This document shows, in pieces, positions 1 to 64,000 of a stretch of 64,000 bases of DNA. The stretch is taken from contig NC_092344.1 of NCBI RefSeq assembly GCF_963676685.1, forward strand, positions 32,674,001-32,738,000. Reading direction: 5' to 3'. Under the pieces are notes generated by a model, which ran no database searches, had not been told where the DNA came from, and saw only the letters and a list, made by a program, of their open reading frames with translations. Numbering within the stretch: position 1 is the first letter of the stretch; each line of letters starts with the position of its first letter. Source of the DNA: Mytilus edulis (taxonomy: Eukaryota). A program made the position numbers and the translations under genes.

Positions 1-161
1 TTGAAGTCCAATCAACTTCAAACTTAGTATACATGTTCCCTATGATATGATCTTTTAAATTTTAATGCCAAATTAGAGGGTTTACCCCAATTTCACGGTC
101 CACTGAACATAGAAAATGATAGTGCGAGTGCGGCATTCGTGTACTGGGGACACATTCTTGT
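1..161. mobile_element. 3' end of a Helentron-associated (HINE-like) interspersed repeat
   Basis: Core-repeat-like text (caacttcaaacttagtatacatgttcc) and a GC-rich terminal block ending ...gacacattcttgtt; similar in style to other elements in the window. Confidence 0.4.
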
Positions 162-746
162 TATTGTCTTTTTTAAACAATTAGTTTTCAACCAAATAAA
201 ACGTCTAATTCCTTTGCCTTCCATGATTGATCTTCAAAGTAACTGATGTGTCATAAGGCAAGACATATAAAAAAAAAGAAGATGTGCATACATCTAGCAT
301 ACATGCTCCATGGATTCTCCATGCGGTAAACGGGGAAAAGTCTGGTATACAGGTCACACTAATGACTATGATAATCATATTTCTATGACATAATTAAATT
401 TATCAAACCTTTTAAATTTAAAACATTTGAATGAATCCTAAAGAAAATCTTTAAACAAACAAAAAGAAAGAAACAGTAAAAGTTAGCCATTGCTTCTATA
501 ATATCGTGATTTTGTTTCCCAGTTACTTTTTTTATGACATTCTTCCAATGATACATACCGCAATCATATATATCACTTATAATAACCAAAATGAAAGTGA
601 AAGTGAAAGTGAAAGTTGTTCCATAAAAAGACCAGAAAATGCACATATATTTTTTATTTAATTCGATATGCTACCGCCAGGGATGTAAGAGTAATTGCAG
701 AAGAACACTAGATGGACAAAGAAGACTGATCAAGAATATAGTTGTC

Positions 747-3700
747 ATGAAGAGGAATAGCAAATTCCGACATGGCATTCTCAAACCATGTGAACGAAAA
801 GTAAGTATTGAGGACTATGCTACATTCAACAATTAGCTAAATATTGTCCCCCTTTTTCTTTTCTTTTCTTCAGAGTTGAAGCTTTTCTTTAATATTTCAT
901 TCCAACATATTGCACATGTGTTAACTGTTGCTCTTTTTCCGAGGCTGTTAACATACTTGTAAATCTTCACAATAACTATAGTGCTAGTATTGGTAGCCTA
1001 CCCATTTATCATGTTGATCGAATTTTATTTTTTAAAAATTGCTAGATTGGCTAGGACTATAGACATGATAGATGCAGCATAGGCGGATCCAGGGGGGACC
1101 CTAGGGCCTGGGCCCCCTTTTTGTGGGAAAATTTTTGTAGATTATATAGGGAATCACTGAAGCTTGACTGGAGCGCCCTTCCCCCCTTAGGTCAGTCAGC
1201 AGGCCCGCCCCTTATGAAAAGTTCTGGATCCGCCACTGTGCAGCAGTTACAAAACACATACAAAAACAGTAAAAATAATTAATAGAAAATGGATGTTCAT
1301 GTCTATATACAAGATCATTTTAAAAGGAATTGATAAAGGCAAATAAAGCTTTTTATACGCCCGTCAAAATTTTAACGGGACGTATTATGGTATACAAATG
1401 TCTGGCGTAAACATGTCGCACTGTAACTTGAGAACGACTCATCCAAATTTCATGAAACTTAATACAGTTGTTCCTTATAATGGTCAAACAATCTGTATAC
1501 TTTTTGGTGAAAATAAGATTAAAACTTTATGAGTTACGGGACTTTGTAAATAAAAAAAGGGTGTGTAATTTTTCACATGTTGCACTGTATCTCAAAAACA
1601 ATTTATGATATTGCTTAAAACTTCACACACTTCTTAGTTATATTCATCTTAAGATCTGTATACTTTTTGGTGATGATTCAAAATTATATTTAAAAAATAT
1701 TAAGTTTTTTGTTAAAAAAAGGTGGGTTTTCACATGTCACGCTGTATCTTTGAAACTATTTATGATTCTTGCACACAAGATGACGGGCGTATCATGGGCT
1801 CATGGTGCAGCTGTTTATTCTTTATGTTTGTTGTTTCAAGACATTCCAGTGCATGTAAAATATAAGTCAAAAGGAGAAACAATGAAGTGAATTAACTATA
1901 TCATGCATATAAAACCTTGCTTAGAGGTACACTGTACTGTGGCTAGAACATTTTCTATCCTAGAAATTCTCACACTGCATGGAAAATGTAAGCTTACAAA
2001 GATCTACAAACATTCTTAAAAATAAAAAACAAAATTACTTTCTTAGCCAAAAAAACCCACATTGTAAGTGGTTCAACAAATACACATTTCTAGTACTGTG
2101 AAAGTACTTTTATTCGTGGGGTACCAATTTTCGTGGTTTTCGTGGATGACTTTATCCACGAATTTAAGTGTCCAACGAAATAAAATAACCATTGTCTAAA
2201 TCAAGACCTGGAAAGATCCCAATCGGTAGGTTTGACTACTGATATGACATGTATGATCTAGTCTAAGAGAAGATATTGAATAGCACCAACTATGAGAATA
2301 CTTTAATAGCAGGCACAGAACTACAACCGCATGCAGGATTATACCCATTTAATCTTTAATAACCTAAAATGTACAACTTTTGTTTTTGATCAATGAAAGT
2401 CAGATCTCCGGTATTGATATGCTAGTATGATAAAGTGTTCATTTTATATCCTCATAGTTCTCGTACATATAAGAAATAAAAAAATTATGCTGGTCTTTAT
2501 TTTGATAAGAATTATTTGACAATTCATAGCATTTGTTTATGTTACTGTTTTCTTTAGGTGACATGTTAATGGCCTAATTAAACTTTTGATGGTCTTTAAT
2601 CTGTTGATCACTTTATCATGGGTTAATTGGTGTTATCACTACAATTTACACGGGTCAATTTTTTTCTGTAGGTCAATTGCACTTTCCTTCAATCTAGACT
2701 ATTTGTAACCCTCGTTTCTAAAGGCTTCAATTTTTCAATTTTATTTTTTTTAGGAAACTAAAATCCACGAATTAAAAAACCCACGAACATGTAAATATTG
2801 CTCAAACCACGAAAATTAATACCCACGAATTAAAGTACTTTCACAGTATACAGTTTTACTCTGTTTTCAGTCAATATTTAGAACTGTAAAAGATTTGATA
2901 ACTCCAAAATGGTTATCCAGACTTTTCACCACTGAAGAACAGCATGAGCCTAAAGAACCACAGGAGGAAGACACAAGAACAAGGGTATTTATTAGTTATG
3001 TTAGACATTAAGAGATATGAAAGAGGTTGATTACAAAATTGATCTTTCAGCATTCTCAAATCGATAAAAACTTTTTTATAAATTATACATTACAAGTCAA
3101 TGCTCGATCCATAGATGTATAAAGCTGTACACAGAAGGTTGATCTAAACAGATTCATTACAAAAGGTCTGTTTAGAAGGGATTGAAAGTTTTCTATCAAT
3201 TTAGTTCAGTCAATCCAAAATTGTTCACACATTATGATCCTTTTAATAAAGAGATTTTCCAGTTTATAGTACAAATCAATTTTTAAGAATATTTATACAT
3301 TTGTTATTTCCAAACTCTTTCTAATACTTGCATATCTGACTTTTCATTTTATTTCTTTTTTCAGTCCATATTTGGATCGTTGAAAGATTTGTTAACACCA
3401 TCATGGTTGACCAGATACATCACTTTGAAACCAGGAAATATAAACACACAGGATTTTAGTAAAGACTGTAAGGTATAAAATACTAAAGCATCAAAATGTT
3501 CCACCTCTCAAAAATTAACACATTACATGGCCTTTTACTATGGTAGATGCTGAAGTTCCCCTTTGTATAATCATATATAAAATCTTTTCATATTCTTGTA
3601 TATATAATGTTGTAACAACTATCCACAATAATCAATTATCTAATTGGGTCAATGAAGGAGGTTGTGGATTTGATCCCCTGTCAGATTTAACCAAAGACTT

Positions 3701-5386
3701 GAAAATCTACATTTGCCTTCTCTTTTAAGCAAACTTTAGCTTTTAGGAATGCAAACAAAGTAGATTTCTCAACTGAGTTTTGTTTACATGAAGTAGCAAA
3801 CATCCAATAAGAAACAATAAACATTATACACAATCATTGCATAATGTTCTTCAGTGAACAGTTCTTCAAGTAAGCTAGTACACTAGGGCATTTTTGGGGC
3901 CTTTTATAACTTGCTGTTCGGTGTGAGCCAAGGCTCTGTATTGAGGACTGTACTTTGACCTGTAATGGTTTACTGTTACAAATTGTGACTTTGATGGAGA
4001 GTAGTCTCATTGGCACTCATATCGCATCTTCTTATATGTTTAATTATTCAAATGATTAGATATAAGAAGATGTGGTGTGAGTGCCAATGAGACAACTCTC
4101 CATCCAAATAACAATTTATAAAAGTAAACCATTAAAGGTCAATGTACGGCCTTCAACACGAAGCCTTGTCTCACACCGAACAACAAGCTATAAAGGGCCC
4201 CAAAATTACTAGTGTAAAACCATTCAAACGGGAAAACCAACAGTCTAATCATTATAAAAAACGAGAAACCAGAAACACGTATAAATTACATAAACAAAGG
4301 ACAACTACTGTACATCAGAAGTCGATTTCACAAAAAAACTGATGACTAAGATTAATCGTAAGTATACTGTTTGGTTTATGACTTAAGACTAATCTTAGTC
4401 GTAAGTTTTTTTTGTGAAACCGACCCCAGATTCCTGACAGGTGCAAACATTTGCAGCGGAATTTAACATTTTAATGGTACCAAACCTTCTTTCTTTTTCT
4501 GAAACAATAGTATAACATCACAACATAGAAAAACACACGATAAAATCAATTACTTTTAAAATGTTTTACAAAGTTGCACTGATCAAATGGTTAAATTTTT
4601 AACTTATTGTTGGTGAAAGGTTGTTTGTATTGAGCAATAAATTGTGGCTCTGGGGCTGCTTATAATTTTATTATATTTACCATAACAAATATATAAGGGA
4701 GATAATCATAATGATAGACACAATTAATATTATCTCCCCTTATTATCATGTTTTAAATTTACTACAAAATTTTGTTTTTAAACTAATGAATTTCTGTTTT
4801 CCTTTATAGAACACATATTAATAGTTTTATAACAATTTAAACAATATTTATAACCAATTACTGTCATTAGGACAGAAGTTCTCATATTTTTTTTCATAGA
4901 ATAATACCTCCAGTTATCTCCCTTACAGTAATTCTTAAGTTTCTCAGACGTAAACCAAAGATTTTCTCAAATTGGGAAGAGGGCTGTGAGGCTGATGAAT
5001 GTTAATATTTATGAAAAAGGATTCAACCCCAAAATATCATTGGTCACTTCTATATTTTCACTTCCTTTCATCCATAACTATATTAATTTTCCCTCTTTTC
5101 CCCAATACAACTTGAAAAGTATCATCTTTTTACAGGTGTATCAAAATGACTATGGTCATAGGCATCCATATTACTCAATTCAAAATATTGCTTTTATATG
5201 TTCAATTGCTGAGGGATATTCAAGGAAAAAATTGAGGAGAAGGGTCAGTCTCAGACAACACCAATACTTCTTTTACAACCAACCAACCATATTTTTTTTT
5301 CTCATGTTAACAGAATTGTTTTTATACGACCGCAAAATTTGAAAAATTTTTCGTCGTATATTGCTATCACGTTGGCGTCGGCGTCG

Positions 5387-5419
<33 letters not shown>

Positions 5420-8400
5420 TCGTCGTCGTCCTGCGTCCGAATACTTTTAGTTTTCGCACTCTAACTTTAGTAAAAGTGAATGGAAATCTATGAAATTTTA
5501 ACACAAGGTTTATGACCACAAAAGGAAGGTTGGTATTGATTTTGGGAGTTTTGGTCCCAACATTTTAGGAATTAGGGGCCAAAAAGGGCCCAAATAAGCA
5601 TTTTCTTGGTTTTCGCACTATAACTTTAGTTTAAGTTAATAGAAATCTATGAAATTTTGACACAAGGTTTATGACCACAAAAGAACGGTTGGGATTGATT
5701 TTGGGAGTTTTGGTTTCAACAGTTTAGGAATTAGGGGCCAAAAAAGGGCCAAAATAAGCATTATTCTTGGTTTTCGCACAATAACTTTAGTTTAAGTAAA
5801 TAGAAATCAATGAAATTTAAACACAATGTTAATGACTACAAAAGGAAGGTTGGTATTGATTTTGGGAGTTTAGGTCCCAACAGTTTAGGAATTAGGGGCC
5901 AAAAAAGGGCCCAAATAAGCATTATTCTTGGTTTTCGCACCATAACGTTAGTATAAGTAAATAGAAATCTATGAAATTTAAACACAAGGTTTATGACCAT
6001 AAAAGGAAGGTTGGTATTGATTTTGGGAGTTTTGGTCCCAACAGAATAAGGGGCCCAAAGGGTCCAAAATTAAACTTTGTTTGATTTCATCAAAATTGAA
6101 TAATTGGGGTTCTTTGATATGCCGAATCTAACTGTCATGACTGTGTATGTAGATTCTTAACCTTTGGTCCCGTTTTCAAATTGGTCTACATTAAGGTCCA
6201 AAGGGTCCAAAATTAAACTTAGTTTGATTTTGACAAAAAATGAATCAGTTAGGTTCTTTGATATGCTGAATCTAAAAATGTACTTAGATTCTTGATTATT
6301 GGCATAGTTTTCAAGTTGGTCCAAATCGAAGTCCAAAATTAAACTTTGTTTGATTTCATCAAAAATTGAATAAATGGGGTTCTTTGATATACCAAATCTA
6401 ACTGTGTATGTAGATTCTTCATTTTTGGTCCTGTTTTCAAATTGGTCTACACTAAAGTCCAAAGGGTCCAAAATTCAACTTAGTCTGATTTTAACAAAAA
6501 TTGAAATCTTGGGGTTCTTTGATATGCTGAATCCAAAAATGTACTTAGATTTTTTATTATGGGCCCAGTTTTCAAGTTGGTCCAAATCCGGATCCAAAAT
6601 TATTATATTAAGTATTGTGCAATAGCAAGTCTTTTCAATTGCACAGTATTGCGCAATGGCAAGAAATATCTAATTGCACAATATTGTGAAATAGCAAATT
6701 TTTTTTTAATTAGAGTTATCTTTCTTTGTCCAGAATAGTAAGCAAGAAATATCTAATTGCAAAATATTGTGCAATAGCAAGATTTTTTTTAATTGGAGTT
6801 ATCTTTCTTTGTCCAGAATCAACTTAAATCTTTGTTATATACAATATACAATGTATATTCACTTTTTACTACCAACTGATAAATTAAAATAATCTTTACC
6901 ATTCAGTGATAACAAGCAGTTTTTTTACATCTTAATATTTTATGATGTATTTAAATGAGTAGTTATTGTTGCAAACTCCATTAGAAATTTTAATTCAGAT
7001 TAGTTTTGAAATAAGGGAAAGGGGAATGTGATTAAAAAAATTGGGTTCAATTTTTCTCATTTGAAATTTCATAAATAAAAAAGAAAATTTCTTCAAACAT
7101 TTTTTTGAGAGGATTAATATTCAACAGCATAGTGAATTGCTCTAAGAGAAAACAAAAATTTTAAGTTCATTAGAACACATTCATTCTGTGTCAGAAACCT
7201 ATGCTGTGTCAACTATTTAATCACAATCCAAATTTAGAGCTGAATCCAGCTTGAATGTTGTGTCCATACTTGCCCCAACTGTTCAGGGTTCAACCTCTGC
7301 GGTCGTATAAAGCTACGCCCTGCGGAGCATCTGGTTATTGTTTTTGCTTTTGCCCTTATTACCTAGTAGTTTTCAGAGATAATAATTTTCAGTGAAATTA
7401 GACATGTAATAATTTTTTCTATACAACCATTTTACAATATATATATTTTGCCCTTATTTTATCCTCCAAAATTTGATGGAATAGACTTCTATAAATAATC
7501 AAAAGTATATAAACTCTATTGTGACAATAATGTTGTTTTTAATTTCATAGAAACAAACATTAAATAGAGACAAACAACATCAGAATGTTGAAAGATCACC
7601 AGTAAATACATGCAACCAGAAAAATAACTCCAGATGCAGTGATACCTGTTTTCCCCAGTCAACATCTATTCCTCACACAGGGCCGAGAGAAGATATTCAT
7701 CATCATCAAGATCAAATTCCTGTTCAGAATACTGGTATATTCTCATCATCTCAGCTTCCATTACAAACAGTAAACATTGATGGCCATTACATAGATAATG
7801 GTAATAACATTATTATATTGGTTATGATGGATTGTGGATTAATGTCCAGTGGCAAATATTACAGGTGTATCAGGATGAGAAAATGTCAATGTAACATGAT
7901 TATGCACCTTGCTTTGTTCTAGAATGACATAATATGTAGCCTTTTTTTTAATCTGATATCTCACAATAGTCCACAGGAAGGCATGTCACCATACTAGGAC
8001 ACATTATATTGACTCAGTCCTGCCATTACTTCTAAATGCTGGGTGCTGTCTTTGGCTTACTTCAGTGGGTATTTAATTTATAAGCTGATTTAAAAGCATA
8101 AAATCAAGGAACTATTAGTATTTGTGATATTCTTGTAACATTACTAGATTTAAAGTAGAAGGTCCCTACGTAATGAAAGGTATATTGAGATCACATTTCA
8201 AATATTTTATAAAAAAAATAAAGTAGACCAACATATATGATTAAACTTATAGTCAAGACTCTTTATAGGAAGAAATAGAGAAAAAAACCAGTTTCATAGT
8301 TAAAAATATGTCTGAAATCCTTAATGATCAAAAATTTTGCGTGATGTCGAAAAACATTAAATGTCATGATTATCTAAATGAAATTCTTTAGAACAGAAAA

Positions 8401-11400
8401 TTTAACAGGTTTATAAAGGGAATCAATTGGTTTATATATAGAAGTACACCTGAACTTCAATTTTGTGATGTAGAAAAAGCTCATACAAGAAAGTTATTTG
8501 TATTGAAATTGACGACACCAGCCATTCTTTATCTTACATTGAGGTTTTCCCTTATTTGTTGTCAAATATGTATTGAAAACTATTATGTACGGCAAATGTC
8601 CATGCACATCAATCAAGTTGACTTTCAGTATCATATCTGTAGTAAATCTAAACCCTATCATTTTGTTTGATGATGAATATACACACAAAAATCTTACCTT
8701 AATTCAGTGGTTGTTGTTTGTTTTTGTGTTACATATTTGTTTTTCGTTAATTTTTTATACAAATAAGGCCGTTAGTTTTCTCGTTTGAAATGTTTTACAT
8801 TATCATGTCGGGGCCTTTTATAGCTGACTATGCGGTATGGGCTTTGCTCATTGTTGAAGGCTGTACGGTGACCTATAGTTGTTAATGTCTGTGTCATTTT
8901 GGTCTCTTGTGGACAGTTGTCTCATTGGCAATCATACCACATCTTCTTTTTTATATTGTCAAATTTCTTACCTTTAATACTACTGAAAATTTAGAAATTT
9001 TTGCTATGTTTTTATTATTGTGAAAAATGTGGTAGTGTTATAATTGCACTAATTTAAACTTGCATCTTGAATTTTTTTAGATGTATTATACAGGATTTTT
9101 CGCAATATAGCAAAAATTAAAATTGCATTTTAGCATTTTAGCCTAAAATAACAAATTTGCAATAATAAATGCATGCAATAATTTTTGAATTTACAGTATA
9201 TAAGACGATATAAAGAAAGCCCAGTCAGGCCTATTGCTTATGAGGATTTATTTTTATTTTAGATGACAACTTTTCTAACATTAGTGATTATTCTGGGTGT
9301 TCAAGTGGATATTCCTCAATGAAACCACATCAGCCAACCAGCATTGAAGAGAAAAAATTACTTACAGAACTGAATAACAATGGTTGGCATAACTCAGGTA
9401 GCAAAAATACTTCACAAATACTACCATGTACATGATATGCATGTGCTAATTTTATCTAATGATATTTTTTTAGAAAGTATATACCGGTACATGTTTATGG
9501 TCAGTGGTAGGGTGTGTTTATCAAATATGGACTGACCATTTTAAGTTTGTCCTTTGCTCTGGTTGCTTTAGATCAACTTCATTGCAGGATTAACTTCTTA
9601 GACCTTCCATAAAATTTGTGATTGCAGATCTAGTATGTGCACATTTAACAATTAATCTGGATGAGGTTGAGGCCTTTGTATAGTTGTTATGATATTCACA
9701 TATACTATTGCCAATTTCTTAGTGACCAATATCTTCATTTCAGTTTTTTGTTTCAGAGCTATCTGACACATCATGAAAGATACTATATATCAAAACATGT
9801 ATTTAAAACATATATTTTACTTTTAAATGTATCCATTTTTTGTTAGAGTAAAACTTTGTTTACTTCTAGATTCTCCAAAAATTATGAATTGGTCAGCACA
9901 GTACAATACTAAAATGCCAAAGAAGTCATCATTGACAGAAAAGTCCAGCTCAGGACTGAACTTATTTCCAAGTAGAGCAGATGTAAGTCCATTTTATTTT
10001 TGTTGAACCTGCAATATTTTGTTTAGGAAGTGATCATGGAGATTAATATGACATTTAGTTTCAGTATGTGGTTAAAGTTTTTTTTTAACATCAATAACTT
10101 ATTTAAGTCATTATGGAATTTTATGAAACAGAAGCTTTTTATGATCAATAGAGAAAAATCCAGAGCGTAATTTAAGTTTTTTTCTTTATTCTTCCATATT
10201 TTTCTGATAAATGGACTTACAACTTTTTTGGCAGATAACATTTAAATACAGAATGAGATAAATTTTTATTAGACATAAATGAATATTTTGTATTCTATTA
10301 TTTGAAGTAATGAGCATTATTTTCAGGAGAGTGCAACAATACTGTCTAATAGATTAATTGAAAGAAATTTTCATCCTGGTACAACATTTGGAAGAGGTTC
10401 ACCACAGAAAAGAAAATGGAATGAAAATTGTAGTCCCAGTTCTCCACATAAGGTAGAGTAGATTTCTCTTGCTATTGTAGTTAGTTTTTGTTTTTAAGTA
10501 ACAAAAAACTTGTAATTAAGAAAACGCTTTCGTGATTTATCATTCTCTATATTAAGCAACAAAAAAACGGCATTGATGTGCTAGCCAAATATATCATTAT
10601 TAAAAATAGAAGGAAAAGTTATAGATAAACAAGAAATTAAAGTGAAATGTGGGTTTGCATCAATTACAATTAAAATATTTTCCATTCTTCATAGATTCCA
10701 ACAAGACAGAAAATGCAAGCCAGACATGTAACCAGCTCAATAAACAGTAATTTACTCATTAGCTTGGGAGCCAAAAATATGGAGGGAACATTGGAAAAAC
10801 TGAAAACAGAAATCGAAGTAAGTGTATTTTTGTTTAATTAATTCTATAGCAATTTAACCCTTTCTGAATCAAATGTATAAAAAAAATCATCAACGTGTTG
10901 TAGCCGATGATCTCTGAACATGATTGGATGAGTTTTCAGGTCATAACCGTTATAAGCTCACTGAATAAATCAAAATGATCAATTAGATGTTAATGAAATT
11001 GACAACCTTGTGGAATGTGGAAGGCACTCAATGGGATATTTGTTTATTTATTCATTAGAGAAACAGATTCTTACATAGTTACTAGTGGATTATTAGATTT
11101 ATCCAATCTCAATAATTTTATCAATTTTATTAAATTTCTCCCAAGACTGGGAATTTTTCGATAATTTAACTATTTTGATTGGATAAATCTTATAATCCAC
11201 TGGTACCAATGTAAGAAAGTTTCAGAATCTATATTTACATTGTACCATACATTATTTCAAAGAGCCTTCAATGAAATAAATGTAACAGGATGAAAATTCA
11301 TTTAAAAAGGACAAAACAAAACCCCAGTTTAGTATATAATTGAAAGATGATTTGGTGTACATCACAATTAGACAGCAACCCATGAATACAAAAAGAACAA

Positions 11401-14400
11401 CAAACATTTATTCCTGACTTATAAAATCATTTATTTTACTTTTAAGGAGTTCCACCTAACATCTACAGACAATGATATATCATTATATGATATGTCTAAA
11501 AAAGATAAATGTCACAGTGTAGGGAAAGAGAGTCATTACAGTAATATTGACAAGTTATCATTTGTGTCATCAAGTACTGATAAAGAATTAGAAGAACAAG
11601 GTAACTAATATATTCATTATGATTAAAAATAAAAGGAGATTATTATACTTTAGTAAATACATGTACTACTGTTAAGTCTTATGAATTATAAACTATAAGC
11701 AATTCAAACTAGATACTGTGGATTCATTTATATTTGTTGGAAACCAATTTTCATGGGTACAGGGGAACCACAAATTTAAATGTTCATGGAATTACAAATT
11801 TTCCAATGGAATGTATGCAGACTTTGCCAAAACTATGAAATTAAATATCCACAAACATGCAAATTTTCCTCACATTATGAAAATAAATGAATCCACGGTA
11901 GATTTAAAATATTGTAGCTTGACAACATTACCAATTGCTACTGTTTCTTCTCCACCATGCTAAAACTTTAAGATCCGCCTTTTAGATCACATGACCCTAA
12001 AAGTATGTTTTTAGTTATTACAGTTAATATTTTATCATATGCATGACCTCAAAGACTAATTTTGACAATTTTTTGTGTTTTGCAAAAACTATAAATATAG
12101 ATAGAGATAAATTGTAAACAGCATTATTTCTCTCAAAATAATATCTAATTTTAACTTAACTAAAATTGTCAATTGCCTTTGAAAGATGTGTTTCTCTCAA
12201 TTTTGTCCAGAAAGATAATTTTTCTTTTGTGCAGTCTTTCACAAACTAAAATAGATGATTACCAGATAAAAACCCAAAAGATCGCAGTGAGCTTTTCTCT
12301 TTACTCATCGTCTTGTCAGCAGCAATCACAGGTGAGAGACAGGGTTCCATGGATATTTTAACTTTTGCATTAAGTCCTGACATGTTATGTTTTATTCTGT
12401 TTGTTATATTTTGTTATGTTTTGGTTGGGTTTTTTTAATGTTTTTTTTTTGTGTTTTGTTACGTATTGTAATACATCAATGATATGTCATTATTCTTCTG
12501 CTTTATTTCTAGATGATTGCCAGATAGGATCGGCTGGTTTAAGTTCTAAATCTGATATGACATCACATCTAAATGGTTATTCAAAATCAAGCAGTGAATT
12601 CTATTTGACAGGCAATAGCAATAGTTCAGCCAAGTTTGGAGGAAAGTCAGTCTTATACAATAATGGATTTATAGTGAAAAAAAGATTAACAGAACTATCT
12701 GAAAGAATAGATCAACCCCAGTCTTGTAAATATACTTATAGCAAAGATTTGCCAAAACAAAATGGTTCATCATTTAGCAAATACTATGAATTGCAACCTT
12801 TAGAGACAGAAATAACATCTGAAATCAATGAAAGTACAATTTCCAAGGAATATGTTGTCAAGGACAAATCAGAAGTCATGGTCAAAAGTTCAGACAACAA
12901 ATCTAGGGAAAGCTCATCTGGAGATACCATAACATGTGATACACTTAGTTCTTCTTCAAGATTGTCAAGGACACCATTATTGGGAACATCCGAGACAGCA
13001 GCACTTGCATCTCAAATATCAGAAACATCAACACAAAACAGGTTAATATCTCCAATGGCAGCAGCAATACCTAGAACATCAACACCTTCATTAAGCACAT
13101 CTTGGATATCAACATCTGCATCTCAGACCATATTTGGCAAATCACTTGCTTCAACATCTTTCTGTACAAAATCAGAGACATCAGAAGTTTTAATTGGAAA
13201 TTCGAATAAATCAACACCATCAGTTGGACTTCCTCAGTCAACATTGCCAATAAATTCCACATCTTGGGTTTCAACACCAACATTTAGAGCTCCTCAACCA
13301 CCAATACCAACATTAGGAACACCTCTGACATCAGCATCAACAGTTGCCACATCTCTGGTATCAAAAGTTACATTTGGAAATCCTCAGACATCAACATTTG
13401 CCAATTCAATGGTATCAAAACCAGCAATTAAAACAGATAAGACCTCAGCAACACCAACTAGCATATCAATGCTTTCTATACCAGCATTTGGAACACATCT
13501 GACATCAGCACAAAGAAGTAGCACATCACTGATATCACCACCAGTATTTGGACCATATCCAATATCAGCACCAACAACTAGCACATCACTGCTATCAACA
13601 CCAGCATTTGGAACACATCTGACATCAGCACAAAGAAGTATCACATCACTGCCATCAACACCAGCATTTGGAACACAGGTGACATCAGCACCAACTACTA
13701 GCACATCACTGCTATCAACTACAGCATTTGGAACACATCGAATGTCAGCAACAAAAACAAGCACTTCTGTGGCTTTAACATTTGGAACAATAGAAGCGTC
13801 AGGATCAATTGGGACATCATCCAACACTCATGGAACACATCAGACATCAGAGACAGACAGAATGACATTAGGAAATGTTCAGACATCATCATCAGTAATA
13901 TGTAAAACATCTTCAACACCCATACAAACATTTGGAACATTCCAAAAATCATTAGCTCCATTTAGGCAGCCTCAGGTTACAACAATGAAGCCTGAAATGT
14001 CTAATGCACCACCAATGTTTACAATGATGCAAAAACAAACATCAAACGTTGGGGCCTCCAATAATGGTGATATAGCAACTGCTGAAATCTCAAAACTAAG
14101 AACAACTGAGGCAATTAATTTGAATTCTAGGGAATGTCCTATAACCTCTTCAGCTTTTGGAATATCTCACTCATCTCCGATAATGCCACCAGAGAAAGAA
14201 AGATCATTACAAGCTATCGACACTTGTACAGCACAGAAATCAAGGTCAAAATCTGGAACATCAGAGGCTTCAATAAAAGCATATGCTACATCTCAGTCAT
14301 CACCATATGAAACAATGCACAACTCAGTTTCAGCATCTGGAACACCTTTGATACCAACCACAGTATTTGAAAGATCTTGGGAATCATCATCATTTGAATC

Positions 14401-17400
14401 TTCTTCAAAATCAGAACCAACAGAAACATCCAAGTCATCAGCAAAGTTACAAACTATTAAATCATTACCAACAACATTTGACATTTCCCAGACACCAAGA
14501 TCAAAAATCCAAAAATCAACACAGAAACTAGGAAAACCTGAAAGACGTTTATCACATGTCTTGGGTATGTACTTCTGATACATTTTTATTCATAAGTTAC
14601 AATTTTTTGTGGACTTCGTTGGTTTAGACGAAGTAGAAATTTAAATTTAAATTTTTATGAAAGAAAAGACATTTTTTTTTCAACTCAACATTATACATAT
14701 TATGTTATTTTTATATAGAAAATAAGCATTATGTTTGCTTCTGAAATATTAGTGCATAGGAACAAAAAATAAGATATTATACAGAGAGATCCTTAAGAGA
14801 AATTGTTAAAAAAAACCATTTAATTAACCTTCTTTGTTTTTTGTTTTTTGTTTTTTGTTCTTTGTTAGTCTGTTTCTTAATTTTTTCATTTCGATTGTTT
14901 CACATTATGTCATGCTAGGGACATTTACAGCGTACTCCATAGTACGGGATTTGCTCATTGTTAAAAACTATATGTGACCAATATTTGTTCATATCCTTGT
15001 CCTATGGTTTTTAATTTATGGCATACATTACACAACTTTTATATTCACTTGAATGTGTATTTAAGCCTCAAATGTTTATTTCATGAAGATGTCTATATAC
15101 CTTTTTTACATTTTTTTTCCCACTGATTTAATTTTATTTTATAAAAAAAAGCTTTTATAAAAGATTGAAATTAAAATTCTATAATACTGCTTGATTTTAT
15201 AGAACAGTGTCTTTAATAAAGTCTTCCAAACAATCTGCTCTTTGGTCGGGTTGTTGTTTCTTTGACATAATCCCCATTTCCATTCTCTTTAAAGTTTGGA
15301 GACTTTCATGGTTATCCTAAGGGCTTACCTATCTATTTTGAAATGAAAATATCGATTTAGTATTCCAAAAAGCTAGAACACATTGTTGCATGTGTTATTG
15401 TTATGGGTATACATGTACTATAATTATAGATTATAGTTGATCGTCTCAACAAGATTGATTTTCTCGCTTGAGCCGGGACGGTGAACGTGAGAAAGGCAAT
15501 CGAGTTGAGATGACCAATGATAATCTGTTTATCGCTATTTTACCTATGGCCACCTTGTTAATTTCATGTCAATTTCGCTAGCAACGCCACGTGCCTGCTT
15601 AGTTTCTAGCGATAATTTTCCATCTCAAGTGAGTAGCATATGAAAAATTATCACAAAAAAAAGATCTAAGGAAAAATGCACAAAATAGCAATAATTTATA
15701 AATATTTTTAATTTGATTTTCAGGAGATGACAATTGTGATGCTGGTATTAAAAGAGAAGGTTCATATCATGTGCCTTCTACCATAAACGTTGAGACTTTT
15801 ATTCCTGAATATAGAAAATCACTTGTTTCTAGACCAATAGATTTGAATGCTGATGACTGTAATGTTTCTGTAGTAACATTTGATTTAGAAACTACAGGTT
15901 TTGGTAAGCTTAATTAATCATAGGTGGACCCAGCAGTGCCCCTCCCCCTTTTGTGGAAAAAAAATCGGATGATTATTTCAGGATTATCTAAAGCATGACT
16001 ACTGGAGCCCCAACCCCCCCTTTATGAAAAGTTCTGTATCCACCAATGGTAATTATTAGATTCTGCAGACTTTTTGGTCATTGATGGACTAGGAAGGTGA
16101 TCTACATTTACCTGAGAGGATATCAATTAATATTTATTTACAGCAGAGTGTTAAATTAGTATCAGGGAACAACCATTTGATGTTATAGTGGGTGCAAGAG
16201 GATTTTTCATGGATAGAATGCTCATTTCCATTTCATTTTGGTTTTATATGCAATTATTTCCTGCATTTTTTTCAGGCCAGAATATGTATTTCAAAAAACC
16301 CTTCTGCACACCCTCTCAGTCAATAGGTTGTCCCCAAAAACAGATCTACATTAGATGTTACAGATGGTATAGATAAATTTAAACTTAAAGACCATCAAAA
16401 TTCCACCAACACCTTGATAGTTGTCATGGTGATTTATTTTGCTAAAATACCACCAAACTCTAATATACATGTATAGTGGATGTGATTTACTTCACCAAAA
16501 TACCACCAACACTTTGATATATAGTGGATGTGATTTACTTCGCCATTATACCACCAACACTTTGATATTATAGTGGATGTGATTTACTTTGCCAAAAAAT
16601 ACAATGTTTATAATATGTGTTCATTCTTTTTGTGAAGAATAATGAACTTACCAGTACATATAAATTGATAAGTTAGCTACGGTACTAAAAATGGTGTTTA
16701 TCTCTTCATTAATATTTTGATAGGATGCAACAAACACAACCTGTATCAAAAAAAAATAATATGGAAGGGTTTGAAAGTTATATTTTAGTTAATTTGATTG
16801 GTTACAATGGATTAAACATTTTTATTAAAAGATATGTCATTTCTTTATAAAATTTAGCTATCTTTGAAATATTTCTTTTTTTAGGTAATAATGCAGATAT
16901 TGTTCAAATATGTGCTGAAGTTGTTGAGATAACATCACAAATTGTAGACAAGGAGTTCCAAATATTCAAGGAATATATATTACCAACCAAACCAATGGAT
17001 CCAAAAGCTTCTGAAGTTACAGGCTTATATAGTGATGGCCGCTTTCTATATTATAAAGGACAGAAACTTAACACTTTGTCAAAATTTGTGGGTCTAGAAA
17101 AATTCATAAAATGGCTTCCACATAAAGCAGTCCTAGTTGCTCATAACTGTAAAATTTTTGACTCTAAAATTATTGTTGCACAACTGAGCTCAGTGAATCT
17201 CGTGAATGAATTTCATCGCAAAGTTTCTGGTTTTTCAGATTCACTTCACATATTTAAACAAAAATATCCTGGTAGGAAGTCTTATAAACAAGAAAATCTT
17301 GTAAAAGATATTTTAAAAAGAAGTTATAATGCTCACAATGCAGTGGATGATGTACAACTCTTGAACATATTGATGAAAAACTCGCAAGTCAGTCTTCAAG

Positions 17401-17711
17401 ATATCATAAATCACAGTTTTACTGTAGAGTATGTTCAGAGTTATCTTACAGAATTTAGATGTAAAGAAACACGACTTAAAACATTCAAACCTGTTTATAT
17501 GTCTGATGAACCAGTAATGTCAAAGTCTTTATGCGAGAGAGCAGCAAAGAGTGGACTGAAATTAAGACACTTGCATTTAGCTATATCTCGTGATGATTTT
17601 GATGGTCTTCGTAAACTTTTTAGTGAAATAGATGATGATGGGAATGTGAGAGTAACTAAAATGAATAGAATCATCAAAAATGTGTACAATTTTTTAACTG
17701 AAATGAAATAA
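747..17711 (+). CDS. NUP153-N-terminus-like / FG-repeat / DEDDh exonuclease (PML-C-like) fusion protein, about 1411 aa, 12 coding exons
   Basis: Phase-compatible GT-AG exons: 747-800 (exon probably starts at 681), 2871-2984, 3365-3472, 7551-7800, 9263-9397 (alternative donor 9382), 9870-9982, 10327-10452, 10695-10817, 11447-11600, 12513-14564, 15724-15903, 16885-17711. Sum is 4236 nt and open throughout. The N-terminal motifs are colinear with NUP153, and ExoI/II/III motifs lie at the C-terminus. The true start could lie upstream of 681. Confidence 0.8.
1078..1238. mobile_element. Short MITE with GGCGGATCCAG inverted ends (degenerate relatives at about 15918-16050 and 43460-43590)
   Basis: aggcggatccag ... 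ctggatccgccact; the interior gaatcactga-gcatgactggagc-cccttatgaaaa is shared among the three copies. Confidence 0.6.
1350..1819. mobile_element. Helentron-associated non-autonomous element (HINE/DINE-like)
   Basis: Subterminal inverted repeat ATACGCCCGTCA (1355) / TGACGGGCGTAT (1781), T-rich ends, internal degenerate tandem repeats and a short 3' palindrome. Confidence 0.65.
2094..2848. mobile_element. MITE with long TIRs, TACTGTG...CACAGTA ends (Tc1/mariner-like)
   Basis: tactgtgaaagtacttt-attcgtggg at the left end mirrors cccacgaattaaagtactttcacagta at the right end. Confidence 0.8.
2871..2984 (+). CDS. Exon encoding NUP153-like amphipathic helix, copy 1 (SIFRTVKDLITPKWLSRLF...)
   Basis: Acceptor ttttcag at 2864-2870 and donor gtattt at 2985; 114 nt, phase 0-0, no stop. 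Confidence 0.7.
3365..3472 (+). CDS. Exon encoding NUP153-like amphipathic helix, copy 2 (SIFGSLKDLLTPSWLTRYI...)
   Basis: Polypyrimidine tract plus cag ending at 3364; AAG|gtataa donor; 108 nt, phase 0-0. Confidence 0.75.
3879..4550. mobile_element. Two inverted copies of a high-copy retroelement-end repeat, with a small hairpin MITE inserted at about 4321-4428
   Basis: 3879-4037 is the reverse complement of 4059-4216. Related fragments occur at about 8700-8955, 23825-24030, 30370-30505, 40770-41050, 41650-41780 and 44545-44730. Confidence 0.65.
5319..7335. mobile_element. Helentron-associated element (HINE) with (GTC)n microsatellite and internal tandem arrays
   Basis: Perfect 14-bp subTIR TTTATACGACCGCA (5321) / TGCGGTCGTATAAA (7298); (GTC)n at about 5377-5430; four units of about 160 bp at 5451-6060; further 130-145-bp repeats; 3' hairpin gctacgccctgcggagc. 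Confidence 0.8.
8981..9198. mobile_element. TACTG...CAGTA MITE (second copy at 20984-21211)
   Basis: Imperfect TIR tactgaaaatttagaaatt / aatttttgaatttacagta; homologous interior at 20984-21211. Confidence 0.65.
11714..11900. mobile_element. TACTGTGGATTCATT MITE (second copy at 55049-55260)
   Basis: TIR tactgtggattcattta / taaatgaatccacggta; related to the 2094-2848 family. Confidence 0.65.
12513..14564 (+). CDS. Large Ser/Thr/Pro-rich exon with degenerate FG repeats (nucleoporin-like low-complexity region)
   Basis: Core of ORF 12401-14578; acceptor tttctag at 12512 and donor G|gtatgt at 14565; about 11 FG dipeptides (PAFGT, TFG, VFG). Confidence 0.85.
13440..13770 (+). repeat. Coding 60-nt (20-aa) tandem repeat, STPAFGTHLTSAQRSSTSLI type
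   Basis: ccagcatttggaacac recurs with a 60-nt period; degenerate copies extend back to about 12960. Confidence 0.85.
15420..15695. mobile_element. Foldback element with a long internal hairpin (Crypton-like non-autonomous, by inference)
   Basis: agattatagttgatcgtctcaac...gttgagatgaccaatgataatct arms around a GC-rich loop; same architecture at about 11060-11220, 32787-32938 and 47668-47811. Confidence 0.5.
15724..17711 (+). CDS. DEDDh (DnaQ-like) 3'-5' exonuclease domain plus PML C-terminal-like helical extension; exons 15724-15903 and 16885-17711
   Basis: ExoI VTFDLETTGF|GNNADIVQI is split by a phase-1 intron; ExoII LVAHNCKIFDSKI; ExoIII AHNAVDDVQLL; C-terminal ...AKSGLKLRHL...DGLRKLFSE...VRVTK extension. 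Confidence 0.9.
16400..16600. repeat. About 45-bp intronic minisatellite
   Basis: taccaccaacactttgatatatagtggatgtgatttactt repeated about 4 times. Confidence 0.7.
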
Positions 17712-19639
17712 ATAGATATATTTATATCGTTAGCTTCACTTTTCAATGGAAAAGAGACATGGTGTGTAAATTCATGACAAAAACAACTACACACACACAC
17801 ACTTTACAAAACAAACGAAAAGAAAACAGTGTTTTTTTTGCTGTTCTTCATCTCGAGATCACAGAGAGGCCTTCTTCATACAACAAACCATCATCCTCAT
17901 TGAAATTGAAAACTGATCCAAGCACTAGTTGGAAGAAATTTCTTTGCCAGATGTAGATTGCACTAGTTTGTGTGCATTGATCTCATTTTGCTTTTTCTTT
18001 GTCCATAATCATAAAACATCGAGTTACATAAATCCTTACATTTGTCTGAACTGTAAACACCTTTAACCTATCAAGTCAAGTGTGGTAAAATTGGTTGAGT
18101 GGTTACAGATAGATAGTTTTGTCCCCCACGTAATGAGTTGCATGGGACATAAAAATACCAGGCATTCCAGTCTTGTATTATTTTTTTAAGTTAACGGCAA
18201 TAAAGATGAACACCATGTGAAGGCAATAGCCCACATGGCCTATAGAAATATGTAAACTGACAATCTTACAAAATCCTTCATCAAACCATCTGAATTCTTT
18301 TATGGGTTATAACCCCAGAACTGTAAATTGATTTGATACCACTGGAAATTTAACTTGACCTGCATTTTATGGCTGATTGCAATGCTACAATGTAGAATAT
18401 TCTAGCTCTTAGCAAACGTATGTAATACTGAAACAATTCTACCATTTTGAGATAAACAGTGCATGCAAACCTCTAGAATGGTAAATTGTTTCAATAGTGA
18501 AGATCAAATTTCTCCTGCATTCCATAAAAAATATGTATTGGAGGGTATTGTACGATTTTAATTAAAAATAAACTTTCAAATAATTGTCAGACAACAATTT
18601 AAAATCAGATGAAAACAGCCAAAGTGGCAATCTATAATTCCCTAGACATTGCTCTCAATCCTTGTACTGAATTCCACTGAAATTTTGCTCACCTTCATAT
18701 TCTTATCGTCAGACTATACGGACAGTATACCAAAATGCAATTGTTTACCAAGTCATTAAGTGTGTTATACGAACATGGACACAGATGCTACTAGTACTAT
18801 AACAGTGGTCTTCACAATTAACTTATTTGTTAGGTCTGGTGATCTCTGGTCATAAATAAAACATATATTTTACAGTATTTTATTGTTTTCCCACAGATAA
18901 AATGTGAACAATGGAATTAAAAACACTATAGAATAACATCCAACATCACATTTTTATAAACAATGAAAATGTTTAATACATTTGTGTGAAGCACTGAGCA
19001 ATACTAGTCTTGTTAGTAGCATATACTTACAGATTAACTACTTTTAACCTGAAAGTAAATTTCATGACTTAAATATGCAGGTACACTACAAATTCTGCAA
19101 CTAAATAAAAACTAAGGTTAACAAAAATTTTGTTTAACTACATAGCTAACTAATTGTGCAATTCTCAAGAATCTCTACTGGTTGCTGAAAAAATATGAAT
19201 GGAGAACATATATTTTGAGGCATATCTGGCCTTGCCAATCAACAAAAATTCTGTGCTGGGTTATTTACTTTGATGCCATTTGTCTGATTTTTACCACAAA
19301 TAGGAAGATTTTAGGAACATAGGTGCAGATATGTGTTACCGTAAATATTTTATCAAATATACACAAATTAAAATTAACTTTTGTCAATGAAATTTTCAAC
19401 TACGGTAAATGTTCTTTAAACTTTTTAGAAAATTTAATCTCAAAACGTTATTTCTTCTCATTACATGTTTTTACACAACACATAGAGCTTTATCTTCGAC
19501 ATATGTATATGTTCAATATAAACAGAAATAAAATTTAAATGGACCTAAAAATACATCATAAAGTTGTGTTAAATTAGTTGAATTCAACTTGATACTGGTA
19601 ACAAAAATCTAGAAAAATTTCCTGTATGTATTTCGAATA

Positions 19640-20070
19640 AGTTATACACATGTATTCATCAAACAGAAAGTAACATATCATTAATACACTTGTATTTCAT
19701 CAAACAGAAGGTTATACATAAATAATACAATTTTATTCATCAAAGCAAAGGTTACATATAAATAATACACTTAAATTCATTAAACAGAAAGTAACATATA
19801 AATAATGCACTTGTATACATCAAACAGAAAGTTAAACATAAATATTAAACACTTGTTTCCATTAAACACATGGCTACACATCAATAATCTCATGCCATAT
19901 TTCACACATTCCAAATTTATGATAACACACTTGACCTTGGATAAGTTGAATACTTTTAACAGGTCACTTTCACTTTGACATATATGTTTTGAATGTATAT
20001 ACTACACTTGTATTCATCAAACAGAAGGTAACATATGAATAACACATTTGTATTAAAAAAACAATGTTTA
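19640..20070. repeat. About 38-bp degenerate minisatellite, probably within the YIPF 3' UTR
   Basis: acacttgtattcatcaaacagaaggttacatataaataat-like units. Confidence 0.65.
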
Positions 20071-20400
20071 ACAGACTCAGATATTGAGTACCTGGTAAAC
20101 TGCAAGTAGGATATAAACAAGTCCTTATTTGTAGTTCCCAAAAATACAACAGAAAAGAGTTCTGTAGTTAAAACATGATCACATCAATCAGATTTCTTTC
20201 CTTGGAATGTCTAGAGTAAGACACTATTACATATACATACAGAAGTTACTTTCTTTCATGCAGAAATTCTATGGATTTCTTACGATCAATTCTAAGTGGT
20301 TTATACCTATGGCATATAAAGCTGTAAGTACAGTCACATGATTATTTGTTGATCATTTTACATTACCCCCTAAACAAAGATATACATAAGATAAATTAAG

Positions 20401-23400
20401 TTATCCATTATTTGATGAAGATCGTTTTACTGGTGGTGCACTTTTTGCATTTGGGGTGCTTATACTACTCTTTTGAGGAGTAGTTATTTTTTTCAGTGCT
20501 TCTTTTCCATTGCCAGCATCTTTTAAATTATTTCCATCATTTTTCTTCTTTTCTTGTACATTTTGTGGCTCTTTAGTTGTAGGAAAATTAATTTCCTTTA
20601 TAAGTTGTTTCAGTGGTAAAGGTGTTGGGTGGATCTTGAGATTTAGTGGTGTTGTTGTATTAGTTCCTAATTCTCCATTGTTTGACTGAGGAATGTGGAA
20701 AAAGTACAACTGAAATAAATATTTAAATATACATGTAATTAAATTCTTTACATAGCAATATAACAAATACTGCAAATTGATAAATTTTCTCAAGAATTTA
20801 TTTACAACTTTAACAAATAACACAAACTTATATTGCCATCATTATTTCAAACTTGGATCTTCTCTTATAATGGTATATTACCAAAAGTTATATATCATTT
20901 AAATAAATCACCTGAAATCTGCAAGAAAATGCTAAATATGACAGAAGATATTTATTCCAAAGATAATGTCAGTGGAAATGTGTATACTGTAAATTCAGAA
21001 ATTATTGCAATGTTTTTATTATTGCAAAAAATGAGATTGGGTTATAATCACAATAATCAAAACTAAAAAAAAATATTTTTCTATATGTATTAAACAGGAT
21101 TTTTCTCAATTTCACAAAATTAAATTCGCATTTTAGTCTAAAATGACAAATTTTAAATACTTATTTTATTCGTAATAATAAATGCACACAATAATTTCTG
21201 AATTTACAGTATATGGCGACTGCTAAAACACTATAAAGTGCATTCATCAGTTATCAGGTAAAGCAAAATGTAATCATTTTTTTATGTCAAGAGTGCTCTC
21301 ATGAAGTTTATAATGTAAGTTTGTTGGAGTTTGTACAAAAAAACGTCTTCATTAATTTCGTTTAACATAATAAAGAAAATAAGGGAGGGTACGTTTCTCT
21401 GAGTTGATTATGCAGAAGAATCTACAAAAGTTAATTTAAATTCCAAAAAAGAATAATGAAGCTTTAAAAATTTAGCCCTGTCTGTAAGTTAAAGTGTAAC
21501 TGTAAAATAAAAGTCAATCAATCTATCTCACTGCAGGTAAATTATCATGTGATTGGTTTAACGCTGTCACATGGTGACCCCTATTAACCTGTAGGGGATT
21601 AGTAAATTTCATATATTTGATGTTTACTTTTAATGGTAACCTCATCTAGTAATGTTCATAAGTTTCATTGTTTATTTTTCCTAAAAAAATCACTTATGCA
21701 ATAGGGGGTCAGTAGCGAACAATATAACTTATATTATCGCACTGTGGGTAAATAATAAAAGTTGTAATTTGTTTAACACCGTCACTTCGAGACCCCCTAT
21801 GGATCCGTAGAAGGTTAGTAAATTTCATATGGGGCCATTTGCGAACCATATAACTTATAATATACTGTATCATATTACAAGTAATAAGTTTACCTTAAAT
21901 CCTACTGCTAATGAAGCATGAAGTAAAAATATGATCACAATCAAAGCCCAGGTATACTTCTTTGTAGATTCTCTTACAGCAGGTAAAAATATAAATACTA
22001 ATACTCCTCCTGATAAAACAGTCCCTAGTATAACTAACAACCATTGGAACCAGTTAAACTGTACCACCCATAATATCTACAAAATAAAACAGTAGACTGT
22101 AATAACAATAAAATCTACAATAGAATCTAATTAATATATACCACCCATGATATCTACAAGAATATACTCATTAAACTGAAGTTCCCATGACATCAACAAA
22201 ATGAATAGATATAATATTTCACATTGTAGGAAATTATAAAATTAAGGAAGAAAAGTGACATGCATGAAGTTTGAGGTTGCAGTTTAGTTTATATCTGTTT
22301 TATTGTTGTTGTTTTTTCGTAAATTGTTTTATCTTAAATTAGGCCCAATCACTAAATGTTTCGTATGTCCTTATTCAGTCAAGTGTACGTCAATCTGAAG
22401 GAAAAGTAATCTTGATTCATTACAAAAATGTACTACCTTTAGATATGGCATACATAAAAAATTGAATTTTTATAAAGGGTCTCCTTATGATCATTCATAT
22501 CAAGTTTGAAAAGACTGGTGATGTATGGTAGTTCAGGAAAAATATTATAACTGACAAAATATGATATACTATAACACAATGATTTGAAAGTACATTCCAT
22601 ACATTATTCCTACTTAATTTGTTAAAGGAGTAGGTAAGGACCGATTTTGGCCTCAAATTTCAGGATCATCTGACGAAAAATTTTGACCTCTTTTTTAACA
22701 CTTAAGTATCTATTTCATTTGATTAAATTAGATTATGTGAACAATTTTAACTAATTTAGTCATTAAAAATGATCCGATTCAAGCTCAAATATGAAAAATC
22801 TACCAAATATGCCATAAAATGTCACTTTTCAGATGGTTTTTGTCAAAAATGAAAGTGGCCGCAACCGTGTTCATCCTCAACCTTTATATATATTATGTAA
22901 TATCATAAAATACAAAGTACATTTCAATATTAAGGATGAACACGAATGCGGCCACTTTCGTTTTACACGGAAACCGTCTAAAATTTAACTAAAATGCTAG
23001 AATTGTGAAGATTTCAGTAATTTAGCATGACTTAATGGTGCTAGTACCCGATATATGTGCATTCCATTGTCAAAAACAGCCCATTTTTGTGTAGCAGAAG
23101 CATTTTACTATCCAATAAATAATAAAATTTTTACATTTTAACAATTTTGTAAAACTGCTATATTTTTGGGCCAAAAAGGGGTCTTACTGGACCTACTCCT
23201 TTGTGGAGATGATAAAATCTTTGAAGTCAACAGATAATTGGATGAAAGACACATAGTATTGGCAATCACTCATTGAGACAAATGAACTAAAATACTCAAT
23301 TTCATGGCATTAAAAAAACTGTGATGATTTGATGAAGGACAAAAAATGAACAGCTACAAGTTCATTAATTTTCAAGAAGTCATATTTCTGTTTCATCTAA

Positions 23401-26400
23401 ATATATGTCACAAAAAATGATGGGTTTGTGTTTTAACGTCAAGTGGCAATTATAATATGTATATCAGAGAACAAGAAAATGTTGACTTACTGATATAGGA
23501 ATAAAAATAGCAAGTGAGTAACCATAAACACATAAGATTTCTAGGAATGTATATCCAATCTGATTCCCTGACCACCAAAGAAATCCAAAAATAACTCCAG
23601 GGAGAATCCACCAATAGCTAAATATAGCTGTAGCAGCAAATGATACTGAAAAAATAAAATAATTCTGTAAACAACTAATTTTAGTAGATCCTTTTTGCAT
23701 TTAGTTCTAGCTGACTAAGCAGAGATTTATTTTAAGGATTTACCCACTTCCTAGACAAATATATAAATACAAGTGAAGATCGATTTAAAAATAATAAAAT
23801 TTCTAGTTTCTTGATTTTATATAGATTAGACTATTGGTTTTCCTGTTTGAATTGTTTACACTAGTCATTTTGGGGCCCTATATAGCTTGCTGTTGAGTGT
23901 GAGCTAAGGCTCTATGTTGAAGGCTGTACTTTGACCTATAATAATAATGGTTTTCTTTTTACATATATATATTGTGACTCAGATGGATATAGTTGTCTCA
24001 TTGCCACTCCTATGACATCTTTTTATCTACATTGTTACGATTATATATTAACTACTTTTTCCTACTACATATAGACAAAACGAACATGTTAAAAGTTCAG
24101 AGTAAATGTCATGTACATTAAACAAAATGAAAAATACAACCAGAAAACTGATTCAACATTGATTTTTCCAATGTCAGTTTGAAAGAGACAAAATGCTATG
24201 CAAAAAAAAGAAATAATCAGTATACATAACAATACAACTCTGATGTTTACCTTTGTGAAAATCATATTTCCAGTTATAATCTGCAGAACTACCCATAGAT
24301 AGATAATTGGCTAGGTTGCCAGCTATAGCTGTGGTAAACACTAATGTTGTACAGATCCAGAATGGTCCTAAAATGAAAATATCAGGTTGATTTTATGTTT
24401 ATTCAGTGCAAAATTTCAGAGGTAACAATATTGGTATTTCTAATTTCCTTTTATTAATTCCATTTACTTACAAATTCTTAAAGCTATGAAATCTCAAGTT
24501 TCTAACAAAAGTAATGTTTTCTCATGAAAAAAAATTCTTTTACTGTCATTTTTGTTTTCATCCCTTTCCAAATTTAAAGTTGTCTGCCTAGATTTACCAC
24601 ATATTGATTGTACTTTAAAGCAGGATCTGAAATATGCTGGATATCGGGTCAGAGTAGCTCATAAAACCCAGTGTGGAGGCACTAGTTAAAAATTTGAAGG
24701 TTACAAGTTTTCATATTGTGTAAATTAGTCTAAAGGTTAAACTTAAACAAACAAAAATTGGCAGAAATTTTCAAAAGATATAAAAGCACCAATATGAAGA
24801 TGTTGATTTCAAAGTAGAAACTTCTATTTTACCATATAAATCAGGATTTGGTCTGATTTTTGTTTTCAGATAATTCCTGTTTGGATGTGGAAACATAGAT
24901 CCTAATACTCTCTGTAGCACATCTTTACTTTCTACATCAAAAAATTGTTGATAATACTCAAATGTCCAGAATGACACTTTTGATTCTGTTTTTTCTTCTT
25001 TGAGAAGCTGAAGATGAAAGAAGAGTTACTAAGTTCTTATAAAAACTTAAGCTGCACAGCTTTTAGTAAGTCACATAATCTTGGGTCACATAATAATTTA
25101 ATTATATATATATGGAACTAATCAACAGAATTATCTTTTCTTATAACATCTTATATGAGTTCAAATTTTCAAACTGATAATTTACTTGAAAAGTCCTCAC
25201 TCTGAACACATTTGCAATTTTTGTTTTTTAATGTAATTTCAACAATAATTCTAAACAACATGATCAACTTCACACCTTATTGCTTTGAAAAGTATACTTT
25301 GTTCCAAATTTTGTTGTTCTTTCATAAAAAAAATTTTTGTTGCAAAATACTGGTTCTTTCTTTGCTGAAATATTCTATTATTTTTACCATTTACCATTTA
25401 GAGTTGAGTAAAATAAAAGTTCAAATGCTTCTGTTTTGTCTTTTTAAATCAGATTTATAGAATACATGTTTTTATTTGCTACATGTATCTTCTTAGAAAT
25501 GTAGAAGATTTTTCTATGTTGAACGGTATCTAGTGGAGAGTACCGGTAATCTCAATAACATGCTTAGCAAGCAACAATCAATCAATCATGACAATTTCAA
25601 TTTTGAAATCAGACTGACATTCTTCGTGTACCTCAGATTTATCATACATAGTAATTAGTTCCAATAAGAATTTAGACTGATATTGATCACGAATTCAGAC
25701 TGACATTGGTCACTAATTCAGACTGACATTTATCACTAATTCAGACATGTATTGACCACTTATTCAGACTGACATTTGTCACTAATTCAGACATGTATTG
25801 ACCACTAATTCAGACTGACATTTGTCACTAATTCAGACATGTATTGATCACGAATTCAGACTGACATTTGTCACTAATTCAGACATGTATTGACCACTAA
25901 TTCAGACTGACATTAGTCACTAATTCAGACATGTATTGATCACGAATTCAGACTGACATTTGTCACTAATTAAGACATGTATTGACCACTAATTCAGACT
26001 AACATTGGTCACTAATTCAGACATGTATTGATCACAAATTCAGACTGACATTTGTCACTAATTAAGACATGTATTGACCACTAATTCAGACTAACATTGG
26101 TCACTAATTCAGACATGTATTGATCACAAATTCAGACTGACATTTGTCACAAATTCAGACATGTATTGACCACTAATTCAGACTGACATTTGTCACTTAT
26201 TCAAACATGTATTGACCACTAATTCAGACTGACATTGGTCACTAATTCAGACATGTATTGGTCACTAATTCAGACTGATATTGGTCACTAATTCAGGCAT
26301 GTATTGACCACTTATTCAGACTAACATTTATCACTAATTCAGACATGTATTGACCACTAATTCAGACTAACATTGGTCACTAATTCAGACATGTATTGAC

Positions 26401-29400
26401 CACTTAGTCAGACTGACATTGGTCACTAATTCAGACATGTATTGACCACCAATTCAGACTGACATTGGTCACTAATTCAGACGTGTATTGACCACTAATT
26501 CAGACTGACATTGGTCACTAATTCAGACATGTTTTGACCACTTATTCAGACATGTATTGACATCTAATTCAGACTGACATTGGTCACTAATTCAGACATG
26601 TATTGACCACAACTTCAGACTGACATTTGTCACTAATTCAGACATGTATTGACCACTTATTCAGACTAACATTTATCACTAATTCAGACATGTATTGACC
26701 ACTAATTCAGACTAACATTGGTCACTAATTCAGACATGTATTGACCACTAATTCAGACTGACATTTGTCACTAATTCAGACATGTATTGACCACTAATTC
26801 AGACTAACATTGGTCACTAATTCAAACATGTATTTACCACTAATTCAGACTGACATTTGTCACTAATTCAGACATGTATTGACCACTAATTCAGACTAAC
26901 ATTGGTCACTTAATCAGACTAACATGTACCTCTGATTTATCATACACATCATCCTCATCAGATTCTGCTGTGTGAGGAAAGTCTGTAAATGTATGAGTCT
27001 GTACTTTTCCTTTATCTTGAGGAAAATCTAAAATAAATAGCCAGAAAATTATATAAACTTGATATGGGATTATAAGAGGATATACTATTTATAAGTATTA
27101 TGAAATAAACTGGATTCGTTGGTCAACAATCAGATTGAGAGTGGAATCGCCTAAACTTAGGTTATATGTGACATGTATGTTAAAACTATCAGTCTCTGCT
27201 GTTGTCTGAAAATATAAATTTCCACTTATATAATTGATAATAATGATCATGATACAAAATTTAAGATTTTATCTAGTCCAGTCTGAAAATAAGCAATTGT
27301 AACAAGTCATTTGAATAAAATGATTTGATACTTTGGCCTATATTATACACAATCATTTAACATTTTTTTCTTTAAGTTTACATGTACAGCTGTTATACTT
27401 ATTTATATCTTAAAATCTGAAATTTTAGTATACATTTATCTTTGCTATTGATAACAATGTATAAAAATGTTAAACTAATTAAAGCAATTTCAAACATTGA
27501 TGCTTACAATTATGCTATCAGCAAGTTTTACATTTTTGCAAAACCTATCCCAATGCAATTTTCACTTTAATAAGCACATTGCATAAATTTCTGTCATTAT
27601 TTTATTTACATTTACATTTTATGTCACGTTTGTCTTTGGGTAACAATATGATTTTTAAAAATCCTAAACTGTATGTACTTAACAGTTAGACCATTGTATG
27701 AATTTGGAATCATTTCATAGTGTCTGTCCATTTTCTTTGATTGGTGAACTTTGAGAATAACATACATTTCTGTTTATTCCGGTTATTCATAAATATTATT
27801 GGTTATTTTTTACATTGATAATAAAATTGAGAATGGAAATGGGGAATGTGTCAAAGAGACAACAACCCGACCAAAATAAAAAAACACAACAGCAGAAGGT
27901 CACCAACAGGTCTTCAATGTAGCGAGAAATTCCCGCACCCGGAGGCGTCCTTCAGCTGGCCCCTAAACAAATATATACTAGTTCAGTGATAATGAACGCC
28001 ATACTAATTTCCAAATTGTACACAAGAAACTAAAATTTAAATAATACAAGACTAACAAAGGCCAGAGGCTCCTGACTTGGGACAGGCGCAAAAAATGCGG
28101 CGGGGTTAAACATGTTTGTGAGATCTCAACCCTCCCCCTATACCTCTAACCAGTGTAGAAAAGTAAAAGCATAACAATACGCACATTAAAATTCAGTTCA
28201 AGAGAAGTCCGAGTCTGATGTCAGAAGATGTAACCAAAGAAAATAAACAAAATGACAATAATACATAAATAACAACAGACTACTAGCAGTTAACTGACAT
28301 GCCAGCTCCAGACTTCAATTAAACTGACTGAAAGATTATGATTTCATCATATGAACATCAGGCACAATCCTTCCCGTAAGGGGTTAAGTATCATACCATC
28401 ATAACATATATGAGAAGAACATAACCCGTGTCATGCCAACAACTGTTTTTAGAATAAATGTGTTTAGTTCCGACGCAAAGACCTTATCAGTGACTCAATA
28501 TTAACGCCAAAATATGCAATCTTTAATGACTTGACAACAGTATCGTAATTATATCCCTTCTTAATAAGTCTATTCAAAGGTTTTGTAAGTTTATGAGGTG
28601 AATACTGACACCTTTGTGCTTTATAAAGAATATTTCCATAAAAAATTGGATGTGAAATACCTGAACGTATAAAAAGTCTGCATGTTGAGCTATATTTACG
28701 AATGATGTCTTTATACCGATGATAAAATTTAGTAAATGTTTTGACTAGTTTGTGATATCGAAAACCCTGGTGTAATAATTTTTCAGTAATACATAAATTT
28801 CTCTCGTTAAAATCTAAAACATTGTTACATACACGCAGTGATATTGTTTGCCTCAAATAACAGCCGAAATTCGGCCTTTTCCCCTAGAGAAAATTCCCAA
28901 TTACTAAAAAAAATGGCTTAAAATTCCTCCCAAAAAGGTCTACATTTTCCCCAAACAGTGATGGCATTGGTAGTAATGTTTGTAAATATCGTATTCATGT
29001 TATTATTTTGATATTATAAAGCACTTTTGAGATCCAGTTTTCTGATCAGAATCATCATGGTGTTTGTAACACATGTGGTTTTCAATGCATTAAGTACCAT
29101 CATTGCTTCAGTTTCTTTCCCCTCTCCGAAAAGTACCTTCCAGGTTGAAAATGTCTGACAACCAAAATATACATGAAAAAACAGTGCAAAAAAGACAGCA
29201 AAGGTCAGCAAAAAATCGGAGATGTGTTTAGAATAATATTTCCCAATTTCAATAAAAAATATGCATTTTTCCCAATAAAAAACGGTAGAGGTAGTTTTGA
29301 AAAAAGACAACAATATCACTGACACGAGCGAATCGTACAAGTTGAGATATATAAACACCGTAAGATGGTGACAATGGAACGTCACCATCTAAAAACGGAT

Positions 29401-31810
29401 AATTAACGATAGGAAATGTAAAATCATCCCTTTTATCATAAATTTTAGTATTCAGCTTTCCGTTAGTGATATAGATATCAAGATCGAGGAAAGGGCAGTG
29501 GTCATTGTTAGTATTAGCTTTATTTAAAGTAAGTTCACCAGGATAAATTTCATTAATATACATACTGAAGTCGTCATTATTGAGAGCCAAAATATCATCC
29601 AATAAGAATGGAATAGAAACTTCTTTATTCATGTATGATGATACTAATAATTATAACAGGTAGTATTTTAAAAAAAATACATAAATTAGATCAATTAAAG
29701 AATAATTTGGTGATATTTGCAGAATATTTAAGTTCTTCTTTGTTTTCATTTTAAATTCAAAATTTTGGAATGAGACATTGGAAACTTCTAGATGCCAAAA
29801 TATGTGTCTGTCAAATCTTTAGACCAACAAACAGAACATATTATATCTTGCTTTTTGTCTTAAACTTTTGTGTTTACCTTGAAACTCTAATTTACTTGTA
29901 TCCTGAAACAGAAAAAAAATCAAATTTGGTACATGCATCAACATAATCCTGTCAAACGCCACAATTCATTTTAACCAGAAGTCAAAATTACCATAACCTG
30001 TGGGCATTATATAAAATTAACAAATGCATGTATATAATATGCCAATCAATATGTTGCTTTTAATCCTATCTTAATTGCAATGTTTTGTACTTGTTTTTAA
30101 TAAAAGTTTATTATAACTACAATGTATATTAGGAAATGTTGCTGTGCATTGTTGTTAGGATCATTTTAATGTGTTCTAGTATAATGTATTGGTTGCACAT
30201 GCACAAAAGAGTAACACTTGGGCAAGTACAGCTTAATCTGGCTGTATAAGGGCTATCAGGATATAAAAAATATCTTCCTAGACTACTTTTGAATCTTTTT
30301 TTTATTATTTTGAAGTATAATCTAAAAACTTTTCAGGTACATGTATTATAAAGAAACATACATCGTATATTTGTAGCTTGCTGTTTGTTGTGAGCCAAGG
30401 CAACATGTTGAACCCGATTTTTGACCTACTAATGGTTTACTTTCCTAATTGTGACTAGGAGGAGAGTCGTCACATTGGCACTCATACCACATCTTTTTAT
30501 ATCTATTATTGACTTTGTAGTTGATTTATTTCTGTGTAAAAAAAAATAAAATGAAATGATTTAACATTGGTTTTTGGCAACTAAATCAGTAAATATGGCT
30601 ACTACATTTTTACTAAAGAAAGCTCCATTAGGAGCTAATGTGTTAAGAGACCTCTTATGTCAATACACCATTACCTATATCAGTAAATGTCCTACTTATA
30701 ATTTTCTCTGTGTACCAAGACAGAATGCCATGCACTCTGAATGTTCAGAAACATTGTAACAACTCTGTGGAATGTTGTAAGGCTAAATTTCTGTACCCAT
30801 ATAATATACCCTAATGTTCCTGTGGCAGTCTTAATTTCAAACACCTCATCTAGGTCAATCCTTGTTCAAAGAAACTCTTGTATTTATTGTTAATTTATTC
30901 ATTATAGTCCTGAGCATACATTTGTACATGCATGTAAATATACATGTATATATGCCACTGGACATTTATAATCAATAAATCTTCATATATATATACACCT
31001 GAAAGAAGCCTAACATTTGAGACAACAATGAAAAAATCACATATGGTCAGATCATATGTTTTCGTACGTCATATGTTTTCATACTATGCACGCTTTATCA
31101 ATGGAAATTGTGACGTCAGAATGCATTTTCAATTAAACGAAAACCCATGAGACAATGATATCTGTAGCCTCAGCTATAAAATTAATAGGCCCTGACAAGT
31201 CAAAATTCTCAATGTTAAACAATTTGAACGATTAGTTGATCAAAAGGTTTTTTAAAATAGACTTTCAAGACGTCATAAGTAGTACTTACTACTCAGGTGA
31301 AACTAGAAACAGTATATCTAATAAATAATTGACATATATCATCGTCTCATTGGTTTTCGTTTTATTACTAATGCATTATGACGTCACGATTTCCGTTGAA
31401 AAAGCATGCATAGTACCAAAACATATGACGTACGAAAACATACATGTATGATCTGACCATATATCTATGTTCCTGGTAGTCCAAATAATTATGCCGTTTT
31501 ACTACGGCTTTTGGTAAAAAAAATTGAACGACTACCTTCAAGTCGTAAGCGTAACAGCAAAATCAATAATAGCCTTTCTAGATGGCATAATTATTTGGAC
31601 TATGTTCCTGAATCCTGGATGAAAGAACATGTAGGAGCAGATCAATGATTTGGTAAAATTCTTGGATTTCTTCAAAATAGATGTATTTAAAACTTTTTGG
31701 ACAGATGGATTACTGCATAACTAATTTCTCAAGCAATACCAAAACATTATCTTAACAATATATAAAACTTTGTTTACAATTTCGTCTTCCACGTCAACTT
31801 TCGTGTCCAT
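20401..31810 (-). CDS. YIPF1: YIPF1/YIPF2-family Golgi membrane protein (Yip1 domain), about 364 aa, 8 exons
   Basis: Exons (minus): 31778-31810, 29878-29902, 26930-27027, 24833-25007, 24251-24367, 23491-23645, 21894-22076, 20401-20709 (1095 nt, open). Diagnostic motifs SFWTFEYYQQFFDV, PNPDLYGPFWICTTLVF, LEILCVYGYSLAIFIPIS, VGFKLYFF. Confidence 0.93.
22626..23200. mobile_element. Kolobok-like MITE
   Basis: ttaa|AGGAGTAGGT ... ACCTACTCCT ends; the right-hand TTAA is degenerate; internal inverted aaagtggccgca-cgtgttcatcct repeat. Confidence 0.6.
25669..26924. repeat. Minisatellite of 23-bp monomers arranged as a 46-bp A/B dimer, about 54 monomers, abutting YIPF exon 3
   Basis: aattcagactgacatttgtcact alternates with aattcagacatgtattgaccact. 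Confidence 0.95.
28348..28412 (-). promoter_or_regulatory. SECIS-like stem-loop in the retroelement 3' UTR
   Basis: Minus strand reads ATGA-tggtatgatactt-AA-ccccttacgggaaggattgtgcc-TGAT; GGUAUGAU pairs with AUUGUGCC; apical mini-stem ccc/ggg; about 50 nt after the stop. Confidence 0.65.
28836..29321. mobile_element. 486-bp MITE inserted in the Penelope RT ORF
   Basis: 13-bp TIR CAGTGATATTGTT / AACAATATCACTG and a 5-bp duplication ACACG on both sides; removing it restores RFARVCNNV. Confidence 0.88.
31041..31462. mobile_element. MITE with long TIRs
   Basis: atatggtcagatcata...tgttttcgtacgtcatatgtttt is mirrored by aaaacatatgacgtacgaaaacata...tatgatctgaccatat. Confidence 0.75.
31477..31602. 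mobile_element. Small MITE with an 8-bp target duplication
   Basis: TIR tagtccaaataattatgcc / ggcataattatttggacta; tgttcctg at 31468-31475 and 31603-31610. Confidence 0.7.
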
Positions 31811-32124
31811 TTTTCAAAGATCACTCTAGAGAAACCCGAAAATGAATTAGAGAAATGTATAAAATAATTATAGCCCCTCCTGTTCTGTATTGGTCATCCA
31901 TAACTTACAGTTTTATGTATATTTCTAAATGGTCATGTAAAAACATATGCAATTATTCTATAAAAGGGTATAAACGATTCGACAACAGAATTTAAAATAC
32001 ATTACATATATTATAATTCCTGATTTTAAATATAATTTCCGGATGGGGTCGGGGTGCGACAACTTTTATGTGTTATCCTTGTTTGGAACATTTTTGACTT
32101 TATCTATCTCTTTGAAGGACAAAG
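31811..32124. promoter_or_regulatory. Probable bidirectional promoter shared by YIPF1/2 and TIMM29
   Basis: Divergent ATGs at 31810 (-) and 32125 (+) with 314 bp between them. Confidence 0.65.
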
Positions 32125-35100
32125 ATGACTTCAGTTTCAAGACTCAAATCATCATCCAGGCTTATTGGAAAAATTAAACCAACTGTCCCAACAAAACTTA
32201 AAGGAGGAAAGCTAGAAAGAATAGGTACATTACAGCAAAAGCATCCGAAGCTGTTTTTACATGGGTACAAGTCAAATCGGCACCCATAGAAAAAGTCAAA
32301 TCGGCACCTGGTTAAATCGGCATCTATAAAATCGGCACGAATGTAGGACAGAAAGTCACAGGACAAAAAGTCACAGACAAAAAGTCACGGACAAAAAGTC
32401 ACAGGACAAAAAGTCACAATTCATTTTTTCTGATTATTTTCTTTGAATAAAAAACGCTTATTTCTACACAAATATTTTTGTATTTTTCTTAAACTATTGT
32501 ATATAAACCAACTTTTTAAACAAAATAAATCAAAAAAATATCAAAGATTATTACATTGGTTGCAATGAATTACATTGATTTCCCAGTTAGATAAAAACTG
32601 ATAATTTCACATGTGAAATAACCGTGGTTATTTCACTCTCTGACGTCATACAACAATAGGCGTTGTCAAGACGTCGATAACGTCGGATCAAAACAAATTG
32701 TCAATGCGTAGGAAAAAGATATAGTTCCTTACATTTTCTACATGAATTTCATAAAAAAAAAGCCATTTGCCAATGTAATAAAAAGAATAACTAATCGCCG
32801 TATTTGAATATCAAAAATAAGACAACTTGTGACCGAACGCCGCTATGGATTAAACTCGTGCTGCGCACTCGTTTAATCCATGCGTCGTTCGGTCACGCGT
32901 TGTCTTATTTTTGATATTCAAATACGGCGATTAGTTATACTATAATTATCAAATAATTGTTAAAAAAACAAAATGTCAAAGTGACTTGGCACTTAAATGG
33001 CTTCATGGTGCCAAGAAAAACATCTTTTGCATGATTAAAATTAAATAAATCTTCATTTTTCAAGTATAATGACACATTTCCTAAACTTCAATATGAATAT
33101 ATGTATTTAAAAGTAAATAATTCAAGATATATTCTTATATATTAAAACAATTGTCAATAAATTATTTGTGACTTTTTGTCCTGTGACTTTTTGTCCTACC
33201 AAATTTGTGACTTTATGTCCTGTGACTTTTTGTCCTGTGACTTTCTGTCCGTTTACCATCGGCACCTATTTAAAGTCAATTCGGCATCCAATAATATTTG
33301 ATATAATATATGGGACTGGGACTATTATGCTAAGTTAGTAATTTAAGTATACTAGCATAATAGTCCCAAATATATATAGATATTTCTAAAAATGTATAAA
33401 TTCGATCATGATTTATTTTATAATATGTAGAGACAATTATTTCCATGAGGTTTTAAGACAACCGCAGCATACTTCGGTATCCATCTTGGTTACTCTACCA
33501 GCTTTTCCGTTAGAAGGTGTTGGTTCACTGGTCACAAATGATTTATTTTGTTAAAAAGCATCAAGCTGTAAAAATACAAAAGTTGATCATTTAAAGTTTT
33601 CTCAACATTATGTGACTGATGTTTTCATGGTTTTGATAAATTTTCTTTTCAATTAATAAATAACTTTAATCAAGTACATAGTGAAAACACAATGTAACAC
33701 CAGCTTTTGTTTCGCATATTTCTGTCATATTTTCACAACTATATGATATAATCTAATAGGGAGAATTAATACACAAACATGATTAGACCACAAAAAGACT
33801 TTTTATGGATATATGTGGTATCAGGAGAAATTAAAATTCGAATGTAAACTATTCAGGTATCCTCATTTCCATTGTGAGGACAAGGATAATAGCACGAAAT
33901 GTTAGGTTAAAGTACATTAATTTGAATTTAAAGATTGAACTAGAACATTTTTAAAGATAAACTTGTATCACCTGGTGTAAGAAAATGTGTGTCAAAAAAC
34001 TTATAACTTGTACAAAAACCCTGTACAAATTATAAATTGTACTAAGTTATATTTTGTACACATCATATATTAATAAACAAATTTAACATGGGTGCCAAAT
34101 TGACTACATCAAGTGCCGATTTAACCAGGTGCCAATTTGACTAGGTGCCGATTTGACTATACTGGGTGCCGATTAGACCAAGTGCCGATTTGACTAGAAT
34201 TCCTATTTTGCCCCTCCCCCTTTTCTTGAGGCACATGCATTACATGTATTGTTTACAGACCCTTAGGCCTTACCAATGGCCAGGATGTATCTGATGGGGT
34301 TGATTGGGATCATGACACTCAGACTTTAACACATTATCATGAGTATGATGTGTCAAATACCACAGCATTTATTTTACCCTAATAGTGGGTCTCATTGGGG
34401 TCTAAGCGTGACGCGGGATTGCCGATTTTTTGTAAGCGGGACACATGAAAGTCAAATTATTTAGTCGTGAAAACGGGAAATGCGGTCTAGCAGGACCCGG
34501 GAAATGACAAAAAAATGAGAATTGCTTACGTACATAGTGTAAGCGGGATACGGGAATCTGACAAAACAGTAAGCGGGATCCGGGATCGGAACCCCCCCAA
34601 TGAGACCCCCCTAATACACTTACTATCACCACAGTCGCTTGAATTTTAGAGATATACATTGTATGTATGAAAAAAAAAATTAAAATTAAGTCGTAATAAT
34701 TATGATGTCTTGAAATGCTATTTCAGAGGGAGATAGGACCCTTATCCGGACTCTGGGATCCTGAGTTTTTGAGCTGAGGATTTCGGGATTGACCCTTTCG
34801 TGATCCAGGAATTCTTTTTACAAATTTCGGGATATCAGGTTGGGACCTCTGGATTTCATGTTTTTAAGCCCAGGATTTTGGGATCATGACCCCTCATTAC
34901 AAATACATATTTTTCAGCTTTGACACCTTACGCTTCTTGATAATTTTTGTCTGTAATAAGTGAGACCCTCCAATATACATGTACCTCTAAAAGCAGTTTC
35001 AACATAATTTGGTTGAATAACAATACACCTTATCACTATTTGTCTGCCATTACTGGATATCACACAGGTTCCCGTAAAATTTTGACGTCATAAAACAAAA

Positions 35101-36502
35101 TATCTTACGCCACAATGGAGGAAAAGTGATTGTTGTATGTTGTCAAAAGTTCAAGCGGCCAGTCAGCCGGGAATACACTGAATAGCGATAAACGGTATCA
35201 TGACAATGTTAAAATAGGAATTAAATTTTTTTTAACAACAATAATAATTTATTTTGAAATACAAAAATCATTTGGATAAAAAAGTTTTGTCAATATGAAC
35301 ATGATGAATATAAAAATTTAGACTCAAGATAAAAGTTAAAAGTACCAACTTTCATTGGAAAATCCTTAGATATGAGAAAAAGGTCTTGCAGTGACAAACA
35401 GAAATAACATATAGTATGACAGGGGACATTATTATCAAGGATAAAGGTCAAGGTATACATGACACAGTGGCCTTATTTCCAACATCAAAATTTCAAGTTA
35501 TCATAAGCCTATGTCATATGAGAAAAAAAATGTTTCTGGACTCATAAATGTAATTACCAGAACAAACCAAGCATTTTTACTGAAGTCAATGGTCATTGTC
35601 ACATAAAGGTCATGATGATATGCCACATACCATCTTAAGGTTGGCACTTATACAAATTCTTGTCAAATATCATAAGCCAGTGTCAAAACATAAAAAGTAA
35701 TTGCCAACACAGAATTTTAGGAGAAGCAAAACCTGAAGAAGAAAAACTACTGATCATGATATCATTCATCATAATGTTTGTGATAAGATTATTGTTGAAG
35801 CTCCTTTATTTCAAATAAAGGCTTGGCAAACATACCATAAAAATCCAATTAAAATGATATGCATGTACTTAACCATATCCATACAATAAAATGCTGACTT
35901 ATGTCCAACTTTATTTTTTGTTAAGATTGAAAAATTATATTTGAACATTGTATCAATTCTTTACTTATTTATTTACAGGAAATTATTTGTTCAACATATT
36001 CAAAGACTACAGAGCAGTATTTGATGAGACAATACAAGATATAAAAAATCGTCCAGTGAAGGCTTCATTTTATGGATCTTTGTTAGCTACAAGCATTGTC
36101 ATGCTGAAAACTAATCCGTCAGAACAAAATTTTCAATCAGAAATTTTAGAGTGTTCAAATTCCTTATCCACTGTTGGTGAGTTAATACGTAACCCACAAT
36201 CAGACAATCATGTGACCACATTGATGACTGCTATGAAAGATAATACGATGAAAGTTCGAAATTTGAAATTTTTTACTGTAGTATCCATGAGAGAATATCC
36301 AATTCATTCTGGTTTGTTTGAAGCCAATTGTACCTATGCCAAACCACACTGGACAGAATGGCACAAGTCAATAGTTGATATTGGTATATTTGGTAGATGG
36401 GTATATCTGAATAAAGCTATGAAAGACTATGATGTAAACCCAGACGAATGGCTACCTGATGGACAACCCAAAATTAAAACTAAGATGCTTCCTTATGATT
36501 GA
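32125..36502 (+). CDS. TIMM29: Mitochondrial import inner membrane translocase subunit Tim29, about 207 aa, 2 coding exons
   Basis: Exon 32125-32224 encodes a basic, Ser/Arg-rich presequence-like MTSVSRLKSSSRLIGK..., phase 1. Exon 35979-36502 contains DY...RPVKA, IRNPQS, IVDIGIFGRWVYL and MKDYDVNPDEW, typical of Tim29. Confidence 0.88.
32263..34202. mobile_element. Foldback-type DNA element with subterminal AAATCGGCAC repeats, hosting nested insertions
   Basis: Repeated agtcaaatcggcac at the left end and gtgccgatttgact at the right end. Confidence 0.75.
32339..33257. mobile_element. Nested foldback element with GGACAAAAAGTCACA subterminal repeats and an 8-bp TSD
   Basis: ATCGGCAC is duplicated at 32331-32338 and 33258-33265; inverted arrays of ggacaaaaagtcaca / tgtgactttttgtcc. 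Confidence 0.8.
34385..34612. mobile_element. GC-rich MITE
   Basis: gggtctcattgggg / ccccaatgagaccc ends, flanked by taata. Confidence 0.6.
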
Positions 36503-39500
36503 TTTTAATAAAAAAAAAAAAAAAAAAAAAAAAAAATTCATATATTGTTTTAATATGAATTAACATGTAAACACTCATACTTATATATTGATGTGATTGT
36601 CAGAGACACAAGTAGAAAACTTCATTATGCAGTTAAGGTTTTAGGTTTAAGTTTATTCCTTAAAAAAAACCTTGATCACACATCAAGTACATGAAATTTT
36701 AGTTTGTTGAAAATATGTTCATCTGATTGACAAATTTTCTCTTAAAGTTTAAAGTTTTATTGCATCAAAATAGTGGCTACACTCTCATTTTGTATTGAAG
36801 TGAAATAAAAATATATTTTGGTATTACATGTATTGGCAATGAAACTACTTTCAACGTACTTTACCTTTGTATGTCTGTAGGTCGGAACATCTTAATGTTG
36901 GTTTCCATTCTCTAACTTTAGTTTGCATTAACCAAGTGTTATGAAACTTATACAAAATTGCTTACAACCCCATAAACAGATTAGGTTTGATAAACGGTTG
37001 CATTTCTTCAACCGTTCTAGAGTTATGCCCCTTTACAATAGAAAAATTGCTGATTTTTTTGTTTCCGTTCTATAAATTTAGTTAACCTATTACCACAAAA
37101 AAACAGATCAAGTTAAAATTTTGGAGTTGTCACTGTAACTGTTGTAGAGTTATGTTCCTTCACAAATGGAAAAATTGCTGAATTTTTCGTTTCCGTCCTC
37201 TAACTTAAGTTTAAACATGTACCTACCTTGTGTTACAACAAAACTCTGCTCAAGTACAAATTTAGGTAGCACCACTTTTACTGTTTTTCAGTTATGTACC
37301 CTCAAAACTTAATTTGATATGCAAATGGGGGCATCATCCCCATTTATTTTCAAATTGATATTTGTTGCCTTAGTTTTGAAAGGACTTTAAAGTTTGATTA
37401 CATATTATAAGAATATTGGCTTATTATTTATACACATACAATTCTTTTATATTAAATTCACACATTGAAACAAAATGAATAGCATGATTAGAGTGAGACG
37501 ATAAATGGAAAACAGATGGTTTTAAAATGATGTACACAAACATGATAAAACATAAGTGGCAGAAGATACTTAGTGGACATTCAAAACTTATATGTTGAAA
37601 GGAAACTGACTCATGATGCAATGGCAAAAAAACAACAAAAGATTTCAAAAAGACCAACATACACACAAACACACTAGAAAACTTAAGAGTTTTGAGCAGC
37701 ATTAAACTGGGGGAGATCTCATGTGCAGCGGAATGGTAAGGTGATGCTGATCCTATAATGGATAATTTCTTGGTGCTCATTGTAAGTACAAATTTGGTGG
37801 TTGGTCTCATTTAGTGATGTCACAATTGAGGATAATCATCACAAAAGGTTTAATGTCTAATTACATTGTTTTTTTCCAGAAATCCTATATGTCTGAATTA
37901 GTCTGTTCAATCTAACAAAGGTTTGATGATAGTCTTTCGTGAATGCAAGGGAATGTTGCTATGAAGCATTCTAGCATTGAACCGTAGAACCCCATAATAG
38001 TTATGTGCATTATTCCTCAAAGAAAATGTGCGGTGTGGTCTACAGAATAGAGAATAATGGACAAAAGTAGATAATAATGTGGTGCTTAAATATAAAGAAT
38101 AACTGCAAAAAGTAAACAACTGGGTAAAAATATACTGATTAGAGAGAAGAAAAATGTTCAGAATACAATTTTCAAGTAATTAAATAAGAGCCTTTATTTT
38201 AAAGATAAAAAATAATGATCGAAAAAGTTAAAAGACTACAGAATTGAGGTACCCCATCCATATACCCTCATAGCAAAGGGTTGATCTGTTGAGATTAATC
38301 AATAGAGAATATTGGACGAAAAAGGGAATGTATTAGTCTTGTATTATTTTTAGTTTTAGTTTCTTTTGTACAATTTGGAGTTAAGTATGGCGTTCACTAT
38401 CACTTAAGTATTTATATATATATTTGTTTAGGGGCCAGCTGAAGGACAACTCTGGGTGCAGGAGTTTCTCGCTGCTTTTATTAAGACCTGTTTGTGACCT
38501 TCTGCTGTTGTCTGTTCTGTGGTCGGGTTGTTGTCTTTTTGACACATTCCCAATTTCCATTCTCAATTTTAATGGATAAAAATAGGATGTTAATACATGA
38601 TGAATCAAAAATAATTGGTTTTTAAGATAAAGAAAATACTTTAACCTATAATGATTTACTTTTTACACATTATGACTTTGATGCAGCCAAGGATTTGTAT
38701 AGTAAGGATACTATACAAATCCTTGATTCAGCGTTGTTCCGTTGTCACTCGTTCCACATCTTATTTCTGTATAAAAATAAAGAATATAGAAACTAAGGCA
38801 CGTCCTCCAAGCCCTCGTAGAAACCCAGACCCTCATAGAAACAGGGAATTACAATGACGGAGATCAATGAATAATGTATCTATCTTAGAAATGTGGTAAT
38901 AAAGGTTATTTTAAAGAAGTTTATTGGTGTGTATTCTCAACTGACTTACTAACAAACTTTAGTGTAAACTAAATGAACTACATTTGTACATCGTCCTAAA
39001 CATGCATGAAATATTTGCCACTGCCGGGATGTTTAAACAACCAAAAATCAATCTATTGTAAACTCCGAAGGACGCTTTGTTAATTAGTGATTTAAAGACC
39101 AAATTTACTAATTAATGTAAACTCTATAAGTTGACTTTTCTAAGTTCAATAAAATGCTTCAAAAATTATTTACAGATAAAGATCAATCAGCATCACTTAA
39201 TTATAATTAACATCATTTGAATATCACACCAATAATCTCTAATTATCTGTTCCTTGTCTCCATTTGTATCCATCTACAACAAATAAACATTTTAAAAATC
39301 CTGTATGTTAAACAACATGTACTGGCTTACAATCGTCTTGAATTTGACATGCATGAACTATTTGTCACTGTACGTAAAGCAAAGACTACCCAATCAATCT
39401 TTGTAATATATTATACAAAAGGTTGAGTTTGCTGAACATTACTATTCTTTAGATTAAGAAAAGTAAAAATAATACTCAGTGTTTAACTAAAAATAACGTC

Positions 39501-40173
39501 CAAGTTGAATGCTGAATAAGTTAATTTCAGATAAAGTTTACATACTTTATGTATGTTGAAATTATATTCGGATAATAAAAGAAAATCTAGTTTTGTAGAA
39601 AAAGTGAAAGAAATATCTTTCCCTTTGATGCAATAAATGTTTCCCTTCTTTTCCCAATCTATTCTTGTCTTCGTCTAATATTTAAAACGGATCCTTTACT
39701 TTGTTCGATTTCAGTGGCAATTTCAGTTTTTATTGCAGGTATATATTTTTATATATTGAGATGTTCCTGAGACTACTATAACAGTTATAGTAGTCTCGGG
39801 ATGTTCCAATCATAATTTGAAACCTATCATTTTAAAGGAAATCTCGGAATTGGTCAAGATCATGAGTTGTCGCATAGTTAAAAATATTTCTTATCATATG
39901 TATGTCTTTTTATTTATTAGCACAGCGGTACAGCTGTCCAAGTTCAACCAGCTATACCCGAGTTACTAATTAAACCAAAAGTTTTGTAACCCATGGTTAT
40001 TAAACATATTTTTAAACGACATTCTTTTTTATTAGATACAGCTCATGGATGATGCACTCTATAAATATGCGGATGATAGAAAAGTAAGGACTTGCAATGG
40101 TGGAAATGATATTTCAATATATAATTCGGCAATGTTAGAAAATGACAGTTTAAATTCATTAATTAACCCGGCA

Positions 40174-40530
40174 ACCACTGGGTCGATGCCACTGCTGGTG
40201 GAGATTTATTTCCCCGAGTGTATCACTAGCCCAGTAGTCAGCACTTTTTGTGCTGACATGAATTGTCATTGATATGGTTATATTTATAAATTTACTGTTT
40301 ACAAAATATTGAATTTTTTGAAAAACTAAGGCTTTTCTACCTCAGGCATAGATTACCTTAGCTGTATTTGGCAAAACTTTTAGGAATTTTGGTCCTCAAT
40401 GCTCTTCAACTTCGTACTTTATTTGGCCTTTTTAACTTTTTTGGATTCGAGCATCACTGATGAGTCTTTTGTAAACGAAACGAGCGTCTGGCGTATATTA
40501 AATTTAGTCCTGGTATCTATGATGAGTTTA
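40174..40530 (+). mobile_element. Retrozyme-like monomer of about 355 bp containing a minimal type I hammerhead ribozyme
   Basis: The unit starts accactgggtcgatgccactgctggtgg and the HHR lies at 40451-40494; homologous to 60250-60640 and 61797-62036. Confidence 0.75.
40451..40494 (+). ncRNA. Minimal type I hammerhead ribozyme
   Basis: gcatca-CTGATGA-gtct..aaac-GAAA-cgagcg-TC-tggcgt; core intact, with mismatches in the stems. Confidence 0.7.
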
Positions 40531-43241
40531 CTTATATCAAATGAAAGCAAATCCCGACATCTTTCAGACAATTGCAATGAAAGTAAAACTGGGGCAAAAA
40601 CGAAATCTTTCAATTTAATAGAAATTTCAAAATATTATTCAATATAATGAGCGAATATAAATATCTGAGTATAAACGGTAAGATAACGGCCGGAGTTAAA
40701 ACTAATAAACATATCGCTATTAATTGCACAAAAAGATTCCAGACAATTTTTGATAAAAAAAAAAAAAAACTTATGAAGATGTGCGTTTATGTTTGCCAAC
40801 GAGACAACTCTCCACAAGAGATCAATTGGTATAGAAGTTAACGACTATATACTGATCACCGTACGCTTGCCTTTAACAATGAGAAAAAAACATGTCGCAT
40901 AGTCAGCGAGCATGAAAGGTTCCTAAATAACTTATGTAAAATAATAAAAAGAGAAATCACTAGCTTGTTTTGTTTTTACAAAACAATGAACAAAAACAAA
41001 TACGATGCATAATACAGCAACACAGCAACAAATTACCACAGAATTACAGGCTCTTAGAATGTTCCTTTAGATATCAATATTGGAGCACAACTTCCAGATT
41101 CAATAGTTTATTAAAGTCTCACCACATACATACAAGTATAAACACAATATAATATCAAGTACACAATAAAAAAAAATTAGAATGCATGTGCCATTCTTAA
41201 AAGAACTATAAGAGACTGTTATTTACAATTACAAAACAACAGAATTAAAACATAGTTTTGTTCCATAGGTAAGGCGGATGCAATAGTCATTTTGCATTCT
41301 TTTGAATACTATGCAGATATATATGGTATTATTTACCTCACCATATGATAATCAAAAATCTTATATATAAACTCGCGGAACGACAAAATGTTTCACTGCA
41401 ATGATATGCAATGGATGAACATAACAGCTATACTACTCAATTTTTATTTGTATGTGTGGCTTTGTTAGAAATTATGCTCAGCTGCAACTGAGTGACTATA
41501 TATGTATACTTATTTAACATATGTAGGCTTGCGTCGTTTTATATATATATATATATATATGTTGAATATCAATCCTTTAGCTCGCTGTTTGTGCTCTATA
41601 CATGTATATTCAATGTCTCATTATATATGTCTTCTAGTATTCAAAATTACAAAAAGAAGATGTGGTATGATTGGTAACGAGACGAATCTCAACAAGAGAC
41701 CAAATGACACAGACATAAAAACTATAGACCACTGTACGGCCCTCAACAGTGAGCAAACGGCCCATATCGCATAGTCAGCTATAAGTCAGGTTGTCTCAGT
41801 GTCTTATGTATTATGTGTGTCAATGTCGGTTAAACATTAATTTTTTTTAAATTGAAGATGGAAACGATCAATGCGCAGAAACAGATCAAGGCCACCAATT
41901 GGTCTTCACTGACACAGCAAGAAAATATGGCATCCAGAGACGGGCTTCAGCTGAACCCTTAACAAAAATGTATAATTGTTCAGAGTAAATGGACGCCACA
42001 CTAAAAACCGAAACACATAAATGAACCAAAATTTAAAAAAAATATTTAAGAAAAGCAAAGGCCAGAAGTTTCTGATTGGGATAGGCTCAAAAATGCGGCG
42101 GAGTCATATATGTTTATTCGAGGTAAAAGACATGAATTTGATGGACACATTGAATAAAATGGCATACAAGGCACTAGACATGAATAGCTTTAGACAACGT
42201 AAAAAGTTATTTCAACTTATTTCCAGTGAGGTCCTTTGAAACTTATTTCCACTAGGGTTAAAAATGTTCAAGTTGTGAGATCTCAATCCTCCCCTCTATA
42301 CTTTAACCAATGTAAAATAAACAAACACACTGCGGCACATTTTCTTAGTACTTAAGATCAGCAAAATAACAAATTCCCTATATTTCCGGCACCAGGGAAA
42401 TTTCCATTGCTTTAGAAATAAGCTATTATTGCCTGCTTTAACTAAGATATTTTTTATCAGAGCCGGCAAAATATAGCATATTTTCTATACTGCCTTTTTG
42501 TATTCTTTTTTATATTTTTTTTTCAAGGCCATGTGTATAATAATAAGTCTCTCTAGTAATGGAGCTCTGATATAATACATTATAATCATTGGACCTTTCA
42601 GTTTAATTTCAAACAAAATCTTCAAAAAAGCTGGGAACAGTATATATGTATTATTTGAAGTCCACGACTACTGGGACTATTATACTAGTACATGTATAAT
42701 AGTCCCAGATTACTAAACGTCTAGTAATGGACTTCTGGTATTAGAATTAGATTTTCTAGCAATGTGCACTCTACTATCCATATCCGTATACTGAAAAAAA
42801 ACCTAGTGCACATTGCTAGAAAACAAAGAAATATCGATGGCATCGTCAAATACGTTAATATAGTAATACAAATAGACAGGAAATACTTAAAATATAAAAT
42901 AAACATTGATTAACAAAATTTTAATCTGCTAACCGAGTCCCTGTGAATAGTTCCAGCCTTTGATCACAATTTAATTTTTGACGCGAACGTCTACGAGAGC
43001 ACCCCACCAACTACGGCGCTCTTCGATAGTTTTGCGAATCGTTGACTGTAGATTACTGAGGGAGCAGTACTTTTATTTATATCACTAAGATGTATTTAAG
43101 GGACATACGATAATTAAATACGAGTTTGAAAACAAAATTAAGTGATTGATTTATAATAATTGCCTGATCTAATAAAAGGACGAGTCTTTTATAAAGTTGT
43201 GATAAATACAAAAAGGGAAGTAAACGAATTCTCCCTTCAAA

Positions 43242-46200
43242 ATGGCTGCTAAAGGAAAACAAGAAAACGTGGGGAGCGATGAAGAAGAAGAAACTGTCCA
43301 AACTATTCCCCAACGAAATATATCAGGCATTAGAAACAAAATACTCAGAAATGAAGCATATAAAAAACTCAAAAAAGAAAAAGCAAAGGTACGAAACAGG
43401 ATAACACGGGTCAAAACAGTTTTCTATACTGACATACTGATTACTGTTGGAAATTTATTATATAGGTGGATTTAGGTAGTGTCCTGGACCCCCATTTTAT
43501 GGGGAAAAATTGTTGACTATAGAGAATCACTGAGACATGACTGGAGCAGGCCCTCTTAAGCAGTCTGTGGGCCCCCTTATGAAAATTTGCTCAGTATTTG
43601 CATGTGTCTCCGCACCATAAGAAGATACAATGTATTCTCAAATTTAAATCTGTCCAAAGCAGTGCTACCTACATTTTTTGTACATTGTACATGTAACTTG
43701 TAAAGGATATGAATCATGTAAGCTATTAGGATAGATTACTTACATTTTACGACACATATACTTCATATATTTTTAATTAGAGTAGTGGATCACTATTAAC
43801 TTTTCAGACTTAACATGGTAAGGAGTGTAATTAGATATAAAGGTGTTAAATGATGAAAATTGAAACCTGCACAAAATTTATAAGTTCTTGTTAATTGTTA
43901 AGCTGCACACCTATATCAGTTAAGCAAGTATAATATGTAAATATTATCATGCGATGAGAAATTTCATTAGGACATTCCAAGATGAGGGGTCAGTAGAAGC
44001 CATGGCTTATGAAAGGACCCCCAGATAAAGCCATGGCTTATGTAAGAACCCCCAGATAAAGTTTTAAAGTAGACACAATTGGTAGATTTGGTAATTTATG
44101 ACATTTCTGTATATCTTCATATCTTCAAAGCTTAAGATTCTTTGAATTACTTTTGGTTTCAAAGGCTTGAAATAAACAGACAATACCATGGCTAAAAGAG
44201 AAAAAAGGCAAACAGAAAAACAATAGTTCACAAGACACAACAAAGAAAACTAAAGACTAAGCAACACCAACCCCCCCTCCCCCCCAAAAAAAACAACTGG
44301 TTAGATCTCAGGTGTTCCTGAGGGATAAGCAGATCCTGCTCCACATGTGGAACCTGTTGTGTTGCTCATGTTATTATAAACCTGATAAATAGTCTAATTT
44401 TGTAGGTCATATTTGTGAAAAGGGAACGTGATTGTAGTTACGACATTAGGAACATATCTGATATCATCTGTGAAACAGATATTCCATAATGGTCAAATCA
44501 AGACAAAAGCCCCATTTCAAAACTGATTGTTTATTGTTGTAGTCTAAATCAGGCCTTTTGTTTCTCTTTTAATTGATTCACAATTTTTCATCCTTTTAAT
44601 TTTATAGCTTACAATACAGTGTAAATTGTTCATTGTTGAAGGCCATTAAGTTACCTGTCAGTCTTCAAATTTGTTCATTTGTCTTTGATGTATAGTTGTC
44701 TCATTTTGGCATTGCAAAATGCTACATCACAGTTTTATAATACTTATATGTTATATCAAGTTTTCTTGTTAGCCATGTTAGCTGCCAACTGTGAAATTTC
44801 CAAAGTTTACTTTTTCCTCTCACTGGTTATAGAAAAAGGCTGTAAAACACAACATTTTACCTTGTAAATATTTATATTTTAGACGAAAATAGAAGAAAAG
44901 AAGAAAAGAAAAAGAGAAGAAGAAGCTTCGGGTGAAAAGGTATGTAAATGTGAAACAGAATGGAAATTGAAACTTTACATGTATTAGTTGTTTTTGGGAA
45001 ATTTTTCCTTTGTATAATTGTCTTATACATGTAGGGTTTTTGGTAGCTTCCAACTGTTTCTGTTCAACAACCTATTACCCATTCAATCTATTACATACAT
45101 GTATGTATTATGAAATTCTATTATGATGCTACTGATGACAAAATGGAGGTGCAGTTCCATATTTTTCACTTTACCTGTCAGGAGTTAAAGTCCTTGATAT
45201 TGTAAAACAGCACTTAATGCCCTTTTCTTGCAATATCATTTGATTTGTATTATATTTATGACAAAATGGAGGTCATGTGAGATATTGACGAATTCCACTT
45301 ATAACTTTCAGGAGTTGTAAAATGTATGTCAGGTTTATATATTTACAAATTTTCTTGAAATAAATGAAATTTTTCATAAGGTGATAAAAATGTTTTAAGG
45401 GTTTGTGTATACAATGTACAAATAGCTTTTCAATGCTGTTAACCAATAGATTCAGTTAGATTTTGTTTTGTAGGAGCCAAAGAAAGTCCCCAAAACCATA
45501 GAAAGTATGAGGGTGTATGATGAGACCATGGTTAATCCAGACGACGAAGAGGTAAGTATCTAAATAAAAAAAATAGTGTATTTCTGGCTTGAACACTTAT
45601 TTGAGTAAAGTATAATATTTATTGAAAATATTTCAGGATTAATGGTAAGGTCTTCATGACCAGTCTGTGAAACATTATATCATGAATCAATTAAAACAAG
45701 AGGAATGAAAATAATTTCTGTTTTTGCATATTTTTCATTTTCTGTACAGTTATGTGCCCTAATAATTTAAAAATTTAAACTTTCTGTCTGTATTTATTGT
45801 TTAATATCAAAATAGGGATTAATTTTATTGTTTTGAATCTGATTCAGGCAAATCAGTCTATTAACGGTTGCACTCTTGAACTAAACTATTGATATGTATA
45901 TAGTCATAGATATTTCTAGGGTTCAAATTTATATTGATTTGTAGCTGACTAAAAATGTTATTGATGAGAAACAGAGTTTCTGGGTTAATTTGATTATTTT
46001 ATCCGTAAGGTGGTACCAAACACTTCAGGGAGATAACTGTAAAATCAGCTAAACGTTTTAATCATGTTCTATTGTTTATGAAATAGTAAGCTTCTCGATG
46101 ATCAAAATAAGTGTTTATTTAACTGAAATACATCCAATGAAATTTTTCCGTGAAAGTGATTAGTTCAAGGTTTTTTTGAAATTTTTATATTTTTTTGATG

Positions 46201-47274
46201 GGTCAGATTAGATATTCTGTCCAATTTTATGAAAATTAATTTGAGTCAAAGTGTTGGGTACCACCTTAATTGCTGTAACTTTTATTTTGATGAGTTAACT
46301 GTAATATAATTTTAGCAGAAACAATGTGAACAAATGTCAGACGGAAAAAATAACCAAAACTGTTTGAGTGGGTTCATAGTTCAATCCATATTACATGTAT
46401 TATGATTGAACTTGTTCTACTTTAAAATTGAATAAAGCTTCTTTACTGAGTCCATAGATATGATGATACAGATTGGTAAATGTGTGAGTTTTTTTTTTAT
46501 TACAGGTTATGTTAGATGAGGCTACAGATGAATTAGCTTCATATTTTAACAGAGAAACTCTACCTAAACTTCTTATTACTACCTGTGATAGACCTGGTGC
46601 GGTAAGTTACACAGAAATTTGTTATAGGATGTTTTTTTTTCACCAGAATTGAATTATTTATTCAGTATTTAATTAAACAAATAAGAGTTCATTAGCAAGA
46701 TTTTTTTTAATTTCTGGAGTAATATTCTTTGAACAAAATACTGATTGTTTGCATTGGATTTTTTTTATTTCTTGAGTGAAGAGCCTTGAACAAAATACTG
46801 ATTGTTTTGATTTTTTTTTAAAAACAAGAATTTTGTACCACAGTAATATAATTAAGGGACTATGATTTAGATTCTGTGTGTAATTATTTGCACTATGACT
46901 TCTTTCTAGTTTTCAGAAATTTTAGCAAAATGTTCATTAACTGTAATTGCTTTGAAGGATTATCAACAAGCTCTTTAAGAAAAAAACTAAAAATGTTTGG
47001 ATGAAGCATTTATTAATTTATAAAAATGCACCTGTTAATAAATTTGATATGATATTTTTTTCAGAGAACAAATAAATTTTGTAAAGAGTTGAAGAAAATG
47101 TTGCCTAATGCAGAAATAAAATACAGAAGAGGTTTGGATTTAAAGAAAATTATACCACAGGCTATGGAAAGAGATTTTACAGATATTTTAGTGATAAATG
47201 AGGACAGAAAAGAGCCTAGTATCCTTTTTTATGCTTTTTGTACAATTTCAACATTGCTTTCTATCCATTCATAC

Positions 47275-47307
<33 letters not shown>

Positions 47308-50300
47308 TCTTTATTTAAAGAGGGTTACACAGTTAGCTATAAAGCTAATCTTCCCTGAGGCCCCCATGAAATACAATGAAATATAACAAACAATTACAAA
47401 ATATCAAACAGACACACATACATGAATAATGAAATAAAAAATTGTTATGAAATATACAATTTTCAAAACAGGTAAAAGTTACAAATTCATATATGACATG
47501 TATAGTATTGGCATCAACAATATCATAAGTTTGAGTAAGTGTGTGAAAATTATTATGCAAATAAAAAACGCACAGCTTCTTAATGTTCCATCAAGTAATT
47601 TTTTAAATCTTTTTTGAATGAGCTTGTACTTGAGGTTGATTTTTTCAGGGATATTGGTAAGTTATTGAACAGATATATCATGTTAAGGAGGGGTATTTGC
47701 GAAAAATACCAGTCGAGAGAATGTTAAATTTCACGAGCCGTAAGGCGAGGGAAATTCATTCTCAAGACTGGTATTTTCGCAAATACCCCTCAATAACATG
47801 ATATATCTGTTTAATTACACCGATTATTAATGTACTAAAACGCATTGATGATCATGACGTTTCAAGCGTCCAGTTGGATAGAGTATTTTTTGACAAATAC
47901 CGCGGCAGAGAGGGTAAAAAAAGGCATATCCTTTTAGCAAATACCCCGGCGGCGTTAAAAATGAACGATATTCATTTGATAATAGTAAATTGGTGAAAAA
48001 TACACTGGCTATTAACCAATCAAAACCCCGGATTCTTATATATTAAAGGTGTAATTATCCATAAAAAAGATCCTGAATATATAAAAGATTTCTTATAAAG
48101 CTCTGTTTTGGCTTTTGGAACTTGTAAATTTTTGCAAGAGGCATTTCTCAAACGGTTTGGTTTATTTCTGGCATTTCTTTAAATTTTTCAGTGAGATATA
48201 CAGGGGCTTCATTCTTAAGGCATTTATGCATCAAAACTGATTTGTGGTATGAGATTCTGTTCTCTACTGTCATCCATCCAAGCTGTTAAAACAGTGGAGC
48301 TGATGATGAAAGTGGATCAGCATCTAAAATAAGTCTTGCAGCCCTTTTCTGCAATTTTATTATTCTAACTAGCTCATTTTTAGCACAACCACTCCAAATA
48401 ATACAACAATAATCTATCAGTGGGAGAATATAACCATTATAAAATAATTTTCTTAGATCAACAGTTAGAAATTTCTTGATTTTAGAGAGTAAAAAAAGTC
48501 TAGATGAAATTGATGAACATAAGTAATTAATATGGCCTGTCCAGGACAGATTAGAGTCAATTCTAACACCTAAAAGTTTTTCAACTGATGATTTTTGAAG
48601 AATATTATTCTCTATAGTTAGAACTGGTTCTGCTTGATTTAAACACAGCCTTTGTCTTGTACCTATAACCATACATTTTGTCTTATTCGAATTTATGAAC
48701 TTGCTATTGTCATGACACCATTTTTCGACACATTGGAGATCATCTTGTACTTTTAATTGCATATCACAAATAGTCTTTCATGATGTACCGTATGCATAGT
48801 TTTGTCATCAGCATACAAGTCTGTATGGCAGTTTTTGATGTGTAATGGAAGGTCATTTATGAACAAAACAAACAAAATGGGACCAAGTATTGAGCCCTGT
48901 GGAACACCAAAATTTATAAATTTGTTATCAGAAAACTGATTATTTATATGGACTTGCTGTGTTCTTTCACTCAAAGATGATTTTAAAAAATCAACAGTAT
49001 CTTCATGGAAGCCATAAATTAGAAGTTTTTTACATAGAATTTCATGATCAACAACATCGAAAGCTTTCTTAAAATCCAAGAGGACGGCCAAATTGATATT
49101 TCCATTATTCATTTCATGTAGCCATTTATCAATAATATTAATGAGGGCAGTTTGACATGAATGGTTGGGTCTAAAACCAAACTGGGAAAGGTGTAAAATA
49201 TCAAACTTTGTCAAATATTTATACAGATGTTTAGATACATGTCTCTCAATTAATTTTTATACAATTAATTGTGATACAGTGTCACAGCATCCGATGCCTC
49301 GTGTAAGGAGAGTGCCACGTTCTTTGCACCTTAAGAACCCTTGCAACAACTCTTTGAGGGGTCCGTGGGTGGCCTGTTGCAAGGCAAAATTTCTGTCCCT
49401 ATCCAATATACCCTCATTTTCCAGTGGCAGTCCAAATTTCCCCGACCTTCATCCCAGATGGCCTCTATTGTATCAACCTACCTATTGTATTTATTGTGAA
49501 CTTGTTCTCGTCCTGAATATGCATGAAATATTTGCCACTGGACGTTAAGCAACCAACAATCAATCAACCAAGCAGTGTCACAGCGATGGGTTAAGAATTT
49601 AAAAAGAAACAACAGATATTAGTTAAGTTACCGACATTTCTCTATTTGTATAAATAACCATTTTACAATTTTTACAACAGAAGCACCTCTCAAAAAAAAT
49701 GTGTGTAAAGTCGATACTTTAACAACCATATAACTACAAACAGAAGCATTCAATCTTATAATCACAAATTGATGATTAAACCCAGAAATTAAAAGTTGAA
49801 TAAATCATTTCCTTGGCTAGGATTTTTCAAAAAATTGTTCCTAACTAAAAAGTTACAAAATGTGTAAATTTTTTGTTGAGAGCAAGAACAGTCATTATAC
49901 GCTCCACCTTTAAGTCCTTGTTTGTCCAACAAATATTTCATCATACTTTTCTCCGAAAATTCTGAGCAGAATAAGCGCATTTCATATCTGTCATATTCCT
50001 TCTTTCTGTTTTCCAATACATTGAATTTTTCAATTTGTTGAATGAACATTTTCCTCGCCCATTTCTCCTATACTGTACTACTAAAAAGTATAACTCCATT
50101 TTTCATCAGCAGCTTAAAGGGAAAATTCGCGATTTTTTACTTATGGTTTAAATATGTTCATTATGACAAAATATATATATTCACAAAGTTTTATCGCTAT
50201 ATGTCCAGTAATAAAGGAGAAATTCAACAATTAATGAAATTTTTTTAACTACTTCCTGTAGGTCGTGACGTTTTCTCCTGGTTTTTGCATGCCGGGATTT

Positions 50301-53300
50301 AAAATACAATCAGTAAAAGTCTTGGTTTTTAATGATATTTAAACGTAATCGTAAGCGCGCCGATGACTTATGGTTTATCTAATAAACATCCGATAATAAG
50401 AAGATAAGACGCACAGACGTGCAATTGTACACATTCATGAGATAAATTTTCTATGTTAAACGTATATATTCGAATTATTTTAGTAGACAACCAAAAAAGT
50501 TATAAATTTATTAATTAATGCATTTTCGGACTGATATATGAGGTGAACAAATTAAAGTACAATAATCTGTAAAGACAATATGTTGGTGTACTCTTATTGA
50601 CCTTTTACTATCTCTGCTTTGACTAGATTTATACGATGTGTGTATTCACGGTTCTGTGGCAAATTGAATACTCTTAGATGGCTTGTTGAAAGGTAAATTG
50701 TTATTTGCACTTCGGTATTTAACCACGCCTCTAGGGCACACCTTGCCAGGTGTGACTATCTATTCGGATCAGTGGATTATAAAACAAGGGAGCATTCAAT
50801 ATACACATCTATAATACTAATTCAAGTTTCAAGTTTGTTACAAATAAAAATAGATCGCCGTGGAATTATTTAATTATATTTGTTGTATCATTTATTTCAA
50901 TTCAAATAAATTAATTTACTAAGTAATAAAATTTAAACAATTTTCGGTTAAGACGGGAAACTTAATTCATGTGTCAGAATGAAATGATATACACCTCTTG
51001 TCCTTGATGTATGTCTCATTAAAAAGGGGGAATTAGAAATAGCTTTACCAAAGCATTTTGATTTTCTTTATTAGGCAAAAAATGTACGAGAACACTTACA
51101 TTTAGACTTTTGAAAGCCATGTATTAATATATATCTGAAACTATCTGAAGATAAGTAGATAAATCTACCGAAGCGGAGTATAATATGTACGAACAAAGAA
51201 AAATACTTTTGTTTTTAAATCTTTGCACATTCATGATTAATTATTGTTATCTATTACTCATTCAATTACTTAATTGGTACCTAAAATATGTCTACCGCTT
51301 GGCATTAAAACTCGGTGTAGTAGGAAGGGTTTTATTACATATACTAGATTATATTATTTGGATGAGGATTTGAGCTATCCTATAAAACACTTTTATTAGT
51401 TAACTACATTCGAGCCCAAAGGATATTAACTTAAATGATTCAATTAACTTTACTCACATATTACTTATATTTCTATCTTATGATTTTTGCGTGCTTGTTT
51501 TTATAGAACAGTTTATATATGGTCCAAAAATTTATCATAAAATCATAAATAAAAATATCTTGTTCGGAGAATGATAGTACTATAACAGTGGTTCCAGTCA
51601 GTCAAAAGAGTCAGATTTTGACGAGTATGGTCATATTGGGTACGCACTAGAGCCAGGGTATACCGAAGAAGAGCTCCATAAAATGGAAGCTGCAGAAAGT
51701 TCCCGAAATCAAGATATCCTTAGCAACCATCGCTAGTTTTTAAAACACAGATTGGTGTTCGTGTACTAACTGCATACTTATGCCGTTATTAACGGAATGT
51801 CTATGTTGCCACTAATTTACTCTCTTTGATCGTAATATTGAATTGGGTGAATGCATAAGTAACAGCATCGATTTCATAACAGTTTGTCTGAACCCGGTTG
51901 TTCTTGAAACTAACTATATAAGTTTTTTTTAAGTACAATCGTATTCATATTATACATGTTAAATGAATGAACAAATATTAAACCTATCTGTTTATTGTTT
52001 TCCGTCCATGTCTGCTCATCGCCAGAAATAAAGTTTGTCGCACGAAAAAATGGTGTTAATTCCAGAGTCAAAATTTAAAGAGCTTATTTTCCAGGTTTTC
52101 TGGTATTGTTCGAAAGAGAATTGACCTAACAGAAGAATTACTATCTTAGGCTGTCAGTAACACATGTAGAGTAGTGGGTCGTTGTTGGACATGCAAATCT
52201 TATAAAGTGTATCATCTGTTAAATTTGCAGGTCACTGAAAGGGGAAGTTCCATACGGAAGTAGGTTTTGAGATTGATTTTTTTTTTATATCCAGTGACAC
52301 ATTTTACATGCGTATTCTTGAACGTTTGATACATCATTTACTCTCAAATTGCAAAACGAAAACTTCCACTTGTATTTATAGTATTTGTTGAAATAGTCCT
52401 CGTCTCACAACGTATAATACTCTATCTATTTGACCAACGATGTTCAAAAACAAAAGACAGCGAATTTTATGTCATCTTTCCCTATTTTTGAATGTAACTT
52501 ATAAGGCTGTTCAACTGGCAAGAATACCGCCAGAGACATATATACATGTCTCTGATACCGCTAAAGCGAACAAGCAGTTTATTCTTTAAATTGCTATCAT
52601 ATCACGGCAAGAAAGAAAATAAATCCCGAAATTGATTTGAAACTTTAATACTCAATAGTTTTCCTAGAAAATACTCACACCCCTTTGGGATTATTAGTGT
52701 ACGTCCAGTTGCATATATTTTACATGAATGTCGGAACAATTGTGATGATGACGAATTTCTTCCTTTATTCGAGAACAATCTAATGATACATAAAACTGGG
52801 ATTTTACTATGTTCATAACTTCGATGAACCAAAGCAAGATATACATCGACCTGTATTTAAATCAAACTGGTTCTCTTCTTCTTCTTCTTCTTCTTTTGGT
52901 ATACAATATAGTCTGATACATGTATATATTTTAAATTGCACTATAGTTCCGTAACTTTCTATCCAGGCGTATACGCCAACATCGACAAGTGCGTACATTT
53001 TTTAAATCAATATTTTTGGTATGTACCAGTCTGTCCTTTACTATAATTGACAAATTACATTTTCCCAAATTAACCCTCGGAAAAAATATGTATATAGATT
53101 TTTATTTCTTCAAATCTTTTTTTTTTTTGTGGTATTTTTTATATTTTCATAAATAATATTCTTTACACCAGAAATGTTATTTATAAACAAGCGTACGAGT
53201 TAAATTATTGGCATCATATCACTTTCGGACACACAAGACAGAGATGTGTATTATACACCTGATAGTTCAAAATGGAAAGTTATAAGTCTGCCGTGTACAC

Positions 53301-56300
53301 TGATCAATACCTACAGAAGTGAAACGATGCATGAACTTGCAAGCCCGGCAGGAAATCGCTTGAATACCCGGACGTGTCACCTGAGTCCTCACACCCCTCA
53401 CAATACCTTTGGGAGTTATACCTTTAGCCATGCTGGTGATCAGATGAGGAAAGATCCGAATTTATTTGAATAAAGTTTATTACTTTAAAGAATTATGAAC
53501 GAATTAGATTTTTGAAAACAATTTTCACGGAACACTTATTTATTATTTGAACTGTGACTCTTTAACTAATTCCAATATTAACAGTTTAAAAATAACAGAT
53601 ATATAATAATGGTCATTTAAAAAAAAATAAGAACATTTTCCGTATCAAGTTTATAGTTAGTCAGATAAAACAATCGTACGATTGACAAGATATCGACACG
53701 CAATTACGACTACATCGGTTACTGTAGTTTTGGTCCTTTGTGTTTTATAGACATATCGTGATTATAATCGTAGAAGATGACAAGATGGCGGAGCGTAGAA
53801 AATTGATACTCAAATTTTAAAATCGATGTTGATCTCTTATCTAGCGGAATAAAACTTTAATATCTATAAATTTGAGCCTTTTTATACAGAATGGACATAA
53901 TATCAATTTTTGATTTTTTTGCGAAGTTTCCCTTTAAAAGTCATGAGTATTAACTCTAATGTGCTTTTGCATATCTGACAGACATCTAATTCTTGTTTTC
54001 AAATACTTTTGATTATGAGCAAGGGTATGCTATATAAATGCATGACAGACACTGTGGGTGTTCTAACTGAACTGGTTTTGTACTAGGACATCAACCATCT
54101 TTTTAAAAATCTTAAAACACCATATGATTGATGTTGCTCAGTCAAAATGATGAAATCCTCATGAAGCATCTATGTACTGTAATAATTTTTTTGGAATGAT
54201 GAAATGGATTCCTTAATGATAATAAGATGGTCTAGTCATAACACATTTACCAGAGGGACCAACAGCTCACTTTAAACTTAGTAATCTCAGATTGTCAACA
54301 GAATTAAAGGTTAGTATCAAGCAATGAAATTATTGTTGTTCTATAAAAGTATGGTAGAAAAAAGATACTCTTACAGATACATTTGTGTTAAAATTGAAAG
54401 AATGGAGGTAAACAAATTATATAGCAGCTTTAAGTGACTTATATGATGAATTTTTATAAACTAAAGTATATGTTTGTGAAATAAAAGAATATTTTGTTAC
54501 CAATATCAAACCTTTCTTTCTTTGCAGAGGCCTGGAGGAATGAGTGCACACAGACCAGAAGTGATATTAAACAATTTTAACACAAGATTGGGACACAGTG
54601 TTGGACGATTATTAGCTTCATTGTTCCCCCATGATCCACAGTTTGATGGGAGAAGAGTTGTTACATTTCATAATCAAAGAGATTTTGTATTTGTACGGCA
54701 TCATAGGTAAACATGATTTGATGTATATATTTCAGTATATAAATTTTCAATGATGATACTCACTCATGGTAAAATTGTTTCAGAAGATGTACATGTCTGG
54801 TAGATAGGAGTCACATAACTTTGACCTTGATATATGGACCAGTGATCAGGTTGTCATCTCAGATTCTATGTACAATAGATCAACTGTATTTGTTGTATGG
54901 AATGTTTGTAAGGTGCACATATCCATCTAGCTGGTTTCTGCTCTATGGTCGGGTTGTTATCTCTTTGACACATTCCCCATTTTCATTCTCAATTTTATTC
55001 ATCTAATCTTGTCCTCATAGTTAATTTGTCAAGTCTCTTACTTTCATACTACTGTGGATTCATTTATTTTCGTCGGTACCAATTTTCTTGAATTAAGAAA
55101 ACTTACATGTTGGTGGATATATAATTTCGTGGTTTTGCTGAGATCTACATACAAACCTATAGAAAATTTATTATCATTTGAACAAATAATTTCGTTGTAA
55201 CCAATACTCCAAGAAATCCATGAAAATTGGTATCCAACAAATAATAATAAATCCACAGTATAAGCATATTCTATATCGTAAGCCTCAGGCATTTCTCAGG
55301 TTAAGTATGAATATTTCTTTCGTTAGGCTGTATATGACCTTTTTTACAGTTGAGTGATTTTATCACATAGGAAAAATCAGTCACCTGTGTACTATAAATA
55401 CCAGTGTAACCTTCTTCGGAGCCTCGTTTTAAAGCAACAAGGCAAACCCATGGTAAAATCAAAAGTTCAGAAACTCAATTTATTGGTCCAATTACGGGAG
55501 GGTTATCCAAAACTCAATATCAAACTTCTACCAAGTTAAATATATATATACTAAAATAGTCATCTGCACAACATATCTTGGGAGGGAATTTAACCCTCGA
55601 AGCCTCCTGGCTTCCTCATAGAATGCCCCTCATCCTTCACATACATGCTTGGATGATGGGCTATTATAAATTATATTTAGTTTGGAATGATTGTAAGATG
55701 TACAAGTCTGGAAGGCAGGGTTCATCTTACATTGGCCTCATTTACATAGATATTCATCGATAATTTAAGTTTAAGTTAAACCTTTACCTTAATCACTTTC
55801 AACATAAATTCATTCATGGTCTGCTCTCTGGCTCTCAAGTGAGAAAAAAAATGAAATAGGTATCAAATAAAATTCAGACATCTGATAATATTTTCTGCAG
55901 GCAGATATAACCTTTTGCATAGGCATTCCATTAAATATTTGGGAAAAGAATAAATAACTTCTAACTTCTAGAGATCTTTCTCTTTCAGAATTGTATGGCA
56001 CCTATATGATTGTTACTGTAAAATATATTGAAAGATTTTTCGCTATGATCATTTAATATGTTGTTGTCATTATTCTTTTTGCTAATCAGATATGCTAATT
56101 TGCACTGGAAATTTTGGCCTGACAACATAGCAGCATCCACCATGAGGAACAGGATAATGCACACACACAACTGTTAGAAAATAAAGTTAACAATTTTGTG
56201 TTCATTAGTTTAATATTTTTTATAATTTTTAATTTTCTTGATGTTATCCAGGACTTTGTCCTCATATCATATGATGTGGAATAAATTGCATACTGTTGTG

Positions 56301-57133
56301 ATTCTTTTTACAGGTATGTGTTTAGAAATAACAAAAAAGTGGGTTTACAGCAGTTAGGACCAAAATTTACATTGAAGCTGAGATCTTTACAGAAAGGAAC
56401 ATTTGATTCAAAATATGGAGAATATGAGTGGATACACAAGGTAATCTTTTACACTCCATGTTTATATTGATACACAAGGTAATCTTTTACACTCCATGTT
56501 TATATTGATACACAAGGTAATCTTTTACACTCCATGTTTATATTGATACACAAGGTAATCTTTTACACTCCATGTGATACACAAGGTAATCTTTTACACT
56601 CCATGTTTATATTGCTTATTGAATGCTTAAAACCATTCATTTCAAGATATGTAAGTAGTAAGAACTAATGTGTTTTGATGTTTTTCACTTAAAATATAAT
56701 AAAACCGAGGTATAAAGTGATCCTGGTGTTGTTCCTCCATCTATTTGTCTGTACAGACCAACTTTTTAAACTAAATATGACTTTCAACAAAACTAGCACA
56801 TACTCATTGTTGATTTATGTTTTTGTGCATCAACAATTGTATTTTTTTATCAGAACAGTTTATGTTGTTTCATGCAAAAACATGTACTCTTCAATATTAT
56901 ATTTTAGGGGTGTACATTTAGATTGCTTTATTTACATGCAGTAAAATTTAATTGCATAAAAAACACCATTACTCAATATTTGCCTTTCATAATTTGAACC
57001 AAAAAAAATTTAAGATTTTTTATTGTTTAGTTTTATAAATTATATTATACATTTTAAAACAAGTTCTTATGAATACATTTTCTTTTTACAGCGCCATGAG
57101 ATGGATTCAAGCAGAAGGAAATTTCATTTGTAA
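43242..57133 (+). CDS. RPF1: Ribosome production factor 1 (Brix domain), about 320 aa, 9 exons
   Basis: Exons 43242-43388, 44883-44939, 45474-45551, 46506-46601, 47065-47218, 54227-54309, 54528-54706, 56314-56440, 57092-57133 (963 nt, open). Motifs [71 protein letters not shown]. Confidence 0.95.
46009..46265. mobile_element. Kolobok-like MITE
   Basis: gtaa|GGTGGTACC-AACACTT ... AAGTGTTGGGTACCACC|ttaa. Confidence 0.7.
47275..49255 (-). mobile_element. 5'-truncated, frameshifted L2/CR1-clade LINE (RT and thumb) with an (ATT)n tail
   Basis: [77 protein letters not shown]; 3' end aataaagaattattatt... Confidence 0.9.
47667..48057. mobile_element. Hairpin-bearing element inserted into the LINE 3' ORF
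   Basis: About 65-bp inverted arms at 47668-47811 around cgagccgtaaggcgag; it interrupts the LW-NNLP codons. Confidence 0.7.
49289..49572 (+). mobile_element. 5'-truncated bivalve SINE (Meta-domain-like core, (CAAT)n tail)
   Basis: 12-bp TSD CAGTGTCACAGC at 49277-49288 and 49573-49584; gcaccttaagaaccc core; tail atatttgccactggacgttaagcaaccaacaatcaatcaa. Confidence 0.75.
50118..53933. mobile_element. 3.8-kb Kolobok-like DNA transposon, decayed
   Basis: TTAA on both sides (50114-50117 and 53934-53937); TIR AGGGAAAATTCGC / GCGAAGTTTCCCT; internal Cys-rich pseudogene. Confidence 0.75.
51590..51930 (+). pseudogene. Decayed KolX / P2X7-C-terminal-like Cys-rich protein
   Basis: [12 protein letters not shown], then a frameshift, then [21 protein letters not shown]...[23 protein letters not shown]. 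Confidence 0.7.
56431..56613 (+). repeat. 38-bp tandem repeat (5 copies) spanning the RPF1 exon 8 donor
   Basis: gatacacaag|gtaatcttttacactccatgtttatatt starting at 56431, 56469, 56507, 56545 (short copy) and 56576. Confidence 0.95.
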
Positions 57134-60100
57134 CAAACTATCATACTTAATCATCATTAGGCTTTGAAGGAAATGAAAAGGAAATTAGTCTTGGAGATAT
57201 TGATAATAAGTGAAGATCCAAGTTTATATGAATGGTTTTTGTCAGTATTACCTAGCTGATGAATTTGCAAGGAAAAAATTATTTCACATTGAGAAAAGGA
57301 AAGGACCAGAAAGAATGGAAAATGGATATTGTTAATGTTTGTAAATTAAATAAATTATGTAAAGTTGTTTTAGAATTGATTTTATGTTACAAAGATTACA
57401 GTCAATTTTAATTTTGAAAATAACTGTCATTACGAAATATACAATACTGTACATGTTACATTTTAAGGACAATTTACATTTGTATTGTCACATTTTGGAC
57501 ACATACAAATCCATATGTTTAGGAAAGGAAAGAAAGTGTGGAACCTTTGTCAATTGTATCTTGTTAATATTCATTCTAGGTGTCTATATTTCATTCACGG
57601 CATCTCTTCATTCATTGAAAAAAAAAATCCTTTACAGTTCTTCTTTTAAAGCATGCAAAACAAACAATTGATTAACTTGCTTGCTATATTTGTTTGGATG
57701 TTTGTAAACAACAGGTAGGTAGTCTATTTCAGTGTGTTTACTATTTACTGATTTCAGAAAAATCAGACAACCACATTTAGAGTTTTTTCCCTTGAAATCT
57801 TAATTTTTAGTAAACAAAAGTAAATCTGAAAAGTTAAAGCAGGTCAATGTCTCTCCTAATTAATTTCCAGAAAAATCAAGACGACCCATTTGGAGTTATT
57901 GCCCCATAAATACAAATTTCTCCTGGCCGAGAGGGATAAGTGAGCTTTTCTCATCACTTGGTGTTGTCTTTTGTCATTGTCAAGTGTGATATTGAGGATT
58001 TTCACTTTACCAATCAGGAGTTATGGTCCTTGTAAGATTGGGAAAAGGCACTTTCTGTGGTTTCCATGCAATAATTCATTACCTGTGAACTAAAACTTCA
58101 GATTTTTAAATATTTTGTCTACTTATAAAACATTTGAGGTCAACTTTAATATGTATGATTTGCTCATTTGCTGTTCAGGAGTACTGGTTATCTAGAAATT
58201 GGAAAATAGCATGTTGTAGCATGTTTATCTATTGTAAGAAAAATTCATAATATCTAATAAAATTTGTAGATTTACCTAACAAAGTCCTTATATTTGTATA
58301 AAGTAACATCCATTTATAGTGGAAAATTGTTTTAAATAAACTACAATTAAAATTGCTTGCTAGTCCCTCTCTGTGATTAATAATAGATTACTCTGGTTAA
58401 TTTCCCTATCAATCTACCATGAAGGGGAGATAAATAATTTGTCTTTCATTTATAGTCTTTTTCAAAAATGATGAACGGTTCTTTATATTGGTATGTAATT
58501 ATTTTGAACGTTTCAAATTTATGAAATTATATTCGTACATCAATGTCTTTGTCTTCGAATCGGCACATAATACAAAGGAATGTCACTCTTGCATACAAAT
58601 GGCTCATCAATATAATTAATTAACTGTGCATTCGTGCTCCACCTTCAATGAAGATTCTAAATTATAAATATAACCAAAAGTTGTTAATCTATAGGACAGT
58701 GAAGACTACTGAAAGCTAAACCACTGTAAAAAATATTTCTTTGAAATTTTTTAAAAATTACTCAGAAAAATACTTGAGCCACTTAACTTTCATACCTCAT
58801 AATTAACGTTTTTACACAATATTTTAATAAAGTAGTTAAAGATTATTTGCTTCTAAAAGTGTAAGACGCAATACAAATCGTATGCTTGCATCAACTTACC
58901 CAAATACAGTTTTGATAAGGTCCTGAAAATTTCGACATTGTTTTGTTTATTTTTATCAATACCGGTTTGAAACAAATCACAAGTAAATGTTTAGATCCGA
59001 CTAAATACCTATATCCCGATATCGTCAGGTAAATATGCTACATGTTGTGTCATATTTGATCATGACTAATAAACTGATCAGCCAATGCTTTTTAAATTTT
59101 GATATATTAATATTCGTAATGATGACAAAATGGAGGTTAAGTCTGGTATTGACAATTTTCTCTCTTATCGTTCAAGACTAAGAGTCCTTGATAGATTGCA
59201 AAAGAGGAACAGAAAATAGCAGGTCAACAATCAAGAAAATACCATACAATAAGAATATATCAATTTTATTTGTACTACCTCTTAAGTTTAACATTAGTCA
59301 TTTTAGTTTAACATTGGTCCATTTCAAAATATACAGAAAATCTGCTATGCTGTCAATTTGATGGATTATTTCTTGTTCTGTAAAAGTGATTTTTTTTTCA
59401 AACCAGACTAGAAAATATTTGTTAGGATTTTGTAATTATTTATTAAACAATTCAATGCTTTGGGGCATTCTGATTGAAAATATTTCTTGTTGGCGTTTGT
59501 TTTTGTACCTGTCTAGTGTTTTGTTGTTCCGTCCCTTTTCTCTCATAGTTGATGTTATATTTGAAAAAAACATGGAAAAACTTCATTTTGGCAAAGTATA
59601 AACAAATTTTATCCGAAGAAATATTTACAGATTTTTTAATTTCAAAGGTAAAGGGCATTCTTATGGACAGTATTTTATGTGAGTATTTGTTTTCGTAGAG
59701 GTTCAGTTTTTCTGTTGTTCTGTTTTGCCCTCATAGTCCTCATAGTTGGTGTGGTCATTTTTGTCTCGCTTGATGGAGTTAAAAAGCGAGACATAAGTAT
59801 GGTGTTTTTGGCGACGGTGGCAAAATCAACAATGTATTACTTTGTGATTAGGTCTAGATTATGGTGAACTATTAAAGATATTTAATAAGCAGTTGTATAA
59901 GTTTTGGCACATCTCATTACTATGAAGATTATTTGGAACCGCCCCCTCAGTCATGGTGCATTGACTGAAACTTTTGCTTAGTTTTCATGTATTAGTTTGT
60001 GGTTAAGTCAGTTTATGGGAAACCTGTAGTGGTATGTTAATGATAATTGATATGCAGTTGTATAAGCTTTTGCAAAGCTCATTTCCATAGAGATTATTTG

Positions 60101-60249
60101 GCCCAACCCACCAGTCATGGTCTTCAGTTAGGGTTTATTGACTTTGAATATTTGCAAAACTTACATGTCAAAGTGTTGATTTTTTAATTTAAATATTTGC
60201 ATTAACGAAATTACAAAAAAGCATGACATATCTCTGTGATAACAGTTTA

Positions 60250-60640
60250 TTATAAATTTACTGTTGCAAAAGTATAAATTATTCGAAAAACTAAGGATTT
60301 TCTTATCCCAGGCATAGATTACATAAGCAGTATTTGGGACAACTTTTGGAATTGATGCTATTCAACTTTGTACTTGTTTGGCTTTCTAAGACAACTTTTG
60401 GAATTGATGCTATTCAAATTTGTACTCGTTTGGCTTTCTAACTATTTTTATCTGAGCTTCACTGATGAGTTATGTAGACGAAATGCGCGTCTGGCGTATT
60501 CAATTACAAGCCTAGCACCTTTGATCACTATTTACACCACTGGGTCGATGCCACTGCTGGTGGACGTTTATTCCCGAGAGTATGACGAGCAAAGTAGTCA
60601 GCACTTCGGTGTTGAGATAAATATCAAGTATATGGTAATT
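60250..60640 (+). mobile_element. Circularly permuted retrozyme-like copy with hammerhead at 60454-60497
   Basis: CTGATGA-gttatgtagac-GAAA-tgcgcg-TC-tggcgt, followed by accactgggtcgatgcc at 60536. Confidence 0.7.
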
Positions 60641-61234
60641 TTTTTGGAAAGATTTGAACTTGTTCTAAATCTCTCCATAGGCACTGGCCTCAAATATAGT
60701 TCCCTATAGTTTTCATATATGTGCACATAATATACATATAAACTGTAAAAAAAAATGGGTATTTATTTTTGGGACAGTTCATTCAAGAATGTATGTTGAT
60801 GAAAAGGCTTGTTTAAAAACATTTTGAACAGGTAATTGAGTATTGATACATTACTAGATGATTGACAACTGTCATTATCATCAACCATTCAGGAACAATT
60901 ACAATGCCCCACCTCCTAAACTGTCAATCAAATTGACCACATTACTTATCAACATCAGTCTTACATAATTATACAGACCAGAGTTTCAATATACATCCCA
61001 ATATACAAATATCAATGAGTATTTGACCCCATTAGAGAAATACACAAATGCATGAAATGTATATACATGTTTGATATATAAAATGATAGATTTATTGCTT
61101 TTGATCTAAATTACATGAAGTGATCCTGTATATTATATCTGAAAGATTAACGATTCATTAAGGATTAACAAGATATTTACAAAAATGAAATATAAATATG
61201 AATATATAAAAGGTATTCAAGTAAGGTCTCTAAT

Positions 61235-62236
61235 TTACTTGATAAATTTCCAATCATCATCTGCAATTAATCAACAATTAAGGTCAGTTCACTTTTTTTT
61301 TAATCAGTAATTGGCTTGAAACAGTTTTAAAATTATAAAACTTTCAATTGATTATAAACCATTTTTTATTAGTTTATTCCCCATCAATCATTATGTCTAT
61401 TTTAGTCATTTGAATTTTTATAAGAAGTAAATATATATTTTTGCAATCAAGAAAAAATCCACATTTCAATAAAATAAGTTTTTTTAATTTGTTTACATTG
61501 AAAAAGCACATTTTCAATGCCCTTTGCTGAAAAAATACTTTTTAAATTGATCAAAAGGCACTCTACAACTTTTAATTTTCAATGTCATATAACCTATGTT
61601 TTAAACTATACAATGCCCCAAAACAACATTTTAGATTATTTTTATATATAGCTGTTGGTCTAGATCTTATGTCTTACAAGGGTAGTTGGTAACATTTAGT
61701 AGAAGAAATTTCAGCAATAGTGCTTAATACCATACCTTAATATGAAATTATTCAAACTACCCTTCCAATTTCCATGAGTGATTTCCATCACTTTGATTAA
61801 ATTTACTGTTGTAAAGTATAAATTATTCGAAAAACTAAGGATTTTCTTATCCCAGAAATAGATTACCTTAGCAGTATTTGGCTCAACTTTTTGGAATTTT
61901 GGGTCCTCAATGCTCTTCAACTTTGTAATGTTTTGGTTCTTACTATTTTAATCTGAACGTCACCGATGAGTCTTATGTAGACGTAACGCGCGTCTGGCGT
62001 ATTAGATTATAATCCTGGTACCTTTGATGACTATTTTCCTTGGTTTTTGTTTCTGAACCAGATTTGTCCTCGCTTTATCGGTTTATGACTATTGAACAGG
62101 ATATACTATTGATGCATTTATTAAACACGAGAAAATTCTTACCTTTCAAGTAGCCCTTGTTAGTAAACATTCCAACTGTGCCAAGAACTTTCTCTCTTTT
62201 TGGAAATTCAATTAATCTAGACATTTGTTTAGCCAT
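61235..62236 (-). CDS. Putative two-exon small ORF (39 aa, MAKQMSRLIEFPKREKVLGTVGMFTNKGYLKDDDWKFIK)
   Basis: Exon 62143-62236 ends AAG|gtaaga; exon 61235-61260 follows ttaattgcag; phase 1 matches; minus-strand AATAAA near 61091. No recognised homology. Confidence 0.3.
61797..62036 (+). mobile_element. Partial retrozyme-like copy with a core-mutated hammerhead (61957-62000)
   Basis: acgtca-CCGATGA-gtct-tatgt-agac-GTAA-cgcgcg-TC-tggcgt; stems intact, two core substitutions. Confidence 0.65.
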
Positions 62237-64000
62237 AGAGTAAAATAATTATATAATCTCAAACATTATAAGTAAATAATGCATTTCAAGAACTTATATT
62301 TTTTTTTACACAGAATCGCATTAAATCAAAGTTTCGATACAATTTTCTAGGAATCGACAATTACATCTTTTCGAGAAAAGCGTTATGATAAACTGTTTGA
62401 TGAATATTGATCTTCATTGTTATTCTAAATCATGTTTACCAAATTCATATTTTTGGGTGAATGAGTTAATTGAGCAAATAGCTCACATATCTGCTTATTT
62501 TGCTTTGCATTGCAGCACACATATATAACAAGTAATAATGTATATATATTTCAATACAATAATTTAGATTAAAATAGAATAAAAACATGTACATTAACAT
62601 AGATAACAGTTTTCAAAAATGAATCTTGTATTCAATTTATGAGAAACGAGACAAATTTTGATAAAAGGAAACAACACTCCTAATTCAGAGAAAAATTATA
62701 TATACTTTGGCAAAATTAATAATCTCTAGCCTATAGACGCAACTGAAAGGGACCTTAATAGAATAGGCAAAACCATCGTAGGTTTACTTTGACTTAGTTG
62801 TTTGGAACTTCAGCTCGTTATCATTTCAAAATGAATCGACGGAAATTTTAATATATATTTGTTAAAAAAATCTAGCCCGAAGCGAATCTGATGATACCTC
62901 GTGAGTTTCAGTTCACCAGTAATGTTATCTTCCAAAGGTTAGGAAAGAAAAAATAACACCTCATGAAATTGTGATTATCCAAATGCTTTTCTTGATTTAC
63001 GTTCACTATGAAAGTTAAAACGAAAAATGTATATATGAACACTTGAGCTTAATGAACACTTAAATAGCTTTATGAACAGAGGGATTTAAAATAGTTGAGT
63101 AAGATAGAAGAGCCGTATAATAGATGGTGTTTTGAATTACAAACTTCTTTGACAAAGGAATAATCAGAGAACATAAGAAACGTATTTGGCAAATGGATTT
63201 CTCTGAGGGCTCTTTCTTGTTCCAAAATCTGGTCGTCTATGAAGCGACGATTTTATTAGTTTTTCCTCTATTGGTCGGATTGTTCAGTAAAGGAACTACT
63301 AGTGAATTGAATCATTCATCATGAGGAAGTGATCTTTATTTAGCAATACCTGATAGCAGTTTGTACTGGGTAATGCACTGACAACATTTATTTACATTTA
63401 TATGTTTACACTTGTTATCATAGATTTGATATTGATATATAACAACATTACATTTAACATATAACATATTATGTCAAAGTTCAGATTGTTTGTATGATGG
63501 CTATGAAGCAGAATGTCCAAATACAGAAAGGTATTTAAATAATATATAGTTTATTTGGTTGAAATTTACAAGTACATGTATGAAGTTATTTACTTATGTA
63601 TATCAGTTAATTGAAATTTACAACATGACATTTAAGAAAATATATACTGAACGAATACACGTTTATACTCCTCACTATGATTCAGATTTTCCTTGTCCTG
63701 TTTTGTTGAATATTTAGTCGTTTCGTCTTTAAACTTGCAGACATGGTTTGGTCTTTACTTCTTTGAGTTATGATTGCCCATTTCATTTCTTGTATTTTTA
63801 ATCGAGATTACATAATCATTATTTTGTTGTTACTTAATTTATTAAAGAAACCGATGAGTTAGTCCAATTTTTTATGTAAGTTTTGTCATTTTCTCATTCT
63901 TCAACATTTTTCGATTATAATTGTTTTTCTTTCTGAACTTGATTTCGACCCTCTTTTCTAAGTGACATTGCATTATCCTGTTTCTTGACGTTGTGCATAT

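Follow-up and report, generated by a model that had tools for sequence, protein, structure and literature searches.

Exon structure and transcripts of the locus

The window, a 64,000-nucleotide stretch of Mytilus edulis contig NC_092344.1 (positions 32,674,001 to 32,738,000), carries on its forward strand a gene whose 12 exons at 747-17711 form a single frame of 4236 nt, encoding 1411 aa and closed by its only stop codon; GT-AG borders flank all 11 introns. The twelve phase-compatible exons and the open frame of about 1411 aa that an earlier note had proposed for this DNA are thus reproduced, and the peptides it quoted for small exons missed by the ORF track are found in the sequence. The features are as follows, with C1-C25 denoting the exons of canonical Nup153.

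747-800 (+): exon 1, aa 1-18; Nup153 C1 homologue, phase 0-0 (protein z 8.4, DNA z 7.4)
2871-2984 (+): exon 2, aa 19-56; C2 copy 1, predicted amphipathic helix (z 11.0/12.9)
3365-3472 (+): exon 3, aa 57-92; C2 copy 2, 108 nt as C2, second predicted amphipathic helix (z 12.6/11.3)
7551-7800 (+): exon 4; C3 homologue, phase 0-1 (z 10.9/9.0); RNA depth present
9263-9397 (+): exon 5; C4 homologue, phase 1-1 (z 17.7/29.2); RNA joint to exon 6
9870-9982 (+): exon 6; C5 homologue, both 113 nt, phase 1-0 (z 15.6/18.5); RNA joints
10327-10452 (+): exon 7; C6 homologue (z 9.5/10.8); basic patch QKRKW; RNA support
10695-10817 (+): exon 8; C7 homologue (z 10.6/20.0); helix at aa 326-343, moment 0.55
11447-11600 (+): exon 9; probable diverged C12 homologue, phase 0-1 (global DNA z 3.1)
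12513-14564 (+): exon 10, aa 393-1077; S/T-rich, expanded from C22
13406-13764 (+): repeat in exon 10, 60 bp x 6
15724-15903 (+): exon 11; linker and ExoI motif (D1130 at 15882, E1132 at 15888), ending at a phase-1 intron
16885-17711 (+): exon 12; remaining DEDDh exonuclease, PML_C (SAM-like) and stop (D1229 at 17160, H1287 at 17334, D1292 at 17349)

The splice 14564/15724, named earlier as the test for one gene versus two, is seen in RNA contigs of two runs. Comparison of RNA-contig joints over exons 4-12 recovered, among the matches listed, six exon junctions including this one in contigs from two runs; 14564/15724 and 15903/16885 occur in contigs of both X1 and X2, and exons 10-12 run through a single X2 contig of 1422 nt, the contigs being unitigs, in which a joint is not proof of a single molecule. 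Depth is zero at three intron bins in each of the four RNA runs. Absent among the RNA-contig matches listed are 7800/9263 and 11600/12513; use of the latter (exon 9-10) in the transcript is indirectly supported, as discussed below. Expression differs strongly between runs: in raw run X22, depth is 0.4-1.7 over exons 11-12 versus 12-28 in exon 10, and raw run X23 shows nearly no signal at the gene.

The database models that agree exactly with this haplotype break the gene in two at intron 9. P0180 (394 aa) corresponds to aa 1-392 and then terminates in the intron; P0001 (1004 aa) equals aa 408-1411 letter for letter. The earlier statement that the ExoI-bearing exon has no Met is correct, as none precedes ExoI in exon 11, but the conclusion that the nuclease needs upstream exons does not strictly extend to exons 1-9, because exon 10 has a Met and P0001 comprises aa 408-1411. 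A candidate exon at 12211-12331 was dropped, its frame being broken and no Nup153 exon matching it. We also rejected the Tim29-ended model P0009 as the true gene end, as it is a single predicted isoform and the RNA contigs carry the exonuclease joint. Contig C984, which has several one-base indels in frame, shares introns and flanks with the window gene at 94-96%; this favours an alternate haplotype over a second paralogue, and judged by this similarity C984 is likely the former.

Descent from Nup153

Exons 1-8 match canonical C1-C7 in order and with identical splice phases, exons 2 and 3 being two copies of the helix exon C2. The duplicated, fast-evolving NUP153 ancestor postulated for the gene is borne out by protein search, exon-by-exon match and tree, and the separate canonical gene that had been proposed as a check exists in the same genome, 16 Mb away (G000:C1:16451402-16502477; 25 exons, 1496 aa, four zinc fingers). 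The N-terminal region is about 40% identical to canonical Mytilus Nup153, with a pairwise E of 3e-35 against Nup153, and when aa 1-400 of P0006 were compared with 3421 candidates, the sole non-orthologue matches were four Nup153 proteins (E 5e-33 to 2e-28, 32-34% identity). In the tree, the chimera nests with Mytilus Nup153 and P0010 on a long stem (support 99/97); duplication before versus after the split from the P0010 organism gave a p-AU of 0.055. Profile-level likeness to NUP153 holds for a Nup153 N-terminal profile and fails for Pfam, since PF08604 has no match at E<=1 in 7 chimeric proteins, whereas canonical Nup153 proteins match it at E 1e-22 to 1e-32.

Exon 9 is most similar to C12 among 14 exons tested, with 0/300 codon shuffles reaching its DNA score; at the protein level this match is not significant (66/500 shuffles). 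Three segments of exon 10 each beat 200/200 codon shuffles of C22 (z 5.2, 10.3 and 6.4), and four other exons gave no match above shuffles in the same test. Derivation of the start of exon 10 from C18 was discarded, its score being reached by 136/200 codon shuffles. As judged from these alignments, ten exons are Nup153-derived, exon 9 (C12) probably so. C8-C11, C13-C21 (four zinc fingers, FxFG) and C23-C25 were not detected in the chimera, which has no CxxC in its 1411 aa and no PF00641 match that would indicate RanBP2-type zinc fingers; Pfam finds no domain in exons 4, 10 or 11. The description of exon 10 as an FG-repeat exon has to be abandoned: it is S/T-rich and degenerate, with 14 FG and no FxFG in the whole protein, compared to 33 FG and 10 FxFG in canonical Nup153.

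The amphipathic helices of exons 2 and 3 have computed moments of 0.76 and 0.70, compared to 0.66 in canonical Nup153; the exon 2 value also exceeds the 99th percentile of the chimera (0.66). Each helix is 18/20 identical in M. californianus, against 78% across the region. The canonical KPYERRK reads KPCERK in exon 1, and KPY is changed to KPC or KSC in 6/6 chimeras covering the N-terminal motif; we take the KPY-containing basic motif to be a PY-NLS. The exon 7 patch QKRKW, conserved as K-R-K/R-W (aa 286-289), is absent from canonical Nup153, and the exon 8 helix is, from its sequence, the likely counterpart of the Tpr-binding helix. The N-terminal helix of Nup153 binds the inner nuclear membrane, and transportin binding keeps it off cytosolic membranes (PMC8700311). 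Because PY, zinc fingers and most FG motifs are gone, a place at the pore basket is not to be assumed for the chimera.

Structure and transposon origin of the nuclease

Pfam and a structure model place a DnaQ-like fold and PML_C at the C-terminus; Pfam finds no TRIM domains (RBCC) in the chimera. The exonuclease is intact, as had been claimed: D1130, E1132, D1229, H1287 and D1292 are invariant in 7/7 sequences from five Mytilus species, and on this basis the nuclease is probably active. The model of exonuclease and PML_C (pLDDT 89.9) best matches the Plex9.1 structures 9mrd and 9mrc (TM 0.90, rmsd 1.9), with Exu third, whereas the match to TREX1 is much weaker (E 2.7e-4 by sequence; 20-22% identity and rmsd 4-5 by structure). 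The ESM Atlas returned scores of 0.77-0.78 only and nothing above 0.78. Stand-alone exon 12 relatives of 150-480 aa were absent at E<=1e-10 among 453 candidates, in a short-word search that is insensitive; such proteins are present in clusters.

The earlier note had spoken of a captured PML/TREX1-like exonuclease. That it is a DEDDh exonuclease stands, but a cellular PML or TREX1 gene is not its source: KolobokD-type DNA transposons with a C-terminal exonuclease and PML_C are abundant in this genome, and published KolobokD elements of molluscs carry a DEDDh nuclease (PMC9587614). Loci L009, L005 and L017 combine PF20700, RNase_T and PML_C in one frame and show, read by eye, the KYD, MDDD, D-x-x-H and E motifs and two Cys/His clusters. 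The transposase match adjoins the exonuclease in all eight extended loci, five of which have a donor splice site at the same phase-1 position as the end of exon 11. TTAA|GG...CC|TTAA ends occur in two copies that lie on separate contigs and are 99% identical; TTAA with 5'-RR...YY-3' was found at both ends of 2/8 loci (C12b, C7), at one end of C10, and at none of the remaining loci, including the closest, C6. Assignment to KolobokD rests on domains, motifs, ends and the published description (PMC9587614), the name itself not occurring in the accessible part of that paper's supplements. The chimera nuclease is 31-41% identical to the transposase-linked copies and groups with an intron-bearing copy, L004 (support 81/86), at which element ends were looked for and not found. 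Four transposase queries have no tblastn match in the window, and positions 1-25000 hold no TTAAGG-type ends. By these sequence criteria, the nuclease is the C-terminal exonuclease and PML_C module of a KolobokD-type transposon, and we are highly confident of this origin and of an architecture that combines Nup153-derived exons with such a module.

Distribution and selection

Gene models that are complete or nearly so are present in M. edulis, M. galloprovincialis, M. trossulus, M. californianus and M. coruscus, so the twelve-exon frame is not due to chance. Among the best 150 of 158 matches to the Nup153 N-terminal profile, no protein other than the Mytilus chimera has an exonuclease, and the fusion gene has so far been found only in Mytilus. 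Against contig C984, dN/dS is 0.34 for exons 1-8 (Fisher p 0.003-0.007) and 0.47 for exonuclease plus PML_C (p 0.015-0.026); it is 0.66 for the exonuclease core alone and about 1 for exons 9-10. N-terminal identity to M. californianus is 78% for the chimera versus 93% for canonical Nup153, an approximately threefold faster divergence, and the chimera alleles are deeply split. The chimera is fast-evolving, yet under purifying selection.

Discussion

We favour, at roughly even odds for the picture as a whole, a Mytilus host-transposon fusion gene encoding an exonuclease that is tethered to the nuclear side of the envelope and acts on stray DNA. A partial Nup153 duplicate has retained C1-C7, an expanded C22 and probably C12; its helix exon is doubled, and its zinc-finger, FxFG and C-terminal exons have disappeared. 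Its phase-1 splice leads into the two final exons of a KolobokD-type transposon (exonuclease and PML_C), of which the transposase core is gone. The twin helices and retained N-terminal motifs may bind the nuclear envelope, most likely at its inner face or the pore basket, with the S/T-rich segment of about 700 aa as a flexible leash, and an active 3'-5' exonuclease could degrade stray DNA ends nearby. Conceivable substrates are transposon intermediates, cDNA, and viral or leaked DNA, in analogy to Plex9.1 and to TREX1 acting from the ER.

Tethering on the nuclear side, taken by itself, is about an even call. The same protein might instead sit on membranes exposed to the cytoplasm (ER, outer nuclear membrane or micronuclei), TREX1-like by convergence, if the doubled helix bound cytosolic membranes after loss of transportin shielding. 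The replacement of KPY in all six chimeras covering the motif would fit this, as would the role of transportin in holding the Nup153 helix off such membranes (PMC8700311) and the ER/cytoplasm and micronuclear location of zfPlex9.1 (PMC10123124); yet the conserved patch at aa 286-289 is a possible import signal, and the retention of exons C3-C7 under purifying selection exceeds the needs of a bare membrane anchor, so that we consider this location rather unlikely. Fainter still is the prospect that the module has RNA as its target or serves to bind nucleic acids at the basket, in RNA surveillance or germline genetic conflict, instead of destroying stray DNA. Exuperantia and human PXL share the EXO and SAM-like layout, PXL preferring G-rich RNA according to PMC13659232, and fast evolution, deeply split alleles and run-to-run expression differences fit a germline or conflict gene. 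However, the catalytic residues, all five of which the chimera keeps, are missing in Exu and PXL, and the closest structure to the chimera module, Plex9.1, cuts ssDNA and dsDNA (PMC10123124).

P0180 and P0001 are exactly the models expected if a 394-aa Nup153-N protein, ending in intron 9, and a 1004-aa exon 10-12 nuclease were the main products and the 1411-aa form a minor one; AATAAA/ATTAAA hexamers at 11622 and 11628, although common in AT-rich DNA, and the missing 11600/12513 joint among the matches listed agree with this. Against it, exons 9 and 10 are joined in models of five species, among them a further M. edulis model, their splice sites are canonical, X2 record 8 begins at 12511 and has 66 letters that fail to run on into intron 9, an offset that would fit an exon ending in AG, and X1 record 1 appears long enough for the joint. 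We therefore regard two main products as improbable, and even the short nuclease would be a chimera, exon 10 itself being Nup153-derived; the full-length fusion protein is, in our estimation, likely made. Least probable is a transcribed but functionless duplicate with read-through into a transposon remnant. The one-base indels of C984, the dN/dS near 1 in exons 9-10 and the roughly threefold faster divergence relative to canonical Nup153 (78% vs 93%) could be read in this way, but a frame of 3.7-4.5 kb is open in five species, selection is significant at both folded or motif-bearing ends, and the C984 indels lie mostly in short base runs, resembling sequencing errors.

By such a fusion, a DNA-degrading enzyme may have come to lie at the nuclear envelope; if the protein is located there, it would be derived from a nucleoporin yet equipped with an enzyme of its own, and would offer a natural test of which Nup153 motifs are enough for targeting. 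The occurrence of PML_C and a Plex9-like fold on Kolobok transposases suggests, in a form open to testing, where PML exon 9 could have come from: vertebrate PML exon 9 and Plex9 may stem from the same transposon module. Only tentatively do we extend this to a pore or envelope guard against mobile and viral DNA in mussels, with the KolobokD module independently joined to PML in jawed vertebrates (exon 9, Plex9), and thus recruited twice onto a nuclear scaffold for genome defence.

With canonical Nup153, the chimera shares C1-C7 order and phase, the amphipathic helix and the C22 FG-repeat ancestry; it differs in its doubled helix exon, changed PY and terminal nuclease. TREX1, which is anchored by a C-terminal membrane segment, has the same DEDDh fold and is our working analogy for a membrane-tethered nuclease, but the anchor of the chimera is its predicted N-terminal amphipathic helices. 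KolobokD (PMC9587614) shares the DEDDh exonuclease module, the phase-1 intron and the PML_C tail, whereas the chimera is without transposase core or TTAA/GG ends and is orthologous across Mytilus at one locus plus a likely alternate haplotype. Plex9.1, the best fold match, the fish PML C-terminal exonuclease and human PXL have the same DEDDh and SAM-like layout (PMC10123124, PMC13659232). In PML, too, a nuclear scaffold protein carries an added nuclease module; unlike Plex9/PML, the chimera has no RBCC/TRIM part and its scaffold is a nucleoporin, and it keeps the catalytic residues that amniote PML does not. 'PML' does not occur in the Kolobok paper (PMC9587614), nor any word beginning with 'transposon' in the accessible parts of the two cited PML papers. 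The literature searched yielded no nucleoporin-nuclease fusion and no report of Nup153 with an exonuclease in Mytilus; most subscription papers lie outside its coverage, and a prior description is possible. While the Nup153-nuclease architecture was not found there, host-transposon fusion genes are a known kind. P2X7 arose from a P2X4-like gene and a Kolobok KolX domain (PMC9587614), and in both cases it was a duplicated host gene that acquired its C-terminal domain from an accessory protein of a Kolobok element. Host gene, Kolobok lineage and domain differ between the two, and the mussel chimera retains an enzyme active site.

Results

The gene spans twelve GT-AG exons (747-17711), whose splice-model translation yields 4236 nt and 1411 aa with a single stop, bearing out the single frame of about 1411 aa claimed in an earlier note. 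Pfam matches in exon 12 are RNase_T (E 1e-10), PML_C (4e-14) and Exu_RNase_H_like. Of 1631 candidates in a search for longer proteins, 8 were retained. Seven are Mytilus proteins (1004-1488 aa, five species, exon 12 identity 82-100%), and the eighth is an unnamed protein of 586 aa with 34% identity. Five of the seven possess the complete architecture, from MKR onward; P0005 is without the first exons, and P0001 begins within exon 10. P0001 comprises aa 408-1411 of our model, while P0180 comprises aa 1-392 followed by two intron-9 residues, so that the existing annotation of the window haplotype, which labels these parts uncharacterised, represents one gene split in two. In the M. galloprovincialis model P0009, exon 10 is spliced in phase 1 to a Tim29 exon, either an artefact or rare read-through. 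Other features of the window are:

35945-36502: Tim29 exon (Pfam E 4e-50)
28464-29650, 48286-49256, 43224-47993: frames taken, from resemblance, to be pieces of reverse transcriptases of the Penelope-like and LINE types, and exons that look like those of a Brix-domain (RPF1-like) gene

At least half of the exon 10 words were present in 20 of 24 listed runs, three of the 20 being recorded as RNA. Four runs were mapped over 7400-18300, downstream of exons 1-3. Contigs of both X1 (RNA) and X2 (RNA by guess) contain the GT-AG joint between exons 10 and 11 (14564/15724), on which the proposed fusion hinged, together with those of exons 5-6, 6-7, 7-8, 8-9 and 11-12. A single X2 contig of 1422 nt joins 14120-14563 to 16884-17680; the 180 letters that separate them equal exon 11 in length. 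Depth was zero in all four runs over the intron bins 8128-8491 and 16136-16863, indicating that the exon signal is not genomic DNA. Over exon 10, first mates of raw run X22 mapped to the minus strand alone, the pattern that most stranded libraries give for plus-strand RNA; the run's joint-spanning reads numbered six on exons 8-9 and three on 11-12, and its low depth over exons 11-12 (0.4-1.7) possibly reflects divergent alleles. Among the matches listed for the four runs over 7400-18300, there was no exon 4-5 or 9-10 joint; the latter is backed indirectly by an X2 record that starts at 12511 with 66 letters differing from intron 9. Run X23 gave almost no signal over the chimera. At position 9915, minus-strand reads (70 in X23, 100 in X22; 0-6 at adjacent positions) carry T>G, which yields the canonical Nup153 codon. 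These are probably canonical Nup153 transcripts, and the chimera would therefore be far less expressed and sample-specific.

The NUP153 ancestry proposed for the N-terminus was upheld, as was the existence of a separate canonical gene. Aa 1-400 of the M. edulis model P0006 matched only its own orthologues and four Nup153 proteins (E 5e-33 to 2e-28), all four carrying PF08604 and PF00641. An intact canonical Nup153 (25 exons, C1-C25; 1496 aa; four RanBP2 zinc fingers) lies 16.2 Mb distant on the same contig. Exons 1-8 best match, in order, its exons C1, C2, C2, C3, C4, C5, C6 and C7 (z 8-18 for protein, 7-29 for DNA), with identical splice phases. Exon 10 is an expansion of C22, each of three segments scoring above 200/200 codon shuffles, a test not passed against C11, C13, C18 or C24. 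Derivation of exon 9 from C12 is weakly indicated (DNA z 3.1; protein comparison not significant), and no zinc-finger, FxFG or C-terminal Nup153 exons were detected in the chimera. In a 26-row tree, four chimeric N-termini nest with Mytilus Nup153 and the unnamed protein P0010 (99/97), with Pecten outside; their stem measures 1.32 changes per column, and two chimeric rows failed the composition test. Searching 1.84 billion representatives with a Nup153 N-terminal profile returned 158 matches. Among the best 150 of these, 115 carry a RanBP2-type finger and P0005 alone an exonuclease, so that the fusion is so far known from Mytilus only, although other mytilid genomes are thinly represented and many matches are fragmentary.

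Exon 12 has 142 genome matches, which are not copy numbers. In L009, L005 and L017 a Mutator-like transposase domain (PF20700, E 1e-51 to 1e-55) starts the single frame that the exonuclease module ends, and in L006 it occupies the adjacent frame. Each of eight extended loci shows a transposase match next to its exonuclease. Five of the eight have a GT donor, predicted from DNA, at the phase-1 position of window intron 11, after F-D-L-E-T-T-G-x, and three are intronless; the top-scoring locus, C6 (41%), reads FDLETTGF-G as in the window. Two copies on separate contigs share 99% identity across 13 kb, with TTAA|GG and CC|TTAA at their ends, and the transposases contain D, D, DxxH and E motifs. 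Kolobok elements are described as having TTAA duplications and RR...YY ends, and their KolobokD group as encoding a DEDDh nuclease and occurring in molluscs (PMC9587614), a description that the exonuclease-bearing copies fit. In an unrooted 18-row tree, the six chimeric nucleases group together (100/100) within the transposon copies, neighbouring L004 and L007 (81/86). No transposase remnant was found in the window, nor an element end in 1-25000. Exon 10 ends in phase 1, as does the penultimate exon of the transposon, so that the join would be explained by simple splice capture.

PML_C also lies on the C-termini of Kolobok-type transposases (L009:205-2283, L005:1489-3489, L017:259-2283; E 2e-11 to 3e-19). 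At G000:C8:72626000-72642000, neighbouring Kolobok-type copies meet head to tail, and no TTAA separates them; this tandem unit of ~14.4 kb is 98% identical to a copy on contig C10.

A fold model (315 aa, 13 sequences, pLDDT 89.9) best matched the fish exonuclease Plex9.1 (TM 0.90, rmsd 1.9), followed by Exuperantia and then TREX2/TREX1. Sequence comparison matched four chains labelled exodeoxyribonuclease III, including 9mrd and 9mrc, at E 1e-24 to 5e-17, and one TREX1 chain at 2.7e-4. Of the PML/TREX1-like exonuclease postulated earlier, the DEDDh enzyme stands; its source is most probably a KolobokD-type transposon, and Plex9.1 matches far better than TREX1. The presence of PML_C on Kolobok-type transposases further suggests that exon 9 of vertebrate PML, and likewise Plex9, may have come from a KolobokD module.

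All seven sequences share the same five catalytic residues, and both predicted amphipathic helices are identical at 18 of 20 residues in M. californianus, against 78% across the region. Relative to contig C984, treated here as an alternate haplotype, and leaving out codons close to indels, dN/dS was 0.34 for exons 1-8 (340 codons; Fisher p 0.003-0.007), 0.47 for exonuclease plus PML_C (271 codons; p 0.015-0.026), 0.66 for the exonuclease core by itself and 0.9-1.2 over exons 9-10.

The window allele is unusually divergent at 15724-17120: its aa 1137-1215 are 81% identical to P0006, which is itself 87% identical to M. californianus there, and flanking non-coding DNA differs from C984 by ~19-20%, versus 2.6% in upstream introns. 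This could be an old balanced polymorphism or introgression. Intron 3 harbours a 2-kb repeat element (5323-7334) with internal 161-bp and 126-135-bp arrays; C984 has none there, but its intron 9 holds a copy with 84-89% similarity (window site 12447-12449), marking two independent insertions into one gene. RNA of X1, X2 and X22 contains a 168-bp (56-aa) in-frame duplication at 14040-14207, shared by P0002, P0006 and P0007 and absent from the window. The number of 20-aa repeats differs between species.

Discussion

This chimera, in which Nup153 is joined to a KolobokD exonuclease, is real, transcribed and under selection. Our literature search turned up neither an account of this gene nor any nucleoporin-nuclease fusion. 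While capture of transposon domains by duplicated host genes is known, P2X7 being described as a fusion with the Kolobok KolX domain (PMC9587614), the present combination is not known from the literature searched.

We infer its function by comparison with known systems. Nup153 is described as binding the inner nuclear membrane by way of an amphipathic helix at its N-terminus, shielded by transportin in the cytosol, and as recruiting the Y-complex (PMC8700311). The chimera retains and doubles this membrane helix and gains a basic patch; its PY and zinc fingers are gone, as are most of the FG motifs. Aa 326-343 are presumably the counterpart of human Nup153(305-320) and would be a putative Tpr-binding helix retained in diverged form. 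That human segment is described as a predicted Tpr-binding helix (PMC11392808). The simplest reading, drawn from these sequence features, is that the N-terminus would serve as an envelope anchor, the middle as a long flexible leash and the C-terminus as an active nuclease, without a transport role. Zebrafish Plex9.1 is described as degrading ssDNA and dsDNA, residing in ER/cytoplasm and aiding micronuclei clearance (PMC10123124). Human PXL, described as a G-rich RNA binder (PMC13659232), has an EXO + SAM layout in common with the chimera nuclease but is a pseudo-nuclease.
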